Source of the DNA: Methanotrichaceae archaeon
GTDB taxonomy: Archaea > Halobacteriota > Methanosarcinia > Methanotrichales > Methanotrichaceae
Length of the DNA stretch: 64,000 nucleotides
Direction: 5' to 3'
Assembly (NCBI GenBank): GCA_963748825.1
Contig: CAVVKN010000012.1
Span: 95,536 to 159,535, forward strand
Numbering within the stretch: position 1 is the first letter of the stretch; each line of letters opens with the position of its first letter. A program made the position numbers and the translations under genes. Under the pieces are notes generated by a model. It saw only the letters and a program-made list of their open reading frames with translations. It made no database searches and had not been told where the DNA came from. Below, piece by piece: positions 1 to 64,000 of this stretch.

Positions 1-90
1 ATATGCTCCTGTTTACAGCAATTTGGGCATTTCATCCTGAATCTCATTTCGCTCGAAAGATCTATACAGGAACAGGACCAACCCCTTCGC

Positions 91-402
91 ATGGATTACA
101 CACTCAAACGAGGCTTCAAGCCCGATTTAGAGCGAATTCAAAAGGCACTGGAAGAGGAGTTTCCGACAGAGATAAAGCAAGAGGACGGCAAGCTTCTTCT
201 CAGCTATGGAGCTCTTAAAAGCATCTGTGTGTCGATCACCGGCAAGAAGCTCACTGTGACCACAGAGTCGGTAATAGGCGCGGACGATGTTGTTGCCATG
301 GATACCAACAAACGCTTTAGAAATTTCCTGGAAAAAGCCACAGGTTACAACGCCAAGCAGAGACTGCAGATGGCCAAAAAAGAGGTAACCAAAGGAGCCT
401 GA
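91..402 (+). CDS. Conserved archaeal hypothetical protein (DUF5611-like)
   Basis: 103-aa ORF, MDYTLKRGFKPD...FRNFLEKATGYNAKQR resembles a methanogen small-protein family; family assignment from memory. Confidence 0.6.
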   Translation: MDYTLKRGFKPDLERIQKALEEEFPTEIKQEDGKLLLSYGALKSICVSITGKKLTVTTESVIGADDVVAMDTNKRFRNFLEKATGYNAKQRLQMAKKEVTKGA

Positions 403-416
403 TTGAAATTTCAATT

Positions 417-1526
417 TCAGTATAAAGTCAGCTTGCCTTTGACAAACTGCTCCACCAGGGCGTCCGTGCTCTCCAGCCAGAAGTCCAGGATGGCATCGAC
501 CTTCGACTCCATTGCGGGAGTTATGGTCAGGTCGCCTGAGATCTGCACGCCGCGCAGGAGCGGCTGGCTGATGGGCGAGCCGATCTTGCTCACCAAGGTA
601 ACATAGGCCTCCTCCACTCCTTCCAGCTCCGCGATCTCGGATGCAGCTTTTTGCGCCAGCACGTTGTAGATCTTGCCCACGTGGCTGACGGGATTTTTTC
701 CGGCTATGGCTTCCATGGTCATGGGCCGCATGGGCGTGATCAGGCCGTTGCCGCGATTGCCCCGGCCCGTGGCTCCGTCGTCTCCCATCTCAATGGAGGT
801 GCCGGTAACTGTCAGGTAGATGTTCTCCCCGGCATCAGCACAGTTCACATAGACCTCTAAATCCCCGGCACCTTGGGCCTTTCTCGTAACTGCCTCCTGG
901 ACGCGAGACTTGGCCTCATCGTACTCTTCTCGCGAATTGATGAATCGGTCGACCATGGCTGCGGCCACTACCAGGGTCAGCTTGTCTCCTACGCGTACCG
1001 CCATGAGCTTGGTGTCCTCTCCCACGCCCGGCACGCTTCTCACAACCTCCTCCAGATCCAGGATGAGCTGTTCGGTCTCGCTCAGCGGTGCATATCCTAC
1101 TCCGATGGAGGTGTCATTTGCTCCCCGACCAATGAGGCTTCGTAGCTCCGGGGCTCCCTCTTCCACGCGCGGCTCGACCTCGAATTGCAGCAGATTTTTT
1201 ACAGTTTTATGAAAGTGTGATGCTGTAGCATTCTCAATGATCTCGCGGATCGGCTTTCCGGAGGGCTTGCTGGCCCGGCCGCCCACGACCACAGAAGGGG
1301 GCTTTATAATCGCGCCTCCTGCAAAGCGCGGCGCGCTCTTGCCGGCAATGATCAGGACCTTGTCAACATTGTGGTGCAGGATCTGGCCGAACTCGTCCAG
1401 ATAAAACTCACAGAGAGAGCGGGAGATGGCCTCGGAGATGCCGTCTGCCAGGGTATCCGGGTGGCCCAGGCCCTTTCTCTCCACTACCTCGAAGGGAGGA
1501 GGATTGTGCTTATTCAGGATGATCAT
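417..1526 (-). CDS. mat: Archaeal S-adenosylmethionine synthetase
   Basis: Motifs [54 protein letters not shown]; start placed at internal ATG (MIILNK). Confidence 0.93.
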
Positions 1527-1633
1527 AAAAACCACAGGATATAATATGATTAATACTTTTCGAAGATACAAAATTTTTCAATTTCTGCCTCATGCATGAA
1601 TTTATAAGCTTGAAAAACTCAGGCCTTCTTTAT

Positions 1634-2869
1634 ATGAGTGAAACATCGGCCATTTCCGGTCAAGAGACCATTCAGGAGTCCTTCGTAAAGAGGATAAGCG
1701 CTCTGCAGTCCGACAACAAGAGCCTCGCCGAAGAGCTGGAGACAACCAGGATGGAGAGGGAAGAGGTAAGAGCAAAGCTCTTCGAGTCCCTCATTGCCAA
1801 TAAGAAGTATCTGCGAGAGGTTGAGCGGCTGAAGAAAGAGAATATCCTCCTCAAGAGGATGCCGCTGTTCCTGGCAACGGTTGTGGAGATGGGGTCGGAC
1901 TATGTCCTGCTCAGGCAACACGGCAATAATCAGGAGTTCATCACTACTGTTCCACCAGAACTGATGGGGATAATCCAGACAAACTCTCGTGTGGCCATAA
2001 ACAACTCTCTGACCATCGTTCGGGTCCTGGACCGTTCTGTGGATGTCCGGGCCAAAGTAATGGAGCTGGTAGAGGCCCCCGATGTGTCCTACGAACAGGT
2101 GGGTGGTCTGGAAAGCCAGATTCAAGAGATCAGGGAGACCGTGGAGCTGCCGCTCACTAATCCTGCTATCTTCAAGGAGATCGGCATAGAGCCGCCCAGA
2201 GGCGTCCTGCTCTACGGCTTGCCGGGAACGGGCAAGACCATGCTCGCCAAGGCTGTAGCTCACGAATCCAGGGCTACTTTCATACACATGTCCGGCTCGG
2301 AGCTGGTGCATAAGTTCATAGGGGAGGGCGCGCAGCTCGTTCGCGATATCTTCCAGATGGCGCGCGAGAAGGCCCCCAGCATCATATTCATCGATGAGAT
2401 CGACGCGGTGGGAAGCATACGAACCCATGACGGCACCACGGGAAGCGCCGAGGTCAACCGCACTATGATGCAGCTCTTGGCGGAGATGGACGGATTTAGG
2501 ACCAGGGGAGACATCAAGATCATCGCGGCCACGAATAGAATCGATATTCTGGATCCTGCGCTGCTGCGGCCAGGTCGCTTTGACAGGATCATTGAGATTC
2601 CCATGCCTTCAGCGGATGGAAGGCTCAAGATCCTGGAGATCCATTCCAAGAAGATGAAGAAGGATGAGGACGTGGATCTGATGGAGATTGTCAAAGTCAC
2701 AGAGGAAGCGAGCGGTGCCGATCTCAATGCCGTTGTGGTTGAGGCTGGCATGAATGCTCTGCGTAGAGGCGCATCTTCGGTTGGCAAGAGCGATTTCGAG
2801 GTGGCAATCAGAAAGGTGCTCGGGGATGAGGTTGAAGGATCGGAAGAAGCCCTGAGGATGTTCTCTTAG
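1634..2869 (+). CDS. pan: Proteasome-activating nucleotidase (AAA+ ATPase)
   Basis: N-terminal coiled coil and OB region, Walker A GLPGTGKT, Walker B IIFIDEID, SRH ALLRPGRFDR, HbYX-like C-terminus (MFS). Confidence 0.93.
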   Translation: MSETSAISGQETIQESFVKRISALQSDNKSLAEELETTRMEREEVRAKLFESLIANKKYLREVERLKKENILLKRMPLFLATVVEMGSDYVLLRQHGNNQEFITTVPPELMGIIQTNSRVAINNSLTIVRVLDRSVDVRAKVMELVEAPDVSYEQVGGLESQIQEIRETVELPLTNPAIFKEIGIEPPRGVLLYGLPGTGKTMLAKAVAHESRATFIHMSGSELVHKFIGEGAQLVRDIFQMAREKAPSIIFIDEIDAVGSIRTHDGTTGSAEVNRTMMQLLAEMDGFRTRGDIKIIAATNRIDILDPALLRPGRFDRIIEIPMPSADGRLKILEIHSKKMKKDEDVDLMEIVKVTEEASGADLNAVVVEAGMNALRRGASSVGKSDFEVAIRKVLGDEVEGSEEALRMFS

Positions 2870-2961
2870 GCGGCAAAGCCGCAACTATTTTTATCTGATC
2901 TTGACGCTTTGGCATTTCTGGATTTGGCTTAGCCAAGCGCAATAATGAGGCTGACGAGAAT

Positions 2962-3642
2962 ATGGCAGGCATAAAGAAGCCTTTTCGAATTTTGGGTCTG
3001 GCGGATCTGCATGATCGCATCGAGATGCTTGACAGCCTGAAGGATATTGATGCAGATCTCATTGTCTTTTGCGGAGACCTGCACAATGCCGGCAGCCGGG
3101 AGACGGCCTTGCCTGCCGCTTTTGCCCTGGCCAACCTGGGGCCGCCTGTGCTCATTGTTCCCGGAAATATGGACCACAGGGATGTCGTGCCCGATCTATG
3201 GGACGAAGCGGGCCTGCGAATGCTGCATCGCTCCTCCTTTTGCTTTGCAGACCTGGGCTTTCTGGGCATGGGCGGAATGGTAGCGAAAGATCCCCGGCGG
3301 CTGGGAGATCCTGCTCGCTACTATCATCAGGATGATGAGGTTTATGAGACTCTGGCCGCGGCTTATCTGGATATAGCAGACGCAAGAATTAAGATAGTAA
3401 TTGTGCATCAGCCGCCTCGGGGAGCGCAAGATACTCTTTACAATGGGGAAAGCTCGGGATCGGTCAGCCTTCGTCGCTTCGTGCAGGAGTATCAGCCCGA
3501 CCTGTTGCTTTGCGGGCATATCCACGAGGCGCGGGGAATGTGTTTCGTCGGCTCCACCCGGATCGTCAATGTGGGAGAGCTGCGAAGGGGATTTGCAGCG
3601 CTCATCGAAATAGGTGAGGAGATAACCGTAAACTGGATCTAA
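2962..3642 (+). CDS. Metallophosphoesterase (calcineurin-like)
   Basis: Motifs ADLH, GD, PGNMD, H-PP, GHIHE. Confidence 0.88.
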   Translation: MAGIKKPFRILGLADLHDRIEMLDSLKDIDADLIVFCGDLHNAGSRETALPAAFALANLGPPVLIVPGNMDHRDVVPDLWDEAGLRMLHRSSFCFADLGFLGMGGMVAKDPRRLGDPARYYHQDDEVYETLAAAYLDIADARIKIVIVHQPPRGAQDTLYNGESSGSVSLRRFVQEYQPDLLLCGHIHEARGMCFVGSTRIVNVGELRRGFAALIEIGEEITVNWI

Positions 3643-3719
3643 GAATGGACCTAAAAATGGCTCTTCGCCATTTCCAGTGGCTAACCCTCGGTTGCTATTG
3701 ACTTTCGAGATGTAATTGA

Positions 3720-4020
3720 ATCTCGGTGCGCTTCTAGCAACTTTGCGGTTTTATTCCGTAACCGGCGGGGTTTAATTATTCAGCTACGAATATTAACCGC
3801 AGAGACGCAGAGTTCGCAGAGACGTGCAATTTACCTTATTAACAAACACCTGGAAAGAATAGAATATTTGCTTCTGAGTAATAGTCGTCTCTGTGCGTTC
3901 GTCCTCCGTACGCTCTGCGACTCTGCGGTTCTATTCCGTAAACCACCAGGGTTTTATTATCAAGCTACGATTATTTACTTGCCACAAAGGTGCAGAGTTC
4001 ACTGAGAACTCACAGAGGAC
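3720..4020. repeat. Two tandem palindromic REP/MITE-like units with 9-nt-period C(A/G)CAGAG arms
   Basis: ctttgcggttttattccgtaacc...aaccgcagagacgcagagttcgcagag, and ctctgtgcg...ctctgcgactctgcggttctattccgtaaacc...ccacaaaggtgcagagttcactgag; cores of the two units are similar. Confidence 0.6.
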
Positions 4021-4085
4021 TCAAGCACCATTACCCACTCGATACAGCTAGGAGCTCCAAAAATGATTGGCAGAAGGATGTTTGC

Positions 4086-4898
4086 ATGGATTTTCATCTG
4101 AAGGAAGAAATTGATCGCGGGATAAATGCCATGCAGGCTCTGATCAAGCTTGTGCCGGAGGGCGGGCTGAAAAACCTGGTTTTGGTCCGGGAGGAGATGG
4201 ATGAACTGATCTCCCCCGAATTTGAGCCCTATTTCTCGGCAAATGCTGCGCTTCACCTGCTGGCCGTTTGCGAGAGATGCGGCCGGTGCTGCCTGGAGGA
4301 GGTGGGGATTGCCGTCTCCGTAGATGACTGCCGCAGGATAGCCCGGCACCAGGGGCTAAGCCTGAAGAAGTTCATGATGGACTACACAAGGCCTCATGAG
4401 CTGAAGGGCGAAATAGTAGGATCGGCCAGGATGCTCGGCAAAAAAGAGGGCGATCCCTGTCCATTTTTCGATTCCAGCCTGTCCGGTTGCCGCATCTATT
4501 CCGTCAAGCCGCAGGTGTGCACGGCCGCCCTTTACCTCTCCAAAATGAATCTGCTAACGTGTGAAGAGCAGCAAAAAATTGGAACATTTCCAATATGCTC
4601 CGCCGATGAAAAGCTGAGGGCCAGGATATCGGATTTTGCCCTGCAGCTCAATGATGATGCCGAGGCTAAGAGCGAGCTTGTGAGGCTCTTTGCTTCCACT
4701 CGGCCCGAGGTAGAACTATTTCGATTTCTCCTCCGCTTGAAGGGCATGGAGATCTACTTCGGGCCGGAAAGAGCGGCACTCCTGGCGCGCCGGTTGGGTC
4801 TCGCGAGAATGCCGGAGGACGAGGAGCTGAATGAAGCGGGTTTTCTGTATGCGGTCAGCTTGCTGGGCGAGAGGGAGAAATTGAGGGAGATCTCATAA
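4086..4898 (+). CDS. YkgJ-family zinc/iron-chelating (CxxCxxCC) protein
   Basis: CERCGRCC ... CPFFD...CRIYSVKPQVC cysteine pattern. Confidence 0.8.
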   Translation: MDFHLKEEIDRGINAMQALIKLVPEGGLKNLVLVREEMDELISPEFEPYFSANAALHLLAVCERCGRCCLEEVGIAVSVDDCRRIARHQGLSLKKFMMDYTRPHELKGEIVGSARMLGKKEGDPCPFFDSSLSGCRIYSVKPQVCTAALYLSKMNLLTCEEQQKIGTFPICSADEKLRARISDFALQLNDDAEAKSELVRLFASTRPEVELFRFLLRLKGMEIYFGPERAALLARRLGLARMPEDEELNEAGFLYAVSLLGEREKLREIS

Positions 4899-4970
4899 GC
4901 GCTTAAGAGAAAGTGTGATAGTATCCCTCCTCAGGCAAAATCATAAGTGAAAAGCCAAAGACCCGTCCCA

Positions 4971-6096
4971 TCAGTACCTCAGCAGCGCCCCCACTCCTCC
5001 CATTGCCTCCAGGAATTCGTCGTCCTCCAACAATGCCACTTCTGCTCCCGTTCTTTCTGCCTGCTCGTAAAGTCTCTCCAGGCTCAGGGCCTGCATCTGC
5101 CCGCCGCAGGTAGGGCAGGTCTCGCCCTCCTGGTGGGCGAAGTGGCACTTTTTGCAGATCATCTGAGGAAGGGCAAAGCCGCTGGAGAGAAGCAGGTGAT
5201 TGACTCGACCTTCCTCTAGAGCCCTGCCCACCTCGGCCAGGCCGTAGGCAGAGGGCTGCCCTTTGAGCACCGCCTCCTTCAGTCTCTCTGCCAGATTGAG
5301 CTGCACAGATCTTTCCTCTCTGGCCAACTGGCCGCCTAGCTTCACCAGATCTCCGCCAGGTGTCTGCATGGAGATGTCAACGACGCCCAGGAGCCTGTCC
5401 TTCCAATCAATGGGCAGCATCTCTACAAGCTGGCCCTTGGCCTCACCGGGACCCGCCACCACTAATCCTTTGATCTCTCCAAGATCAAGCCGGCCTTGCA
5501 GATCCTCCACTACTGCAGTGAGGAAGGACTTTATTGCACCGCTACGAAGGCGGTTGTAGCGCATCTGGCTCCAGCCGCCCTTTTTGTGCTTGTTCATGAG
5601 ATCTATCGATAACTTTTTCTTCTCCTCCAGGATGTCGGAGCGGATCACAAATAGCCTGGCCTCCTGAGAGTCGAGCAGCAGCAGGGCATAATCCTGGTAA
5701 TCGTCCTTGAGCCTGGCCAGGGGCAGGAGGAAGGGAGAGCTGTCCAGCACCACCATGGGCTCCAGCGATACGCCTAGCCTGAAGACTTGCAGAAAATCCC
5801 TGGCAGCGGAGGCGAAGATCACCCGGCCCTTCTCGCCTTTTATGACTTCAGCCGCGAGGAGGGGCTCGATCATCTGATTTGGTTTTCAGAAAGGCTTCCT
5901 GGAGATCTTTGGGCAGGGCGCTCTTCATGGCTTTCAGCTTGGACTGCACAAGGAGATTATCATCTCTGTTGATTGTAGTAAGATAAATGGAAAGAAAGGC
6001 ATCCTGCTCGTCTTTTGTTTCGGCCAGGGCCCGCAGATCGATATCCGAGATGGGTGTAAGGAGATGTAAGTCATTTGCTTTTTCGAGGGACTGCAT
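4971..6096 (-). pseudogene. eRF1-related (baeRF/Vms1-like) protein split by a 1-nt frameshift near 5880
   Basis: Upstream ORF (..FLSIYL..) and downstream ORF (KHKKGGWSQMRY, LVVAGPGEAK, CxxC..CxxC, GGVGALLRY) together make one eRF1-like protein in two frames. Confidence 0.7.
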
Positions 6097-6196
6097 AAGA
6101 ATTATCATGCTCTTGTCGCAGAAATAACTATCTAATCTACACAAGGTTTATTTGCCATCAGGCGAAGCACACGTTCATCAGATTATGAGGAATGCT

Positions 6197-6703
6197 ATGC
6201 GACTTTCCATGGATTTAGAGCTGCAGGACATACCAGGTCAGCTTCTCCTGGCTTTGCAGCCCTTCAGGGATAATAAGGCCAACATCATCAGCGTGGTTCA
6301 TCACAGGGATAGAAAGACACCCCGCGGCATGATCCCGGTTCGCTTCGTAGTGGAGATGGACCGGACCAAGATCGAGACCGTCAACGCCAAGCTCAAGGAG
6401 TGCGGCATCTCCGTGGTGCGAGCGGGCGAGGACCGTCTCATCGAGGCCGTCTCCGTTGTGCTTGTAGGCCATGTGCTGCACAGCGATCTGGGAGATACCG
6501 TAAACCGCATCGACTCCACCGGCTTTGCCGAGGTCATGGACGTTTCTCTGACCATGACTGGTGTGGACGAGCCGTCTTCCGCCTATCTCAAGATCCGCGC
6601 CACCGGCAAGGCCGAGATCCAGAAGGCATTGGCCATCTTACGCGAAGTGGGCGCCGAGAAAAAGCTGCTTGTGATTGAGCCGATAGAAACAGAGGCGATC
6701 TGA
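6197..6703 (+). CDS. ACT-domain protein, putative allosteric regulator of homoserine dehydrogenase
   Basis: ELQDIPGQLLLALQPF...NIISVVH ACT pattern; directly upstream of hom. Confidence 0.8.
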   Translation: MRLSMDLELQDIPGQLLLALQPFRDNKANIISVVHHRDRKTPRGMIPVRFVVEMDRTKIETVNAKLKECGISVVRAGEDRLIEAVSVVLVGHVLHSDLGDTVNRIDSTGFAEVMDVSLTMTGVDEPSSAYLKIRATGKAEIQKALAILREVGAEKKLLVIEPIETEAI

Positions 6704-6705
6704 AT

Positions 6706-7713
6706 ATGAGAGACATCAAGGTTTCCCTGGTGGGCTACGGCATCGTCGGCCACGGCGTGGTCGATGTCCTCAGTCGCAAGAAGAAGATGCTTCGGGATAT
6801 GGGCCTGAACATTAAGCTGATCAGCGTCACCGATCACACCGGTACTGTGATGGCGGAAGACGGCGTGGACGCGGAGAAGATTTTGGGCGAGAGGACGCTG
6901 GCCAATGTGGCCACTACCAGCATGAAAGGCAAAGAGGCCATATCCGCCATCGACTCCGACCTGGTGGTCGAGGTCACTCCCACTAACATCGTACACGGCC
7001 AACCCGGCCTGGGTCACATGGAAGCGGCTCTCTCCAGCGGCAAGCATGTCGTGACCTCCAACAAAGGCCCGCTGGTGGTCTCCTACAGCCGCCTGAAAAA
7101 GCTGGCCGAGGAGAACGGCGTGATGATGAAGTTCGAGGCCACCGTGGGCGGCACCATGCCACTCATCAGCCTGGTGGAACGCACGCTGGTGGGTAACACC
7201 ATCTTCGGCATCCGCGGCATATTCAACGGCACCTGCAACTACATCCTCACCCGCATGACCGAGGAGGGCATACCCTACACCCATGCTCTGAGCGAGGCCC
7301 AGGACATGGGGATCGCCGAGGCCGATCCTAGCTACGATGTAGAGGGCGTGGACACTGCCGGAAAGGTGGTCATCCTGGCCAATTCGCTCTTCAACATGAA
7401 CATCAAGTACAGCGATGTTGATGTTACAGGCATCACCGGCGTCACTCCCGAGGCCCTGGCCCTGGCCAAGAAGCGCGGTTATGCCATCAAGCTCATCGGT
7501 GATGTGCCTGCTCTCACGGTACGGCCCACTCTGGTACCTATGGGCAGCCCCATAGCTGTGTCGGGAACCCTGAACTCGGCGGCTATTTACACCGATCTAT
7601 CGGGAACCATAACCGTAACCGGCCTAGGTGCCGGCTCCATCGAGACCGCTTCCGCCATTCTGACGGACATCGTCAGCATCTACAGGACAAAACGCATCGA
7701 TGCCATATTCTAA
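6706..7713 (+). CDS. hom: Homoserine dehydrogenase
   Basis: GYGIVG Rossmann motif, HVVTSNKGP, FEATVGG, GIFNGTCNYIL, AEADPSYDVEGVD, GAGSIETASA. Confidence 0.95.
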   Translation: MRDIKVSLVGYGIVGHGVVDVLSRKKKMLRDMGLNIKLISVTDHTGTVMAEDGVDAEKILGERTLANVATTSMKGKEAISAIDSDLVVEVTPTNIVHGQPGLGHMEAALSSGKHVVTSNKGPLVVSYSRLKKLAEENGVMMKFEATVGGTMPLISLVERTLVGNTIFGIRGIFNGTCNYILTRMTEEGIPYTHALSEAQDMGIAEADPSYDVEGVDTAGKVVILANSLFNMNIKYSDVDVTGITGVTPEALALAKKRGYAIKLIGDVPALTVRPTLVPMGSPIAVSGTLNSAAIYTDLSGTITVTGLGAGSIETASAILTDIVSIYRTKRIDAIF

Positions 7714-9393
7714 ATGACGAGCTTTCTTGCCTTCGCAAATCTCTGCCAGAAGGTAGAGGCAGTATCCGGCTCCCTGGAGAAGATCGACCTAGTCGCAGCA
7801 TTCCTGGCAGGCCTGGACGAGACAGAACTCTCCATGGCCTGCAGCTATGTCATGGGCACGCTTTTCCCTCCCAGCCTCGATCTGGTTATGGGCGTGGGGC
7901 CGAGCATCCTCTACGAGGCCCTGGCGAAAGCCTGCGGCTGCTCGGCCGAGCAGATCTCGGACATGCTGCGTGCCACCGGTGATCCGGGCCTGGTTGCCGC
8001 CGGCATTGTGGAGAAGAGAAGGCCAATTGGCTTTGCCGCCTTCCAAGAAGCGGAGCCGCTTTCTATCGCAGACGTTTATGAGAGATTTGTGGCAATAGCT
8101 CGCGCTTCCGGCAAGAGAAGCCAGGATGCTAAAGTCAAAAACCTGCAATTTCTATTCAGCCAGGCCGGCTCTTTGGAGGCCCGGTATATTGCCCGTCTGG
8201 CCATTGAGGACATGAGGATCGGCGTAGGTGAAGGGGGCGTGCGGGATGCTGTTGCCCGGGCCTTTTCCAAAAGCGGGGCAGATGCAGAGAGCGTGGAGCG
8301 GGCCTATAACCTCACCAACGATATGGGCCTGGTAGCAGTTGCCGCCAGGCGCGGCACTCTCTCGCAATTGAGCGTCATGATCAATCACCCCATCAAGATG
8401 ATGCTGGCTTCGCTTGGCGAGAGCATTGCAGCGGCTTTGGGGGAAATTGGTACTGCAGCTATTGAGTGGAAGTATGACGGCGCTCGCGTGCAGATCCATA
8501 AGGAAGGGGACAGCATTGCCATCTTCTCCCGCCGCATGGAGAATGTAACGGCATCTTTGCCTGAGATCGTCCTGGCAGCCAGGCAGATAACTGCGAAGAG
8601 CGCCATACTGGATGGTGAAGCAGTGGCCATTGGCAAAGACGGCCGGCCCATGGCCTTCCAGGAGATTTTGAAACGTTTTCGCAGGAAATACAATGTAGAA
8701 AAGCTTGCTGCTCAGATTCCCCTGCGCCTCTTCCTGTTCGATTTGATCTATCTGGATGGCAAAAGCGTGACGCATCTGCCCCTAAGTGAAAGAAGAGCAC
8801 TCCTGGAGAAGATTGCCAATCCCACTCTTCTTGCCGATCAGGTACTGTCCGGTAGTGTCGAGGCAGCAGAGGAGATCTACCGTCAGGCTCTGGCAGCCGG
8901 CCATGAAGGGCTTATTTTAAAGAATCCCAACTCAGTATACGCTCCGGGAAAGAGAGGCAAGAACTGGCTGAAGATCAAGCCGGTTATGGAGACTTTAGAC
9001 CTGGTGGTGATAGGCGCAAAGTGGGGCGAGGGCCGCAGAGCGAGCTTCCTTGGCTCCTACCGGCTGGGATGCCTGGACACTGCCACCGGCAATATTTTAG
9101 ATATGGGCTTTGTGGCCACCGGGCTTACGGATGAGGCTCTGGCGGAACTCACGGATATGTTCCGGGAACTGATTCTGCTGGAGAAGGGCATGGAGGTGGA
9201 GATCAAGCCGGCGGTGATCTTCGAGGTGGCCTACGAGGAGATACAAAAGAGTCCCAACTACTCCTCCGGATATGCCCTCCGTTTTCCCCGGATGGTCGCC
9301 GTAAGGGACGACAAATCTTTGGAGGAGGCGGACAGCCTGGAGCGCGTCGTCTCCCTTTATAAAGGACAGAGGGGCAGGCGCAATTCCGTTTGA
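7714..9393 (+). CDS. lig: ATP-dependent DNA ligase
   Basis: EWKYDGARVQIH adenylation motif, LDGEAV, EGLILK, WLKIK, ALRFPR. Confidence 0.96.
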   Translation: MTSFLAFANLCQKVEAVSGSLEKIDLVAAFLAGLDETELSMACSYVMGTLFPPSLDLVMGVGPSILYEALAKACGCSAEQISDMLRATGDPGLVAAGIVEKRRPIGFAAFQEAEPLSIADVYERFVAIARASGKRSQDAKVKNLQFLFSQAGSLEARYIARLAIEDMRIGVGEGGVRDAVARAFSKSGADAESVERAYNLTNDMGLVAVAARRGTLSQLSVMINHPIKMMLASLGESIAAALGEIGTAAIEWKYDGARVQIHKEGDSIAIFSRRMENVTASLPEIVLAARQITAKSAILDGEAVAIGKDGRPMAFQEILKRFRRKYNVEKLAAQIPLRLFLFDLIYLDGKSVTHLPLSERRALLEKIANPTLLADQVLSGSVEAAEEIYRQALAAGHEGLILKNPNSVYAPGKRGKNWLKIKPVMETLDLVVIGAKWGEGRRASFLGSYRLGCLDTATGNILDMGFVATGLTDEALAELTDMFRELILLEKGMEVEIKPAVIFEVAYEEIQKSPNYSSGYALRFPRMVAVRDDKSLEEADSLERVVSLYKGQRGRRNSV

Positions 9394-9417
9394 ATGTGAA
9401 TCTTGGAGGCAACTACG

Positions 9418-10704
9418 ATGATTACAAAGATGCTAAGTGAGCTGAAGGATGAAGATCTGCAAGCCCTTCTCTCCCGAGATGTGGGCATTTCCGATGTGCT
9501 TTCCGCAGTTAATGAGATTGTCATGGAAGTGGGAAGCAAAGGGGATGAGGCGCTCTTCAAGTACGCTGAGAAGTTTGAGGGGGCGCGTCTCGATGACCTG
9601 AGAGTAAGCGAAGAAGAGATTGATGCGGCTTACGATCTGGTGGAGGAAAGGCTCATGCAAGCCTTATCCGATGCGGCATATAACATCCGCCAATTCCATA
9701 ACATGCAGAAGGAGCGCGAATTGTGGATGACTGAGGTTGCTCCCGGTGTCTCCGTGGGCCAGAAGATCGCACCCCTTGACTCTGTGGGCGCCTATGTGCC
9801 CGGCGGGCGGGCCTCCTATCCAAGCTCTGCTTTGATGAATGTTATTCCCGCCAAAGTGGCCGGTGTTTCCCGGATAGTAGTATGCACTCCACCCAAAGCG
9901 GATGGGTCCATAACTCCTCTCACCCTGGTTGCTGCCGATATGGCCGGTGCCGATGAGATTTACAAGGTTGGAGGAGCCCAGGCCATAGCTGCTATGGGAC
10001 TAGGCACCGAGAGCATAGAGCAGGTGCAGAAGATCGTGGGGCCGGGCAATGTGTACGTCACTGCTGCCAAGATGCTCATGAGAGGCAGCGTGGAGATCGA
10101 CTTTCCGGCGGGCCCGAGCGAAGTTCTCATCCTGGCCGATCGGACCGCCGATCCGGGAGTTATCGCCGCAGACATGATCGCCCAGGGGGAGCATGATCCC
10201 AGGTCCATTTCTGTGCTGGTATCTCTGGATGATCTTTTGGCCTGCGCCGTGATCGAGGAGTTGAGTATTCAGGCGGCTGGCGCAGCGCGTCGTGAGATAG
10301 TGGAGCAGAGTTTGGAGCACAGCGCAGTTCTCGTGGCGGGCGACATGGACGAGGCTCTGGACTTTTGCAATGCCTTCGCGCCCGAACATTTGGAGATAAT
10401 CACCAAGGACCCCATGGCCGTCTTGAGGTACATAAAGAACGCAGGCAGCGTGTTTTTGGGGAAGTTCACACCGGTAGCGGCAGGCGACTATGCCAGCGGC
10501 ACCAATCACGTACTTCCCACCTCCGGCTACGCTCGGGTCTTCTCGGGACTCAATGTGGACCACTTCACCAAGAAGATCAGTGTGCAGATGATCACCGATG
10601 ACGGGCTCCTGGGCCTGGAGGATACTATTACCACTCTGGCCGAGGCGGAAGGCCTGAAGGCACACGCGGAATCGGTGAGAAGAAGGCTGGAGCCGAAGGT
10701 TTGA
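9418..10704 (+). CDS. hisD: Histidinol dehydrogenase
   Basis: [50 protein letters not shown]. Confidence 0.96.
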
Positions 10705-10817
10705 AGACTTGACAGAAGCTAATGTGACGGTAAAAAGAACAACGTTTCTATCTCGTTGAGGGTGGGGAGGAAGCCACATCCGGCAAATTCCAGAATAGAA
10801 TAGAATAGGAGAATCGC

Positions 10818-11789
10818 ATGAGATCGTTTTCGCCTCGCACGGCCGCCCGGGCTCTCTGGCAGATGAGGATCCGGGGGAGGCCCTTTGTGCTCTCCCACGG
10901 CATAAATGCTCGCTGCAACCTGAGCTGTCGTTTTTGCGAGTACTGGAGGCACCCAGGCCGGGAGATGAGCACGCCGGAGATCCTGCACATGCTGGATGAG
11001 GCGCAGGATTTCGGCATAGGCGTTTACAATGCCTGGACAGTCGAGCCGCTGCTGCGAGAGGATCTGCCTGAAATACTGCGGCACGCCAAGTCCCTGGGGC
11101 TTACAACCTCGCTCATCACCAACGGCCTGCTCCTGCGCCAGAGGGCGAAGGAGCTTCCCGATCTGGACCTTCTCTCCGTCTCCGTGGACGGCATCAAGAG
11201 TTACAAAGAGCTGCGGGGCATCGATCTGCAGTCCGTCCTGGAAGGCATCCGGGCGGCGCAGCAGGCAGGCCATGAGATTCTGATGAACTGTGTCATTTCC
11301 GGCAAAAATGTGGGCGAGCTGGAGGATCTGGTGCACCTGGCCCAGTCGCTGGGGTGCTGGATATCTTTTGAGCCCATGCACGAGTCCTTCGGCATCGAGG
11401 AGAAGGTGTGGGGCTCTTTGAGGATACAGGATATTCCAGCATACGAGGAAGCGCTAGAGCGGCTGATAGAGCTGAAGAGAAGCGGGGCGCCTATCATCAA
11501 CTCCGTGACCTACCTGAAGATGATAAGGGACCTGGAGCCCAGATTCAATTGCCATGCAAGCGACATCATTTTGCATGTGGCATCGGACGGCACTATCGAG
11601 AACTGCCGCGTGCACCGCGAGCCGCTGGGCAATGTCTCCGAGGGACTGGCAAAGGTGTGGCAGTCGTCGCAAGATAGGCGAAAGGAGATCGTCCAGGGGT
11701 GCGAAGGGTGCCTGTTCTTCGGGTATGTGGAAAACAGCCTGCTCTACGAGTTTGTGCCCGAGGTTATGAGGCACTACGAGTGGATGTGA
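10818..11789 (+). CDS. Radical SAM protein with C-terminal SPASM/Twitch-like cysteines
   Basis: CNLSCRFC (CxxxCxxC); C-terminal C...C...CxxC. Confidence 0.88.
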   Translation: MRSFSPRTAARALWQMRIRGRPFVLSHGINARCNLSCRFCEYWRHPGREMSTPEILHMLDEAQDFGIGVYNAWTVEPLLREDLPEILRHAKSLGLTTSLITNGLLLRQRAKELPDLDLLSVSVDGIKSYKELRGIDLQSVLEGIRAAQQAGHEILMNCVISGKNVGELEDLVHLAQSLGCWISFEPMHESFGIEEKVWGSLRIQDIPAYEEALERLIELKRSGAPIINSVTYLKMIRDLEPRFNCHASDIILHVASDGTIENCRVHREPLGNVSEGLAKVWQSSQDRRKEIVQGCEGCLFFGYVENSLLYEFVPEVMRHYEWM

Positions 11790-11819
11790 TGCAAAAGCGC
11801 CTCGGTGGATTGCAAAAGG

Positions 11820-12371
11820 TTATAGGATTCCTATTTTACTCTTGATCATTCGTATATCATTCTCTATCCGGGCCTGCCACTCGATATTATTATGGACAGC
11901 CAGGTCATCCCGCAGGCCCCTTATTTCATCGATCGTCTCCTTTTGTCCTTCCAGCAATGTCCTTTGCCCATCTACCAGAGATTTCGCATTCTCTCTCGTG
12001 CCTTTCATATCGCCTTTTAGTTCCTTCAGATCATCTCTTATATCGATGAGAACGGGAATTGCTTTGTCAAGCTGAATCGTTGTACAAAACTGGGCATATT
12101 CGCCCACCCTCATGACATCTCCTTCGTAAGTACCTACTACAATCCTGGATACAGCGGCCCGGTTCGGTCTTTTTTCCTGTGCCAGCTTCCTGAAGGCATT
12201 GACTTCTTTCTCGCCGCCATCGACCAAGACCATTACTTGTTGTTCCTGCTCGTCCTCGACGTTATGGGCCTCAAACATCTTGATGCGACTTGCCATTGCT
12301 TTGTTCATCAGAAAGTACCTATAGCCTACGTCGTGGACTTTGGGGCCGGAGATGGTAATTTGGAGCTTCAT
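11820..12371 (-). CDS. Acylphosphatase-domain protein with C-terminal coiled coil
   Basis: ISGPKVHDVGYRYF acylphosphatase-like motif; paralog at 53230-53793. Confidence 0.8.
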   Translation of the reverse strand: MKLQITISGPKVHDVGYRYFLMNKAMASRIKMFEAHNVEDEQEQQVMVLVDGGEKEVNAFRKLAQEKRPNRAAVSRIVVGTYEGDVMRVGEYAQFCTTIQLDKAIPVLIDIRDDLKELKGDMKGTRENAKSLVDGQRTLLEGQKETIDEIRGLRDDLAVHNNIEWQARIENDIRMIKSKIGIL

Positions 12372-12571
12372 AATTAATCTATTATGTGCACTTGGACCTA
12401 GAAAAGCATTTTGGATAACGAGTATGCCTGCGATATCATTTTGCTTGTGGCACCAAAAGGCAGCATGGAAAACTGCCGGGTCCACATAACCAGCCGCTGG
12501 GCTATTGTCTCAGGGTGAAAGGAAGGCGCCTCGCTGATTTGCATGGCAATCGATTACGTCCCTGGGATCGG

Positions 12572-12608
12572 GTTGCAATTCTTGTTTTTTTGGAACTGGA
12601 AAAAATAT
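12572..12608 (-). repeat. Solitary degenerate CRISPR repeat outside the array
   Basis: 12572-12597 matches the first 26 nt of the repeat at 23/26 positions; the remainder is diverged. Confidence 0.6.
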
Positions 12609-12721
12609 CTATTTTATCGGCTTTTCTCCTCTTGCTTGCGCTTTTTGCCTTCGAGCCTCTTGTTTCTCTTTCTTTTTGTTCACCGTCGCCGTGCTCGGTG
12701 CATCCTTTTTAAATAAGTTGA

Positions 12722-13054
12722 TCATGATTGCTCCCTCGCATACCTCACGATTAATGTGATATCATAGGATCTGCTCATATTAATTTGTTCGCATACGAAA
12801 AAATGCTTAACGCTGTCTAGAAAAGCATCTAACTCCTTGGTTCCGGCAACTCGCGTTCCCTGACATCGTTTGTACTGCACCCAGGCTATATCTGCACCCT
12901 CCGGGAGGGCTCTGGTTTTCTTCTTTGTTTCTTCTCCCGCAGATGTAATAGTTTCCTTCACCGTGCCAGCCATTGGAGAGATAGGTGGTGAGCTTCGGAT
13001 AACTGGATTGGCGATAGTCTGAACGGCGGCGGGCTGTTCATTGTCGCGTTTCAA
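12722..13054 (-). CDS. Hypothetical protein downstream of the array trailer
   Basis: 110-aa ORF, no recognisable motif; annotated start lies inside the terminal repeat, so the true start may be internal (MAGTVKE). Confidence 0.3.
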   Translation of the reverse strand: MKRDNEQPAAVQTIANPVIRSSPPISPMAGTVKETITSAGEETKKKTRALPEGADIAWVQYKRCQGTRVAGTKELDAFLDSVKHFFVCEQINMSRSYDITLIVRYAREQS

Positions 13055-13199
13055 AACTTGTTCTTCATGGAAATGGCCATTGTACGTGGCCGACCAGGCG
13101 TTCCCGGTCGTACCTGTGGAGTTTCAATCCTTGTTTTCATGGAACTCGCCCTCGGACTCTGGTTCATCCTGGGCAATGCCCTTGCAGCCTTGGGGTTTC

Positions 13200-14664
13200 C
13201 CATGGAAAACCACACGAAACCAAAATCAGGAGGCGATCTATTCACCACCCCCAGATGGCCTTTTCTGGCCGACCTTGATCTCAGAAATGTCTGCGATCTC
13301 ACGCATGAGAGCATTCTTCCGGCTGCTCTCTTTCAGGTGATAAAAGGCATCCACAATTGCAGCGACCCGATCCGTTAAATGCTCTTCCTGAAATGAAGGT
13401 GCATGGCAGGGCTTATCCTGACTCGATCCCCTCTTTCTGCATTCACCTTCCAGATACAACTCCTGGTTGATCAGAAGATGATAAATGAGACAGATGAGTT
13501 TCCTGGCCACGGCAACAATCGCAACATTACGCTCCTTCTTTTTTATCAATCTCTGGAAGAATCTGGACAGCGCCGTCTTTTTCATATTTGATATGGTCTG
13601 CGCTGCTTGGACAAGTATAACTCTGATGTGCTTGGAACCCCTCTTTGTAATTCCACATTTTTTCTTCTTGCCTGCAGATTCGTTTTCTCCGGGATTGAGG
13701 CCACACCATTTTGCGAGCTGGTCCGGAGTCTTAAAATCACGGTAGTTCCCAATCTCCGACAGTATGACCGATGCAGATGTGAATCCAATTCCAGGGATCG
13801 ACATGACTATGGCCAGATCTTTGCTCTTTTGCTGAACTCCTTTCAGAACCTCAAGGCTTAGCTTCTCCATTTTGGATTCGAGATTGTCAAGGATTTCCAG
13901 AGCATCTATTAAGAGCATTCTGCTTGTATCGTTAAGACCATTTTCAAGTGCTGATCTAATCAGGTCTTGCTTCTTCCTTATCTTTCCGGAGGGTATGCCT
14001 TTCAAGATCTCTTCGATGGGCTTATTTTTAGCAAGACAGTTCAGGATGTATCTGCCGGACTTGCAGAAAATATCGTCCATGGTAGAACTGAGCTTAACCC
14101 CGCTTGATGATAGATATTTATGAATCCGATTCCTGAACTGAGTTCGTGTCTTGACATATCCGGACCTGGCTCGGGTCATCATCCTAAGGTCTCGGTCCTC
14201 ATCGGTAAATACGCGAGATCTTTTGATTTGACCGTTCAAGCAAAGGGTTGCGATTCGGTTTGAGTCTTTAGAGTCGGATTTGTCATTTGGAACGGTCTTT
14301 ATCTGCAACGGATTGGCTACAATTGTATCTATGGTTTTGCTCAGAGCATCATAAATCGGCATCCAATAGACACCAGTAGCTTCAAATGCCACTTGTTCGC
14401 ATTTGTTGGCAACCAGCCAGTTGCGGAATCTCTTAAGCTCGGCTTTTGTTGTCCCAAAATTCTCTCGAATTGTCGGTACATCATCGCCTGTTATTGTGGC
14501 AACGATCAGATCTTTATGGACATCTGCTCCGCAAACTCTATCTCTTCGTTTGTTCATACACGTCTCTGCCTGATATGGGCAGATGATCTTTCCCTGAGAT
14601 GGGATAATTTCCCATACGCGTTCCACGACGCAGTCCCGTATTCGGGGGGATCTTGGCCTGTTTC
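13200..14664 (-). mobile_element. IS110-family element copy 1; non-coding end truncated at internal GTTTC and fused to copy 2
   Basis: Starts CCATGGAAAACCAC right after spacer-GTTTC (13195-13199); matches copy 2 up to ggcctGTTTC (14660-14664) and lacks the last 130 bp. Confidence 0.93.
13238..14557 (-). CDS. IS110-family transposase/recombinase, 439 aa
   Basis: RuvC-like DEDD: GADVHKD, AFEATG, KSDSKDS; Tnp20 domain SIPGIG, GLNPGENESAG, AIVAVARKL; start at MNKRRD. Confidence 0.95.
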   Translation of the reverse strand: MNKRRDRVCGADVHKDLIVATITGDDVPTIRENFGTTKAELKRFRNWLVANKCEQVAFEATGVYWMPIYDALSKTIDTIVANPLQIKTVPNDKSDSKDSNRIATLCLNGQIKRSRVFTDEDRDLRMMTRARSGYVKTRTQFRNRIHKYLSSSGVKLSSTMDDIFCKSGRYILNCLAKNKPIEEILKGIPSGKIRKKQDLIRSALENGLNDTSRMLLIDALEILDNLESKMEKLSLEVLKGVQQKSKDLAIVMSIPGIGFTSASVILSEIGNYRDFKTPDQLAKWCGLNPGENESAGKKKKCGITKRGSKHIRVILVQAAQTISNMKKTALSRFFQRLIKKKERNVAIVAVARKLICLIYHLLINQELYLEGECRKRGSSQDKPCHAPSFQEEHLTDRVAAIVDAFYHLKESSRKNALMREIADISEIKVGQKRPSGGGE

Positions 14665-14702
14665 CCATGGAAAACCACACGAAACCAAAATCAGGAGGCG
14701 AT

Positions 14703-16022
14703 CTATTCACCACCCCCAGATGGCCTTTTCTGGCCGACCTTGATCTCAGAAATGTCTGCGATCTCACGCATGAGAGCATTCTTCCGGCTGCTCTCTTTCA
14801 GGTGATAAAAGGCATCCACAATTGCAGCGACCCGATCCGTTAAATGCTCTTCCTGAAATGAAGGTGCATGGCAGGGCTTATCCTGACTCGATCCCCTCTT
14901 TCTGCATTCACCTTCCAGATACAACTCCTGGTTGATCAGAAGATGATAAATGAGACAGATGAGTTTCCTGGCCACGGCAACAATCGCAACATTACGCTCC
15001 TTCTTTTTTATCAATCTCTGGAAGAATCTGGACAGCGCCGTCTTTTTCATATTTGATATGGTCTGCGCTGCTTGGACAAGTATAACTCTGATGTGCTTGG
15101 AACCCCTCTTTGTAATTCCACATTTTTTCTTCTTGCCTGCAGATTCGTTTTCTCCGGGATTGAGGCCACACCATTTTGCGAGCTGGTCCGGAGTCTTAAA
15201 ATCACGGTAGTTCCCAATCTCCGACAGTATGACCGATGCAGATGTGAATCCAATTCCAGGGATCGACATGACTATGGCCAGATCTTTGCTCTTTTGCTGA
15301 ACTCCTTTCAGAACCTCAAGGCTTAGCTTCTCCATTTTGGATTCGAGATTGTCAAGGATTTCCAGAGCATCTATTAAGAGCATTCTGCTTGTATCGTTAA
15401 GACCATTTTCAAGTGCTGATCTAATCAGGTCTTGCTTCTTCCTTATCTTTCCGGAGGGTATGCCTTTCAAGATCTCTTCGATGGGCTTATTTTTAGCAAG
15501 ACAGTTCAGGATGTATCTGCCGGACTTGCAGAAAATATCGTCCATGGTAGAACTGAGCTTAACCCCGCTTGATGATAGATATTTATGAATCCGATTCCTG
15601 AACTGAGTTCGTGTCTTGACATATCCGGACCTGGCTCGGGTCATCATCCTAAGGTCTCGGTCCTCATCGGTAAATACGCGAGATCTTTTGATTTGACCGT
15701 TCAAGCAAAGGGTTGCGATTCGGTTTGAGTCTTTAGAGTCGGATTTGTCATTTGGAACGGTCTTTATCTGCAACGGATTGGCTACAATTGTATCTATGGT
15801 TTTGCTCAGAGCATCATAAATCGGCATCCAATAGACACCAGTAGCTTCAAATGCCACTTGTTCGCATTTGTTGGCAACCAGCCAGTTGCGGAATCTCTTA
15901 AGCTCGGCTTTTGTTGTCCCAAAATTCTCTCGAATTGTCGGTACATCATCGCCTGTTATTGTGGCAACGATCAGATCTTTATGGACATCTGCTCCGCAAA
16001 CTCTATCTCTTCGTTTGTTCAT
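14703..16022 (-). CDS. IS110-family transposase/recombinase, 439 aa
   Basis: Same protein as copy 1 (LKRFRNW allele). Confidence 0.95.
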   Translation of the reverse strand: MNKRRDRVCGADVHKDLIVATITGDDVPTIRENFGTTKAELKRFRNWLVANKCEQVAFEATGVYWMPIYDALSKTIDTIVANPLQIKTVPNDKSDSKDSNRIATLCLNGQIKRSRVFTDEDRDLRMMTRARSGYVKTRTQFRNRIHKYLSSSGVKLSSTMDDIFCKSGRYILNCLAKNKPIEEILKGIPSGKIRKKQDLIRSALENGLNDTSRMLLIDALEILDNLESKMEKLSLEVLKGVQQKSKDLAIVMSIPGIGFTSASVILSEIGNYRDFKTPDQLAKWCGLNPGENESAGKKKKCGITKRGSKHIRVILVQAAQTISNMKKTALSRFFQRLIKKKERNVAIVAVARKLICLIYHLLINQELYLEGECRKRGSSQDKPCHAPSFQEEHLTDRVAAIVDAFYHLKESSRKNALMREIADISEIKVGQKRPSGGGE

Positions 16023-16254
16023 ACACGTCTCTGCCTGATATGGGCAGATGATCTTTCCCTGAGATGGGATAATTTCCCATACGCGTTCCACGACGCAGTC
16101 CCGTATTCGGGGGGATCTTGGCCTGTTTCAATCGCGGGATCAAACGTCCTATAAACTTGTCGGCCTTCACTGCCCATATCCGGCTTAACGTGAACGGATA
16201 ACAATATGTGGTTTTCCATCCGTCACGTGTGAGCCCCTGCCTGGGCTCATGGGC
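16023..16254 (-). ncRNA. Putative bridge RNA in the IS110 non-coding end (copy 2)
   Basis: Hairpins at 16230-16249 and 16188-16228; 11-bp stem 16170-16180/16037-16047 enclosing GATTGAAAC (repeat match, 16125-16133) and ATGGGAAA (donor match, 16073-16080); RNA boundaries unknown. Confidence 0.72.
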
Positions 16255-16961
16255 GTTTCAATCCTTGTTTTTGTGGAACTCGCCCTCGGACCTATATTAT
16301 AGTAATGACTACTATAAGTAAAAATCCGATGTTTCAATCCTTGTTTTTGTGGAACTCGCCCTCGGACCCATCTATGCCCAGGAATATATTCGATGTCTTT
16401 GAGTTTCAATCCTTGTTTTTGTGGAACTCGCCCTCGGACATTCCCACCTTCGAAATAGACCGAGCGTTTGAGATTGCGTTTCAATCCTTGTTTTTGTGGA
16501 ACTCGCCCTCGGACCGACATAATCACCAAGACCGCCCCAATTGACGGCCTGTTTCAATCCTTGTTTTTGTGGAACTCGCCCTCGGACATTGATTACTTGT
16601 TTCATGTTCATTACCTCCCTGCTAGTTTCAATCCTTGTTTTTGTGGAACTCGCCCTCGGACTCCAAGCGATTGCCTCTGGAGAAGTTAGATCGAATTGTT
16701 TCAATCCTTGTTTTTGTGGAACTCGCCCTCGGACCGCAACAGGTGACGACCTTTCCAGCAAAGTTGAAGCTGGTTTCAATCCTTGTTTTTGTGGAACTCG
16801 CCCTCGGACTGGGACACGGCGCTGGTTCTGATGCCGATCTCGTATAGTTTCAATCCTTGTTTTTGTGGAACTCGCCCTCGGACTATAATTTTGGATTCGT
16901 CATTCATGCATCCTCACGGTTTCCCATGGAAAACCACACGAAACCAAAATCAGGAGGCGAT

Positions 16962-18281
16962 CTATTCACCACCCCCAGATGGCCTTTTCTGGCCGACCTT
17001 GATCTCAGAAATGTCTGCGATCTCACGCATGAGAGCATTCTTCCGGCTGCTCTCTTTCAGGTGATAAAAGGCATCCACAATTGCAGCGACCCGATCCGTT
17101 AAATGCTCTTCCTGAAATGAAGGTGCATGGCAGGGCTTATCCTGACTCGATCCCCTCTTTCTGCATTCACCTTCCAGATACAACTCCTGGTTGATCAGAA
17201 GATGATAAATGAGACAGATGAGTTTCCTGGCCACGGCAACAATCGCAACATTACGCTCCTTCTTTTTTATCAATCTCTGGAAGAATCTGGACAGCGCCGT
17301 CTTTTTCATATTTGATATGGTCTGCGCTGCTTGGACAAGTATAACTCTGATGTGCTTGGAACCCCTCTTTGTAATTCCACATTTTTTCTTCTTGCCTGCA
17401 GATTCGTTTTCTCCGGGATTGAGGCCACACCATTTTGCGAGCTGGTCCGGAGTCTTAAAATCACGGTAGTTCCCAATCTCCGACAGTATGACCGATGCAG
17501 ATGTGAATCCAATTCCAGGGATCGACATGACTATGGCCAGATCTTTGCTCTTTTGCTGAACTCCTTTCAGAACCTCAAGGCTTAGCTTCTCCATTTTGGA
17601 TTCGAGATTGTCAAGGATTTCCAGAGCATCTATTAAGAGCATTCTGCTTGTATCGTTAAGACCATTTTCAAGTGCTGATCTAATCAGGTCTTGCTTCTTC
17701 CTTATCTTTCCGGAGGGTATGCCTTTCAAGATCTCTTCGATGGGCTTATTTTTAGCAAGACAGTTCAGGATGTATCTGCCGGACTTGCAGAAAATATCGT
17801 CCATGGTAGAACTGAGCTTAACCCCGCTTGATGATAGATATTTATGAATCCGATTCCTGAACTGAGTTCGTGTCTTGACATATCCGGACCTGGCTCGGGT
17901 CATCATCCTAAGGTCTCGGTCCTCATCGGTAAATACGCGAGATCTTTTGATTTGACCGTTCAAGCAAAGGGTTGCGATTCGGTTTGAGTCTTTAGAGTCG
18001 GATTTGTCATTTGGAACGGTCTTTATCTGCAACGGATTGGCTACAATTGTATCTATGGTTTTGCTCAGAGCATCATAAATCGGCATCCAATAGACACCAG
18101 TAGCTTCAAATGCCACTTGTTCGCATTTGTTGGCAACCAGCCAGTTGAGGAATCTCTTAAGCTCGGCTTTTGTTGTCCCAAAATTCTCTCGAATTGTCGG
18201 TACATCATCGCCTGTTATTGTGGCAACGATCAGATCTTTATGGACATCTGCTCCGCAAACTCTATCTCTTCGTTTGTTCAT
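16962..18281 (-). CDS. IS110-family transposase/recombinase, 439 aa
   Basis: As copies 1/2 except R>L substitution (LKRFLNW). Confidence 0.95.
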   Translation of the reverse strand: MNKRRDRVCGADVHKDLIVATITGDDVPTIRENFGTTKAELKRFLNWLVANKCEQVAFEATGVYWMPIYDALSKTIDTIVANPLQIKTVPNDKSDSKDSNRIATLCLNGQIKRSRVFTDEDRDLRMMTRARSGYVKTRTQFRNRIHKYLSSSGVKLSSTMDDIFCKSGRYILNCLAKNKPIEEILKGIPSGKIRKKQDLIRSALENGLNDTSRMLLIDALEILDNLESKMEKLSLEVLKGVQQKSKDLAIVMSIPGIGFTSASVILSEIGNYRDFKTPDQLAKWCGLNPGENESAGKKKKCGITKRGSKHIRVILVQAAQTISNMKKTALSRFFQRLIKKKERNVAIVAVARKLICLIYHLLINQELYLEGECRKRGSSQDKPCHAPSFQEEHLTDRVAAIVDAFYHLKESSRKNALMREIADISEIKVGQKRPSGGGE

Positions 18282-18513
18282 ACACGTCTCTGCCTGATAT
18301 GGGCAGATGATCTTTCCCTGAGATGGGATAATTTCCCATACGCGTTCCACGACGCAGTCCCGTATTCGGGGGGATCTTGGCCTGTTTCAATCGCGGGATC
18401 AAACGTCCTATAAACTTGTCGGCCTTCACTGCCCATATCCGGCTTAACGTGAACGGATAACAATATGTGGTTTTCCATCCGTCACGTGTGAGCCCCTGCC
18501 TGGGCTCATGGGC
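18282..18513 (-). ncRNA. Putative bridge RNA (copy 3)
   Basis: Same sequence as 16023-16254. Confidence 0.7.
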
Positions 18514-18702
18514 GTTTCAATCCTTGTTTTTGTGGAACTCGCCCTCGGACCACTGCCATCAAGTTCTAATGGGACCAATTCAATTTTGTTTCAATCCTTG
18601 TTTTTGTGGAACTCGCCCTCGGACATATTAGGTGATTTTCATGAAACTATGTATTATATGTTTCCCATGGAAAACCACACGAAACCAAAATCAGGAGGCG
18701 AT

Positions 18703-20022
18703 CTATTCACCACCCCCAGATGGCCTTTTCTGGCCGACCTTGATCTCAGAAATGTCTGCGATCTCACGCATGAGAGCATTCTTCCGGCTGCTCTCTTTCA
18801 GGTGATAAAAGGCATCCACAATTGCAGCGACCCGATCCGTTAAATGCTCTTCCTGAAATGAAGGTGCATGGCAGGGCTTATCCTGACTCGATCCCCTCTT
18901 TCTGCATTCACCTTCCAGATACAACTCCTGGTTGATCAGAAGATGATAAATGAGACAGATGAGTTTCCTGGCCACGGCAACAATCGCAACATTACGCTCC
19001 TTCTTTTTTATCAATCTCTGGAAGAATCTGGACAGCGCCGTCTTTTTCATATTTGATATGGTCTGCGCTGCTTGGACAAGTATAACTCTGATGTGCTTGG
19101 AACCCCTCTTTGTAATTCCACATTTTTTCTTCTTGCCTGCAGATTCGTTTTCTCCGGGATTGAGGCCACACCATTTTGCGAGCTGGTCCGGAGTCTTAAA
19201 ATCACGGTAGTTCCCAATCTCCGACAGTATGACCGATGCAGATGTGAATCCAATTCCAGGGATCGACATGACTATGGCCAGATCTTTGCTCTTTTGCTGA
19301 ACTCCTTTCAGAACCTCAAGGCTTAGCTTCTCCATTTTGGATTCGAGATTGTCAAGGATTTCCAGAGCATCTATTAAGAGCATTCTGCTTGTATCGTTAA
19401 GACCATTTTCAAGTGCTGATCTAATCAGGTCTTGCTTCTTCCTTATCTTTCCGGAGGGTATGCCTTTCAAGATCTCTTCGATGGGCTTATTTTTAGCAAG
19501 ACAGTTCAGGATGTATCTGCCGGACTTGCAGAAAATATCGTCCATGGTAGAACTGAGCTTAACCCCGCTTGATGATAGATATTTATGAATCCGATTCCTG
19601 AACTGAGTTCGTGTCTTGACATATCCGGACCTGGCTCGGGTCATCATCCTAAGGTCTCGGTCCTCATCGGTAAATACGCGAGATCTTTTGATTTGACCGT
19701 TCAAGCAAAGGGTTGCGATTCGGTTTGAGTCTTTAGAGTCGGATTTGTCATTTGGAACGGTCTTTATCTGCAACGGATTGGCTACAATTGTATCTATGGT
19801 TTTGCTCAGAGCATCATAAATCGGCATCCAATAGACACCAGTAGCTTCAAATGCCACTTGTTCGCATTTGTTGGCAACCAGCCAGTTGAGGAATCTCTTA
19901 AGCTCGGCTTTTGTTGTCCCAAAATTCTCTCGAATTGTCGGTACATCATCGCCTGTTATTGTGGCAACGATCAGATCTTTATGGACATCTGCTCCGCAAA
20001 CTCTATCTCTTCGTTTGTTCAT
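18703..20022 (-). CDS. IS110-family transposase/recombinase, 439 aa
   Basis: Same protein as copy 3 (LKRFLNW allele). Confidence 0.95.
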   Translation of the reverse strand: MNKRRDRVCGADVHKDLIVATITGDDVPTIRENFGTTKAELKRFLNWLVANKCEQVAFEATGVYWMPIYDALSKTIDTIVANPLQIKTVPNDKSDSKDSNRIATLCLNGQIKRSRVFTDEDRDLRMMTRARSGYVKTRTQFRNRIHKYLSSSGVKLSSTMDDIFCKSGRYILNCLAKNKPIEEILKGIPSGKIRKKQDLIRSALENGLNDTSRMLLIDALEILDNLESKMEKLSLEVLKGVQQKSKDLAIVMSIPGIGFTSASVILSEIGNYRDFKTPDQLAKWCGLNPGENESAGKKKKCGITKRGSKHIRVILVQAAQTISNMKKTALSRFFQRLIKKKERNVAIVAVARKLICLIYHLLINQELYLEGECRKRGSSQDKPCHAPSFQEEHLTDRVAAIVDAFYHLKESSRKNALMREIADISEIKVGQKRPSGGGE

Positions 20023-20254
20023 ACACGTCTCTGCCTGATATGGGCAGATGATCTTTCCCTGAGATGGGATAATTTCCCATACGCGTTCCACGACGCAGTC
20101 CCGTATTCGGGGGGATCTTGGCCTGTTTCAATCGCGGGATCAAACGTCCTATAAACTTGTCGGCCTTCACTGCCCATATCCGGCTTAACGTGAACGGATA
20201 ACAATATGTGGTTTTCCATCCGTCACGTGTGAGCCCCTGCCTGGGCTCATGGGC
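20023..20254 (-). ncRNA. Putative bridge RNA (copy 4)
   Basis: Same sequence as 16023-16254. Confidence 0.7.
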
Positions 20255-23200
20255 GTTTCAATCCTTGTTTTTGTGGAACTCGCCCTCGGACTTCTTATCC
20301 ATCCAAGAAGCTGCCCGCCAAGGCTCTGTTTCAATCCTTGTTTTTGTGGAACTCGCCCTCGGACAATCGCATAATGGCGGAAAACGCGGCAATCCTGGGT
20401 TTCAATCCTTGTTTTTGTGGAACTCGCCCTCGGACTCCTCAGTGCATTGCATCAGCTTCCAAGCCTTTCCAGTTTCAATCCTTGTTTTTGTGGAACTCGC
20501 CCTCGGACCCGCGATGCTAGCCAAGCTCTCTGATATGATTATCTGGGTTTCAATCCTTGTTTTTGTGGAACTCGCCCTCGGACTTTTGGACTAACTGCTC
20601 CGATAAATCTCCTATAGAAGTTTCAATCCTTGTTTTTGTGGAACTCGCCCTCGGACGGCGGGAAAGTCGGCTGCCGGCATGGGCGATTTTGATGTTTCAA
20701 TCCTTGTTTTTGTGGAACTCGCCCTCGGACCGGAGTAAGAGATTCGCGGTTATCAAATCCCAAACAGTTTCAATCCTTGTTTTTGTGGAACTCGCCCTCG
20801 GACTTGGGGTTGGTCATGGGGAATGCAGCTCTTGGGGGAGTTTCAATCCTTGTTTTTGTGGAACTCGCCCTCGGACAAGATAGATGAGGTTTGAGCATGA
20901 GAGGCACACTGCGTTTCAATCCTTGTTTTTGTGGAACTCGCCCTCGGACTGCGGTCTCAAACGCCAGGCCGAGCCTGGTTGATGTGTTTCAATCCTTGTT
21001 TTTGTGGAACTCGCCCTCGGACAACAAGAAGTAGCCGATGCAGTCAAAGTATATGCGGGTTTCAATCCTTGTTTTTGTGGAACTCGCCCTCGGACCCAAC
21101 CAGATTAGACCATTGGTGTCCATAATTTGCAGTTTCAATCCTTGTTTTTGTGGAACTCGCCCTCGGACATCTAGATGATGCAGATTACCAGAGCCGGATT
21201 TAACCAGTTTCAATCCTTGTTTTTGTGGAACTCGCCCTCGGACCTGTTTTGCAAGCCCGAAGATGGCGGCGCGGATGGAGTGGTTTCAATCCTTGTTTTT
21301 GTGGAACTCGCCCTCGGACGTACTTTTCTGTCCTGAAGATCGTGCGCATGCGATAGTTTCAATCCTTGTTTTTGTGGAACTCGCCCTCGGACCACAATTA
21401 TCCAGAACGGTGTCTCCTTCGTTGGTAGTTTCAATCCTTGTTTTTGTGGAACTCGCCCTCGGACAAAGATATGATGCTCAGATCAAAGACCTATTACATA
21501 GTTTCAATCCTTGTTTTTGTGGAACTCGCCCTCGGACTTGTCATATCTTCCAAGCATATTCCAACGTTCTTGATGTTTCAATCCTTGTTTTTGTGGAACT
21601 CGCCCTCGGACTACGAGCGGCACCGTTGGAGATACCTTCTATATATGTTTCAATCCTTGTTTTTGTGGAACTCGCCCTCGGACAGCAAAAAGGACTTGCA
21701 ACAAGCGGAACTATTAGAGTTTCAATCCTTGTTTTTGTGGAACTCGCCCTCGGACACTCCCGCAATCGCTTCACAAATTCCGGCCATTCTCAGAGTTTCA
21801 ATCCTTGTTTTTGTGGAACTCGCCCTCGGACTGTAGATGCTCAGATGGCATGATCTCATAGGTTGTGACAGTTTCAATCCTTGTTTTTGTGGAACTCGCC
21901 CTCGGACGCTGGAGCCTCGTATTGGCATCACACGAACTCATCGTTTCAATCCTTGTTTTTGTGGAACTCGCCCTCGGACTATCCGCAGTGCCATTTATGG
22001 CAGTCTCGTATCAGGGTTTCAATCCTTGTTTTTGTGGAACTCGCCCTCGGACTTCATGCCGAACCGCTATAGCCCATGAACATCCTAAGTTTCAATCCTT
22101 GTTTTTGTGGAACTCGCCCTCGGACAAGGAATCTTCCCGTGCATTCGCAGTGATTAGGATGTTTCAATCCTTGTTTTTGTGGAACTCGCCCTCGGACTGC
22201 GAACTGGTCAGAAGAAAGAAGAACATCGTTTGTGTTTCAATCCTTGTTTTTGTGGAACTCGCCCTCGGACGTTACTCTTACGGCATCCAGTCCCGGTATT
22301 TGGGGGTTTCAATCCTTGTTTTTGTGGAACTCGCCCTCGGACGGTCGAAACATCGGGGCTCCAAGATTGCAGAAGATGTTTCAATCCTTGTTTTTGTGGA
22401 ACTCGCCCTCGGACATTATATCGCAGCTTGATCCCTCAGCTAGAAGTAATGGTTTCAATCCTTGTTTTTGTGGAACTCGCCCTCGGACTAGCTATCTGGA
22501 TGAATTGAATCAGTACGTATCTGAGTTTCAATCCTTGTTTTTGTGGAACTCGCCCTCGGACACTCAGCACACACCCACACAGACGACGGGATAGATCGTT
22601 TCAATCCTTGTTTTTGTGGAACTCGCCCTCGGACACATAACCCTATTACCCGTGATCGGTTATAGTTGGCGTTTCAATCCTTGTTTTTGTGGAACTCGCC
22701 CTCGGACGCAATTTACCTCTCGCGTCCATCTTAGCATGGAACGGTTTCAATCCTTGTTTTTGTGGAACTCGCCCTCGGACGCTGATTGCGGCGCGTGGTT
22801 CATGATTAGGTGATCAGTTTCAATCCTTGTTTTTGTGGAACTCGCCCTCGGACTGTCATGCCATAGCATCTATGATCTGTCATCGAGTCAGGTTTCAATC
22901 CTTGTTTTTGTGGAACTCGCCCTCGGACGCTGGCATGAGTTCTCGATGGCATGGGGGTAGGTAAGTTTCAATCCTTGTTTTTGTGGAACTCGCCCTCGGA
23001 CCTATCAGAAGGGGCCGGGTGGTTGGGGATACTGGCAGTTTCAATCCTTGTTTTTGTGGAACTCGCCCTCGGACTCTGTTTTCAGATATGCCTTATTGGT
23101 ACATTCGTTAGTTTCAATCCTTGTTTTTGTGGAACTCGCCCTCGGACGTGAGACACAGTCGATGCAACTGTATCTTGAGACAAACTGTTTCAATCCTTGT

Positions 23201-23370
23201 TTTTGTGGAACTCGCCCTCGGACCTTGGAATAAGCAGAGATCGAACGATTGATGGAGGAAGTTTCAATCCTTGTTTTTGTGGAACTCGCCCTCGGACAGC
23301 ATTTGCGGAAAAGACAGGCAACAGAAATATCTGGTTTCAATCCTTGTTTTTGTGGAACTCGCCCTCGGAC

Positions 23371-23529
23371 AGCGGCTTTTTTTCGTCCTTTTCCCCGTTT
23401 CTCAGTGTCAAACCGGCCTTTTCTCACCCTCCTCAAAGCATTAGAGGAATTTATTAGATGGCTTATAAATTCATTCCGGCAGGTGGGCCCGAAAATAGGC
23501 TCGCTGGCCCAAAAACGGATGGCGCATCT
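23371..23529 (-). promoter_or_regulatory. CRISPR leader
   Basis: Non-coding region between the cas6 stop and the first repeat; A/G-rich on the minus strand with TATA-like ATTTATAA at ~23463-23470. Confidence 0.75.
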
Positions 23530-24186
23530 CTATTTCAGTTTTGTAACCGCCCCGTAACCTCTGGAGACTGACTTGCCCAGCCCCAGGAAGTCCGGGATGG
23601 CAAAGGTTGTGGTGAACTCTCCTCGTATCCCCGTGACTTTTGTCCCCTTCAGCAGGCAGATCTCATCCTGCATCCCGCCCACCTCCAGCCGAATGTGCTC
23701 TTTGGCCACGTAGCCCAGCCCCTTGGAGGCGGAGAGGATGTTGCCCACCAGGATTCTTCTCAGCAGATCCTTTCTTTCCTCTCTGTTTGCATTTAAATAT
23801 TTGGGGTAGTTGTCCTGGCTAAGTGCCAGCCAGGGCGTGGCAAAACTGTAGCTTTGGATCTTTTCGCAGCATCCGAACTCCTCGCTCTTCAGGGTAATGC
23901 CGCGCTCCATGATGCTGTACTTGCTCTCTCCCAATTTTATCTCATCGAATTTATCATAGATCTCTTTCAGGACCTCTGCCCCCTCGTTGATGCCAAGGAC
24001 CAGGGGACTTCCCTCCAGCATCTTGTACTGGATGAGAGGATATTTGTAGATCAGCTTGTCCGTCACATGCTGGTGCAGCAGCGCATGCTCATTGAAGCTG
24101 GTGGCAAAGAAGCCGCGCAGCTTCGATGCGTCCCCGTGCATGGGCGCGTCCGAGTGCAGGGTGAGGCGGAGGATTTTGAGGATCAT
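23530..24186 (-). CDS. cas6: CRISPR endoribonuclease Cas6 (Cas6b-like)
   Basis: KLRGFF...LLHQH...YKYPLIQYK and C-terminal G-rich loop GLGKSVSRGYG. Confidence 0.92.
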   Translation of the reverse strand: MILKILRLTLHSDAPMHGDASKLRGFFATSFNEHALLHQHVTDKLIYKYPLIQYKMLEGSPLVLGINEGAEVLKEIYDKFDEIKLGESKYSIMERGITLKSEEFGCCEKIQSYSFATPWLALSQDNYPKYLNANREERKDLLRRILVGNILSASKGLGYVAKEHIRLEVGGMQDEICLLKGTKVTGIRGEFTTTFAIPDFLGLGKSVSRGYGAVTKLK

Positions 24187-24188
24187 GG

Positions 24189-24416
24189 CTATCCTTTCTT
24201 ATCGAAGAACTCTTCACGACTAATCCCCGCCTCTTTTAGAATCTCATTCAACAACCCTTTGGGAACATCATAACCATGAAATGGAACCACCGTTGACTTT
24301 TTGGTTTCAGGGTTGTGGTAAAAATGATGGCTGCCGCTGATTCTCTCCAGCTCAAAACCGCATTTCTCAAGTATTCTAGCCAGCTTTTCCGGCGGGATGC
24401 AGGGTAGTTTAGCCAT
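24189..24416 (-). CDS. hicA: HicA-family toxin (mRNA interferase)
   Basis: LEKCGFELERISGSHHFY...TVVPFH...KGLLNEILKEAG. Confidence 0.9.
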   Translation of the reverse strand: MAKLPCIPPEKLARILEKCGFELERISGSHHFYHNPETKKSTVVPFHGYDVPKGLLNEILKEAGISREEFFDKKG

Positions 24417-24451
24417 GCCACTCAGGAACATGCTTCAAGTTGCTTAAAAAT

Positions 24452-24691
24452 TTAAGCATTTGCCTCGACTGCAATCGTGCATATCATCGAATCATCGGAT
24501 TCTATGGGCACTTCTTCGCCGCGGGCGATCATGCAGGCAATAAAGCCCTCAATTGCCTCTTTTGCCATTGCCAGCGCCTCTTCAACCGTTCGCCCGAAGG
24601 TCAGGCAACCCGGCAGTGAAGGCACAATCACCGTATAAGTTCCGTCTTCCTCTTTTCGGAGCATAATTTTATAGCGTAATGTCTTCATCAT
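24452..24691 (-). CDS. hicB: HicB-family antitoxin
   Basis: EEDGTYTVIVPSLPGCLTFGRTVEEALAMAKEAIE. Confidence 0.9.
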   Translation of the reverse strand: MMKTLRYKIMLRKEEDGTYTVIVPSLPGCLTFGRTVEEALAMAKEAIEGFIACMIARGEEVPIESDDSMICTIAVEANA

Positions 24692-24822
24692 AGTGGTCTC
24701 CTATCCTATATTGATATTTGATGCTGTCTTTGATCTTGCGGCTTTGCGGGCTCCCGCGCATGGACGCGTGCGAGGCGGGGTGAAGCGGAGATTTTTTGGG
24801 AAACATACCGCAAGCTCCCAAC

Positions 24823-27258
24823 TTAAATGATCATGGAGCCCCCTCCGGCTCCCGCTCGCATGAAGCCCGTTTCCAAATCGTAGTAGTTGGGCAGCTCATC
24901 TCTTGAAATATAACCCATATCGGAATCTTCAGCGACCAGGTTATGAGCGTATTTCTCCGGTGCGGAGATCACATACTCGCTGAAATCCTTCTTTATCTTG
25001 AGATACTTTTTCGTCCTCTCCAGATGATTCTTTTCAGACTGCATATCCAGGTATTGTTTCCAAATCCCTGCAGCGTTATCGTCCAACTCGACAAAGACAT
25101 TCACTTTGGGATAGTCCTCTTCGATGAGCTTGAAGTTCTTGTTCAGATCCTTAAACGCTAATCCGGCAATGCAGTCCAGGTTATCCTTCGACTCTTTCTC
25201 GCCCATGCCTCTCTTCACGGCTTTGAAATATTTGTTATTAAGGTCCAGGAATTCTGATTCTTTAATTGGCCCTTTGATCTGCTTCAAAATGTCCAGCGTC
25301 TTGCTTATCAAGAATGGATCGTAAATATATTTATAAAATTCTTTTCGATCATCTTTCAAAATGAAAATCGATACTATGCCCTTTTCGTCTTTGGCGGAGT
25401 GTCTATTGCATCTGCCCGCTACCTGGTTGATCGAGTCTAGTGGTGCAAAGTCCCTGTAAACGATATCTGCATCAATATCTACGCCAGCTTCTATGAGCTG
25501 AGTGCTGACAATGACCTTTCTTTTTCTCGGTGATTCTTTGGATTCTCTTATCTCATTTATCCGCGTCAACCTCTCCTTTGGGATTACATTTGTGGAGAGG
25601 AAAAATCTCTTTGTATTCTCCAGTTCCAATCCTTGAACGAATTTATAAATCTCTTGAGCCGAGCCTATCGTGTTTAGAACGATCAAGAAATCTTTCTCTT
25701 TCTTCTGGAGCAAGTCCTCATTAAGCAAGGCTTTGAATTCATCTAGGGTCAGTGCTCTCTCAATTCTTGGTATGAGCTCAATTCTATTCAAGCCCCGGAA
25801 GTATTCCTCTTTCCTTTGTGCTATCTCCTTGATCTCTCCTTTTGCTTCATCGAAGATGAGCGGCTGGGTCGCAGTGATGAAGACAACGTAAGTGTTGAAC
25901 TTCTCGCAAAGCAGCTTCAATGAATCGTGTATCAGCAGCCAGTAATGGTGAGGCACAGCCTGGACCTCATCCAGAATGATTATGGAGTTAGCAAGCTTGT
26001 TGAATTTGCGAAGCTGTTTATTCCTGTTGGAAAAGAGTGTGTTAAAGAGCTGCCAGAATGTGGTTACAATTATCTCTGCATTCCAGCCTTCCAGGAGCAG
26101 CAGGCTTTTATCGACTTCGTACTCTTTCTCCTCGGTCTTGTACTTCACATCCGAAAGATGGTGATGTTTGAGAAGTAGCCGGGAATCTTTGGTGTCTCCT
26201 CCCACAACATCATCAAAGACCTTGTAGTTTTGATCGATTATGCTCAGAAAAGGCAAAGCGTAGATTATTCTGGGCTTGATTTTTCGCTCATTCTCCAATC
26301 GCTCTCTCAGTTTCAGGGAAAGGGAAAGAGCGGTGAGCGTCTTGCCCGTGCCTGTGGGAACATTCAGGGAGAGGATCTTATCGTCCAGGTTCCAATTTTT
26401 GATTCTTTCCACAGCCTCTTCATATATCTGATTCCTGAGGCCATTGATATTGTCCTGATTGGATGAAAAGCCCTTTGCATCCCTATAGTCATCCACCAGC
26501 TTTGATGAAAGGCCCAGCCGGTCCAATTTGATTCCATCTAGTCCTGCATCAGTCTTGTCAGCATCTAAGAGTGCAGAGTAAATAAACTGAGATAAAAAAT
26601 ACGGGTAAAGATCGCTTTTTTCACTCAAGTCCCTAATGAAACGCTTCTCCTTTCTGCCAATATCTTTTGTCGCATCTTTTAAAATATAATCAATAATATT
26701 ATCCACGTCGAGTTTTAAGCTCATATTCTCTTTAGACAGAAGCAGTGCCAGTATTTCTCTGATCTCTGCCATGTCAATGGTGTTTATTTGTTCTACCGCC
26801 ACCCTCAGAATTTTGTCCTTGTCGGCATCGATTTCCTTAATTTCATCCATTGCATTTGGTAGATTTCCGTGATGCCTCTTCACTGCCAGGAAAGACAAGA
26901 TGGGCAAGTATTCAGCCAAACTACCTCTTCGCCCTGTCTGACTTAAGTATTCCTTTATCACTGCATACGTAAAGAAAGCCGAGAGCAGGCCGTGATGAGT
27001 GTTGTCCTTGGCTTTGAGAGACTTCTTTTTATTCTCATCGGTCTCAATAATGTAATCCTGGAAAAATTTCGTAGCTTTTCCCAGGTCGTGCGTCACACCC
27101 ATGAGGTAAGCAGCGTCTGTCAAGAGATCCTTGTCATCTATGTTTAGAGATTTGTCTGTAACAGTTTTCCTGCTCAATTGCCCTACTCTGCTCAAGTGAT
27201 CCACCAGGCGTTTATCCGGGTGAGACTTGAGCTTAAAGGAATACGATTCGCTCGCCAT
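24823..27258 (-). CDS. cas3: Cas3 HD nuclease-helicase
   Basis: HDLGKA HD motif, VPTGTGKT, ILDEVQ, STQLIEAGVDID, QVAGRCNR. Confidence 0.96.
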   Translation of the reverse strand: MASESYSFKLKSHPDKRLVDHLSRVGQLSRKTVTDKSLNIDDKDLLTDAAYLMGVTHDLGKATKFFQDYIIETDENKKKSLKAKDNTHHGLLSAFFTYAVIKEYLSQTGRRGSLAEYLPILSFLAVKRHHGNLPNAMDEIKEIDADKDKILRVAVEQINTIDMAEIREILALLLSKENMSLKLDVDNIIDYILKDATKDIGRKEKRFIRDLSEKSDLYPYFLSQFIYSALLDADKTDAGLDGIKLDRLGLSSKLVDDYRDAKGFSSNQDNINGLRNQIYEEAVERIKNWNLDDKILSLNVPTGTGKTLTALSLSLKLRERLENERKIKPRIIYALPFLSIIDQNYKVFDDVVGGDTKDSRLLLKHHHLSDVKYKTEEKEYEVDKSLLLLEGWNAEIIVTTFWQLFNTLFSNRNKQLRKFNKLANSIIILDEVQAVPHHYWLLIHDSLKLLCEKFNTYVVFITATQPLIFDEAKGEIKEIAQRKEEYFRGLNRIELIPRIERALTLDEFKALLNEDLLQKKEKDFLIVLNTIGSAQEIYKFVQGLELENTKRFFLSTNVIPKERLTRINEIRESKESPRKRKVIVSTQLIEAGVDIDADIVYRDFAPLDSINQVAGRCNRHSAKDEKGIVSIFILKDDRKEFYKYIYDPFLISKTLDILKQIKGPIKESEFLDLNNKYFKAVKRGMGEKESKDNLDCIAGLAFKDLNKNFKLIEEDYPKVNVFVELDDNAAGIWKQYLDMQSEKNHLERTKKYLKIKKDFSEYVISAPEKYAHNLVAEDSDMGYISRDELPNYYDLETGFMRAGAGGGSMII

Positions 27259-27937
27259 TCCCGACCTCCCAAAGCTCTTTTACCTTCGCTTTGATTTTCT
27301 TTCCGTTCCTTTCAAACAGAATCTCGCGGTAGTCGGTTACCTCTCTTGCTTCTCCCATCTCGCCTGGCATCACTTCTGAGAAGTATTCCTTTCCTTCCTC
27401 GAAATCCGGCTCAAGAAGGCAATTACCCGGCACCACGCTATCTATATCCTGGACATCTTCTCCTGAACTCTTCAGACCAAACTCTCCTATGAACTTGAAG
27501 TTGCAGATGAGCTCGCTTAGTCCAAGACACGGAGTGTATACAGACTGATGGCTGGTGAGCAAGTCTTTCAGCTTTTTATATAATTGCTCATCGGAGTGAG
27601 AGAAATAAATTCTGTACTTCGGATCTTTGACGAACTCGAATCTGATCTGGGTTCTGTTCTTGATCAGATGCATCTTAATTGCGCTCTTGGTATCAATCAG
27701 GTTCTCTCCAATCCTCACTTTTTTTACAGGCGCCAGGATTTTGCAGCCGATTTTGGCATCAACCTTAAAGAAGTGCCTGAAATACTCCGTTTTGTCCAGA
27801 CCGACGATGGCCCCGATCAGCCCTGAGAGAGCAGTTCGGGGCGGGAAAGAATAGGTGAGTGGAGAGCTGGTAGAGTAATTCTTCCTGAAGTGGGCGTAGT
27901 CCCCCCACACATCGAATACTATTACTCTCTCCGGCAT
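27233..27937 (-). CDS. cas5: Type I-B Cas5
   Basis: VFDVWGDYAHFRK...TYSFPPRTALSGLIGAIVG; YTPCLGLSE. Confidence 0.93.
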   Translation of the reverse strand: MPERVIVFDVWGDYAHFRKNYSTSSPLTYSFPPRTALSGLIGAIVGLDKTEYFRHFFKVDAKIGCKILAPVKKVRIGENLIDTKSAIKMHLIKNRTQIRFEFVKDPKYRIYFSHSDEQLYKKLKDLLTSHQSVYTPCLGLSELICNFKFIGEFGLKSSGEDVQDIDSVVPGNCLLEPDFEEGKEYFSEVMPGEMGEAREVTDYREILFERNGKKIKAKVKELWEVGNGERIVFL

Positions 27938-27944
27938 CTGGACC

Positions 27945-28865
27945 TCAGAACGCAATTGGCTTTATGGCTATGCCGGTAGCTGCTGCCAATCCTTCAATTG
28001 GGAAACCGGCCCCTTCTTTGCAGAACTTAATCCTGCCGTCCACGCAAATCTCAATATCCTTGATTGAGCCCTTTTCCGCAGCAAGTTTCTTGACCAACTC
28101 TGATATCTCAAGCTGGTAATCTACGGTGTCACGAATGTTCTCATGAGGCATCTCGGTTACCAGCTTTAGCATCTTATCTAGATCCCCAATATGATAGTTC
28201 TCTTTGCTGTAATTCACTTTGAGGAGCAACCTTGGAACCTGTCCTGCTTTGGATCTGGAAATCAGGCTCTTGGTTCCATTCCAAATGCCTTCTAGCAAGA
28301 GCTTTAAATCATCCTCGGTAAGATGAGTGTGTTTGGCAGCGTTCTCGTTTACGATGCCATAAAAGGAGATAAGCGAATAGGGCAGAAAGTCCTCTTCTCT
28401 AAACGTTGCCTGCTTAGAACCCTCCTTAGAGGCAAAGGCTCCGGTTCCCTTAATATGCATCATAGTAACACGATGGAGCGAACGGCCCATCTTAAACTGC
28501 ACTGGACCGGTATAGATTATCGAGTCCTCTTTTAAAGGTATTACTCCACCGAAGAGACGAATATCGATGCACTCGCCCAAAATTTTCTCGGCATCATTAC
28601 CAAAGTTGCCTGCTCTCATCTTTCCATCTTGGATAAGACCTTTCTCTTGGTCGTAGACTACTTCCCTTACAAAGATCTCAAGGCCTTTGAAATTGTGAAG
28701 GTAGTCCCGGATGGTCCTTTTCAATCTGACATCTGTTACGAGGTTGATGCCGGTCTCTTCATCAATCCGAGGCTTGTTCTCGTCCATTGGATCTCCGTTA
28801 GGATTTCCGTCTCTAATGTCGTAGATAAAGAGAATTTCTGATCTGTTCTTAACTTCCTCGTTCAT
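27945..28865 (-). CDS. cas7: Type I-B Cas7 (Csh2)
   Basis: NPNGDPMDENKPRID, VTDVRLKRTIRDY, DIRLFG, TGPVQF. Confidence 0.94.
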   Translation of the reverse strand: MNEEVKNRSEILFIYDIRDGNPNGDPMDENKPRIDEETGINLVTDVRLKRTIRDYLHNFKGLEIFVREVVYDQEKGLIQDGKMRAGNFGNDAEKILGECIDIRLFGGVIPLKEDSIIYTGPVQFKMGRSLHRVTMMHIKGTGAFASKEGSKQATFREEDFLPYSLISFYGIVNENAAKHTHLTEDDLKLLLEGIWNGTKSLISRSKAGQVPRLLLKVNYSKENYHIGDLDKMLKLVTEMPHENIRDTVDYQLEISELVKKLAAEKGSIKDIEICVDGRIKFCKEGAGFPIEGLAAATGIAIKPIAF

Positions 28866-28867
28866 TT

Positions 28868-30739
28868 TTATGCCCCCTCTCCAATTTGCTCGTCAGTCTC
28901 TTTTGTATTCTTAAACAGTTTTTGCATGTCCATTCCTAAAACAAAGTAGAAGCTTAGCTCATCATCTGCTTCTTTCCAATTGACTCCAGCTAAAACAAAA
29001 TAATGCGCAATGATGGATTCCAAATCACGGTAGTAATTTTTCCCATATTCCTCCAGCTTGTTCTGAATTTCTGGTAGGAGCCTCTTGATTAGTGCTTCAT
29101 TCATTTTTAGGCCATGCAACTTGGCCCGGAATGGCGTCGCTTTTTTGTCATTCCACTGTATATTGAGCAGATTTTGAGTGAGAACTCCTTCCAAGAATGT
29201 CGCTTTCTTGGCATCGCTCGTAAAAAACGACTTATTAGCCTCAAAAAACCTCTCAACTTTTTGTTCCAGCGGAAGACCTTCGAGATTTTCGATAGATTGC
29301 ATTCCACTTCCCTTTTCATCCATTTCTTTCAGCTCCTCCTTAGAATCTCTGAAAAGATTAAGCTCTTTTAGATAGTGCAATAGCAGGAAGCCATTCAACG
29401 TGGCAATATTTGTAGGATAGCCTTCGATGAAAGCTTCTCTTGCTTTTCTTATTATAAAATCCATTAGCAAATAATAATCAATTCGGTTTCCAACAAAAAT
29501 CTTATTGACCATCTCCAAGAAAATTTTATCAAACGTTCTATTCTTGGACTCTTGCGGGAAGAATCTCCTCAAGACACCGAAATTGAATTCGAGGTGGTTC
29601 TTCTCTTTCTGCGATTCATTCAAGAGCTGATCGTTATATGCCTCGAATCTCTCGTCCACTTTGTCCTTGATATCGAAAAGGGCTTTCAATCGAGATGGCA
29701 GAATTCCCTCGATGAGAAGCAAGATTCTGTATGATGATTGTTCCTTTTTATAAAATATCAGGCTGTTGCTGATAAAGTCTTTTTTATCCTTGACGAGGTC
29801 CAGAATCTCTTCTTCATCTGAAGTTATATTGCTCTTGATTTCTCTGTTTATTTTCAGCTTCCTTTTCTGATCCTTTCCGCCCAAGATGCTCAGAATGTCT
29901 TGAAAATCGCAACCTAACGCTAGCTTTGGCACGAGCAAATACCTGAAGCCGTAGAAGCCAAAGTCAAGCCTTTCCTCTACGTATTTCTTGCCTAACTCCA
30001 GGCTTGTGGCGCAGTTAAAGCATACGGGTGTATTCTTCCAGGACTCAGAGACATCAAATCCTCCGGCAATGAAGCCGGGCTTATCAAATGTATGGAAAGC
30101 CCAGGGAATTGCAAAGCCATAGACTTCCTCTTTTTTCTGCCTGCAAACAGAACAAAATGCGTCTCTTCCCAGAGATGTCCCCTGAGACTTCTTGGTGGAA
30201 TACTTATCACTTCCCGTTCGAAGCAAGATGCTCTTGAAAACCGGATGATCGCTAAGATATGAAATGCCTTCTTCTTTTTCAATTGCAAGGGTAATTATGG
30301 CGTTATACTTTGAATCCTTCCCAGAGTATTTCTCATTCAATTCTGCAACAATTCTGTCTTTTTGGCCCTTGATTGCTATACTCATTTTTTTAAGGTTATC
30401 TTTTTCTTCATCTGATATGTCATAGCTATCATAGTTTTCAAACCATTTTATAAACCTGTTCTTGAATGTCTTTTCGACTTGGCCAGCTACTTTGCTGGTT
30501 GGTGTTGCATCGGTGCCGTTTGGAGCACCTTTTTTATATAAATATAAAGCAGGTTCTTTGAATTCATCTAGAACAACTCGACTAAAAGAATAATCACCAT
30601 TTATCTCGCTCAAAATTACTAATAAAGCATATTTATACTTTCCATTACTATTTGGATTCTCAATAAAGGTTGATAACAGGTCATTTCCACCTTTATTTTT
30701 TTGCACATAATCTCCAATTCTGCTTACCGCCTCAATCAC
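28868..30739 (-). CDS. cas8b: Type I-B large subunit Cas8b (Csh1/TM1802-like)
   Basis: 623 aa; CSVC...TFDKPGF...PVCFNC zinc site; helical C-terminus ending FYFVLGM; lies before cas7. Confidence 0.88.
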   Translation of the reverse strand: MIEAVSRIGDYVQKNKGGNDLLSTFIENPNSNGKYKYALLVILSEINGDYSFSRVVLDEFKEPALYLYKKGAPNGTDATPTSKVAGQVEKTFKNRFIKWFENYDSYDISDEEKDNLKKMSIAIKGQKDRIVAELNEKYSGKDSKYNAIITLAIEKEEGISYLSDHPVFKSILLRTGSDKYSTKKSQGTSLGRDAFCSVCRQKKEEVYGFAIPWAFHTFDKPGFIAGGFDVSESWKNTPVCFNCATSLELGKKYVEERLDFGFYGFRYLLVPKLALGCDFQDILSILGGKDQKRKLKINREIKSNITSDEEEILDLVKDKKDFISNSLIFYKKEQSSYRILLLIEGILPSRLKALFDIKDKVDERFEAYNDQLLNESQKEKNHLEFNFGVLRRFFPQESKNRTFDKIFLEMVNKIFVGNRIDYYLLMDFIIRKAREAFIEGYPTNIATLNGFLLLHYLKELNLFRDSKEELKEMDEKGSGMQSIENLEGLPLEQKVERFFEANKSFFTSDAKKATFLEGVLTQNLLNIQWNDKKATPFRAKLHGLKMNEALIKRLLPEIQNKLEEYGKNYYRDLESIIAHYFVLAGVNWKEADDELSFYFVLGMDMQKLFKNTKETDEQIGEGA

Positions 30740-30755
30740 CCAAAATCACCATCAA

Positions 30756-31409
30756 TCAAACGCATATATTCCTGTACGTGCAGTCCACGCACCTGGCCTT
30801 CTGCTTCGTCCCATCGGGAAAGTATCCCCTCTGAATTATCATCAGTATCTCGCGCACAATCTCCTTCGCCTTCTCATAATCTTTTTGCTGAAAGTCTATT
30901 TCCGCCACATAATTGTTGCTCCTGGTGTAGCAGACAAAGCCCCGCTTCACATCCACGCCGAAGTGCTCCATGATGAGCAGCCCGTAAAGTGCCGCCTGAA
31001 ACTTGTGCGTCCTGTAAATGGTGTTTTTAAACTCGGCATACTTGTAATCCAGAGGTGCAGCCGTTCCATCTTCCAGAAAGAGAACCTCATCCACCTCTCC
31101 CTTGAAGTGGTACTTGTGCGAAGTCAGATAAACCGAGATCTCTTTTCCCGTGCAATTCAGCTTCTTTCTCACGTAATCCCGGTTCACCTTCTCCCGGATC
31201 TCGTGCAGCTCTCTGCCCTTCAAAACCTTGAAGCGCCGCTCCTCTCTCTGGGCGATGCCCAGGCAGTGCATGAAAAATATGAACCTGGGGCAGAACAGGT
31301 ACTCCAGCGCATCGGATACCGTGACGAAAATCTCCTGCGCGGGTGCGGGCTCTCGCGCGCCCTCCTGCGCCTGCCCGCGCGTGGCCGCTGTATCATCATC
31401 TGTCTCCAT
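30756..31409 (-). CDS. cas4: Cas4 exonuclease
   Basis: YLFCPR, GEVDEV...PLDYKY, C-terminal CVDCTYRNIC Fe-S cysteines. Confidence 0.92.
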   Translation of the reverse strand: METDDDTAATRGQAQEGAREPAPAQEIFVTVSDALEYLFCPRFIFFMHCLGIAQREERRFKVLKGRELHEIREKVNRDYVRKKLNCTGKEISVYLTSHKYHFKGEVDEVLFLEDGTAAPLDYKYAEFKNTIYRTHKFQAALYGLLIMEHFGVDVKRGFVCYTRSNNYVAEIDFQQKDYEKAKEIVREILMIIQRGYFPDGTKQKARCVDCTYRNICV

Positions 31410-31654
31410 TTTGCCCTCAGAACACCTTGGTTAACATCATGCCCGCCACCAGTTCTCGGTCGAATCCCGTTCCGATCAGCTTGATCTTATCAAAGCAGTC
31501 CTCGCACATGGGAAAGACGTAGACTGAATCAGACTCCTCGATGACCGCCTCGCACTCCAGGGCCAGGGAGTCGGACTGATTCCGGTTCAGATCGCCCAGA
31601 AAGGCGCTCTTCTGCACCCGGAACAGGCCGTATCTCTTACAGAGCTTCGCTACC
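31265..31654 (-). repeat. Diverged ~390-bp direct repeat, copy A (cas2 3' part + cas4 5' part)
   Basis: Aligns with 32350-32739 at offset 1085 with scattered substitutions. Confidence 0.9.
31417..31654 (-). pseudogene. cas2: 5'-truncated cas2 duplicate
   Basis: [18 protein letters not shown]...MLTKVF but lacks the N-terminal VIYDIS strand. Confidence 0.85.
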
Positions 31655-31725
31655 TTAAGTCTTGCATATGCAAAATTATGGAGCGAGAAGATCTCTCTCA
31701 GCAATCTTTCCGAAAAATATTACTA

Positions 31726-31884
31726 CTAGATAAGCGGCTTAAAAGGGACAGACTTGTTCTCTTCGTCCGGGCAATCTTCATTTAGCCACTCTAAGTCGCC
31801 ATCGCTCAATTGGTCTATGACGGCATCTAGGTAAGCCCCTTTATCCGTGACGATATGCCTTTCCCGCATAATTTCAACTGCCAT
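31726..31884 (-). CDS. Small acidic protein (52 aa), candidate antitoxin; not in ORF track
   Basis: Manual translation MAVEIMRERHIVTDKGAYLDAVIDQLSDGDLEWLNEDCPDEENKSVPFKPLI*, preceded by AGGAG; adjacent to the RelE-like gene. Confidence 0.55.
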   Translation of the reverse strand: MAVEIMRERHIVTDKGAYLDAVIDQLSDGDLEWLNEDCPDEENKSVPFKPLI

Positions 31885-31956
31885 TTAATCTCCTGGTCAT
31901 GCATCTGCTTTCTATCTATATAATCCTTTAGACAAATGGATTTTTGTAGAATATAA

Positions 31957-32253
31957 TCAAATTCTATAGTCTGTATTTCTCCTCTTAGTTATTATTATAT
32001 CTACCACATCAACAATGTGCGCGAGGTCATCTACCGTATATTCTATTCTTGTTTGTGCTCCTATTCGGATGCGATATTTGCGCGGATTAGATCCCGCTAT
32101 CGGTGAGATATCCATCATTGGGCGAGGTGTATATGGGTCTATGCTTAATTCATTTATGCGATCCGATATAATAACTGCCGCCTCGTGGTTCAGGTGATCG
32201 AATTTATTTAAAACCTTATTCGCTCTCTTTTTTATTGTAATCTCATATGGCAA
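31957..32253 (-). CDS. RelE/ParE-family toxin
   Basis: YEITIKKRANKVL...INELSIDPY...KYRIRIG...RIEYTVD...RRNTDY; basic 98 aa. Confidence 0.8.
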   Translation of the reverse strand: MPYEITIKKRANKVLNKFDHLNHEAAVIISDRINELSIDPYTPRPMMDISPIAGSNPRKYRIRIGAQTRIEYTVDDLAHIVDVVDIIITKRRNTDYRI

Positions 32254-32349
32254 CCTTTCTTCTCCTCAAATTTCTACGGCTAGATGCAAGATCTGCTAAA
32301 TGGAATAAATAAGTTTCGAGAGTGCGATTTTGGCCAAAAGGATTTGAAA

Positions 32350-32801
<452 letters not shown>

Positions 32802-32828
32802 TTATTATTCTTTTCCAGTTGTTAGTTA

Positions 32829-32914
32829 GTCGCTCTGTGCGTACTCTGTGAACTCTGTGTCTCTGTGGTGGAAACGTCGTTAGACGCTGGTTATAACCAA
32901 TGGCTGACGATACT
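32829..32914. repeat. REP/MITE-like element between cas1 and cas2
   Basis: ~85 bp similar to the reverse complement of 55677-55761; 9-nt-period ctctgtg units. Confidence 0.7.
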
Positions 32915-32933
32915 ACCACCACTATTCTATTAC

Positions 32934-33977
32934 CTACTCGATACAGCGAGGAACCTCTTCTTCCGTTTCCAGTATGTTCTGATCATAGTCCTCCGGCAGC
33001 TCCTGGCCGGGCCGGATGAGAGAATTGGCGATCCTGTGGCACTCCATCTGAATGGTGTTCCGGGTCTTGATATTGCGGCCCCGGTAGAGGATCGTCTCCT
33101 CGAAATTCTTGTTGAGAGCCTCAATCAGAGCTGCCTTTCCGTCTTTGGAGAGGCCCATCCCCTGCTCCAGCGGCTCGAAGAATTCGTCCTTAATCATACG
33201 CCTGCTGAAGAGATAGACCACCGTCTCATCCACGTAAATGCGGAACATCTCAATGATATCGAAGACCAGCGACATCTTGTTGTAAGAGTCGGTGTGCAAA
33301 AAGCCCACGTAGGGATCAAGGCCGGCAATGATGCAGGCCTTTTCCACCATCGAGTAGAGAACACCGTATCCGTAGTTGAGCAGAGCATTGAACTCGTCTT
33401 TGGCAGGATTTCTGCTCCTTCCGGCGAAATGGTACTTCTCTGGCATGATGGAGGAGATGGCATCAAAGTAGGCCCGCGCCGCCTTGCCCTCCAGGCCGAG
33501 CATATCCTGCCGCCGGGCGTCGATGCGGCCCTGAAGCCTCTTCATCCGTTCTCTGGACTGCTCTATCTCCTCGATGAACCTGTCCAGCTCCTCTCTCTTC
33601 TCCTCTCTGGTCTTTCTCAATTTGGCGAGCAGAAGAGTTTGGTTGTCCAGCTTCTTTAAGCCCCACTCTTTCGCCAAATTCAGGCCATCCGCTGTGTCGT
33701 AGATCTCCAGTTGCCTTCTGCGAATCATTGTGGTACTGCCCAGCTTCGGATGCCACACCCTGCCGTAGGGGTCCCCGTAGGAATCGAGAAAAACGATATC
33801 TATGTTGTTGTCCACGGCCAGCTTGATGGCATCGGTGGTGATGTATGCAGACGTTGTAATTAAAATGCTATTGACTTTGCTAACCGCCACCTCGAAGCTC
33901 TTATCCTCTCTCTTTACCAGAAAGCAGTTCCCGCTCTTGCGAAGATATGCACCATAGCTGTTGATCACAAGCTGCAC
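32934..33977 (-). CDS. cas1: Cas1 integrase
   Basis: LGLEGKAARAYF, NALLNYGYGVLY, GLDPYVGFLH, LVFDIIEMFR. Confidence 0.96.
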   Translation of the reverse strand: MQLVINSYGAYLRKSGNCFLVKREDKSFEVAVSKVNSILITTSAYITTDAIKLAVDNNIDIVFLDSYGDPYGRVWHPKLGSTTMIRRRQLEIYDTADGLNLAKEWGLKKLDNQTLLLAKLRKTREEKREELDRFIEEIEQSRERMKRLQGRIDARRQDMLGLEGKAARAYFDAISSIMPEKYHFAGRSRNPAKDEFNALLNYGYGVLYSMVEKACIIAGLDPYVGFLHTDSYNKMSLVFDIIEMFRIYVDETVVYLFSRRMIKDEFFEPLEQGMGLSKDGKAALIEALNKNFEETILYRGRNIKTRNTIQMECHRIANSLIRPGQELPEDYDQNILETEEEVPRCIE

Positions 33978-34447
33978 AGCATTACCTCTAGCCTCTAGCT
34001 TTTAGCAATCTCTTTGCCTGTAAGGTCTGAAGACTCTTCAGGTTTAATATCTTTGTATGCAGGGAGAAAGTATTCTTCGTCTGATTTGCTATCCCCACCA
34101 CCAGGTCGTACCTCTTCTCATCTGTACGTCCTCTGTGCTCTTTGTGCGCTCTGTGGTGATAGTTCATAAACAACGGGGTTAAAATTCGCGTCGCGAAATA
34201 TAATTATAAGGGCAAGCGAGATCCAACCCGATAATATTATTAATACTGCCCAGCGCTTTTGGATTCTTAAGGGAACCGTCTCTCGTCATGCAGCCCTCGT
34301 CGCCGATTCCTGGCCATGAATCTGATGAAGATAGACAAGACCTGAATTAACCGCAGAGTCGCCTATTTGACTTAGTACGAGAATGCTTGTCTGAAAATAA
34401 CCGAAAATTATAAAATACCGCCAAGAGATTTTAAGATAAAGGATTTG

Positions 34448-35437
34448 ATGATGCTCGATCTACTTCTGCAGACCCTCGACAATACCGTCTCTACCATGAT
34501 CACCGTCTTTATCATGCTCTTTCTCACCGGCCTCATGGTGGAGATGAATGCCTTCCAGCGCATCTCCCATCTAGCCAGCCCGCTGATTTCCATATCGCAC
34601 CTGCCGGCCGTATCGGCCTCGACCTTTGTCATCAGCCTGGGCTCGGCTCTGGCGGCCAATACAGTGATCGCCAGACTGAAGGCAGAGGGGCAGCTGACCG
34701 ATCGCCAGGCATTCTTAAGTGCCATCATGAATAGCGTTCCCGTCTACTTCCGGGAGCTTTTCACCTATCAACTGGCTTTCGTGATTCCGGTTCTGGGCAT
34801 CTTCGTGGGTGGGGCTTACGCAGTTATCTCTATTGCTACAGGACTCATAAAGCTGGCACTGGTCCTGGTCCTGGGACGGGCCTATCTTCCCGGAGATGAA
34901 TCTGCTTCTTCTGTCCCGTTTACATCGTCTATGTCGTCTTCACCGTCTGCCGCACCACTGCAGTCGCTCCCGATCCAGGCACAGAAAAATTTGAGGGAGG
35001 CAGCCAAAAAATCCCTGCGAGGACAGAGCCGCATATTCCTCAGGATCGCAGGGCTTTACTTTATCATGACTTTCCTGGTCTTGTATTTAAGCCGGGAAGG
35101 CATCCTGCAATCGCTTGATGTCATACCCCTGGCCAATTTTTTCAGCGTTCCACCGGAGACGGTAATCCCGCTCACCATTTATGTGGCCAGTCCCAAGGCA
35201 GGCATCGCTCTTCTGGGGCCCCTGATACAAAACGACGGCATATCGGAGACAAAAGCCCTCATCGTCCTCATGCTGGGCAGCCTTTTCATGCTCCCCTTCT
35301 ACTCTCTCCGGTCACTTCTGCCTAATTACACCTCAGTCTTCGGCATGAGGCTGGGCCTCTCCCTGGTGATAATATCCACAGGCATCAGCGTGGCTGTAAG
35401 GATGTCGGTGCTGTTGATGCTGCTCATTGCTACCTGA
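34448..35437 (+). CDS. Nucleoside-recognition (Gate) domain membrane protein
   Basis: Multi-TM protein with two related halves. Confidence 0.65.
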   Translation: MMLDLLLQTLDNTVSTMITVFIMLFLTGLMVEMNAFQRISHLASPLISISHLPAVSASTFVISLGSALAANTVIARLKAEGQLTDRQAFLSAIMNSVPVYFRELFTYQLAFVIPVLGIFVGGAYAVISIATGLIKLALVLVLGRAYLPGDESASSVPFTSSMSSSPSAAPLQSLPIQAQKNLREAAKKSLRGQSRIFLRIAGLYFIMTFLVLYLSREGILQSLDVIPLANFFSVPPETVIPLTIYVASPKAGIALLGPLIQNDGISETKALIVLMLGSLFMLPFYSLRSLLPNYTSVFGMRLGLSLVIISTGISVAVRMSVLLMLLIAT

Positions 35438-35451
35438 TAAAAAAAATGACT

Positions 35452-36444
35452 TTATTTTTTTATCATGCCGTTTATATACGCTCCGGCAAAAGCTGCCCCC
35501 ACCACAACGTTGGAGAAGTAGGTAACGACACGCCAGAGGATGACCAGAGGCCCGAGCAATGCAGGCGGCACAAACATGGAGTAGAGATAGCTCATAGATA
35601 GCTCGGCAACGCCGCTGCCACCCGGAGTCAGGGGCAGGATGGCAATTATGGCCAGGATAATCTGGGATGTAATGGAGAGAAGGAATTTAGGATCTGCTCC
35701 CATGCCAATTAAAAGAGCGGATGGTACCAAAAAATCACACATCCAGATGAGAGCGGTGAGACCTGCCATGACCGGCGTGTGGCGCAATGTTTCTTTGGCA
35801 AGCTGAATTCCAGCTTCGCGAAAGAGCCAGATCTCTCGCTCTAAAGAAAAGATAATGGGTCTGTTGCCGGTCTTCTTTTTCAGCCACAACATAAATCCGG
35901 CAATTCTCTCCGGCCGTCTGACAAGCTGCCAGAGAAAGGTCAAGAGCAAGAAGAGAAGGACGACGAAAAATGCCCCAATCTTCAGACCGAAACCGGTCAA
36001 AAAGTCGGAGAAGATAAGAAATAACGCCAGGGCTGCTACGAAGAAAATGCTGTCCAGCAATCGCTCGCCCACAGCAACGGCCGTTGCGCTGCCGTAGCTC
36101 ATGCCGTCGTCTGCCAGGATCTTGATGCGCAAAGGCTCGCCTCCGGCTGAGGAAGGAGTAAGGGTGGCAAGGAAATTTGAAGCCAGCGTCGATATAAGCG
36201 AGAGGCGAAAACTTATTTCATGGCCGGCGAGAGAGGTCAGGAGCTTGAGCCTGACGGCATAAAAGATCCAGGAGAACATATGCAGGACGAGCCCCAGGAT
36301 CAAAAATCGCCCCTGGACAACGGAGAGCAGCTTCCAGCTTACATTGGTTTCTGTAAATTTTAATATGAGGATAATTGAAGCCAGGCTCATGAACATTGCC
36401 AGTAACGCGGCTCTTACCCTTTCATCTTTAAGCTTAATGCTCAA
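35452..36444 (-). CDS. Lysylphosphatidylglycerol synthase TM / flippase-like protein (UPF0104)
   Basis: TPSSAGGEPLR, PLTPGGSGVAE, LWRVVTY motifs. Confidence 0.85.
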   Translation of the reverse strand: MSIKLKDERVRAALLAMFMSLASIILILKFTETNVSWKLLSVVQGRFLILGLVLHMFSWIFYAVRLKLLTSLAGHEISFRLSLISTLASNFLATLTPSSAGGEPLRIKILADDGMSYGSATAVAVGERLLDSIFFVAALALFLIFSDFLTGFGLKIGAFFVVLLFLLLTFLWQLVRRPERIAGFMLWLKKKTGNRPIIFSLEREIWLFREAGIQLAKETLRHTPVMAGLTALIWMCDFLVPSALLIGMGADPKFLLSITSQIILAIIAILPLTPGGSGVAELSMSYLYSMFVPPALLGPLVILWRVVTYFSNVVVGAAFAGAYINGMIKK

Positions 36445-36453
36445 TTTCCCTCT

Positions 36454-37506
36454 TCAGGCGACCTCGCGATAGACCGATTCCATACAATCAAGCACTCTCT
36501 TCCAGGAGTAATTCTCATCCACCGCCCTCCTGCCTTTCTTCCCGAGCAGCACCCTCAGCGGCTCGTTTTCATGAAGCTCCAGGATAAGCTCGCTCAGTTC
36601 CTCTGTGCTGGAGTAGACCATGCCTCCATTCTCTGCCACCTCGTTTACTCCTGGAGTGTCAAAGGCGAGGACTGGCGTCTCGCAGGCCATGGCTTCCAGG
36701 AGAACGATGCCGAAGGCCTCCAGGCGATTTTGGGTGGGCAAGACAAGTATTTCAGCTCGGGAGATTGTATCTATAAACATGCTTCGCTCCAACCTTCCTG
36801 TGAACTTTGCCCGGACATGCAGCTTTGTGGCCATTCTCTCTAACCGGCTGCGATCGTAGCCGTCTCCTACCAGCAGCAGGTCCAGATCCGCAACCTTTTG
36901 CACCTCGCTCATGGCAAAGAGCAGAGATTCAACTCCCTTGTAGCTGAGCATTCTGCCCGCGTAGAGCACATAGTTCTCCTTCTTCCTGGCCGGAGGATAA
37001 AGGGAGACGTTCACCGCATTGGGCACAATTTTTAGCTTGTGAAGGTAGTCTTTCAGAACAGGTGAGGTCTCAGCATAGCTCTTTGTGGTGGCTATTACGA
37101 TCTTTGCCTCCTCCAGAACGGGCCGTACCATTTTCTCATTAATCCTCTCTAAAGCAGTGGCAAATGGACGGGGCATGGCATGCCCATTTACAATTTCCGG
37201 GACCACCACATCGTTGTGGTAGGTGACAACATGAGGCAAGGCATTGCGGAGCATGAAGGCAAAGAGAGGACTTGGGATATGACTGTGATAGACATCCGCA
37301 TCGAGTTTAGGCAATTTAATAGGCATAGGCGAATAAAATAAGTCAATGCTCGGTATGCGAACCAGCTCGCCTGCCCATCTTCCGCAAGACGAGGCAACGC
37401 TAACCTGATGGCCTCTATTGGCGAGGCCGTCCGCCAGCTCTTTTACATGATACTCCACTCCGCCTACATGAGGCGGGAAATAGGGAGATATCTGAATTAT
37501 CTTCAT
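36454..37506 (-). CDS. GT4 glycosyltransferase
   Basis: PYFPPHVGGVE, YAGRMLSYKG, EAFGIVLLEAMACETPV. Confidence 0.9.
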   Translation of the reverse strand: MKIIQISPYFPPHVGGVEYHVKELADGLANRGHQVSVASSCGRWAGELVRIPSIDLFYSPMPIKLPKLDADVYHSHIPSPLFAFMLRNALPHVVTYHNDVVVPEIVNGHAMPRPFATALERINEKMVRPVLEEAKIVIATTKSYAETSPVLKDYLHKLKIVPNAVNVSLYPPARKKENYVLYAGRMLSYKGVESLLFAMSEVQKVADLDLLLVGDGYDRSRLERMATKLHVRAKFTGRLERSMFIDTISRAEILVLPTQNRLEAFGIVLLEAMACETPVLAFDTPGVNEVAENGGMVYSSTEELSELILELHENEPLRVLLGKKGRRAVDENYSWKRVLDCMESVYREVA

Positions 37507-37557
37507 GGAAGTGTGATTGCTTTCACTGCTCTAGCTGCATAAATCTAACCCTCTCTT

Positions 37558-37734
37558 TTCTTGAGGGTCTTGGCAAGGAGCGGAAAGAATGTTGCAGCCG
37601 TTGCTCTTGCTAGAAAAGTCCTTTGCATTCTCTATCGGTTGCTTATGAAACGAGAGGAATATCAGGAGCCTGAGGTTAAGAAGGCCAAACCAAAAATACC
37701 CAGTTGCATCAAACGTGGCCCAATCAGGCGATGA
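37558..37734 (+). pseudogene. Relic C-terminal fragment of a divergent IS110 transposase
   Basis: Manual translation FLRVLARSGKNVAAVALARKVLCILYRLLMKREEYQE aligns with FQRLIKKKERNVAIVAVARKLICLIYHLLINQELYLE of the array-resident transposase. Confidence 0.8.
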
Positions 37735-37815
37735 TGAGGTTCAATATCACTGCGATTGTTGGGCTCTTCGATTTGACACGTCTTAGCTCCATATTTATTC
37801 AGATAAATAATATCA

Positions 37816-38418
37816 TCATTCTGGAATAAATACGTTGGTGTCCAATAACCAGTTTATGAGTACTACGCAGTGATCGGCGTGCAGGCTGGTCGGCCCCAGC
37901 GATACGACTTTTGCCCCGGCCTGCTCGATCAGGCTCTCCTCATCCGGCGTCATGCCGGTGTGGTCTCCCAGGATGAAGGCCGCCTCGCCGGAAAGGCTGC
38001 TGGCTGCAAGGCCGCGAATATCAGCGCCGTCCTCGCGCAGGTAGATCAATCTCGCATCTAACAGATCGGCCAGCACTTCGGCCAGGTTGCCCGTGCGCAC
38101 GAAGATTCCAGAGGTGGACATGGCCCACTCAGCGGTAGCGGGCAGCGCCAGGGCCTTCTTGAGCAGAGCGGCCGTGGTGCGCTCGTCCGGATTAAGATGG
38201 CGAAGCGTCTCTCCGCGCAGCTGAATTGTCTTAGGAATCTCCCCGCCCAGCAGCACCAGATAGACGCAGACGTCTTTTCGGATTCCATGAGATAGGACAA
38301 AGGCGGCGGTGACGGCTCGACACAGTATGTCCAGGCGGCCGGAGGTGCCGGGGATGTCTTCTAAGGAGAAGTTGGGAGTGGTGGTGGCCTTGTGGCCTAC
38401 GATGATGAAAGAGCGCAT
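37816..38418 (-). CDS. trmY: tRNA (pseudouridine54-N1)-methyltransferase
   Basis: GTSGRLDILCR, LSHGIRKD, LNPDERT, FILGDHTG, SLGPTSLHADHC (SPOUT fold). Confidence 0.92.
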   Translation of the reverse strand: MRSFIIVGHKATTTPNFSLEDIPGTSGRLDILCRAVTAAFVLSHGIRKDVCVYLVLLGGEIPKTIQLRGETLRHLNPDERTTAALLKKALALPATAEWAMSTSGIFVRTGNLAEVLADLLDARLIYLREDGADIRGLAASSLSGEAAFILGDHTGMTPDEESLIEQAGAKVVSLGPTSLHADHCVVLINWLLDTNVFIPE

Positions 38419-38749
38419 GGCTTTTAAGACGAACAGGAAATACAAGCATCTTTCGGACTCCAACGAATCTATATTTTGAGCTTAAAAGGGATGGTAGCCT
38501 TCGTATCCCCGCTTCTTGCTTTGCGGATCTGGATGAGTAGGATGCATTGCCTAATTTTTGATGATGAAAGAGTTGCGGAGAGCCCTGGTCCTGCGGGCGC
38601 TGCCGGGGAGGACTTTCCTTGCACGGCAATTAGTCCGCTTTTATCTACCTTTTTATTATTCTATTTCCCGTGGAGATCGGAATCTGATGGCTCAATAAGT
38701 TCTATGACATTATGAAAAAATTTAAGCGAAATGCCATAGAACCACTTGT

Positions 38750-39136
38750 ATGCACCGCACCGCCGCCGGCGACCGACGTCAAGCCCTGCAGAGAACCGCC
38801 CGCGATCTGTCCCGCGATGCCCGAGCCCCGCAGAAGGCCGCTCGTGCACCCGCGGCTCGCAGAGAAGCTGAGAGGCTGCAAGGAGAGGCGGTTGCGGCCC
38901 TGACACAGGCCCAGGCCCTCAAGCTCCAGGCCCGCCTGGAGGACCTGACCGTATGGCAGATGGAGAAGGTCAAGCAGAGCCGGAAAGGCTCCAAGACTTA
39001 CACCCACTGGATGGCATCCTGGCGCGATGGCGGCAAGACGCGGCGTCCCCGGGAGCGCCAGAAAGATGGATGCCGCACAAGCCCGCCAGAAGGCTAGGGA
39101 GATGAAAGCGGAGGCGCTGGGGATGCAGGGATTGTA
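38750..39136 (+). pseudogene. Degraded hypothetical protein (Methanothrix-type family), frameshifted near 39045
   Basis: ARLEDLTVWQMEKVK...TYTHWMASWRDGGKTR, continuing KMDAAQARQKAREMKAEALG in another frame. Confidence 0.45.
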
Positions 39137-39162
39137 ATCGAGGATTCAGCCCGTGCATTGCG

Positions 39163-39666
39163 CTATTTTAGTGCCAACTCATATCTTACTTCGGTAACGG
39201 TACTGCCCCATAGCTCGTGGGTCAGCTCATCAGTCTGCTTAAATCCTACCGATTGATAGAGCTGTGCAGCTATCGGAAGGGTATTCACAGTCCAGAGAAA
39301 CACTGATGAATATCCGACATCTCGACAAAAATCCAAAGCATCTTCTACGAGCCGTCTCCCAAGTCCCCGGCCTCTAACCTCTGGATGCAGGAGCAGCCAT
39401 CGGAGCTGGGCCTCTTTCTCCGAGAACTTCACAATAGCTGCAGACCCAATAATCCTTCCTTCTTTTTCAACAATCCATATGCGCTCTCTGGGTGATTTTG
39501 ATTTGGCAAACTCGGACAGAGGTATGGCGACATAAGCATCAAAGGTATGATCCCAACCTTGCTCAGGGGCATAAAGGGTGCCGTGCAGGTACGTCATGTA
39601 GCCCACGTCACCTGGCCTGAGATCATGGCGGATAGATACGAGCCCATCGCACGGTAGCTGGGTCAT
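39163..39666 (-). CDS. GNAT acetyltransferase
   Basis: AQLRWLLLHPEVRGRGLGRRLV acetyl-CoA motif, LYQSVGF. Confidence 0.9.
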   Translation of the reverse strand: MTQLPCDGLVSIRHDLRPGDVGYMTYLHGTLYAPEQGWDHTFDAYVAIPLSEFAKSKSPRERIWIVEKEGRIIGSAAIVKFSEKEAQLRWLLLHPEVRGRGLGRRLVEDALDFCRDVGYSSVFLWTVNTLPIAAQLYQSVGFKQTDELTHELWGSTVTEVRYELALK

Positions 39667-39906
39667 GATTGGCCCTCCTTTTTGCGGTGATGGATAATTA
39701 ATCTACCTATTGCAAATCCTCGGGGTGAAGGACATCGACGCTGCAGAGAAAAAGGTCAGGAAGACCGGGCCATTCAATCAGTGGAAGGAGACTGCACGGC
39801 ACCTCTGGCGGAAGGGCGAGATATGAGAGAGGGGCCTCCTGTCTGGATGGATTAACCGGACACAGCCTTAGAGGACTTGTGGGATAGCTCCAGGTCAGGG
39901 AAGTGC

Positions 39907-40458
39907 TTAGAGCAGTCCCATGTTCTCAAGCTGCATCCTGACGATCCGTGTGCCTTCTTCGCATTCCTCCGGCGATTTGCCGCCCGTGATCACCAGTTTA
40001 CCGGAGCTGAATATGAGCACTACCACTTTGGGCACCTTGATCCTGTAGACCAGCCCAGGAAACTGCTCCGGCTCGTACTCGATGTTCTCCAGGCCCAGGC
40101 CCAGCGCGACGGCGTTTAAGTTCAAGTCCGTTTTCAGGTCTGCGGAGGCCACAATATTCTGAATGTGGATCTCGGGCACCAGATCGATCTTCTCGAAGCC
40201 GATAGACTTGAGCGTCTTGGCCAGGGTGGCGATGACCATGTGAACATCCTCGACGTTCTTGGATCCGGTGCATACTACCTTGCCGGAAGTAAATATGAGA
40301 AAAGCAGCTTTTGGGGCCTTGACCCTGTAGATGAGACCGGGAAACTTCTCCTTGTTATATTCGGCGCCCTCCAGCTCTGCTTCGATCTTGGGCAAATCGA
40401 ATGCATTCGCCAGCTTGGTGGATGCCACCACGTTCACGATATCTATTGTGGACTTCAT
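39907..40458 (-). CDS. tbp: TATA-box-binding protein
   Basis: Two repeats NVVAS...FPGLIYR...[12 protein letters not shown] and NIVAS...[12 protein letters not shown]...[12 protein letters not shown]. Confidence 0.97.
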
Positions 40459-41175
40459 ATGCACGTATATCTCCAAACCACCCTTTATATAGTCCGACGT
40501 TGGGCCGATGGTGAGCCATGAAAAATGCCGCTGGCATCAAAAGGAGGATTCATTTCGAAAATCTGGCCAACGTCGCTTTCCTGCGCATCCACTTCTGCGA
40601 CTCACGCTGCAGATCTTCTTGCTCTTTCGCTTGCCGGCCTGCCCTGCCAACCAAGTTGTCTCTGTTTTTCCTGGGACGCCCCATACTCATCCCCGCCGAA
40701 AAAAATACATCCCAATAGTATACTCTAATTTGATTTCTACAAGTGAATTCAGAGCTATAAACTTGCTCTTCCAGTTACCTCCCGTTAGTTTGCATTGCAG
40801 GACGTCCCGCTGATATTTGCAGAAGGGCGGGCAGAGCACATGCTGGGTGATGTCTCTCTGATAGTGCTTGGGAGGCAGGTCTATGCAGCTTTTCGCCGGG
40901 ATACGGGAAGGTTGATCCAAGTCGCTGGCATCGATGATGAGCGCAAAGGGCAGCTCTAGTCTTTCTGAGAGCATGAAACCGTCCAAGATGTCATCCTTAT
41001 TTGCTTAAAAGGTTTGACATCCTTATGCTATCGAATTTGTGCTTTGCCTGGAGAAGGTTGGGGGGGAGGCCGGCGATCGCCGGAAGGCCCTGCAGAGGAC
41101 CGCCCTGGAGAAGTAGACAGAGCAGCAAAAGCTGACTATCTTTGCATTCTCCTGACTCTCTCCGATCTCTTGACA

Positions 41176-42054
41176 TTAGTTCATAGAGGAACGAGAGTCT
41201 TTGCGTTCGAATTCTGAAAGTTTGTCCTGAAGCTCCTTTCCCAGTACCAATTGACGCTTGGGGTAAGGAATCTCGATATCTTGGGCATCAAATTCCATTT
41301 TTATCGATAAAAGAAGATCACGGGCCATACTAAAGGCTGCAGACTGATCCTTCGCTCTGGAAAGCAGGCGCAGCAATACGCCCGAGTCCTGAAATTCCAT
41401 AACAACTGCATTGGGAAGGTCTCCCTCGGGCCGGCATTCGGGATGATTTCTCGCGATATCGATCATGATTTGCATAGCTTTGGAAATATCTGATTCGTAG
41501 CTCACCTGAACATTGATGGGTACCAGGACCGAGGGGTCGTTCATGCTGTAATTTATGATGACCTCATTTTGCAGTATTGAATTTGGCACAACCAGACGCC
41601 GGTTATCCCATGTCCTCATGATAGTGTGAATCAGCCTCATATCTTCGATATAGCAAAATTCATCTCTGAACATCACGGCGTCAGAGATTCGAAAGGGCTG
41701 AGCGACCGAGTTGATAATTCCAGATATGACATTGGAAAAGCTGGATTGAGCTGCCATGCCTATAACAATGGATGCAAAGCCTGCCGCTACAAATAGCGAG
41801 GTTATGATGCCTAATGATTCAGGAAAAGCCGTAAAAGTAGAAGCCATCACACCCACAAGTACTACAGAAAGGACAACCAGCCGTCTCATTATGGTTGTCG
41901 TTGTGAGAAGCTTCGGTTGTGAAAATGCAACTTGATTGAACGATTTTATTAAAATTTTATTTAAATAATATGTTGCGATAAAAGTTATGGCCAGGCCTGC
42001 GATGAAAACAGCCACGGACCATAATGTTCTATTCTCCAGAGAGGGCAACTGCAT
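41176..42054 (-). CDS. mscS: Small-conductance mechanosensitive channel
   Basis: IGMAAQSSFSNVISG, PFRISD, VVPNS, IEIPYPK. Confidence 0.88.
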   Translation of the reverse strand: MQLPSLENRTLWSVAVFIAGLAITFIATYYLNKILIKSFNQVAFSQPKLLTTTTIMRRLVVLSVVLVGVMASTFTAFPESLGIITSLFVAAGFASIVIGMAAQSSFSNVISGIINSVAQPFRISDAVMFRDEFCYIEDMRLIHTIMRTWDNRRLVVPNSILQNEVIINYSMNDPSVLVPINVQVSYESDISKAMQIMIDIARNHPECRPEGDLPNAVVMEFQDSGVLLRLLSRAKDQSAAFSMARDLLLSIKMEFDAQDIEIPYPKRQLVLGKELQDKLSEFERKDSRSSMN

Positions 42055-42073
42055 TTACATTCAAACTCCATAC

Positions 42074-43297
42074 TCAGAGATATACTATATCTTCTTTATG
42101 ATACAAAGATATAAATAATCCTAGATAGTCTTTGATATGTCTGGTTATAAGGAAGTTGTTCTTGACATGTTCTCTTCCATTAGCTCCTAGTTTCTGTGCG
42201 TATTCCGGCTCGCTCAACAGCTCCTTCAAGTAATGTGCAGTTCCGGCGATGGAATATGTGAGGATTCCAGAATGTTTATGTGTTATCTGCAGAGGGATGC
42301 CGCCTACTGCCGTGGCTATAACCGGCTTTGCCTTCCAGAGACCTTCGGTCACAGTCAATCCGAAACCTTCTCGAAGAGACTTTTGCATAATAACCGTAGA
42401 GGCCCTTTGCAGAGCATTAACCTCTATATCACTGGAGGGAGGAAGATATATGATGTGAATATCCGGATCTGATTCCGCGACAGACCTGATCTGATCCAGG
42501 ATGCGAGGCCCTTCCGGATCATCCGTAGCACCGCCGCCTGCTAGAACCAATTGACAGTCAATGTGATTCCTGACCATCTTGTAGACCTCAATGACGCCCA
42601 ATGGATCCTTGAAATAGTCGAATCTGGAGATCTGGGTTACAATCGGTCGATCTCTGTCAAGGCCGTATTTCTTCACGACGGAATCAATGGTTTCCTGAGG
42701 GAGCTCTCTATTCTTTTCGCTCAGCGGATCGATGGATGGAGATATCAGTATCTGTTTAATGGCAAGGTCGTTTCGGGCAAAGCTGGGAGCAGAAAAGACC
42801 GCTGCATCATATCGATCAATGAAACCTCTCAGGAAATTCATGGTCGCTTTATGCGGATCAGAGACATCTATATGACACCTCCATATCCATTTATTCCCTT
42901 TATGCTCTTTTTCCTTCACCAGGCCGATCGGCTGGGGATCGTGAATGAACATGATGTCCCCGAACAGGTCCATTGTCTCCGAGTTCTGCCTATTTACTTC
43001 CAGGAAATAATCCAGATCTTGCTGAGTGATCTCGACATTCAGGCCGTGCAGAGCATTGTGCATATCTTTAGTTATTGTAAAAAACTTCTCGTCGCCCTTG
43101 ATCACATCCCAATAGGCATCAACATCTAAATCTCTAAGCAGCGGAATCATTCTGGACAGTATCTCGGCAACGCCGCCACCAACAGCAGTGGAGTTGATGT
43201 TCTGAACTGATTTTCCTTTGAGCCTATCCGCCAGCATGTATAGCTCGTCCACCTCGTCGTCTCCAACGATGGCCCTGTAATCGTCAATCTTGGACAC
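42074..43297 (-). CDS. treT: Trehalose synthase TreT-like glycosyltransferase
   Basis: NSTAVGGGVAEIL, IHDPQP, WRCHID, QISRFDYFKDP, REGFGLTVTEGLWK. Confidence 0.88.
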   Translation of the reverse strand: MSKIDDYRAIVGDDEVDELYMLADRLKGKSVQNINSTAVGGGVAEILSRMIPLLRDLDVDAYWDVIKGDEKFFTITKDMHNALHGLNVEITQQDLDYFLEVNRQNSETMDLFGDIMFIHDPQPIGLVKEKEHKGNKWIWRCHIDVSDPHKATMNFLRGFIDRYDAAVFSAPSFARNDLAIKQILISPSIDPLSEKNRELPQETIDSVVKKYGLDRDRPIVTQISRFDYFKDPLGVIEVYKMVRNHIDCQLVLAGGGATDDPEGPRILDQIRSVAESDPDIHIIYLPPSSDIEVNALQRASTVIMQKSLREGFGLTVTEGLWKAKPVIATAVGGIPLQITHKHSGILTYSIAGTAHYLKELLSEPEYAQKLGANGREHVKNNFLITRHIKDYLGLFISLYHKEDIVYL

Positions 43298-43928
43298 GGC
43301 ACTCTACCTTCCTTATTATTTTTTGTCTTAAATTTTCCAAGGTTATGTTGTAGGGATCTAATTTGGAGATCTCATGGGCAAGCCTCTCTTCTCCCATGCT
43401 TTTCAGCCATTGAGAGAAGTCATTATCCGGAACTCCTAGTCTCATGCGGGCTTCGAACATGTGAAAATATAGGGAGTGAATGCTCACTTTTCTCAGCATT
43501 TGTGCAAATTCCTCTAAATTATGGGCGGTATACGGCAGGGGCAGAACCAGCGTTTTGCAGGCCAGAAAATGAAATTCGAAACCAGGTATGCAATCAGCAT
43601 TTTCGCCGTTCTTAGAGATATAATTTTCGAGTATATTCACAAAGTCTCTGCGAAGCTTCTCCAAATTGCAGTAACTAACTGTGTCCACGCTCAGAAATTC
43701 CTCCCCCAGGCCTCTAAGGTGCAGTATCTCCATCAGCCAGAAAGCAAAGTCGTTAGGCGGTTCGGGAGATAAATAGTGGTGCTGCTGCAGGAATCGATGC
43801 GTATGATAGTAAATGCAGGAAGCAGGAACGGTCTTTATACCCGTCAGCAGCTCCTCTGGGTTTCTGGCTTTGCGTCCCAGCAGTTCGACAAGATGGTATT
43901 GTGTATGGAAATTAAATCCTTCATTCAT
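43284..43928 (-). CDS. DUF5752-like protein (TreT-associated)
   Basis: Internal repeat SCIYYH...NDFAFW / SLYFH...NDFSQW; adjacent to treT. Confidence 0.75.
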   Translation of the reverse strand: MNEGFNFHTQYHLVELLGRKARNPEELLTGIKTVPASCIYYHTHRFLQQHHYLSPEPPNDFAFWLMEILHLRGLGEEFLSVDTVSYCNLEKLRRDFVNILENYISKNGENADCIPGFEFHFLACKTLVLPLPYTAHNLEEFAQMLRKVSIHSLYFHMFEARMRLGVPDNDFSQWLKSMGEERLAHEISKLDPYNITLENLRQKIIRKVECRVQD

Positions 43929-46125
43929 GCAAGCATTCCTCCAGCAAATCCAGAGCATCGTTGCTATCTTTAATAATGAATCTGGCCAGGGATTTATCAG
44001 ATCCCACTTTTAGGGAATAGGCCGATTCAGGCATTGACTTGAATAGATCCTCATCGGTGAGATCATCTCCCATAGCCATAATGAAATCATATCCGCCCTT
44101 AGTGAGCCAGTGTAAACTGGCATCTCCTTTGTTGATTCCAGCGTTGCGAACCTCAATTATCTTGTTGCCAGGCAGAATCTGGACATCGATATTGGCAGTA
44201 AAGTTTACCAGGACATCGACCAGCTCCTTGGCTTTACGAGAAGCGATCTCAGGATCAGCCATTCGAAAATGCCAGACTAAAGAGAACTCCTTTATCTCCA
44301 CAAAAGATCCTGGAATCCTGTCGGCATATACCTCCAGGATGGGCTGGATCTTGTCCATCCAACTCTTTTTGAGGCTTTTTGGATTCTTCCATTCGCCTTC
44401 TTTTTTCTTGATCCAGACGCCATGCTCAGCTACCATGCCTACCTTATAATCGCCGAACCATTCCTGCAAGGTGTTCTTGCTGCGGCCGCTTATTAAAACA
44501 AAATCGTTCTTTGCATCTTTGGTAAGCTTTTCCAGCAAATCATATAGTCGTTTATCTGGTTTTGCCAGGTGGGGATGCTCTGCAAAAGGAACGAGGGTTC
44601 CGTCATAATCGGAGAATATCAGTCTTTTGCTCGCGCTCTTATAGGCTTCAACCAACGTTTTCCTTTGCTCTTTTCCTAGCAGTTTGATCTCCTTAGATCT
44701 CTGATCATCAACCACGGATTGTATAGATTGTATGAAATCTTCTGCCCAACGATCGACATCATAGCGACTCAGTCTGATCTGCATTTTTTCATTGCGGCGG
44801 ATCTGCTCTCCTTCAGGCATTTCCAGGGCCTCCTCAAGTGCACTGGCAATTTCTTTTACATAGTTTGGATTGATAATAATGGCCTCTACCGTCTCCTTTG
44901 AAGCCCCCGCCATCTCGCTGAGAATGAGGACCCCCTTCTTATTGGATTTGCACGACACAAACTCCTTGGCTACGAGGTTCATGCCATCTCTTAAAGGAGT
45001 AATCAGAGCTACATCGCAAATATTATACAAAGCGAGAAGCTGGGATTCAGGCAAATATTTGTAAGAGTAAAGTATCGGCGTCCAATTGATGTTTCCGAAC
45101 TTGCCATTGATCTCTCCAACCTTCTCGTCTATTTGCCTCTTCATCAATTGGTAATGCTCCACCTTAATTCGTGAGGGAACAACTACCAAAATTAAGGTCA
45201 CCCTGCCGTGCCAGGATGGATATCTATTTAGAAATTCTTCATATCCTTGCAGCCTCTTAGCAATGCCTTTTGTGTAATCCAGCCGATCAACAGAAAGAAT
45301 CGTTTTTTTCCCCTCGAAGGCACCCTTTAGAGTTTCCATCTCCTCACGTACTTCTGGCCTGCTGCTGGAATCCTGAAATTTTTCAAAGCATATACCCATG
45401 GGAAAGGTCTCTGCCTTTATAATTCGGCCTTTGAAATCCATCTGGCCAAGATCGTTTTCAAGTCCCAATATACGTTGGACGCATCTTAGAAAATGCAGGG
45501 TATAATCATAGGTGTGAAAACCAACCAGATTGGCTCCCAAAAGTCCCTTTAGAATCTCCTTGCGCCATTCACTTGGCAAGATTCGAAAGAGTTCAAAGGA
45601 CGGGAAGGGAATATGCAAAAAGAAGCCTATGGGGATGTCTGGAAATCTTTGCCGGATCATTCCTGGCAGCAGCATGAAATGGTAATCGTGAATCCATAGT
45701 ACGTCACCAGGCTGTAAGATCTTTGAAAGAACTTCACAGAAGATCTCATTGACCTGCTTGTAGTTATTCCATAGCTCTTCATCATAAGATGTCAGTGATG
45801 GAAAATAATGGAATAGAGGCCATATGGTTTTATTGCATAGCCCGTGATAGAATTTCTCAATTACCTGTCCTGGGAGGAAGACAGGATAGCAAGAGAAATC
45901 TTTCTCTAGCCTGGACACTAATTCTCGCTGTTTCTTTTCCGGAAGGTTTATGCCCGGCCAGCCCACCCAGAGATAATTCGAATTTCCAGAAGGATTTTTC
46001 TTCAATGAATTTACGTATGAGGATAGGCCCGTCGCTAACCCACCCACGCTTTCTTTGAATTGAAGCACGTGATTCTCTTCTACCACAGTCACTGGCAAAC
46101 GGTTTGATACTATAACTAGTCTCAT
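43921..46125 (-). CDS. Bifunctional trehalose-6-phosphate synthase/phosphatase
   Basis: VSNRLP, WIHDYH, FFLHIPFP, DRLDYTKG, RDGMNLVAKE; C-terminal HAD domain DYDGTL...GDDLTDED. Confidence 0.94.
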   Translation of the reverse strand: MRLVIVSNRLPVTVVEENHVLQFKESVGGLATGLSSYVNSLKKNPSGNSNYLWVGWPGINLPEKKQRELVSRLEKDFSCYPVFLPGQVIEKFYHGLCNKTIWPLFHYFPSLTSYDEELWNNYKQVNEIFCEVLSKILQPGDVLWIHDYHFMLLPGMIRQRFPDIPIGFFLHIPFPSFELFRILPSEWRKEILKGLLGANLVGFHTYDYTLHFLRCVQRILGLENDLGQMDFKGRIIKAETFPMGICFEKFQDSSSRPEVREEMETLKGAFEGKKTILSVDRLDYTKGIAKRLQGYEEFLNRYPSWHGRVTLILVVVPSRIKVEHYQLMKRQIDEKVGEINGKFGNINWTPILYSYKYLPESQLLALYNICDVALITPLRDGMNLVAKEFVSCKSNKKGVLILSEMAGASKETVEAIIINPNYVKEIASALEEALEMPEGEQIRRNEKMQIRLSRYDVDRWAEDFIQSIQSVVDDQRSKEIKLLGKEQRKTLVEAYKSASKRLIFSDYDGTLVPFAEHPHLAKPDKRLYDLLEKLTKDAKNDFVLISGRSKNTLQEWFGDYKVGMVAEHGVWIKKKEGEWKNPKSLKKSWMDKIQPILEVYADRIPGSFVEIKEFSLVWHFRMADPEIASRKAKELVDVLVNFTANIDVQILPGNKIIEVRNAGINKGDASLHWLTKGGYDFIMAMGDDLTDEDLFKSMPESAYSLKVGSDKSLARFIIKDSNDALDLLEECLHE

Positions 46126-46621
46126 TGTCCATCCATAACGCGCTTAAATATGTTGCTAAATTGAATTTGGTCAATTCTTTTTGGCCAAAAAGAGTATAAA
46201 GCTCTTTCGCTATAAAATTATTACTAAAATTATAATTATACTTTGAGGATTCATTCAGCAAATTCATCATCGAATGAGCAAATCACAATTCTTTGCGTTC
46301 AATTGATCTTCGGGGGTGGAAATGTGCTTCTAATAACCTGAATAAATATTACGTAGATACGTAAGAACTATGAGCGTTCTTATATCCTTGATCTAAATTT
46401 TGGTAGAGGTCATCAGGTATGCTCTCAAACACGATTCAATACTAAGGGTTTTTTTAGGATTTCATCCTGAGGTAAAAATTATTTAGATCCCGTGATGAAT
46501 AAAAGTATTTCAATTATGCGTATATTTCAAACTTTTATATCGCTTACTAAATTTAAAACTAGAAAAAATTAAATAGGTGCGATGCGTAATATGCTATTTG
46601 AATGGATTTGGGGGTAAAGGA

Positions 46622-47326
46622 ATGGCTTGCAAGAGTAGTATAATGGTGCTAAATGAGGCTCTGATAGTTAGAATACTTTCTCTTTCGCTTTGCCTTTTAT
46701 TAGGGATATCTTTCTGTCAAGCATCGGATACGGTAGATGCTCTTAATAGTTACAAAGAACTTCAATCAAATTTCATTAGTGATAAGGACAAGCTTTCAGA
46801 GTTTCATCCAGAACCGACCTTCCTCCGATCCTCGGAACGCATTCAACCATCTCCATTTGGTGAAATGCGCTTATCCCGTCCGGTTAATGAAGAAATTGAC
46901 ATGACGGGGGCTAATTCCAAAGAGAAAGTTCAGGATATCGAAGCGATAAATACCATTAAACAAAGGACTATCGTTTATGACGATGTTCAGAGGGGCGATG
47001 GAGTGGATAAGGGCAACTCCATGAATATTGAGATAACAGGAAATGGGCAAGAGAAGCAGAGCATGATGGAAATGGATGATGATTTCGGAAATGCCATAGA
47101 AGAAAAAGTAGATGCTGCCTTCATGTCCAGCATGAATCAGGAATCAAGAGATAAGACAGGATCGATTCGTAGCCAAGTCAATAATTTAAATATAGATGTC
47201 AGTGGTATTTCTGTGCGCGCAATTAATACCGTGCCAGGTGGCACGGCTATCGCGACATCTAATATAAAAATAGAACCTGTGCAAATTATTGTTGAATCAT
47301 CGGAAGCAAGCGAAAAACTAAAGTGA
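46622..47326 (+). CDS. Hypothetical secreted protein
   Basis: Long ORF with hydrophobic signal-like segment in an AT-rich region; start uncertain. Confidence 0.6.
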   Translation: MACKSSIMVLNEALIVRILSLSLCLLLGISFCQASDTVDALNSYKELQSNFISDKDKLSEFHPEPTFLRSSERIQPSPFGEMRLSRPVNEEIDMTGANSKEKVQDIEAINTIKQRTIVYDDVQRGDGVDKGNSMNIEITGNGQEKQSMMEMDDDFGNAIEEKVDAAFMSSMNQESRDKTGSIRSQVNNLNIDVSGISVRAINTVPGGTAIATSNIKIEPVQIIVESSEASEKLK

Positions 47327-47602
47327 AATGCAAGGGAAACTCAGAAATCCTAAATAGTCGACATTTCCTCTATAGGTAAAAGATCTATATAGTATAGTGG
47401 ATTTGTATACTTTTTATGGATTTGACAGATCTCCGGCACAAATGCTGGCTATAATCGCTTTGTCAGTCCGATGTCTATCCATGCAAAATTTACAGGATCG
47501 GCGCTCGCGATCTTCGATCAGATCAATAGCCCGAATGCAGAGATTGCCAAAAAAAAAAGCTAGCAGAATGGCAGAGCCAAAAGTAAAGCAGAAATAGCCT
47601 TT

Positions 47603-48496
47603 CTAGCCATCCACCCCAGCTTTACTTGAATCCGATTTCGCTTCTTTCTCCCACCACACTTTCACCCGTATCGACGAGGCCGGCAGCACCAGCGCCCCGT
47701 TCTCCTCTCGCAACGCCCCCTGGAGGTACTCCAACAATATCGCCCTCTGCTCCTCCGTCTCCACTTTGGCCTGGGGCGCAAGCGCTGCCGCGGCCTCTTC
47801 GGGGGAAGAGTATCGTTGATTGTGCTCCAGCCGGAAGGTCCTGATGTGCGGATAGACGCCCATCTGGTAGAGCACGTTGTAGAGCACATCGCACTTTGGG
47901 CCCGGCTGGTAAGCCCGGCCATGCAGCTTTGGCCACAGCTCCTGCCACTGACGGTCCCAGGAGGTCGGCCCAGCAAAGTGATAGAGATAAACGTACTTAG
48001 ACGACGCTTTCATCATCTTCTCGATGGCCGCTCGAATGTCTTGCATTCCCAGGGAAAACGAAGCAATCACCACATCGTAAGGCGGCTCTAGATCATTTTC
48101 CACATCGACATCCTCCCAGCGCTTTTGCACTATGGAGATGTTACTGACGCCAAACTCGGCCATCTTTTCTTGCATCACGCTGCACATGCCCTCCGCCGGC
48201 TCCACGGCGGTGACGTGCGCTGCCTTCTGGGCAAAGGGAATGGCCAGCGTGCCCGGCCCGGCGCCGATGTCCAGGACGCGCGACTCTCCCGTGATATCCG
48301 TTTCCCAGACGGTCTTGTCAATGCGGCTTCGCTCCTGGCGACACATATTCCAGAAGCGCAGCGCACTCTCCCGGCTCTCCCAGATGCGAGCGCAGTCCCG
48401 GCCTGGGCTTGATTCTCGATTCCTATTCACCTGGCTCTTCCAGACAAGATTCCAGTCGATATCATGGCAGGGATCGACCATTTCCAAAGCCCTCAT
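47603..48496 (-). CDS. Class I SAM-dependent methyltransferase
   Basis: VLDIGAGPGTL, VTAVEP, YDVVIAS. Confidence 0.88.
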   Translation of the reverse strand: MRALEMVDPCHDIDWNLVWKSQVNRNRESSPGRDCARIWESRESALRFWNMCRQERSRIDKTVWETDITGESRVLDIGAGPGTLAIPFAQKAAHVTAVEPAEGMCSVMQEKMAEFGVSNISIVQKRWEDVDVENDLEPPYDVVIASFSLGMQDIRAAIEKMMKASSKYVYLYHFAGPTSWDRQWQELWPKLHGRAYQPGPKCDVLYNVLYQMGVYPHIRTFRLEHNQRYSSPEEAAAALAPQAKVETEEQRAILLEYLQGALREENGALVLPASSIRVKVWWEKEAKSDSSKAGVDG

Positions 48497-49095
48497 TTCG
48501 TCCGCCCGCCCAGCATGGCTGCATATTTGTCGCTCTTTCCCGTTGAGACGGGATAGGCAAATTGCATCCCATTCTGCCTGCCTATGACGCAGAGGGGCTT
48601 TGCTCTCTCAAGGTCCATTCCATCAGGCTCGGAAAAGAACCGGTCGTCTGCCTCCAGGTGCACTACCTTGCCGATGATGAGCACGAACTTCTCCCTGGCA
48701 ATCTCTTCCTCCAAAACGCACTCAGCCCAGGCCAGGCAGCCTTCAATGCCGGGTGGCTTGACCTTCGTCGATGGCCTGGCCTGAAGGCCTGCCTTCTCAA
48801 ACTCATCCACTTCGGGCGGAAAGTTTCGGGCACAGATCATGACGGCCTCTTCCATGCCAGAAGGCGGCACATTGATTACGAATTCTCCTGTCTGGCGAAT
48901 ATTTTCCAGAGTATCTCTCTCTAGCCATGAGGCAATCAATATCTCCTCCAAGGGCCGGAGAACTGGTGTGACACAGGACCAGGGAGCAGCATTGCGCACG
49001 CCATCTGAGGAGAGGGTCGATATGAGCACCACGGGAAGGGGCATGATCTGCCCCCTTTGATTTGGCTTCAGAATCATTCTTCTATCACCATTCAC
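48493..49095 (-). CDS. Flavin reductase-like FMN-binding protein
   Basis: PVVLIST...NAAPWS, DTLENIRQTGEFVIN, DEFEKAGL. Confidence 0.85.
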   Translation of the reverse strand: MNGDRRMILKPNQRGQIMPLPVVLISTLSSDGVRNAAPWSCVTPVLRPLEEILIASWLERDTLENIRQTGEFVINVPPSGMEEAVMICARNFPPEVDEFEKAGLQARPSTKVKPPGIEGCLAWAECVLEEEIAREKFVLIIGKVVHLEADDRFFSEPDGMDLERAKPLCVIGRQNGMQFAYPVSTGKSDKYAAMLGGRTK

Positions 49096-49135
49096 GGCAT
49101 TTTTTGGGAGCTTTTTTATGGTCTTTGCCGAACTA

Positions 49136-49882
49136 CTATGCTAGCAGCCTGTCTACAATCTGTTTCATCTCATTGATCTCCGGCACGCGGCTGCCTTTCA
49201 AGCAGGCCTTGAAGACCTCCCTGTCAAAGGGAAGAGTGCCCACGATTCTTTCCTTATCTACCAGATCCCTTAGCTCCAAAGCGTCCTCATTCATCCGGTT
49301 GAGAACAAAGAAGACCGGCTTATTGATCTTCGCCCCCATCTCCGAGATCTTTTGAGAAAGCTGCACCGATTCAAAGCTTGGGTCTATTACCACAACGATC
49401 TTGTCGCAGCCCGCTTCCACGCCCCTGCCGAAGTGCTCGATGCCCGCATCCGTGTCCACAATCACCTGCATGTCATCGGCCTTCAGCTTCTCAAGGAACT
49501 CCCGGGCCAGCGCACCCATGGGACAGGCGCAGCCCTCGCCATAGTCATGGATCTTGCCAATGGCCACCAGCTTGATACCATCCTCGCCTACTATTAGCTC
49601 CGCAGGTATATCCTCCAAGGAGAAATCCTCCAGAATGCTCATCTTCTCTTTGCTCTCCGATTTCATGAAATTCCTCATTCTCTCCCCGAGCCCCTTCTTG
49701 CCGCCCAGAGAGTCCATGAAGTCCTTGGGCTGCGGCAGGCCTAGCTGCTTGTAAAGCCCGAAATTGGACTCGTCAGTATCTACTACGAGTACCCGATCTC
49801 CCCTGGCCGCCATCTCATGAGCCATCAAAGCCGAGACCGTGCTCTTTCCGCTTCCACCTTTGCCGCATATAACTATTTTCAT
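49136..49882 (-). CDS. CooC/AcsF-like nickel-insertion ATPase
   Basis: GKGGSGKST, GCACP, DTDAGIEHFGRG. Confidence 0.85.
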   Translation of the reverse strand: MKIVICGKGGSGKSTVSALMAHEMAARGDRVLVVDTDESNFGLYKQLGLPQPKDFMDSLGGKKGLGERMRNFMKSESKEKMSILEDFSLEDIPAELIVGEDGIKLVAIGKIHDYGEGCACPMGALAREFLEKLKADDMQVIVDTDAGIEHFGRGVEAGCDKIVVVIDPSFESVQLSQKISEMGAKINKPVFFVLNRMNEDALELRDLVDKERIVGTLPFDREVFKACLKGSRVPEINEMKQIVDRLLA

Positions 49883-49952
49883 CTTTATAACCTCCTAATA
49901 AAATAAAGGCAAAAAGGCATCAATCGCCTAGCTTGCCTTTTTTGCACCTGCA

Positions 49953-51506
49953 TCATTTTACAAAGCACAGCTTATTCAATGCCAGGGGAATACCATTGGC
50001 AATTCCCTGCTTTGTGTAATACATATCCACCTTGCCATCATGCGCCCAATAGGAATCGGCATAATAGAGGGGCAGAGCAGGCAGATCCTGGGCATAGACC
50101 ACTTGAATCTCGTCGACCAGATCCTCGCGTTTTTCTCTGTCCGTCTCGGATACCTCCTGGTCCAGCAGATCATTGAGCTTTGAGTTTGAAATATAGCGGG
50201 CGCTATTGAATGTATAGCCCTCGCCGATAATCCGGTTTAAGATCTCCGGGTCCGCGCCCATGCCGCCGTGGGTGTTTAATGCCAGGTTGAAGTTCCACTT
50301 AGAGACAAGGCTGTCCAGGGTCTTAGCATCAACACTTCTCAGGCTCACCTTGAATCCAGCCTGTTCGAGCTGTTGGCGTATCAGCTCTCCCGCCCGCTCA
50401 TTGATGGAAGTGACCAGCATCTCCAGCTCCAGAGGCTGGCCGTCTATGGAAAAGTATTGACCTTCTTTGGAGTAGCCCATTTCCTCCATTAGCTCCATTG
50501 TTTTAGCCGGGTTATAGGCATACGGCTCAACATTAGGATTGTACCAATCGCTATCCGGGGCAAAGAGGCCGGGACTGGCCAAGATTCCGTAGCCTCGCAG
50601 AGCATTATCCACCAGGGCTTGGCGGTCGATGGAATAATAGAGGGCCTGCCTGAACCTGGCATCAGAAAGTGGCTTTTTTTTATGATTGACCATGATCTTG
50701 GTGATCGAGTCATGAGATGCCAGCATTACCGCATAGCCCTCTTTTTTCAGATCTTCTGCCAGCTCAGGAGGCACAATTGCAGCATCAGCATCGCCCTTCT
50801 TGAGGGCGGCAGCAGACAATTCCAGGCTTACCTTGATGAACTTGAGCTGCTTTACCTTCGGACTGCCCAGGTAATAGTCATCGTAGGCTTGGTAGAGATA
50901 AGTTCCCTGAGCCTTATTGTAGTCTACGAGCTTATATGGCCCAGTGCCCGTCAGAGCAGCCGCATCCTGAAATTCTGCGGGATTGTTCACGCTCCTGTAG
51001 ATATGCTCCGGGAGGATGGGCAGAGTTACCGCAATCATATCCATGAAGGGAGCATAAGGTTCATTCAGATAGATCTTAACGGTGTAATCGTCTATCGCCT
51101 CTACCTTCTTTACCGGATTAGAGTTGACCCACAAATAGGGATGCTCCTTGATGTAGTCGACCGTGAAGAGCACATCCCTCGCAGTAAATTTCTCGCCATC
51201 ATGCCAGGTAATATCCTTTCGTAAATTGACGACGAAGACGTTTTCCCCCTGCATCTGCCAGCTTTCTGCGAGAGCCGGGACATAGCCATTTTTGTCTTTC
51301 CAGAATAGAGTGTCGAAGATCAGGCTCATCCGGATGTAGCCGGGGCCGCGTGAGTAATGGCCGTAGGGCGAGGGAAAGCCCCAGTCGCCCGTGGCATCGG
51401 CGATGGTAAGCACGTCTACTGTTTCATCCGCGCTCGCAGAGCTGCTGCAAAGGACGAGGAGCAGCAGGCCGGCGGCGGAAAAGCCAAGCAGAGGGAGGCG
51501 GCTCAT
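49953..51506 (-). CDS. ABC transporter substrate-binding protein, family 5 (nickel/peptide)
   Basis: Signal peptide, LAESW...LRKDITWHDGEKFTARDVLFT, GTGPYK, RQALYYSIDR. Confidence 0.9.
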   Translation of the reverse strand: MSRLPLLGFSAAGLLLLVLCSSSASADETVDVLTIADATGDWGFPSPYGHYSRGPGYIRMSLIFDTLFWKDKNGYVPALAESWQMQGENVFVVNLRKDITWHDGEKFTARDVLFTVDYIKEHPYLWVNSNPVKKVEAIDDYTVKIYLNEPYAPFMDMIAVTLPILPEHIYRSVNNPAEFQDAAALTGTGPYKLVDYNKAQGTYLYQAYDDYYLGSPKVKQLKFIKVSLELSAAALKKGDADAAIVPPELAEDLKKEGYAVMLASHDSITKIMVNHKKKPLSDARFRQALYYSIDRQALVDNALRGYGILASPGLFAPDSDWYNPNVEPYAYNPAKTMELMEEMGYSKEGQYFSIDGQPLELEMLVTSINERAGELIRQQLEQAGFKVSLRSVDAKTLDSLVSKWNFNLALNTHGGMGADPEILNRIIGEGYTFNSARYISNSKLNDLLDQEVSETDREKREDLVDEIQVVYAQDLPALPLYYADSYWAHDGKVDMYYTKQGIANGIPLALNKLCFVK

Positions 51507-52031
51507 GAGAGGGGCCCCCGGTTAGTATGCTTAAGATCTGTTCTGTCCATTTTAAGTTCTCCTATGTTCCTAATATTCATCAGCTTATTTTAAGAACTTT
51601 TCTACCATTAGTATGATTTAAAAATCTCAATAGCAATATTTGTAACATTTGTTAATTCTACATTAGCTTTGGAACAACCAAGAATTAGGTCCGGCTACTA
51701 TTCTCGCGAGATCATCTCGAAGAAGCGGAGCATGCCATCGAACTCTGTAAAAATGCACAGGCAATGGCTAGCGAAATCATACTGTGCATTTTCATCCAAG
51801 GGAAAATGGCCATTGCACAGACATGCCAGGTTGAGATCGAGTGAGATAATTGCTATGAATAGGTATACTTAAATATAATCTTATTAATAATCAATTTATT
51901 TTAAAACCAAATTCGCAACAAAGCAGCTTAAAAAGACCGAGAAATAAACTATGGCAAGGCAGAGAGCCATGGAGCGGATACTTAATGAAGGACGAACTGA
52001 GAATAATGCATCCCATCTCGGAGATAAGGAT

Positions 52032-52391
52032 ATGAGCCGAAAATTCAGCGATCTAAAAGCAAGTGATCTGGCCAAGCTGCCAGCTTTAACCGATGATCAC
52101 GTTTGCATTGGTGAAGAAAGAATTTATATGCACCTTTTTAATAAAAAGAATATGCACTGGTATCTGGCAGAGTATGGCTGCATAGGCAAGAAATTCTTCG
52201 GATTCTTCGAGAATAAAGTGGACGGATTGGCCTCGGGGCAATGCAGCACTGAAGAGATCGTCTATTGGGCGAAAAAAGGAGAGGCATGGGAGGCGATGGT
52301 CGATGAAGACTGGAAGCCGATGGCAGCCAAAGATATTCCTATTCTAACAGAATATGTAAAAATGATGATTTGCCAGCCGGATATAACATAA
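52032..52391 (+). CDS. Hypothetical protein (DUF2958-like pattern)
   Basis: HLF...WYLAEY...FFGF pattern; family call tentative. Confidence 0.5.
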   Translation: MSRKFSDLKASDLAKLPALTDDHVCIGEERIYMHLFNKKNMHWYLAEYGCIGKKFFGFFENKVDGLASGQCSTEEIVYWAKKGEAWEAMVDEDWKPMAAKDIPILTEYVKMMICQPDIT

Positions 52392-52396
52392 GTCTT

Positions 52397-53167
52397 ATGA
52401 TGTCAAACCGCGTATCTAATGACGTGGTTTCGAAATTCAGGAGATTTGAAATTCTGATTGCCTTATCACTGGCGATTCTTGCATTATTTGCCGTCAATGC
52501 CTGCGCCATCATGGATGGAGGCTCGGGTCTATCCGCAGATCAGCTCATCGATGCCAGCAATGGGATCTACATCCCTTATACCGGTATTCCGGAAAACCCC
52601 CAGGAAGCGAGGAAGCTGTGGAGCGAGGAGAGCGGCATCAATTTCACCATGCCCGGCAAGCTATCAGAAAACGACACCAATCCGCAGGCGTCCCGAAGCT
52701 CTATGAAAACCGGCGAGGCACTTGAGTATCAGACAGCAAGTACCATGAGTTCAAACCAGGATAAAGCTGCATCATCCCCAGAGCCGGCCATCTCGCAGGC
52801 TTCATTGCCGACACCATCACCGGCTATATCGCAGACCATATCTCCGGCAGTAAGCGTGGGCGGAAACTGGACCTTCCAGCTTAGAGACAGCAAAAACAGA
52901 TTCCTGGCCCTGACGCTTTTCCAGTCAGAGAATGCAGTTTTCGGAACGGGTAACATAAATGATGGCGGCGATACTATGAAGGTCTCAGCTTCCGGCTCAG
53001 TTGCCGCAGATAAATTGAGTCTGGATGTGATATCCTCTGGAACCATCAACCTTTACCGGCTTAAGCTCAATCTGAGCGGCGACTCCGCCTCCGGCGAATA
53101 CAGGGCGTTCTCGACTAACAGCGATCCATGGATCGGAACTGTGGAAGGTATGCTAGCCGCAAAATAA
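52397..53167 (+). CDS. Hypothetical secreted protein
   Basis: Signal peptide, S/P-rich linker, beta-rich C-terminal domain. Confidence 0.65.
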   Translation: MMSNRVSNDVVSKFRRFEILIALSLAILALFAVNACAIMDGGSGLSADQLIDASNGIYIPYTGIPENPQEARKLWSEESGINFTMPGKLSENDTNPQASRSSMKTGEALEYQTASTMSSNQDKAASSPEPAISQASLPTPSPAISQTISPAVSVGGNWTFQLRDSKNRFLALTLFQSENAVFGTGNINDGGDTMKVSASGSVAADKLSLDVISSGTINLYRLKLNLSGDSASGEYRAFSTNSDPWIGTVEGMLAAK

Positions 53168-53229
53168 GAAAAAGAGACATTATTGCGACGATAGAGCCAA
53201 ATAGGAAGAATTACAAAAGTGATAGCCGC

Positions 53230-53793
53230 ATGAAGCGACTGACAGCTTATGTCTCCGGCAAGGTCCAGAAGACAGGATACCGGGCTAAGGTCACTGATAT
53301 CGCCCGAGCTTTAGGCTTTAACGGATTCGTGGAAAACCTGGACGACGGCAGAGTGAAGATTGTAGCCGAGGGAGAAGAAGATAGGCTGAAGTGGTTTGAA
53401 GAAGCTATTGATATTAAAAATACCCTAATTCAAGTTTCGACCATCGAAAAAGAGTATTCTTCGGCCGTTAGCGATGTATCCAAGTTCTATAAATTGGTAG
53501 ATATTGGGGAGACAGACTCCAGGCTGGACACGGCAGCCGTTCACTTAAAAGATCTCATCGTTGCGGTCAATAATCTGGGTGACAAGCTGGGTGGCAAGTT
53601 TGATACACTAATCGAAAAGCAGGATCTGATGATCGGAAAGCAAGATCAGATGATTGATTTGCAGCATGATCTTCTGGATGAGGTCAAGGATTCCAGAAAA
53701 GATCTAAAAGGCTACCTGGATCAGAGGTTCGAGAAGCTGGAGGACGAGGTAGTCGAGATGAGAGCCGCATTGAGGGAGAAGGGAATCATTTAG
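53230..53793 (+). CDS. Acylphosphatase-domain protein with C-terminal coiled coil
   Basis: VSGKVQKTGYR...GFVENLDDGRVKIVAEG. Confidence 0.85.
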   Translation: MKRLTAYVSGKVQKTGYRAKVTDIARALGFNGFVENLDDGRVKIVAEGEEDRLKWFEEAIDIKNTLIQVSTIEKEYSSAVSDVSKFYKLVDIGETDSRLDTAAVHLKDLIVAVNNLGDKLGGKFDTLIEKQDLMIGKQDQMIDLQHDLLDEVKDSRKDLKGYLDQRFEKLEDEVVEMRAALREKGII

Positions 53794-53894
53794 CCACGGC
53801 TTGACAACGTCTGCTTGAGATAAATTTCTTTATTATTCTCAAAAATTCTTCCCATTAATAAGCCTTTTATCTTGTCCGGCATATCTCCCACCTC

Positions 53895-54797
53895 ATGCCA
53901 TCCCTTTCCATCCATGCCGGCGGCCTGCAGCTTAATAATCCGATCCTGCTGGCGGCAGGCATCCTGGGCACCACCGGTGCCTCTCTTTGTCGTGCCGCCA
54001 GGGCAGGCGCAGGCGGCGTGGTCACCAAATCAGTGGGATCCTTGCCGCGGGAGGGCCACCCCGGTCCCACCATTGTACACGTGGACGGTGGCCTTCTCAA
54101 TGCCATGGGCCTGCCCAATCCTTCTTACAAAGACTTTCAGGACGAGATCGATACGGCCCGCGCTGGCAAAGTGCCCGTCATCGTCAGCATCTTCGGCTCT
54201 TCCGCAGAAGAGTTTGCCAAGATCGCCCGCAGCCTGAAGGCCGATGCCTTCGAACTGAACCTCTCCTGCCCCCATGCCGAAAACTACGGAAGCGAGCTCG
54301 GCCGCTATCCCGATCTGGTGGAATCCGTCACCGGGGCAGTGAAGGCTGCGGCAGATGTGCCCGTCTGGGTCAAGCTGACTCCGAACACGGCCGATATCAT
54401 CGAGCTGGGCCTGGCGGCGCAGCGGGGCGGAGCCGACGCCATAGTGGCCATAAACACTCTCAAGGCCATGGCCATTGATATCGAGACCGGTTACCCGATA
54501 TTGGGCAACTGCTTTGGCGGCCTGTCCGGTCCGGCCATCAAACCAGTGGCCGTGCGCTGCGTCTACGAGCTGGCCAGCCGCCTGGAGATTCCGGTGATAG
54601 GCGTGGGCGGAGTCTCTACCTGGGAGGATGTCGTGGAGATGATCATGGCCGGAGCCTCGGCCGTGCAGGTGGGAACAGCTCTTCTCAGGGGCTATGGCGT
54701 CTTCGAGGAGATCACAGTTGGCCTGTCCCGCTACCTGGAGAGAAAATCGCTGACACTGGAGGAGCTGTGCGGCCTGGCCGGGAGGAGACTCTCATGA
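53895..54797 (+). CDS. pyrD: Dihydroorotate dehydrogenase catalytic subunit
   Basis: NAMGLPNP, ELNLSCPH, VKLTPN, GGLSGPAIKP, SAVQVGT. Confidence 0.95.
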   Translation: MPSLSIHAGGLQLNNPILLAAGILGTTGASLCRAARAGAGGVVTKSVGSLPREGHPGPTIVHVDGGLLNAMGLPNPSYKDFQDEIDTARAGKVPVIVSIFGSSAEEFAKIARSLKADAFELNLSCPHAENYGSELGRYPDLVESVTGAVKAAADVPVWVKLTPNTADIIELGLAAQRGGADAIVAINTLKAMAIDIETGYPILGNCFGGLSGPAIKPVAVRCVYELASRLEIPVIGVGGVSTWEDVVEMIMAGASAVQVGTALLRGYGVFEEITVGLSRYLERKSLTLEELCGLAGRRLS

Positions 54798-55564
54798 GAC
54801 CCATAAACTGCATCATAGAAGAAGTGCGCTCGGAGGCTCCTCTGATCAGGACCTTCCGGCTGGATAGAAATCTTGACCCGGCACCAGGGCAGTACGTCAT
54901 GGTCTGGATCAGAGGCGTGGATGAGATTCCCATGAGCTTCTCGGGCCCTGATACCATTACAGTGCAGTCGGTAGGCGTCGCTTCAGCCGCGCTCTTTAGC
55001 TTGAGCGCAGGAAGCAGCGTGGGGCTACGCGGTCCTCTGGGGAGTGGCTTTGTCCTGCGGGGCAAGAGAATTCTGCTCATCGGCGGCGGCGTGGGCACTG
55101 CCCCCCTGGCTTTTTTGGGCGAGCAGGCCAAAGCGGCGGGAATCGAGGTCGCCTCCTTGCTCGGATTCCGCTGCAAAGAAGACCTCATATTTCAGGATCG
55201 ATTTGAGGCTCTGGGAGATACTATTATCACCACTGATGACGGCTCCCTGGGCATACACGGCCGCGTTGCCTCCGGACTTGAAGAGCTAAATTTATTCGAT
55301 TACGATCAGATCTACCTTTGCGGCCCGGAGATGATGATGTGGGACATAATTTCCAGAACACAGGAGCATGCCAAAAAGACCCAGGCCTGCATCAACCGCT
55401 ACTTCAAGTGTGCGGCAGGCATCTGCGGCTCCTGCTGCCTGGACCCGGAAGGGGTGCGCGTCTGTGTGGAAGGGCCGGTGCTCATGGCTGACCGGCTGCT
55501 GGAGAGCGAATTTGGGCGATACCGGCGGGGACCAACCGGTGGCAAGGGTCCTTGCCGAGGATGA
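54794..55564 (+). CDS. pyrK: Dihydroorotate dehydrogenase electron-transfer subunit
   Basis: PGQYVMVW, RGPLG, GGGVGTAP, CGPE, CAAGICGSC...VC 2Fe-2S motif. Confidence 0.93.
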   Translation: MRPINCIIEEVRSEAPLIRTFRLDRNLDPAPGQYVMVWIRGVDEIPMSFSGPDTITVQSVGVASAALFSLSAGSSVGLRGPLGSGFVLRGKRILLIGGGVGTAPLAFLGEQAKAAGIEVASLLGFRCKEDLIFQDRFEALGDTIITTDDGSLGIHGRVASGLEELNLFDYDQIYLCGPEMMMWDIISRTQEHAKKTQACINRYFKCAAGICGSCCLDPEGVRVCVEGPVLMADRLLESEFGRYRRGPTGGKGPCRG

Positions 55565-55632
55565 AAGGGGAAAAGGGCAATGGGGGGGAAAAGGCTCTTC
55601 GCGGTATCGAGTGGGCAATAGAATAATAGAGT

Positions 55633-55761
55633 CCTCTGTGCGTCCTTCGTGCACTCCGTGTCTGCAGTGGTGATCGTATCGTCAGCCGTTTGTTTAACCC
55701 GCGGCTAACGACGTTTTCAACCACAGAGCTCACAGAGTTCACAGAGTACGCACAGAGCGAC
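55633..55761. repeat. Palindromic REP/MITE-like element
   Basis: Left arm ctctgtgcgtcc...gtggt imperfectly complementary to right arm accacagag...cgcacagag; homologous to 32829-32914. Confidence 0.7.
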
Positions 55762-55805
55762 GAACTAGCAACTCGAGAGCCAAAAGAAAGGAGAGAAGGT
55801 TGGAA

Positions 55806-56522
55806 ATGATAGTCAGATTCTTGCATGATGGCATAGTCCGAGGGGGATCGTACAGCAAAGAGAATGGTATAATCTCCAGGGGAGATGTGCTGAGGTTGGA
55901 TGAAGTATTCCTTCTGCCCCCCTGCCAGCCGACGAAGATCGTCTGTGTGGGCTTAAATTATGTAAAGCATGCTCTGGAGCTGGAGATGCCGCTTCCTGAG
56001 GAGCCCATTCTCTTCTTAAAGCCTCCTTCTTCCATCCTGGACCCGGACGGGCATATCGTCTATCCTGCTTCCAGCAGCCAGGTGGACTACGAAGGCGAGC
56101 TGGCGGTAGTTATTGGAAAACGCTGCAAGAATATCCAGGCAGAAGAGGCAGAGAAGTACATCCTGGGCTACACCTGCTTCAACGACGTGACGGCCCGCGA
56201 TCTGCAGCGCAAAGACGGCCAGTGGACGCGCGCCAAGAGCTTCGACACCTTTGCCCCCTTCGGCCCCTGGATCGCCAAAATTGATCCATCGGACGCGGAT
56301 ATTCAGACACGCGTCAACGGAAAAGTGGTGCAGAAATCGAACACTTCAGACCTGATTTTCGACGTGCAGAAATTGGTGCAGTTCATAAGCGGCGTCATGA
56401 CTCTTGAGCCGGGTGATGTGATTGCCACGGGCACGCCCCCGGGAGTGGGGCCACTGCAAAAAGGAGACGCGGTGGAAGTAGCAATCGAGGGAATTGGGGT
56501 TCTCAAGAATTTTGTGGTGTAG
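55806..56522 (+). CDS. Fumarylacetoacetate hydrolase family protein
   Basis: [43 protein letters not shown]. Confidence 0.92.
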
Positions 56523-56571
56523 CTGAGAGGCGTTGCCGGGTAGATTAGCCGGCAAGACTCACTCAGTCAAA

Positions 56572-56706
56572 CGGCGGCGGCGCACCCCGCAGCAGAGCTG
56601 ACGGGGCATGCAAGGCGCCGCCGCATGAAGACGGAGACAGGCAACTGATCCGACCCCTAAGTTGAATGCGTATGCCCTTTATCCTCGCAGCAGAGCTGCG
56701 GGGTAT
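56572..56706. repeat. GC-rich palindromes (CCCCGCAGC-N-GCTG-CGGGG type), transposon-end/MITE-like
   Basis: Hairpins at ~56585-56606 and ~56682-56703; related inverted copy at 60115-60171. Confidence 0.55.
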
Positions 56707-56808
56707 TACGGATAAATGAATCTATTAGTGCATTGATAACGCCCTGGAGATTGATTCCATTTATGCAGATGCTTGGGGGAAGTTAAGCCGATAGATTGAA
56801 ATAGACTA

Positions 56809-57147
56809 ATGGCTATACTAAAATCTATGGGACGGGGTCTGAGTGACCTACAAAAGACGATGCTGCGCATGAGCGTAGATTCTGATGACGGATGGGTGTA
56901 TTTCAGACACGTGTTTATGGATGTATACGGGTGGGTTCCTGAAAAAATTCGATTTGGAAAGCCCATGTTCAGCAAGGAGAGATGGCCGGAGGCGTATATG
57001 GCAGCTTATGTGGCCGTCACCAAGTCGGCTGCCAGGCTGGAAAGGCGTGGACTGGTTCATGTTGTCCTAGGGAATGGAAAAGCTTATCGAGCCACAGACG
57101 CAGGCAGAGCTGTTGTATCTCCAAAACTTAGGGCCGACCAAGATTAG
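56809..57147 (+). CDS. Hypothetical protein, possible winged helix
   Basis: AARLERRGLV...YRATDAGR C-terminal pattern. Confidence 0.5.
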   Translation: MAILKSMGRGLSDLQKTMLRMSVDSDDGWVYFRHVFMDVYGWVPEKIRFGKPMFSKERWPEAYMAAYVAVTKSAARLERRGLVHVVLGNGKAYRATDAGRAVVSPKLRADQD

Positions 57148-57263
57148 TTTTCCTGTATCATCACATCGAAGTAGCTCAATTACTCATCCTGCTGCTTTGG
57201 CTCTTACAGGCCACGAATCCCCTATGAATTGATGTACTATTGTATGTTGTGCTTTCTGTTGTA

Positions 57264-57557
57264 CTATTTCTCTTTGATTATCCCCAGTTTGGACTCGATA
57301 GATACATCCTTATCCAGACGGTAATCGATGTGCATCGTGGTTATTATTCTCTGCACACCCATCTCTGCCAGCTTTTTATTTGCCATCTCGATCACTCCAA
57401 AAAGCTCTTCAAAGGTGCTTGCCTCAATGGCCGTGGACATTGGTCCGGCAGCGAATTTAATACCGGACTGTCTCAAAAGGTTATGAACGGCCAGCACATA
57501 ATGGGAGGCGCTGGTTCCCGTGCCCATGGGAATGGTGGCGAAGTCTGCTACAATCAT
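57264..57557 (-). CDS. MTH1187/thiamine-binding family protein
   Basis: ADFATIPMGTGTSASHYV...GPMSTAIE...IDYRLDK. Confidence 0.85.
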   Translation of the reverse strand: MIVADFATIPMGTGTSASHYVLAVHNLLRQSGIKFAAGPMSTAIEASTFEELFGVIEMANKKLAEMGVQRIITTMHIDYRLDKDVSIESKLGIIKEK

Positions 57558-57636
57558 AGTAGTATATCAATTTGCAAAGTATAGAAACGATGCCATCAGC
57601 TCAGCTTAAATCTGCCAGCATCTGCTATCGATCAAG

Positions 57637-58278
57637 CTAGTGGACAAGAGCAAGAAGCTTCTTTGCAGAGGCTACCGGGTCCTCCGCCTCGTAAATCGAT
57701 CTGCCTACAATCAGATAGTCCGCGCCGGCCAGCAGAGCTTCGCCAGCCGAGCCTCCCTGGGCGCCGACTCCAGGCGATATGATGATGCGCTCTCCGATGA
57801 TGGAACGGATCAGCTTAATTCTCTCCGGGCGCGTGGCTGGGGCCACAACCCCGCTGGCACCTGCCTCCACAGCCAGCCTGGCCATTCTCTCTGTCAGGGG
57901 GGCCATGAAAAGCTCTGCCCCAGGATGGCTCATCTCCGTGACGACAAAGAGATCGGCTCCGTGCTCTGCGGCGCTCTTAGCGCAGGCTTGCAGAGAGTCC
58001 TTTCCCGGGAAGGCCTGGGCGATGATGCCGCTCGCCCCCGCGCCCAGCACCGCCTCGCAGATGAGCCGGTTGGTGTTGGGAATATCGGCCACCTTCAGGT
58101 CGGCTATGACAGGCAGAGTGGCGGAGATCTCCGTTACTATTTCCAGTCCCGCGGAGAGAATAAGGGGATAGCCGATCTTAATGGCATCAAAGTGGTCTTT
58201 GAGCTGTCCGGCTAAGGAAAGGGCCTGCTCTCGGGAGGTGACATCCAGTGCCAGGATCAGCCTTTTCTCTCTCTTCAT
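57637..58278 (-). CDS. pyrF: Orotidine-5'-phosphate decarboxylase
   Basis: LILALD, DLKVADIPNT, SPGVGAQGG, IVGRSIY. Confidence 0.96.
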   Translation of the reverse strand: MKREKRLILALDVTSREQALSLAGQLKDHFDAIKIGYPLILSAGLEIVTEISATLPVIADLKVADIPNTNRLICEAVLGAGASGIIAQAFPGKDSLQACAKSAAEHGADLFVVTEMSHPGAELFMAPLTERMARLAVEAGASGVVAPATRPERIKLIRSIIGERIIISPGVGAQGGSAGEALLAGADYLIVGRSIYEAEDPVASAKKLLALVH

Positions 58279-58327
58279 GTATTCAGATTCCTATGGATTC
58301 CGGGTGAGAATGTGGGTTGGTTCGTGC

Positions 58328-58966
58328 CTAAATGCAGCCGTCGATCAGCTCTATGGCCTCTCGCAAATCGCCCACTACCTCGCGGCCGGAACGCTCTCCT
58401 TTGCGGTCTAAGAAGAGTGCGTCAAGACCAGCCTCCAGGGGCGACTCGTAGTCGTAATTGTAGTGATCGCCGATGTGCAGAACCTCAAAGGGCTTGGCGC
58501 CCATGTGAGCGCAGACCGTGCCGTAGATGAGAGGCGATTTCTTGACCTCCCGGAAATCTGAGGTGGCGGAGAAGGTCTCGCTGAAGTAGTCCGACAGGCC
58601 TTCCAACTCAATGTCGATGAACTCGCGGGCGGCGTTGGATGTCACCACCAGCTCGTAGCTTTCGGCGAGAAGATCCAGCACCTCCTGCACCTCGGGGTAG
58701 GTCTCTATCTCGTCCTCGTACATCTGCAAGAGCTCGTCCTTGCCGACCTTTAGCCCGAACCTCTCGATCCAGTAGAGCAGGTCGTACCATTCCAGCTTGT
58801 CGCTGCCGATCTTCATGTACTCGCCGACAACGTAACTCTTGGCAACGGGAAAGTCCAGGCCGGTCTTTTCGGCGTAAAGCATAGGCATGCCTTCCATCCA
58901 GACCTTGTCCACGAACCTGGAGTTGACCAGGGTGCCGTCCATGTCCAGGGATATGACGCGAATCAT
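58328..58966 (-). CDS. HAD-superfamily hydrolase
   Basis: DMDGTL, VTSN, KK, HIGD...D. Confidence 0.88.
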   Translation of the reverse strand: MIRVISLDMDGTLVNSRFVDKVWMEGMPMLYAEKTGLDFPVAKSYVVGEYMKIGSDKLEWYDLLYWIERFGLKVGKDELLQMYEDEIETYPEVQEVLDLLAESYELVVTSNAAREFIDIELEGLSDYFSETFSATSDFREVKKSPLIYGTVCAHMGAKPFEVLHIGDHYNYDYESPLEAGLDALFLDRKGERSGREVVGDLREAIELIDGCI

Positions 58967-59386
58967 CTTATTCTCCGGTTAAAGAGGTTCGAATCGCTTT
59001 ATGAGTTATTATTCTTTTTGGCTAAGGCAAGATTCATGAGGGCTAGCTGCGGCGTCGTTCCGGGGAGAGTTCGCATTTTCGGGTGTTCTACTCAATGGGG
59101 TCAATTTTTGAGTGAGAAGACCTCACCATAGGCACTTTCGTCTACGAGCTTCACGAGCTGACGGAAGAGAAGATCGGGATTATTGAGGGAATGCAGTTTC
59201 GGCCAGCCGTTCTAATTACCTGTCAAACTGGCCAACTGGAGTGGATAATAGATATCTTGAATTAATTATTAATCCTTAAAAAGGGTCTTGACCTCGCTAC
59301 AAGGTCATGGAGTCTAAACTAAAACAAAAATCAAAACAAAAACTATTTAAATCTAAAAAAACATGTAATGTTATTGGTGAGAAAAG

Positions 59387-59953
59387 ATGAGAATGAGAAC
59401 TAATTTCGTTGCTGCTGTATGTTTAGCATGTTGGCTATTCATCGCAAGTTTTCCCGTATCTGGGTACAATTCTCTTAATGAATCTTCCGAAGCTGCACTT
59501 CTACTAAATATTTCTGCACTTGGAAGTGGTCAAGTTGACGAAATGCCTGAAAATTTAACAGATATGGGTTCTGTTGATGATTCAAGTATTAATTGCGTGA
59601 ATCGCCTTTCGATAGTTGATTATTGGGGAAATCGTTATTCATGTAACGCAAAGTGCGTATTCTTGCATGACGTATCGAGGATGATAATTGCTCCGTGCAA
59701 AAGAGGGTTACTTAAACTCTACGAAGAATATCCAGATAACACAGTATTACAATCTGGCTACATACCTGTATCTGCAAACAGAAGGTATAATTGGTGGTTC
59801 ATCGGCGACATCGAAGAAAAACATACTATGTGGTTCGAGATATATGATCGTTATGGCAACCTGGTCTCGGAAAGCAATAGAGTGGAATATATGGTCGTTC
59901 CTGAGAATTGTCCAGGGATTGAGAATTGCTCGCCATCTTCCAGGCATGCATAA
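59387..59953 (+). CDS. Hypothetical secreted protein
   Basis: Signal peptide; AT-rich gene with upstream TATA-like TTTAAA. Confidence 0.65.
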   Translation: MRMRTNFVAAVCLACWLFIASFPVSGYNSLNESSEAALLLNISALGSGQVDEMPENLTDMGSVDDSSINCVNRLSIVDYWGNRYSCNAKCVFLHDVSRMIIAPCKRGLLKLYEEYPDNTVLQSGYIPVSANRRYNWWFIGDIEEKHTMWFEIYDRYGNLVSESNRVEYMVVPENCPGIENCSPSSRHA

Positions 59954-60114
59954 TATGCAACGTCTCCATTTTGAATTGTGCTGGGGCATATTGGATGACC
60001 CCGGCTCTTCCAGCCGCCGGATAGAGCCCCACGATCGCTAAATAGAAGAGATCAGGATTTTTGAGGGGACGTTAGCCCAGCTGATTTCCTTGGGGCGGTC
60101 CTTCTGCGGGCCAA

Positions 60115-60171
60115 TTCATGCGGCGGCGTCTTGGATGCCCCGCAGCTTGCTGCGCGGGTGAGCCGCATCCG
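60115..60171. repeat. Inverted homolog of the 56572-56629 palindromic element
   Basis: catgcggcggcgtcttggatgccccgcagcttgctgcgcgggtg is similar to the reverse complement of caccccgcagcagagctgacggggcatgcaaggcgccgccgcatg. Confidence 0.6.
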
Positions 60172-60179
60172 TTTCTCTC

Positions 60180-60749
60180 TTAGATCACGCCCTTGGTGCT
60201 GGGCACGCCCGTCCCCTCTTTTGCTGCCGCTTGACGAATGGCAAAGCCCAGGGCCTTGAAGACGCTCTCCGCCTTGTGATGGTCATTTTCGCCGTAGAAG
60301 CGCACATGCAAAGTCAGCCGCGCGCCGACGCAGAGCGCCTCCAGGAACGGCTGCAGGAGCTGTACATCATAGTCACCTATCCTCTCGCCCCGAAACTCTC
60401 CGGATATGACCAGATAGGGCCGGCCGCTGAAGTCGAGGGCCACATCGGCCAGGGCTTCGTCCATGGGCACGGAGGAGGAGCCATAGCGGCGAATTCCGCT
60501 GCGATCCCCGAGGCTGCTGTCCAGGGCCAGGCCGATTGCTGTTCCCAGCGCCTGGGTTCTGTAAAAGCCCGGCTCCGCCTGCGCCGTCAAGTCGAGCAGG
60601 GCTGTGCGGGCAAGAGCTGTGAGCATATGATCCAAAAATCCCGATCCGGAGCTGACGGCGGCCTTTCCTGAGCCATCCAGGTCCAGGGCAGCTTTCGCCC
60701 TGCACTCTCGAAACAGTCCTTCTGCTTCTCCTTTTCTCATGATTTTCAC
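60180..60749 (-). CDS. hisB: Imidazoleglycerol-phosphate dehydratase
   Basis: GFLDHML, IRRYG...PMDEAL, NDHHKAESVFKA, PSTKG. Confidence 0.88.
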   Translation of the reverse strand: MKIMRKGEAEGLFRECRAKAALDLDGSGKAAVSSGSGFLDHMLTALARTALLDLTAQAEPGFYRTQALGTAIGLALDSSLGDRSGIRRYGSSSVPMDEALADVALDFSGRPYLVISGEFRGERIGDYDVQLLQPFLEALCVGARLTLHVRFYGENDHHKAESVFKALGFAIRQAAAKEGTGVPSTKGVI

Positions 60750-61468
60750 CTCAAAGCCTCTAGTGTCCGGCGCACGGAGAGCTTGCCGGTGTAGATCGCC
60801 GTTCCCGCCACCGCTCCGGATGTGCCTGTCTTCCGCAAGGCCAGGACATCCTCGATGGTTGTGACTCCGCCTGCTGCCACTACGGGAATCTTGAGTGCCT
60901 GCACGAGGTCGCGCGTCGGCTGCAGGTCGATGCCCAACTGTCGTCCCTCTACATCGATATTGGTGAAGAGAATAGATCCGGCTCCCTTCTCCTCAAAGAG
61001 CCTTCCCAGCTCCACGGCCTTCTTGCCCAGTGTCTTTTGCCAGCCCTCCGTGGTCACGTCTCCCCTTCTTACATCCAGGGCCACCATGATCCTTTCCCGG
61101 CCGTGACGATCGGCGAGGCGAGAGACCATATCCGGATCTTTCAGGGCTGCCGTTCCCAGTATCGCTCGATCCACACCCAGATCCAGGATAGTCGACACAT
61201 CCTCCTCAGTCCTGATGCCTCCGCCCACTTGGATAAACAGGTCCAGCTTTTTCACGATCTGGCTTAAGATGGAGGCGTTGACTCTTTTTCCTAAAATGGC
61301 CCCGTCCAGATCGATGATATGCAGATGATCCGCGCCTTCAGCTACCCAGTGCTCCGCCTGCGCCAGTGGATTGTCCAGGGCCACGACCTCCGTGCCCGGC
61401 ACGCCACCGACGAGCTGCACGCACTTGCCACCACGCAGGTCCACCGCGGGAAAGAATGCAAAAGTCAT
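60746..61468 (-). CDS. hisA: ProFAR isomerase
   Basis: PAVDLRGGKCVQL, LHIIDLDGA, QVGGGIR, LFTNIDVEG, AAGGV. Confidence 0.94.
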   Translation of the reverse strand: MTFAFFPAVDLRGGKCVQLVGGVPGTEVVALDNPLAQAEHWVAEGADHLHIIDLDGAILGKRVNASILSQIVKKLDLFIQVGGGIRTEEDVSTILDLGVDRAILGTAALKDPDMVSRLADRHGRERIMVALDVRRGDVTTEGWQKTLGKKAVELGRLFEEKGAGSILFTNIDVEGRQLGIDLQPTRDLVQALKIPVVAAGGVTTIEDVLALRKTGTSGAVAGTAIYTGKLSVRRTLEALR

Positions 61469-61549
61469 GCGCAATGTTTTGCATCAAATAGACCTTAACA
61501 GTTTCGATTATTCTGAGAAAAAGAGTGCAAGGATTTCAGATTGCAGATC

Positions 61550-61786
61550 CTAGAGCAGGCGGGCTTTGATGAGTCGCACCGCAGCTATTGCCGCTCCTGC
61601 AGCAAATGCAAACTCGAAGCCGGGCACGCTATTTTCTTTTTCGTCATCTGCCGAATCTCCTTCGCCTGCCGTGTTCTCATCGGCCTCATCGCCTTCATCA
61701 TCATCGGCATAAACCGATTCTGCGCATGCCATGATCATGAAGATGGCAGCGAGCAGAATTGCCAGGGTCTTCTTCATTCTCTTCAC
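61550..61786 (-). CDS. Small acidic secreted protein with PGF-CTERM archaeosortase signal
   Basis: Signal peptide, D/E-rich core, VPGF + hydrophobic helix + basic tail. Confidence 0.75.
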   Translation of the reverse strand: MKRMKKTLAILLAAIFMIMACAESVYADDDEGDEADENTAGEGDSADDEKENSVPGFEFAFAAGAAIAAVRLIKARLL

Positions 61787-62010
61787 TAAAGGAGCCGTTG
61801 TTGTTAATTGTATATTTGTCCTTCGTTTCTTGTTTTTCTCTTTCCCATCATAGCAATTGATTTTCCCTTTCCCGTCGTAGTAAAATATTTATACAATATG
61901 CAAGAAATAATAAGTGTAGTATAGGTTGCAATTGTTTGTGAATGATATTCATTATTTTATTATTAATATTCTATTTAAAGTTTCAAGAAATGAAAAGGGA
62001 TGACTGTTCT

Positions 62011-64000
62011 ATGAAGTTTGCAGAAAATGCGCTTGGAAAGGACAGGCCGGATAGCATCGATAATGATGTCTCTTTGCCGCGGCGGCAGGAATACTATCCT
62101 TCACCTGTGGACTGGAGAGATGAAATGCTCTACTTCCTCCTGGTGGATCGTTTTTCCGACGGCCTGGAGAAAAGCCGGAAGCTTTTGAATCGAAAAAATC
62201 TCTGGGCAGCACGTCCCGACATAGCTGAAAAGCCCTGGAGCTGGCAGCTCTGGGCTACGTCGGGCTCAGCGCGCTGGCAGGGCGGAAACCTAAAGGGAGT
62301 CAGCTCCAAGCTCGACTACCTGAAGAACCTGGGCGTCACGGCGCTATGGCTCAGCCCCGTCTTCAGACAGCGGCAGCATGAGGATAGCTATCATGGCTAT
62401 GGCGTGCAGGACTTTTTAGAGGTCGATTCGCGATTTGGCAGCCGCAAAGATCTTGTGGATCTGGTGGCTGCGGCTCACAAAGAGGGGCTTCGCATAATTT
62501 TGGACATCATCTTCAACCATTCCGGATGCAACTGGCTTTATGCAGATGGAACGCCCGGCGGGATCTATGAGGCAGGATACACCACCGGACGCCACCAGTT
62601 CGGCGCCTGGCGCGATGGCATTGGACAGCCAGCAGAAGCCATAGAGAACGGTCAGGATGGGGTGTGGCCGGGGGAGCTTCAGGATAAGGAGCGCTATACT
62701 CGGGCAGGCAGCGGCAACCTTGGGGCGGGCGATATCTGCGATCCTCGGGCGGAGCACAAGCGCTCCGATTTCCTCTGCTTGAGGGATTTCGACCTTGATG
62801 TGCCGGGCCTCTTAAATGACCTTGCAAAGTGCTACAAATACTGGATTGCCCTGACTGACTGCGACGGCTTTCGCATAGATACTTTAAAGCACGTATCCTT
62901 CGAGCAGGGGAGAAACTTCTGCGGCACAATCAAGGAGTTTGCCGCCAACCTGGGAAAGGAGAACTTCTTTTTGGTGGGTGAGATTGCTGGAGGGGACTAC
63001 ACTGCCGACAGGTACTTCGAAGCGCTGGACAGAAACCTCAATGCAGCTCTTGATATCGGAGAGATGCGGCAGGTCTTGGGCGGCGTGGCCAAAGGGCTGA
63101 CTCATCCGGGAGCATACTTCGAGGGCTTTAACTCCAATGCAGTATTCGGATCGCACCGCAACCTTGGTAATCAGCATGTCTCCGTCCTGGACGATCACGA
63201 TCATGTCTTCGGGGAGAAGATCCGCTTCTCGGCGGAGGCGGCATCGGAAGCTCAGGTTGCCGCCGGCGTAGCCCTGCAGCTTTTCACTTTGGGCATTCCC
63301 TGCATCTACTACGGCACGGAGCAGGCATTTGCCGGGCCAGAGGAGGCGGAGAGGAAATGGCTGCCGGACTGGAAGAATTCGGACCGCTATCTACGGGAGG
63401 CCATGTTTGGGCCGGAGCACCCGCACCTTCCAGGAACTGGAAGTCTAACTGCCCAGAGTGATAGCAGCCTGCCGGGCTTTGGGCCCTTCGGCACAGCCGG
63501 ATATCACTGCTTTGATCCCAAGTTTCCCGTCTTTCGCAAGATTGCCGCCATGGCTGCGCTGCGCCAGGCCTTCCCTGCGCTTCGCCACGGCAGGCAGTAC
63601 CTGCGCAAGATGGCCCTTCCGGAAAAGGGGCTTTCCAGCTTCGACTTCTACGGGGCGGGCTATGAGATTGCGGGCGAAAAACTGGACGGCCAGATCGTGG
63701 CCTGGTCACGTATCCTGGACGATGAGGAGGTGCTCTGCGTTCTCAATTCCCACGGCAGCGAGAAGCGCAGCGCCGATGTGCTCGTAGACGCTGGACTGAA
63801 TCTACCGGAGGGCAAGGGCAACATGACCGTGGTCCTCAATTCTGCAGAGGAGGCAGCCAAGCCGAAGAGGTATTCCGGGAATAACAAGACAGGATCAAAG
63901 CTGCCAGTAAAACGGGCGGGAGAATTTGCTTATGTCGAGGTCCGGGATCTTGCGCCATCCGAGGTGCTGGTGCTGGCGGTGCACCCGGATAAGGAGGAGG
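62011..64000 (+). CDS. GH13 alpha-amylase-family protein, runs off the window (missing from ORF track)
   Basis: Manual translation: WRDEMLYFLLVDRFSDG, GGNLKGV..KLDYLKNLGVTALWLSP, YHGY, DIIFNH, GFRIDTLKH, VGEI, LDDHD. Confidence 0.92.
   Translation, partial: MKFAENALGKDRPDSIDNDVSLPRRQEYYPSPVDWRDEMLYFLLVDRFSDGLEKSRKLLNRKNLWAARPDIAEKPWSWQLWATSGSARWQGGNLKGVSSKLDYLKNLGVTALWLSPVFRQRQHEDSYHGYGVQDFLEVDSRFGSRKDLVDLVAAAHKEGLRIILDIIFNHSGCNWLYADGTPGGIYEAGYTTGRHQFGAWRDGIGQPAEAIENGQDGVWPGELQDKERYTRAGSGNLGAGDICDPRAEHKRSDFLCLRDFDLDVPGLLNDLAKCYKYWIALTDCDGFRIDTLKHVSFEQGRNFCGTIKEFAANLGKENFFLVGEIAGGDYTADRYFEALDRNLNAALDIGEMRQVLGGVAKGLTHPGAYFEGFNSNAVFGSHRNLGNQHVSVLDDHDHVFGEKIRFSAEAASEAQVAAGVALQLFTLGIPCIYYGTEQAFAGPEEAERKWLPDWKNSDRYLREAMFGPEHPHLPGTGSLTAQSDSSLPGFGPFGTAGYHCFDPKFPVFRKIAAMAALRQAFPALRHGRQYLRKMALPEKGLSSFDFYGAGYEIAGEKLDGQIVAWSRILDDEEVLCVLNSHGSEKRSADVLVDAGLNLPEGKGNMTVVLNSAEEAAKPKRYSGNNKTGSKLPVKRAGEFAYVEVRDLAPSEVLVLAVHPDKEE

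Follow-up and report, generated by a model that had tools for sequence, protein, structure and literature searches.

An IS110-group insertion sequence in the genome of a methane-producing Methanotrichaceae archaeon very probably inserts at a short motif found at the end of CRISPR repeats, directed by a bridge-RNA-like guide encoded in its 237-nt left end, with CRISPR arrays serving as the densest store of that motif. This reading is built on the anatomy of the element, its junctions, the co-variation of guide-like segments with flanking sequence, its recurrence in many genomes and the presence of a donor junction. The stretch of DNA analyzed here (hereafter, the window) spans 64,000 nucleotides of one contig of a 25-contig draft genome.

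A type I-B CRISPR array carries four copies of one insertion sequence

The window contains a type I-B locus composed of an array and cas6b, cas8b, cas7, cas5, cas3, cas4 and cas1. The array (13121..23370, minus strand) consists of 55 repeats of 37 nt. Searching the window with the 37-nt repeat returned 55 plus-strand matches, 54 of them exact and one, at 13121, with 2 mismatches; none of 100 shuffled controls yielded any match. An extra degenerate repeat lies at ~13039-13075, at the left (trailer) end, and Rfam CRISPR-DR7 matches the minus strand at 36 bits (E 5e-5), one below its gathering score of 37. The crRNA sense is the minus strand, and each repeat thus ends ...GGATTGAAAC. The array's right end carries the leader and its left end the degenerate trailer repeats. 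From its sequence, we designate the interval between cas6b and the first repeat (23371..23529, minus strand), which contains an A/T-rich box, a putative leader. The cas genes (23530..33977, all minus strand) were identified using NCBIfam, and using Pfam for Cas6b_N/C and Cas1. They comprise cas6b (23530-24186), cas3 (24823-27258), cas5b (27233-27955), cas7 (27945-28865), cas8b (28868-30739), cas4 (30756-31409) and cas1 (32934-33977).

Within the array are three full 1595-bp copies of an IS110-family element and one truncated copy of 1465 bp, all in a single orientation (minus strand); the full length counts a 5-base word at the ends once. Copy C (16924..18518) is our reference and encodes a transposase/recombinase of 439 aa from a conserved ATG (16962..18281, minus strand), flanked by non-coding ends of 237 nt on the left (18282-18518) and 38 nt on the right (16924-16961). 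Copies B (14665..16259; transposase open reading frame 14703-16022) and D (18665..20259; 18703-20022) are likewise full and are inserted at the ends of the repeats at 16255-16291 and 20255-20291. Copy A (13200..14664) retains element positions 131-1595 and an intact transposase open reading frame (13238-14557), and it lacks the initial 130 nt of the left end, and with them the target-binding guide. An earlier note on this DNA had described four near-identical copies in the array, which our comparison bears out: the only difference among them is at position 1225 (C in A and B, A in C and D), with an L-to-R change at residue 46, and copies C and D are identical.

Searching the organism's own genome with the 1595-bp element located these four places in the window's contig and, elsewhere, one copy at 93% (contig C5) and one fragment of 317 bp (C23); neither site is CRISPR, and each bears a one-base variant of the target motif. 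The earlier statement that other intact copies are lacking thus holds for the 64 kb, and the genome beyond contains these two further relatives.

The encoded protein possesses an N-terminal DEDD RuvC-like domain (PF01548, E 1.1e-22, residues 10-151) and a C-terminal Tnp domain (PF02371, E 5.5e-26, residues 251-332). Its sequence matches in the PDB are limited to the IS621 and ISCro4 transposases, with the IS621 transposase (8wt6) matched at E 1.8e-8. In the alignment to IS621, GADVHK, FEATG and DKSDSKDS of our protein fall opposite acidic motifs, which we take to be the catalytic residues; the Tnp domain aligns to IS621 residues 197-312, with ES opposite ES, and we presume the serine of this pair to be the nucleophile. 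The layout is that of the IS110 group, with a left end of 237 nt, a right end of 38 nt and nothing duplicated at the target other than a shared 5-base word, and on these sequence features we classify the element as an IS110-group insertion sequence with a DEDD/Tnp recombinase. Assignment to the IS1111 group was considered and rejected, given the 38-nt right end and the location of all co-varying segments in the left end. By eye, 12 of 14 positions are complementary between left-end nt ~39-52 and the right terminus, an arrangement that more closely resembles IS1111-group subterminal repeats.

Junctions place the exchange point within the repeat end

Re-reading the junctions at the three array sites confirmed that they are identical and in one orientation, spacer-GTTTC|CCATGG ... 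CATGGGC-GTTTC|AATCC (13195/16255, 16919/18514 and 18660/20255). GTTTC is present at each, and exchange takes place in AA within this word rather than across its full length. Among relatives of the element, base 1 of the 5-base word is variable in left junctions (C in L005, A in L006) and base 5 in right junctions (T in L009, L055, L070 and L085; A in L077 and L086; G in L096), and the junction of L061 has GAA alone in common; judged from these sequences, the exchange point is therefore an AA dinucleotide located two bases inside the repeat end.

The first array site is as previously described at its outer junctions and requires correction in its interior, where full copy B lies head-to-tail with truncated copy A (junction 14664/14665). 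Copy A begins at an internal target word within the element's own non-coding end, and its upstream junction reads right end, GAAAC, AGGCC..., a sequence that represents the right-hand product formed by insertion at that internal word. The donor junction that the earlier note had predicted, right end-GAAAC-left end, is present in metagenome contig L071, where 659 of 659 bases are identical on both sides and where a circle and a tandem dimer are indistinguishable from sequence. We also found a derivative of ~86 bp, containing only the two ends, at the same target motif.

The left end encodes guide-like segments that co-vary with their targets

The 5' (left) non-coding end carries a bridge-RNA-like guide, one segment of which equals the last 9 bases of the repeat. 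In copy C, the predicted target-binding hairpin (18379..18424, minus strand) has outer and inner stems with an internal loop between them, and its helices (99-102/141-144 and 115-117/125-127 in alignment A1) each exhibit one compensatory pair. The left-target guide (GAUUGAAAC as RNA; 18384..18392, minus strand) is identical to the final 9 nt of the CRISPR repeat, and at the A/B junction the DNA encoding it served as an internal pseudo-target. The right-target guide (ACAAGUUU as RNA; 18412..18419, minus strand) occupies the 5' side of the loop; its GUUU pairs with the AAAC of the repeat end, and its extension would pair with the TTG(T) beyond. A candidate left-donor guide (AUGGGAAA as RNA; 18332..18339, minus strand) equals the element right end plus core. 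We found no convincing right-donor guide in the element, and an Rfam search of the left end returned no family match at E up to 10.

In distant relatives, compared by eye, each of these three segments varies with its own counterpart: the left-target guide with the left flank, the right-target guide with the right flank and the left-donor guide with the element right end. The left-target guide follows the left flank in five other specificities, six in all. Columns 128-140 of A1 repeat the left flank, with (G)ATTGAAAC in the W family and matches of 11 nt in L008, 9 nt in L031, 8 nt in L033, L038 and L042, 7 of 8 in L029 and 6 nt in L035, the left guide of which contains a mismatch. The right-target guide, on the 5' loop side, reads as the reverse complement of right-flank sequence in four of five distant relatives (9 nt in L008, 8 in L042, 6 in L035 and 5 in L031) and is unsupported in L033, where complementarity is 3 nt. 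The left-donor guide occurs in three states that differ at one base (G, T or C), namely ATGGGAA, ATGTGAA (L033) and ATGCGAA (L008), with matching changes in the right end. In the consensus fold, 96.9% of cells pair, compared with at most 44% when partners are slid; five pairs show double changes, and the covariation score was reached by 0 of 500 shuffles. The guide-encoding DNA has itself been hit as a target twice, at the A/B junction of the window and in L070. The co-variation of the three segments with flanks and element end supports the proposal that RNA guides the element to its target.

The target is a motif for which CRISPR arrays are the largest reservoir

Relatives with 82-95% identity were surveyed in further genomes from this genus, apparently Methanothrix, as well as in metagenome contigs. 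Roughly 44 distinct sites were obtained, 23-24 of which are in CRISPR repeats and 18 outside arrays (~40% of family copies), the latter at the same short motif. Sites in genomes divide into 12 within CRISPR repeats (three in the window, two each in L048 and L049, and one each in L011, L054, L057, L058 and L026) and 12 outside them. The metagenome set, 21 loci with a left flank of at least 32 nt, includes 12 (11 distinct) in repeats recurring every 71-80 bp, one in a repeat-like context (L065), one nested in the element's own left end (L070) and seven (six distinct) elsewhere. Every copy or close homologue with a readable left flank sits at ATTGAAAC or a variant differing by one or two bases, and this outcome of the flank comparison proposed in the earlier note is in favor of its reading.

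That note had named the CRISPR repeat end as the programmed target and the array as a self-renewing supply of sites. Its interpretation is supported, with qualifications. The guide does match the repeat end, but the target is a motif of 7-9 bases that also receives the copies outside arrays; likewise, arrays are the largest reservoir of the motif, but not the element's sole habitat. Of the free sites in the organism's own genome, the array accounts for 55 of 133 for ATTGAAAC (8-mer) and 55 of 76 for GATTGAAAC, and therefore the presence of all three recent insertions in the array is not a significant excess over motif counts (0.07 and 0.38, respectively).

A model for insertion at repeat ends

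We infer that the guide acts as RNA, that events follow the order given below and that the CRISPR leader may drive read-through transcription. One loop segment of this RNA would have the same sequence as the left half of the target plus core, (G)AUUG-AA-AC, the right-target segment described above would pair with AAAC, and a third segment, AUGGGAA, would match the element's own right end. By analogy with IS621, a donor junction reading right end, G-AA-AC, left end, whether circular or tandem, would recombine with the target at AA. Such an insertion would rebuild the upstream repeat intact, would always orient the element along the crRNA direction and would leave the spacer immediately downstream without a repeat of its own. 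Since the guide would require only ~7-9 bases, all within the repeat end, every repeat ending in ATTGAAAC would be a target, as would the motif wherever else it occurs in the genome, the guide-encoding DNA included. The specificity of the element is low, and arrays, being the densest store of the motif, receive roughly half of the copies in the family.

It is possible, but in our estimation unlikely, that the element is instead a specialized CRISPR parasite, with a guide selected for the crRNA handle and a dependence on the array, in which leader read-through, perhaps with a Cas6b cut 8 nt upstream of the left end, supplies bridge RNA and transposase mRNA and the recombinase also remodels arrays. 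All array copies are co-oriented with crRNA transcription, as this predicts, yet the target is asymmetric and therefore yields co-orientation on its own. The minimal target lies wholly within the repeat, the upstream repeat is rebuilt, and at least three unrelated repeat families, all with terminal ATTGAAAC, are targeted; against dependence on arrays stand the non-array copies, two of which (L005 and L051) match the right-guide extension too and so fit the guide better, and an own-genome array enrichment no greater than motif count predicts. Further points in favor of specialization concern position: copies cluster toward the trailer, occupying repeats 2, 11 and 13 among the window's 56, repeats 3 and 12 among 16 in G020 and repeats 2 and 11 among 22 in G005, and pairs of copies are exactly nine repeats apart in three genomes with unrelated spacers. 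A related proposal, to which we give slightly less credence still, envisages an archaeal bridge-RNA lineage with its target guide fixed on the near-universal 8-base crRNA handle and arrays as its main habitat across species and repeat families. To obtain guide and recombinase, this lineage would draw on transcription from the leader, possibly together with an RNA cut by Cas6b 8 nt upstream of the left end, and it would reshape arrays through recombinase-mediated deletions and duplications; if true, such reshaping would explain both the trailer-end clustering and the recurrent nine-repeat spacing.

Co-variation alone fits direct DNA-DNA recognition as well as it fits an RNA guide, the matching segments existing in the DNA as in any transcript, and the missing Rfam match could be counted toward recognition by protein or by left end-target homology. 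We nevertheless regard recognition without RNA as very improbable, as the segments lie in loops of a conserved, co-varying fold, two of them address opposite strands as in IS621, and the recombinase belongs to a family for which RNA guidance is described as experimentally shown (Durrant et al.). We attach just as little weight to the idea that the multiple copies stem from misassembly, or from duplication within the array instead of separate insertions. The copies are 100% identical or one base apart, the source is a draft genome, and the G005 array has a duplicated block of three spacers beside its copies; however, different spacers flank each copy in the window, the A/B and C/D pairs differ by one base, and the same junction recurs in at least six other, independent genomes and in 21 metagenome loci. 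Insertion guided by RNA at the repeat-end motif is the reading that we favor.

Relationship to known systems

CRISPR-associated transposons (CAST) borrow Cas proteins and crRNA for target choice. Like CAST, the element described here represents an interplay of transposon and CRISPR that involves RNA guidance; the relationship is reversed, in that our element uses its own predicted RNA and takes the array as target.

The founding bridge-RNA element of the IS110 family is IS621 of E. coli, and as portrayed in PMC11208160 it shares with our element a DEDD + Tnp recombinase, a long left end with a predicted structured RNA whose loops match left target plus core, core plus right target, and left donor, a 2-base core, 4-base right-target pairing and a dispersed genomic repeat as target. 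The protein similarity is weak (E 1.8e-8) and confined to the C-terminal domain. In terms of that description, our element differs from IS621 in its core (AA versus CT), in a left pairing that is shorter, ~5 + 2 bases, in the placement of the long target guide on the 3' rather than the 5' side of the loop (Durrant et al., PMC11208160), in having its donor guide in a multi-branch region with no right-donor guide found, and in its archaeal host and CRISPR repeat-end target, where IS621 targets REP sequences. ISPpu10 and other IS110/IS1111 elements are reported to target REP or attC sequences (bioRxiv 10.64898/2026.03.19.712850; PMC11208160), and ISPpu10 resembles our element in being of the RNA-guided type and in taking a multi-copy structured repeat, with many identical landing sites, as its target. 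ISPpu10 reportedly requires a stem-loop beside the target (bioRxiv 10.64898/2026.03.19.712850); unlike its targets, the reconstructed empty non-array sites of our family displayed no consistent fold, and the pseudo-target in the guide template works without repeat context.

The earlier note knew of no characterized example. This stands for an RNA-guided account of CRISPR-repeat targeting, of which our literature searches found none, but descriptive precedents exist. In Thermoanaerobacter, a 2016 report describes IS110 copies that split CRISPR arrays, one array holding three single copies with the same flank together with a miniature element and a dimer of IS110, an arrangement matching that of the window; as presented there, the account is descriptive, predates bridge RNA and gives no guide, target word or orientation rule (PMC4852346). 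The IS110-family elements IS1000A/B of Thermus were reported in 2019 to have 32 bp in common with CRISPR repeats (PMC6352166). A catalogued end identical to a CRISPR repeat suggests that the catalogued copy sat in a repeat; the reading given in that report is of a sequence recruited for CRISPR rather than of targeting, and array insertions do not form part of the analysis it describes (PMC6352166).

An old, scattered observation, the accumulation of IS110 elements in CRISPR arrays, thereby gains a mechanistic reason: a guide directed at the conserved repeat end. This would constitute a natural case in which one RNA-guided system is the landing pad of another. Each insertion would silence one spacer and split the array, and the element may fall under control of the leader. 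As a compact archaeal system of the bridge type, with an AA core, an unusual loop arrangement and at least five related natural specificities that allow three guide segments to be compared directly with their targets, the family should be useful for learning guide rules, and its 7-9-base target and self-insertion into the guide template illustrate the cost of low stringency.

An IS110-group element in a type I-B CRISPR array

The CRISPR array of the window (13121-23370) comprises 55 repeats of 37 nt, of which 54 are exact, and shuffled sequences gave no matches. Rfam places the repeat in CRISPR-DR7 on the minus strand (36 bits, E 5e-5, one bit under the gathering score). A complete type I-B set, cas6b, cas3, cas5b, cas7, cas8b, cas4 and cas1, follows on the right, all on the minus strand and set off from the array by a leader-like gap of 159 nt; the array's left end carries degenerate repeats. 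The strand of the repeat and cas genes, the position of the gap and the degenerate repeats lead us to orient the array from right to left, such that its repeats end in ...GGATTGAAAC in the crRNA sense. Two small minus-strand ORFs between cas3 and cas6b (~24200-24690) have, by eye, a HicB/HicA-type antitoxin-toxin look.

The trailer-side quarter of the array contains three full 1595-bp copies of one element (B, 14665-16259; C, 16924-18518, used as reference; D, 18665-20259) and one of 1465 bp (A, 13200-14664). An earlier note had described identical junctions and a single orientation at the array sites, and the window sequence bears this out. One base distinguishes the copies, grouping truncated copy A with its neighbor B and copy C with D. 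The same note's statement that no intact copy occurs elsewhere in the 64 kb holds for the window; the rest of the genome adds a 93% identical copy on contig C5 and a 317-bp fragment on contig C23, both outside any array. A stretch of ~70 nt, with differences, adjoins both the C5 copy (~29880-29990) and the C23 fragment (~222440-222520) and may be the end of another repeated element.

The recombinase ORF (16962-18281 in copy C, minus strand) has both domains of IS110-family recombinases, and its only sequence relatives of solved structure are the IS621 and ISCro4 transposases. Its flanking non-coding ends, 237 nt on the left (18282-18518) and 38 nt on the right (16924-16961), follow the long-left, short-right layout of the IS110 group, in which the left non-coding end is reported to house the bridge RNA (Durrant et al., PMC11208160). 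By eye, nucleotides ~39-52 of the left end could pair with the terminal 14 nt of the right end at 12 of 14 positions (18467-18480 versus 16924-16937), a subterminal inverted repeat more typical of the IS1111 group.

The left end encodes a candidate guide that matches the repeat end

Our left-end alignment comprised the window element, eight relatives sharing its target specificity (elements 82-95% identical) and six distant relatives (~70%). In the consensus fold, a 13-bp stem closes the structure, which further contains one hairpin interrupted by a large internal loop and two small hairpins; pairing holds in 96.9% of alignment cells, versus 20-44% with the partners slid, compensatory changes occur at five pairs, and the covariation score was reached by none of 500 shuffles. 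The window element carries GCGAUUGAAAC along the 3' side of this internal loop; the final nine letters of the segment are the final nine of the CRISPR repeat. Compared by eye rather than in a formal table of cognate versus non-cognate pairs, the same loop columns in distant relatives equal each element's own left flank, over 11 nt in L008, 9 nt in L031, 8 nt in L033, L038 and L042, 6 nt in L035 and seven of eight in L029. The 5' side of the loop is, again by eye, the reverse complement of the right flank (9 nt in L008, 8 in L042, 6 in L035 and 5 in L031, with complementarity over only 3 nt in L033). A third segment, further downstream, corresponds by eye to the element's right end plus AA, and its single variable letter tracks that end: G in most relatives, T in L033 and C in L008. 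This co-variation of putative guides with flanks and right end is the pattern by which bridge RNAs were discovered.

Scanning the alignment by eye for a right-donor guide, as a complement of the left terminus, yielded just 4-5-base matches, which we rejected because they do not co-vary. Compared with Rfam families, allowing E values of up to 10, the element gave no match in its left end; the scan returned only CRISPR-DR on the repeats and chance snoRNA matches. The mechanism of the window element would be that of an IS110-group bridge element; its long target guide occupies the 3' side of the loop, in contrast to the 5' position described for IS621 (PMC11208160).

Exchange at an AA core

GAAAC flanks every copy. 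The first letter of the left junction is set by the target (C in L005, A in L006), as is the fifth letter of the right junction (T in L009, L055, L070 and L085; A in L077 and L086; G in L096). The shared part at L061 is GAA only, and the donor-guide match in L033 and L008 likewise stops after GAA. These variant junctions, the L061 site and the donor-guide match place the core at AA. The left target then reads ...(G)ATTG, the right target AC and the right donor ACGCCC.... All nine specified target bases lie within the repeat. The element's own AC restores the upstream repeat, and the downstream spacer keeps just G-AA-AC ahead of it. A further stretch of the right guide, which would pair with TTG past AAAC, finds its match at two non-array sites only (L005 and L051), and right-target pairing within arrays is limited to four bases.

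Relatives use the same motif in arrays and elsewhere

Other genomes of the genus carry copies of 82-95% identity. The host is archaeal; named records of close loci are Methanothrix or Methanotrichaceae MAGs, and the genomes that carry close loci are assigned to the genus of the window's genome. Twelve genome sites fall in CRISPR repeats (three in the window, L011, two each in genomes G020 and G005, three in G009 and one in G016), with repeat periodicity checked for every one except L026, and 12 lie elsewhere (L005, L006, L009, L010, L012, L013, L014, L050, L051, L052, L055 and L056); this census omits L016 and L053, which are without a left end. A metagenome search returned 45 loci, of which we examined 30 (L060-L086, L096, L097 and L102), leaving out 15 at 24-37% identity. 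Among the 21 of these 30 with a left flank of at least 32 nt, 12 fall in repeats with a period of 71-80 bp, L078 and L079 representing one site, and seven are elsewhere, L082 and L086 likewise being one site. L065 agrees with a verified repeat at 34 of 36 positions with no periodicity seen, and L070 lies inside the guide template of another copy. By eye, the left flank of L080 looks like the beginning of an L033-like IS110 coding region, and this locus may represent one family member inserted in another. At least three repeat families are struck, and these have little in common beyond the terminal ATTGAAAC. Tabulating homolog flanks, a check proposed in the earlier note, finds the same target motif recurring both in arrays and outside them.

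We asked how far an affinity for arrays as such contributes. The window's own genome holds 138 copies of ATTGAAAC, 55 in repeats, five within IS copies and 78 elsewhere, and 81 copies of the longer GATTGAAAC, again with 55 in repeats. Given these motif counts, finding three of three recent insertions in the array has a probability of 0.07 for the 8-mer and 0.38 for the 9-mer, so that array preference beyond motif count is not significant in this genome. The insertions are within the expectation from motif count. What emerges is a guide suited to the repeat end, with most of the sites that suit it lying in arrays and no extra array affinity demonstrated. The proposal that the programmed target is the CRISPR repeat end is supported, with the qualification that the target is the motif. 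A need for a stem-loop at the target, an idea taken from ISPpu10 (10.64898/2026.03.19.712850), was dropped after we folded 21 reconstructed empty sites: z-scores ranged from -3.2 to +2.0, and the 13 non-array sites were without consistent structure. We consider it very probable that the element is RNA guided and motif directed.

Self-insertion, a circle-type junction and a miniature derivative

Copy A starts exactly after the internal GATTGAAAC, the guide template, of a presumed resident copy, and the right end of full copy B is joined to it at this point. The A/B junction is the right-hand product of an insertion into that template. Its left-hand counterpart should contain 130 nt of the resident left end, which are absent; together with the incoming copy, these would have made a perfect 130-bp tandem duplication, a structure easily lost or collapsed. 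L070 provides the complementary arrangement, with left-end nt 1-131 followed by a full copy. Together, the A/B junction and L070 indicate that self-insertion is real and that recognition does not need a CRISPR context.

The right end-GAAAC-left end junction predicted for a circular form is present in metagenome contig L071 (3197 nt, ~two unit lengths), which begins at element position 1 and reads through it. The contig consists of element only (1-2256 covers the junction and the repeated part), its first 659 nt being repeated with 659/659 identity. For that sample, this is consistent with a circle or with a tandem dimer.

A derivative of ~86 bp, in which ~40 nt of left-end and ~12 nt of right-end sequence are retained, occurs at the same motif in genome G008 (L047) and at L032 (~1501-1590); the sites are ATTGAAAC-like, and the 5-base word again borders the insertion. 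Short matches to its left-end stretch are numerous in G008, G016, G007 and other genomes, and it is probably a non-autonomous element mobilized in trans. The derivative retains both parts of the subterminal inverted repeat.

Arrangement of copies within arrays

In two-copy arrays of three genomes, the copies lie exactly nine repeats apart among unrelated spacers, at start-to-start distances of 2259 bp in the window (14665-18518), 2254 bp in G020 (L048, 5016-8864) and 2256 bp in G005 (L049, 5769-9618). Counted from the trailer, they occupy repeats 2 and 11 in the window and G005; the corresponding repeats in G020 are 3 and 12. In G009, the contig ends nine repeats beyond a copy. The three arrays (window, G020 and G005) have neighboring cas genes that are homologous at 82-91% and spacers that are unrelated, and a search with the nine-repeat block gave repeat-level matches only (68-80%). 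The insertions were therefore not inherited with the spacers, and we rejected shared ancestry of the array copies. No empty-site comparator was found for these insertions.

Copies cluster toward the trailer end, at repeats 2, 11 and 13 of 56 in the window and, in L011, at the final repeat of an array of 17 or more, as well as in L048 and L049. Possible reasons are the age of these old repeats or selection against insertions close to the leader. In L049, three consecutive spacers occur twice (4946-5131 and 7422-7607, crRNA sense); one occurrence lies three units ahead of an IS copy and the other immediately ahead of the second copy, a sign of rearrangement between copies.

Relation to other IS110 elements

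Targeting of dispersed repeats is common to the family, with REP sequences used by IS621 and ISPpu10 and attC by some IS1111 members. Identically flanked IS110 copies, together with a dimer and a miniature element, were described in 2016 as splitting Thermoanaerobacter arrays (PMC4852346), and a Thermus IS110-family element sharing 32 bp with CRISPR repeats was noted in 2019 (PMC6352166); both accounts are descriptive and give no mechanism. CRISPR repeats as targets of bridge- or seekRNA guides are unmentioned in the passages that we covered, among them bridge-RNA, seekRNA, TIGR-Tas, Nop5-origin and noncoding-atlas papers (PMC6352166, PMC4852346, PMC10883916, PMC3936711, PMC12045711, PMC11208160, PMC11187229, 10.64898/2026.10.21.760802, 10.1101/2025.10.25.684509, 10.1101/2024.06.21.599552 and 10.64898/2026.03.19.712850), and the supplementary target tables of PMC11208160 and PMC11187229 could list cases. 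The interest of the element lies in its target class, its archaeal host, the natural series of specificities among its relatives and the biology of the arrays that it enters.

Follow-up and report, generated by a model that had tools for sequence, protein, structure and literature searches.

Hiraizumi et al. 2024 is reportedly among the studies of IS621 and IS110-group bridge-RNA elements. In this group, a recombinase with DEDD and Tnp domains is combined with a structured RNA from the left end of the element, upstream of the gene (Durrant et al., 2024; PMC11208160). In that study, IS621 has a 9-nt left-target guide, a short right-target guide, and a core that is present at both ends after insertion. 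The left-target guide (LTG) is described there as reading like the target top strand over 8-9 nt, and it is placed on the 5' side of the loop.

Recent preprints concern the rearrangements of such elements. Xie et al. (2026; bioRxiv 10.64898/2026.08.31.748434) report that IS621 recombines with one arm plus the core, and Hu et al. (2026; bioRxiv 10.64898/2026.08.14.744561) that tandem repeat units retain almost only LD matches. The two preprints describe 437 tandem module duplications and internal endpoints that recur; the published coordinates in Hu et al. cover 5,813 partial circles and 437 + 468 tandem cases. A preprint by Sun et al. reports that a right-end/new-target junction is formed in a bridge-RNA-dependent manner. 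Published biochemistry permits both one-armed matches (Xie et al.) and transfer from LD to a new target (Sun et al.).

Other parallels exist as well. ISPpu9, also of the IS110 family, is reported to form circles from alternative pairs of internal and terminal boundaries and to carry sub-modules in tandem; there the alternative boundaries are not guide-coding sequence but end boxes present in duplicate (A/A', B/B'), which surround a separate small-RNA module (PMC12288879). CRISPR-associated transposons are RNA-guided elements whose own guide-coding spacer DNA is recognised as a target, resulting in self-insertion, but the account of them describes Cascade/Cas12k and Tn7-like machinery, unlike the element studied here (PMC12765450). 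CRISPR systems are described as discriminating self from non-self by a PAM or by the repeat, whereas no such filter is apparent in our element.

Here we describe two adjoining copies of an IS110-group element in a 64,000-nucleotide stretch of DNA from a Methanotrichaceae archaeon, referred to below as the window. Like the units of Xie et al. and Hu et al., the arrangement is a partial-module tandem with one boundary at a canonical right end (LD) and the other without a right-donor match. In the text of the preprints, where only donor matches are scored, the other boundary is "yet to be defined"; here it coincides with the DNA encoding the element's own left-target guide, a target-loop match. 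We found no statement of guide-coding DNA as an IS110 recombination site in the main texts of both preprints or in a full-text literature search. Partial tandem units with a right-end match only are known, and the guide gene as the second boundary is apparently new, in the sense that we did not find it in print.

The element and its copies in the CRISPR array

The host genome is a 25-contig MAG of the Methanothrix type. Four element copies were found, all in the older part of a CRISPR array.

13121-23370, minus strand: CRISPR array with a 37-nt repeat (55 repeat copies found)
13195-13199, minus strand: GTTTC (GAAAC in element orientation), the repeat-side pentamer at the right junction of copy 1, with a spacer before it
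13200-14664, minus strand: copy 1, truncated, element positions 131-1595, 1,465 bp (100% by BLAST)
13238-14557, minus strand: transposase gene of copy 1, intact, 439 aa from ATG, same protein as copy 2
14665-16259, minus strand: copy 2, full element, 1,595 bp with one GAAAC counted
14703-16022, minus strand: transposase gene of copy 2, DEDD_Tnp_IS110 and Transposase_20 (domain search)
16130-16259, minus strand: the left-end 130 bp (element positions 1-130) that is missing from copy 1
16924-18518, minus strand: copy 3, full, in a separate repeat, other allele (one base)
18665-20259, minus strand: copy 4, full, in a separate repeat, identical to copy 3

Read on its crRNA-sense (minus) strand, each repeat terminates in ...AAGGATTGAAAC, and the degenerate terminal repeat of the array is the one at 13121. 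The Rfam family CRISPR-DR7 gave 55 minus-strand matches with scores of 35.3-36 bits, slightly below the gathering score of 37. The high-coordinate end of the array adjoins the type I-B genes cas6b, cas3, cas5, cas7, cas8b/TM1802, cas4 and cas1, which lie on the same strand. Two further repeats were noted in the window, a 300-nt direct repeat (94%) in the cas4/cas1 region (31265-31564 and 32350-32649) and a 63-nt inverted repeat (83%) with arms 22.9 kb apart (32797-32859 and 55731-55793).

Judged from its sequence, the element is an IS110-family, IS110-group (bridge-RNA) insertion sequence. Its transposase matches PF01548 (E = 1.3e-21, residues 9-150) and PF02371 (E = 5.3e-26, residues 250-331), and relatives of the transposase come from Methanothrix/Methanotrichaceae MAGs. 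Whole or partial matches to the element were present in 69 of the 105 genomes of the family. The genome also holds, on contig C5, one more full copy with 93% identity and, on C23, a left-end fragment of 317 bp. Copies 3 and 4 are the same and differ from copy 2 by a single base (window position 15889, C versus A), which changes Arg to Leu in the transposase.

The tandem junction

14660-14669, minus strand: tandem junction GTTTC|CCATG, breakpoint 14664|14665

Copy 1 terminates in ...atcttggcctGTTTC (14660-14664), and CCATGGaaaacc starts immediately at 14665. In a full copy, ggcctGTTTC (16125-16129) is followed by AATCgcggga..., and the repeat's GTTTC|AATCCTTG is reached 130 bases on (16255 onward). 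The first-pass annotation had claimed that copy 1 stops at the guide site and is fused directly to the CCATGG end of copy 2, that the remaining 130 bp of copy 1 are absent, that both copies share an allele, and that the breakpoint is the one used in the CRISPR repeats. Our analysis agrees on each point: the fusion lies at 14664|14665; a BLAST search of the whole genome with the 1,595-bp copy 2 returned three copies at full length and a fourth that measures exactly 1,465 bp (100%); direct comparison of copy 1 with the first 1,465 bases of copy 2 gave 0 differences; and the three array repeats occupied by the element are all split at the identical point, GTTTC|AATCC.

In element orientation, the junction consists of the right end ...TTTTCCATGG-GAAAC-AGGCCAAG..., that is, of the right end ...CCATGG, followed by GAAAC and AGGCC, where the right part is the DNA just past the guide-coding 9-mer. 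The boundary pair joins a canonical right end plus core to a site that is unlike the right donor, with adjacent units on the same strand; CCATGGGAAAC|AGGCC has no right-donor match, and the left end of the element begins with GCCCATG. Each breakpoint is one defined base of about 1,595, so that the combination is far from chance.

The fusion also generates an open frame of 513 aa (13238-14779), which runs from an ATG at 14779, in the 3' part of the copy 2 transposase, into the copy 1 transposase. This fused frame is probably a side effect of the fusion rather than a gene.

The bridge RNA and its guides

16034-16187, minus strand: predicted bridge-RNA domain, element positions ~73-226 (fold and consensus of 15 relatives)
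16125-16133, minus strand: DNA coding for the left-target guide, GATTGAAAC, element positions 127-135 (covariation with own flank)
16153-16159, minus strand: CAAGUUU, tentative candidate for the right-target guide, 5' side of the loop; GUUU pairs with target AAAC
14608-14615, minus strand: candidate left-donor guide AUGGGAAA, kept in copy 1; equals right end plus core ATGGGAAA

The left end comprises 237 nt before the gene, on the same strand, and is predicted to fold with an MFE of -86.4 kcal/mol (z -4.06). The predicted parts of the bridge RNA are a long outer stem, an internal loop for target binding that is closed by GGCC/GGCC, and a region on the donor side. In the consensus fold of 15 relatives there are 30 pairs, mostly invariant, with compensatory changes in 2; of the closing stem it retains only the three invariant GGC/GCC pairs, and it places an inner hairpin within the loop. 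Inspected by eye, the loop-closing stem is GGCY/RGCC, with a fourth pair that is C-G in the window, U-A in relative L012 and A-U in L022. An Rfam scan of positions 12000-24000 found no bridge-RNA family, only CRISPR-DR7 and one chance miRNA match. A scan for sigma-70 promoters gave 0 sites, a result that is irrelevant because the host is archaeal.

Within the left end, GTTTCAATC (plus strand), which is GATTGAAAC in element orientation, is identical to the CRISPR repeat end. The corresponding LTG in the RNA reads GAUUGAAAC, in the same sense as the left half of the target plus core. We took left ends with their flanks from relatives of 95% down to ~70% identity. From 26 anchor hits, L029, L030 and L046 were dropped since the contig or locus end cut one side, which left 23 distinct insertions. 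The guide 9-mer differs between lineages and falls into six classes (GATTGAAAC, TCCCTAAAC, GGCTAAAAC, GTTTAAAAC, TGCGGAAAC and GACAAAAAC). When this 9-mer, which is located just 5' of the loop-closing stem, was compared with the left flank of its own insertion, the match was 9/9 in 11 cases, 8/9 in 7, 7/9 in 2 and 6/9 in 3 (n = 23). Over the six positions upstream of the shared AAC, the mean match to the own flank was 5.13/6, versus 2.16/6 in 314 cross-class pairs. The identification of the internal 9-mer as the left-target guide is well supported by this covariation with the left flank across six guide classes, the defining test for such a guide, and the earlier suggestion that the internal site encodes the target guide is borne out.

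Evidence for the remaining guides is uneven. In two other classes, over the few loci compared, the segment proposed as right-target guide can pair with the core and right flank (7 of 8 in one, 7 nt in the other); in the window's class it pairs only via GUUU:AAAC. The candidate left-donor guide AUGGGAAA matches the right end plus core of the element at 8/8 positions and is present in 12 of 15 aligned relatives, with AUAGGAAU in two and AUGUGAAA in one, an invariance that leaves no covariation signal. No right-donor guide (RDG) was found in the left-end RNA. We considered AUAUGGGCAG for this role and rejected it, as it does not covary with the start of the left end and pairs with CUGCCCAUAU in a conserved stem.

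A second left-end hairpin carries the loop AUGGAAAACCACA (element positions 40-52, window 16208-16220), which is exactly complementary to 13 bases at the right end (element positions 1581-1593, window 14667-14679), 2 bases inside the right end. This complementarity might reflect an inverted repeat in sub-terminal position, or a contact between RNA and DNA.

The element resembles the IS621/IS110 group as described (PMC11208160) in its DEDD plus Tnp-domain recombinase, in the predicted structured RNA from the left end upstream of the gene, and, compared with IS621, in its 9-nt left-target guide, its short candidate right-target guide and the core at both ends after insertion. Unlike IS621 as documented there, it has an archaeal host, and its core lies in AAA instead of CT. 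In the predicted fold its long sense guide occupies the 3' side of the loop, and Durrant et al. describe this guide on the 5' side; the apparent difference is one of sub-architecture, which is no criterion for family membership. The loop geometry here is either not that of IS621 or not fully understood, which counts against the explanation that we prefer below.

Target requirements and crossover position

The natural target of the element consists of the last 8-9 bases of CRISPR repeats, with an essentially free right half, unlike what is described for IS621. In insertions outside CRISPR arrays only (G)ATTGAAAC is common on the left, and past GAAA(C/T/A) no sequence is shared among the right flanks of 16 junctions. 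These comparisons show that about 8-9 bases (ATTGAAAC) suffice as a target, and support the first-pass proposal that recognition does not need the rest of the repeat. Since the LTG is sense-identical to the left half of the target plus core, the DNA encoding it is a perfect target half-site. Moreover, as the right half of the target is unconstrained beyond AAAC, the guide-coding DNA with AGGCC behind it makes a target no less complete than a repeat.

Variant bases at the junctions place the crossover. Left junctions retain the variant first base of the target (CAAAC on C5; AAAAC on C23 and in L033), and right junctions retain the G of the element together with the last base of the target (GAAAT in L001, L003 and L016; GAAAA in L010), indicating that the crossover occurs inside AAA.

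The genome contains 81 perfect guide 9-mers, namely 55 in array repeats (3 of them occupied), 5 in guide-coding DNA, 4 in 23S rRNA genes and 17 elsewhere. With 5 of the 81 being internal guide sites, a self-hit is not improbable. A repeated GATTGAAAC context on C5, C7, C10 and C18, considered as a second guide gene, turned out to be the 23S rRNA gene. Each of its four copies (C5:3028, C7, C10, C18) has a perfect GATTGAAAC, and none is occupied.

CRISPR arrays as a habitat

Relatives of the element lie inside CRISPR arrays in at least 5 genomes (3 repeats in G000, at least 2 each in G075 and G035, 1 each in G078 and G053). The array-resident relatives (loci including L003/L014, L017, L025 and L045) are always in crRNA direction. 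The guide of the element corresponds to the conserved last 8-9 bases of CRISPR repeats (ATTGAAAC), and so the element colonises arrays in several Methanothrix-type genomes. Speculatively, the guide RNA could be supplied by read-through of the array and trimmed by the Cas6b cut 8 nt before the repeat end. The Sulfolobus protein Cbp1, which binds CRISPR repeats, is reported to bind also copies of the IS110-family element ISC1229 (PMC10883916). By analogy, CRISPR-repeat-like sequence in IS110 elements may reflect the same guide/target mimicry as here.

We also observed gene-less mini-elements of ~95-100 bp (L038, L040), which consist of the first ~50 left-end bases and the last ~15 right-end bases. 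They sit at ...ATTGAAAC sites in many Methanotrichaceae genomes (many 49-nt matches) and are without target guide.

The junction in other genomes and in public sequencing runs

Public runs were compared with region 14300-15000 as assembled contigs, and a contig was counted as bridging when it had at least 31 letters on each side of the junction. In run X3, from marine sediment and a different study, a Logan contig of 227 nt (record 10) spans 14520-14745, with 145 and 81 nt around the junction. Its alignment shows 19 differences and 2 gaps, and the interval 14574-14679 is free of the differences listed for it. A variant of ~91% identity therefore carries the same junction, be it within a tandem or within a 1,465-bp circle. 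Record 21 of run X4 covers 14635-14745 with only 30 letters to the left of the junction and was not counted as bridging. In run X1, which contained the largest share of the sampled words (0.85), no contig bridges the junction, which is no evidence either way, since contigs drop rare forms. The right-end flank in X1 is absent from this genome, so X1 is probably not the source sample.

A search for the exact junction pattern in two assembled collections gave 0 matches in genome contigs and 0 in metagenome contigs. The pattern of right end, core and post-guide stem had 3 hits in the 105 family genomes, which are mostly fragmented, with no second case among them; two hits outside G000 were chance matches in ordinary DNA outside any element.

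We considered a fragment that ends exactly at the guide core (G024:C99) as a reciprocal product, that is, a solo 135-bp left end. It was ruled out, as the empty site in G026 shows that the right flank is not the original target, and what comes next is one end of an unrelated repeated element that also occurs elsewhere. A decayed relative, L006 (G068:C68), has a 66-bp deletion (element positions 137-202 by BLAST) directly after GATTGAAAC, which ends after a right-end-like GGGAAA(C/G). This deletion may be a second rearrangement at the guide site, or slippage between GAAAC repeats.

Origin of the junction

We infer that the recombinase made the junction by pairing the right end of the element with its own guide-coding DNA, an explanation that we regard as quite probable; the routes set out below are inferred likewise. 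The bridge RNA would be encoded in the 237-nt left end, and the LTG-coding DNA would double as a target half-site. The recombinase-RNA complex would pair the right end (ATGGGAAA, matched by the donor guide) with the internal guide site, and strand exchange inside the AAA core would yield the junction right end-GAAAC-AGGCC.... A 1,465-bp tandem unit without the target-binding half of the guide gene would be the outcome. The tandem junction corresponds to the right-end/new-target product expected from the RNA loops on the right end and the own guide DNA. This supports the earlier proposal that the DNA encoding the guide is itself a target, the junction being what recombination there would give. 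Several points weigh against this explanation. The 5-nt identity at the junction (GAAAC) is usable also by recombinase-independent slippage, and in the assembled contigs from which the structure was read, two 135-bp units could have been reduced to one. Further points are the right-donor guide that was looked for and not found, the donor guide that shows no covariation, and the lack of a second case of the junction in the 105 mostly fragmented family genomes.

Several routes could lead to this product. Unequal exchange between sister copies, or one-ended direct transfer, could move the right junction onto the internal site. The internal site and the right junction could give rise to a partial circle of 1,465 bp, which then re-enters a full copy. 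A full circle could insert in nested fashion, followed by loss of the 135-bp direct repeat. Finally, a partial circle could enter a repeat first, and a full copy could then enter the same left junction, still a valid target given that the right half goes unread. These four routes are not separable from sequence, and both nested insertion with collapse and the 1,465-bp circle, as the first-pass annotation had envisaged, are possible. The allele common to copies 1 and 2 fits a local origin under all four.

Nested self-insertion of a full circle into resident guide-coding DNA, with the 135-bp direct repeat later lost by homologous recombination, has the advantage that it would require only a canonical full-donor insertion and a common type of deletion, at an internal site that is a 9/9 target. 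Against this, two steps are required, and the left junction of the intermediate (internal guide plus start of the left end) was found in 0 of the 105 family genomes and nowhere in this genome. One-step routes that need a match at the right end alone agree with what the 2026 preprints report on tandem units. We therefore consider nested insertion unlikely.

An artefact of assembly, in which near-identical 1.6-kb repeats were mis-joined or collapsed while the real locus holds a single copy or two full copies, has to be weighed because the locus was read from assembled contigs of a 25-contig MAG and has four copies of at least 99.9% identity within 7 kb. However, a collapse is not expected to break exactly at the last base of the element and exactly after the 9-mer guide, the allele pattern is coherent (copies 1 and 2 the same, copies 3 and 4 the same), and the independent contig from the other study has the same junction in the ~91% identical variant, all of which makes an artefact very improbable.

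Least likely of all is a recombinase-independent tandem duplication by slippage or microhomology-mediated repair between GAAAC pentamers 1,465 bp apart: five identical bases are indeed present at both breakpoints, and the 66-bp deletion in L006, possibly due to slippage between GAAAC repeats, starts right after the same GAAAC, but the 1.6 kb contain many other 5-nt repeats while the pair used is the element terminus and the guide site, this junction is met again in a diverged variant from another sample, and the crossover position is that of natural insertions.

Consequences for the element

The nature of the product may bear on its survival. A tandem junction of right end and left end would be a full donor site and hence probably unstable, and the lack of the right-donor half in the observed junction may have allowed it to persist. 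The loss of element positions 1-130 removes the target-binding half of the guide gene, in line with the first-pass statement that the guide RNA of copy 1 is disabled. The further first-pass idea of a built-in copy-number brake is not supported: the transposase of copy 1 is intact, and within 6 kb there are three guide genes, all intact, that could act in trans. As the guide-coding site of copy 2 is intact, the structure can grow further and need not stop.

Tools for programmable genome writing are being developed from bridge recombinases, and how these enzymes act off target and rearrange DNA is a subject of active study. If guide-coding DNA is a substrate, constructs with a guide gene beside the donor would be prone to self-rearrangement, and there would be a simple predictive rule for the recurrent internal endpoints of natural partial circles. 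Natural elements would then have to tolerate or exploit this instability.

A wider reading, which we put forward tentatively and which is rather doubtful at present, is that bridge-RNA elements have no self/non-self filter and that a target half-site is present inside the guide gene of every element. If this were true, lineages with a short right guide would carry a full target in the guide gene, and self-recombination would be a general source of partial circles, of right-end-only tandem units and of recurrent internal endpoints across IS110. The left junction of any insertion would likewise stay a valid target, and the evolution of bridge-RNA elements would be subject to a structural limit.

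Follow-up and report, generated by a model that had tools for sequence, protein, structure and literature searches.

A putative bridge RNA gene in the left end of an IS110/IS1111-family element residing in the CRISPR array of a methanogenic archaeon

What directs an insertion sequence (IS) to one and the same CRISPR array four times, and what is the function of the non-coding stretch that precedes its transposase gene? The question arises from a locus of a Methanotrichaceae archaeon (GCA_963748825.1), analysed here within a window of 64,000 nucleotides of contig CAVVKN010000012.1. The SSU rRNA of this genome scores 1568 bits with the archaeal model and its McrA gene reaches 930.9 bits, above the cut-off. 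Since among the control genomes only two methanogens match the McrA family, the host is considered a methanogenic archaeon. Its type I-B CRISPR array (13121–23370, minus strand) is built from a 37-nt repeat (crRNA sense GTCCGAGGGCGAGTTCCACAAAAACAAGGATTGAAAC) with 55 matches against 0 expected by chance, and a degenerate terminal repeat is located at 13121. An Rfam search of positions 12500–24000 at E ≤ 1 returned CRISPR-DR7 alone, on the minus strand and with 36 bits against a gathering score of 37, for the repeat ending in ..AAGGATTGAAAC; no family was reported in the left end of the IS. The CRISPR leader (23371–23529) and a Cas6b gene (23530–24186; PF17955 and PF17262) follow upstream of the array, both on the minus strand, together with a type I-B cas3/cas5/cas7/cas8b/cas4/cas1 set. 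From the position of the Cas6b gene and the leader, transcription of the array is assigned to the minus strand, on which all IS copies are likewise oriented.

The four IS copies are near-identical (99.9–100% identity), all lie on the minus strand and interrupt the leader-distal portion of the array. Copy B (14660–16254) is a full repeat unit of 1595 bp; crossover mapping places its mobile unit at 14664–16256 plus one AA core (TT on the plus strand, at 14662–14663 or 16257–16258). Copies C (16919–18513) and D (18660–20254) carry a single-nucleotide difference to B, at 18148 and 19889, respectively. Copy A (13195–14659) matches positions 126–1595 of the query; it lacks the first 125–130 nt of the left end and otherwise equals B. 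Each element encodes a protein of 439 aa (14703–16022, minus strand, in copy B), an IS110-family DEDD transposase with the Pfam domains PF01548 (1.3e-21) and PF02371 (5.3e-26), which scores 257.9 bits (cut-off 140) with the NCBIfam model NF033542, 'IS110 family RNA-guided transposase'. A PDB search retrieved the IS621 transposase (8wt6, E 5.5e-08). In this alignment ..NPGENESAG.. of the query is opposite ..TPRRYESGS.., and the Ser in the query segment is probably the catalytic Ser of the Tnp domain. Since the start codon (16022–16020) has its ATG at 16022, positions 16023–16254 are exactly the non-coding left end, the presumed location of a bridge/seek RNA gene and of DNA-level inverted repeats. 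Only 43 nt (14660–14702) are situated 3' of the stop codon. A subterminal inverted repeat is perfect over 13 nt, its left copy ATGGAAAACCACA (16207–16219, minus strand) being the exact inverted copy of TGTGGTTTTCCAT at 14667–14679. The left copy begins 38 nt inside the left end, leaving a left extension of ~37 nt that includes a palindrome (16230–16249); the right copy lies 3 nt off the AA core, with a right extension of GGG (+AA).

Relatives of the element were collected by a protein search in 392 genomes of the same class. Homologues at E ≤ 1e-60 were present in 87 genomes from 16 of 49 genera, and the 91 loci fetched (designated by L numbers) yielded 77 distinct upstream regions. The start of the left end was located in 55 of these and the right-end terminus in 41, using the boundary patterns A[AC]A[CG]....ATG (left) and TT..CAT..AA (right), whose constant bases are in common with the guides; the other 22 and 36 regions, respectively, in which the pattern was not found or lay past the contig end, were left out. 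Rows L009, L003, L007, L052, L074 and L080 (and L066 in some tests) were dropped, as they had no RNA, were truncated or had a mis-set boundary. Permutation tests on matches between guides and flanks used one representative per guide.

The junctions define the crossover. In element orientation, the full copies read ..AAGGATTG-AA-AC|GCCCATGAG...TTTTCCATGG-G-AA-AC|spacer; the insertion point is 2 nt ahead of the repeat end, and a complete repeat is regenerated before the left end. Among the relatives, the junctions are CAAAC (left) and GAAAC (right) in L005, GAAAC and GAAAT in L010 and L040, and ..GG-AA-AC and ..CATAGG-AA-TG in L034 and L035. As AA alone is common to both partners, it behaves as the core dinucleotide. 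Within the group of 78–100% identity with an intact left end, 11 of 19 insertions reside in CRISPR repeats of three repeat families, all ending in ATTGAAAC, while the remaining 8 occupy single sites that end in (A)TTGAAAC or are one mismatch away. In the present genome, array repeats account for 55 of the 81 GATTGAAAC sites. At L013, one element joins two arrays that differ in repeat type.

An earlier note on this DNA had proposed a bridge-RNA-like structure for 16023–16254, folded by eye. All motifs it named are found on the minus strand base for base: a 7-bp hairpin (TGAGCCCAGGCAGGGGCTCA, 16230–16249), a bulged hairpin (ACGTGACGGATGG...CCGTTCACGT, 16188–16228) and a perfect 11-bp stem formed by GATATGGGCAG (16170–16180) and CTGCCCATATC (16037–16047). 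RNAfold yields the same architecture, at -84.4 kcal/mol and z -3.50, with none of 200 shuffles equally stable. The two 5' hairpins overlap the DNA-level inverted repeats and hence may not be part of the RNA. The conserved scaffold extends from 16037 to 16180 (minus strand), the 11-bp closing stem surrounding a putative target-binding loop and a putative donor-binding loop. The former (16117–16165) consists of an outer GGCC/GGCC stem and an inner hairpin (16137–16149); the latter (16050–16117) is predicted with an outer stem (GAUC)CCC/GGG(AAAGAUC) and an inner stem-loop UGCGUC..GAACGCG (16082–16097).

The pairing in this scaffold is conserved across the relatives. In 44 distinct sequences, 89.2% of the cells are standard pairs, against 20–46% with the partners slid, and changes on both sides occur in 18 of 31 pairs compared with 6.8 in shuffles (0 of 500). 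In the closing stem, 99.2% of the cells are paired and 6 of the 11 pairs have changed on both sides, and both stems of the target loop (outer 91.5%, inner 97.7% paired) show compensatory changes in the same 44 sequences. The inner stem of the donor loop is 100% paired in A2 and takes the forms GUGAC/GAUCAC and GUACC/GAGUAC in more distant relatives. For the outer pairing of this loop, UCCC/GGGA is best supported (85.8% paired cells). The GATC/GATC closure that the earlier note had assigned to this domain is present here but specific to close relatives; the adjacent CCC/GGG part alone is conserved. Other pairings considered in the donor region were discarded, namely the hairpins CCCG/CGGG (65.9% paired) and UCCC/GGGA (61.9%), which are poorly kept, and GGGA(5')/UCCC, which is only 48.3% paired. 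Overall, the scaffold ..GATATGGGCAGTGAAGGC..TAGCC..TGCGTC..GAACGCG.ATG.GAA..CTGCCCATATC can be discerned in relatives with as little as 34% protein identity.

The 3' strand of the target loop carries the putative guide GAUUGAAAC (16125–16133, minus strand), which has the same sense as the left flank, the AA core and AC and would pair with the bottom strand. At this position GATTGAAAC is identical to the 3'-terminal 9 nt of the repeat as read in crRNA sense, as first noticed from the letters alone. The chance that a 9-mer somewhere in the 232 nt equals the 9 nt abutting the element is estimated at ~1e-3; the matches between guides and DNA exceed chance, and the covariation tests settle this point independently. 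In a first alignment of 24 left ends, the 3' strand occurs in three states, all of which agree with the left flank of the element concerned (GAUUGAAAC/ATTGAAAC, CCCUAAAC/CCCTAAAC and GGCUAAAAC/GGCTAAAAC). The covariation of the 9-nt segment with insertion sites, which the earlier note had suggested to investigate, was clear: over 33 distinct guides the segment tracks the left flank, with a longest common run of 7.35 for cognate and 4.57 for non-cognate pairs (0 of 5000 permutations). This test, like the other permutation tests given here, exaggerates independence because the sampled elements are kin, the guide states nevertheless being many. Restricted to the 6 variable nt, 30 guides gave 3.94 against 1.60 matches (0 of 10000 permutations). 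Examples are the guide CUGCGGAAAC of L028, equal to the flank CTGCGGAAAC, and the target guide UUUAUAAAAC of L027.

The opposite strand of this loop behaves likewise towards the other flank. The putative 5' strand guide GACAAGUUU (16153–16161, minus strand) is the reverse complement of the core and right flank and would pair with the top strand. Compared with the reverse complement of AA plus right flank, 25 guides gave a longest common run of 5.95 for cognate and 3.52 for non-cognate pairs (0 of 5000 permutations). In L005 the guide GGCAAGUUU corresponds to the flank AAACTTGC, and the 5' strand is the reverse complement of the element's own flank in L024 (GCACGGAUUU), L027 (UGAUAUUUU), L059 (CCGUUGCUU) and L046 (CAUCCUUU). 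In the 3' strand guide, the core is followed by AC in most elements listed. The dinucleotide at this place equals the first two bases of the left end and not those of the target, which are TG in L034 and L035.

The donor loop contains the putative donor guide AUGGGAA(A) (16073–16080, minus strand), in the same sense as the right-end terminus CATGGG plus the AA core. The match to a donor junction recognised in the earlier note holds, as ATGGGAAA at this position equals the right-end terminus CCATGGGAAAC. Across 14 variants of this segment (ATGGGAA, ATGCGAA, ATAGGAA, ATAGAAAA, ATGTGAA, ATGGCAA, ATACGAA and others), comparison with the element's own right end gave 7.89 for cognate and 4.44 for non-cognate pairs (0 of 5000 permutations). 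For the left-end donor half AA-ACGCCCATG, neither the k-mer search nor mutual information revealed a complementary guide: runs of at least 6 nt (complementary) or at least 7 nt (same sense) between each RNA and its own left end included no consistent complement to AA-AC-NNNN-ATG, and clade markers prevailed in the mutual information of left-end positions 3–14 with all RNA columns. Two candidates for this role, AUGGGC in the long stem (complementary to GCCCAT) and a GAGGGUUU motif (complementary to AAACCCTC in L030 and L031), were rejected, as they did not covary with the left end.

Together with the affiliation of the recombinase and the position of the crossover, these relationships indicate that 16023–16254 is very probably the left end of an IS110/IS1111-family IS that encodes a bridge (seek) RNA of ~150 nt (minus strand, from ~16180 to 16037). 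Judging from IS621, ISEc11 and ISEc21, this RNA would be made, bound by the protein and direct recombination. The 11-bp stem would enclose two internal loops, of which the target loop would select the conserved 3' end of CRISPR repeats (..ATTG-AA-AC..), which we take to be also the 5'-handle region of the crRNA. The DEDD/Ser recombinase would then exchange strands at the common AA core, and the element would land 2 nt ahead of the repeat end, always in pre-crRNA sense. The proposal that a guide RNA explains the insertion specificity thus gains strong comparative support: both strands of the first loop covary with the flanks, AUGGGAA covaries with the right end, and the stems change in a compensatory manner. 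As the guide matches the most conserved bases of the repeat, one guide would open arrays of at least three repeat families, and CRISPR arrays would become nurseries of the IS.

The arrangement of copies A and B deserves separate consideration. Copy B passes from its right end directly into copy A, and the joint coincides precisely with the AA in the guide-coding DNA of A (..CCATGGG-AA-ACAGGCC..). This is the outcome expected if the guide-coding DNA of A, a mimic of the target, had served as target. The junction could have formed by insertion into the mimic followed by collapse of a 130-bp tandem repeat, or from an earlier tandem whose junction recombined with the mimic. It would then document how, in nature, a bridge-RNA gene is attacked at the very DNA that encodes its guide. 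A draft genome of 25 contigs in which four near-identical repeats of 1.6 kb crowd into 7 kb may invite misassembly, and the tandem and truncated copies, their clustering in the array and the 'self-targeting' junction could be artefacts. We consider this unlikely: the A/B junction falls precisely on the AA core of the mimic and is a clean right-end/target junction, unique spacers are located on both sides of each full copy, and a second IS110-family element of the same genome has a comparable left-end deletion at an AA. Moreover, such an error would bear on this side observation alone and not on the guide RNA.

An RNA from the left end could also act mainly on the CRISPR-Cas system, GAUUGAAAC mimicking the 5' handle of crRNA in a decoy or regulator that is transcribed from the leader and cut by Cas6b. 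The identity of the guide with the last 9 nt of the repeat would suit this function, as would the co-orientation of every copy with the pre-crRNA and the complete repeat regenerated directly upstream of each left end. The latter two features, however, follow automatically from guide-directed insertion. Furthermore, relatives with the same scaffold possess unrelated guides and non-CRISPR targets, and 8 of 19 close copies reside outside arrays, which renders a primary role on CRISPR-Cas very improbable. Least credible of all is that the left end is a mere promoter or 5' UTR with protein-binding repeats, with the transposase alone picking ATTGAAAC and the 9-nt and 8-nt identities being chance or footprints: in this one element the matches are single and short, both 5' hairpins coincide with DNA inverted repeats and the contigs from RNA libraries do not establish a transcript, but three segments track the flanks and the right end over 14–33 states that permutations never reach, these segments sit in internal loops of a scaffold with compensatory stem changes, and the family is described as RNA-guided by experiment in the accounts consulted (PMC11208160, PMC11187229).

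How, then, does the putative guide RNA compare with characterized systems? For IS621, the mechanism of bridge RNA and recombinase is established in the published accounts consulted here (Durrant 2024, PMC11208160; Hiraizumi 2024, PMC11208158), and the target loop is described there as a stem, the LTG (nt 50–58, bottom strand), a stem-loop and the RTG (nt 77–80, top strand). As far as these accounts extend, the present element shares with IS621 a recombinase of DEDD and Tnp domains and an ncRNA gene in the left end, upstream of the recombinase gene. The guides would likewise pair with staggered top and bottom strands, the common core dinucleotide included, and, as in the handshake guides of IS621, one guide continues past the core with 2 nt that match the other DNA partner. 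The earlier note had likened the RNA to that of IS621. The loop order is indeed the same, with comparative evidence placing the target loop ahead of the donor loop; both are internal loops that contain an inner stem-loop. The strand order within the target loop, in contrast, is reversed: in our case the segment complementary to the top strand is on the 5' side and that matching the bottom strand on the 3' side, whereas IS621 has LTG at the 5' and RTG at the 3' side. Further differences from the IS621 described are the core (AA instead of CT), the long 11-bp stem around both loops in place of a 5' stem-loop, the 13-bp subterminal inverted repeat with its left copy from 38 nt inside the end, the RDG-like guide, which k-mer and mutual-information searches did not find here, and the archaeal host with a CRISPR-repeat target.

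The reversed strand order is that of the IS1111-family seekRNAs (ISEc11, ISPa11 and ISKpn4), in which the top-strand complement comes first according to the description consulted (Siddiquee 2024, PMC11187229). The same source gives subterminal inverted repeats of 11–13 bp, extensions of 7 bp on the left and 3 bp on the right, and a non-coding region normally downstream of the gene, with exceptions such as ISMtsp17 (PMC11187229). Accordingly, the present element resembles the seekRNA elements so described in carrying the top-strand complement before the bottom-strand match, in an inverted repeat within 11–13 bp and a short right extension (GGG + AA here, 3 bp there), and in producing no true target duplication. 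It differs in that the non-coding region precedes the transposase instead of following it, and in a left extension of ~37 nt with a palindrome, compared with 7 nt. Because guide order and inverted repeat are IS1111-like but the non-coding region is upstream and the left extension spans ~37 nt, the element is, judged by layout, a hybrid of the IS110 and IS1111 layouts.

A link to CRISPR repeats has precedents. IS1000A/B of Thermus thermophilus, also of the IS110 family, have an annotated end identical to CRISPR repeats in the published record consulted (PMC6352166), and, as in our case, this sequence implies insertion in repeats; these elements are bacterial, and the available text of that source proposes no RNA guide. 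Tn7-like transposons target CRISPR repeats via a TnsD-like protein and, in the account consulted, resemble the present element in being minimal, free of cargo and mostly located in arrays (18 of 22), occasionally elsewhere (PMC11837452). Unlike the RNA-based targeting proposed here, theirs is protein-based in that account, and the transposition chemistry differs. In Sulfolobus, the CRISPR-repeat-binding protein Cbp1 is described in the source consulted as binding the IS110-family ISC1229. The literature searched on bridge RNA, IS110 and insertion into CRISPR arrays or repeats (including PMC13343696) yielded no RNA-guided IS directed at CRISPR repeats, leaving aside supplements, in which predicted targets of ISfinder elements may be listed. 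The comparison of sequences supports a known kind of mechanism, that of bridge/seek-RNA-guided IS110/IS1111 elements, in a new archaeal representative whose CRISPR-repeat target and some details are new; under the NCBI family model, the protein already bears the name of an RNA-guided transposase.

The suggestion that the recombinase is potentially reprogrammable is substantiated insofar as the clade displays natural 'reprogramming', with at least 30 guide variants and matching sites; the change observed is by natural variation alone. These dozens of guide variants with their insertion sites constitute a natural, internally controlled data set for a putative RNA-guided recombinase of methanogens. 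The guide appears tuned to the most conserved bases of the CRISPR repeat, and the mixed IS110/IS1111 traits are useful for relating both groups and in the search for new programmable recombinases.

The 5' strand of the donor loop provides a further relationship. The segment AAUACGGGAC (16098–16107, minus strand) is a same-sense copy of an internal left-end segment, CACACGTGACGG (16220–16231), located between the conserved DNA palindrome and the inner inverted repeat. Over 20 variants the longest common run is 5.78 for cognate and 4.44 for non-cognate pairs (0 of 3000 permutations), and co-varying variants include ATGCAAGAA, ATGCATGAA, CATACATGGA and ATGCCCAAA. Both strands of the donor loop run in top-strand sense: one matches the right end plus AA, the other matches the left-end segment, and both would therefore pair with one DNA strand. 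This covariation hints at a donor-recognition rule not described for IS621. It is conceivable, though rather doubtful, that the donor loop of this archaeal clade, unlike that of IS621, reads one strand flanking a hairpin, in keeping with a single-stranded, hairpin-folded donor, and that the element is a CRISPR-array specialist which, with the repeat regenerated before its RNA gene, could rely on the leader for expression and on Cas6b for release. Single-strand or copy-out intermediates of IS110 elements are reported in two preprint abstracts; their relevance to the present element is speculation.

The sequencing runs, all 24 listed, were available as Logan contigs, from which transcript ends are unreadable. 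Among the contigs of 4 runs, no joint corresponding to a circle junction was seen. Contigs from RNA libraries cover the scaffold, e.g. X15 with 286 nt (18166–18451) and no differences, and may originate from DNA or read-through. Contigs from environmental runs depart from the element after GTTTCAAT into unrelated sequence.

The right end of copy B joins copy A at the AA core within the latter's own guide-coding DNA (GATTG-AA-ACAGGCC, window 14655-14668), and the initial 125-130 nt of copy A are missing. The location of this junction suggests that the guide gene of copy A has acted as a target mimic. The same genome (G000) carries a second IS110-family element with 47% protein identity, represented by the loci L007 (region of G000:C18:142021-142145) and L008 (G000:C5). 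Compared with L008, approximately 175 nt of the left end are missing from the L007 copy, whose left flank TTAGTGAAAC runs straight into GCGAATGCG of the donor loop. The endpoint of this deletion is an AA-C site, the second such case besides copy A.

Within the left end of copy B, the donor-loop 5' strand (16098-16107) duplicates, in the same sense, the left-end segment 16220-16231, which adjoins the inner inverted repeat, and the two covary in 20 variants among the relatives. This inverted repeat is perfect, has a length of 13 bp and lies between the left end and the right terminus, with its left copy at 16207-16219, beginning 38 nt inside the left end, and its right copy at 14667-14679. In this respect the element resembles IS1111, but it has a very long left extension that contains a palindrome. 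The left copy of the repeat is followed by CATATTG, which, as a guess, might be an archaeal BRE/TATA element that would set a start near 16180.

Two related copies in the genome G000 are located outside any array, a full copy with 93% identity (L005, G000:C5:28195-29787) and a left-end fragment of 312 nt (L006, G000:C23:222045-222357). The sites of these copies, ATTCAAAC and ATTAAAAC, each differ from the guide by a single mismatch. The related element L013 (G366:C5, 1269-2862) is preceded on its left by 18 repeats of one family, ending in CCCGATAGGGATTGAAAC, and followed on its right by repeats of another family in the same orientation, ending in GTTCCACGAAAACAAGGATTGAAAC. Two arrays may have been joined here through the IS, or these may merely be two neighbouring arrays.

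At 90-100% identity, the element (window 16919-18522) was found in metagenome and metatranscriptome contigs from freshwater sediment, wetland and soil (runs X15-X17 and X1), with flanks of several kinds. Habitats of this type are therefore widely populated by related elements.

Within the cas gene cluster of the window, a direct repeat of 300 nt with 94% identity (31265-31564 and 32350-32649) is located in the interval from cas4 to cas1.
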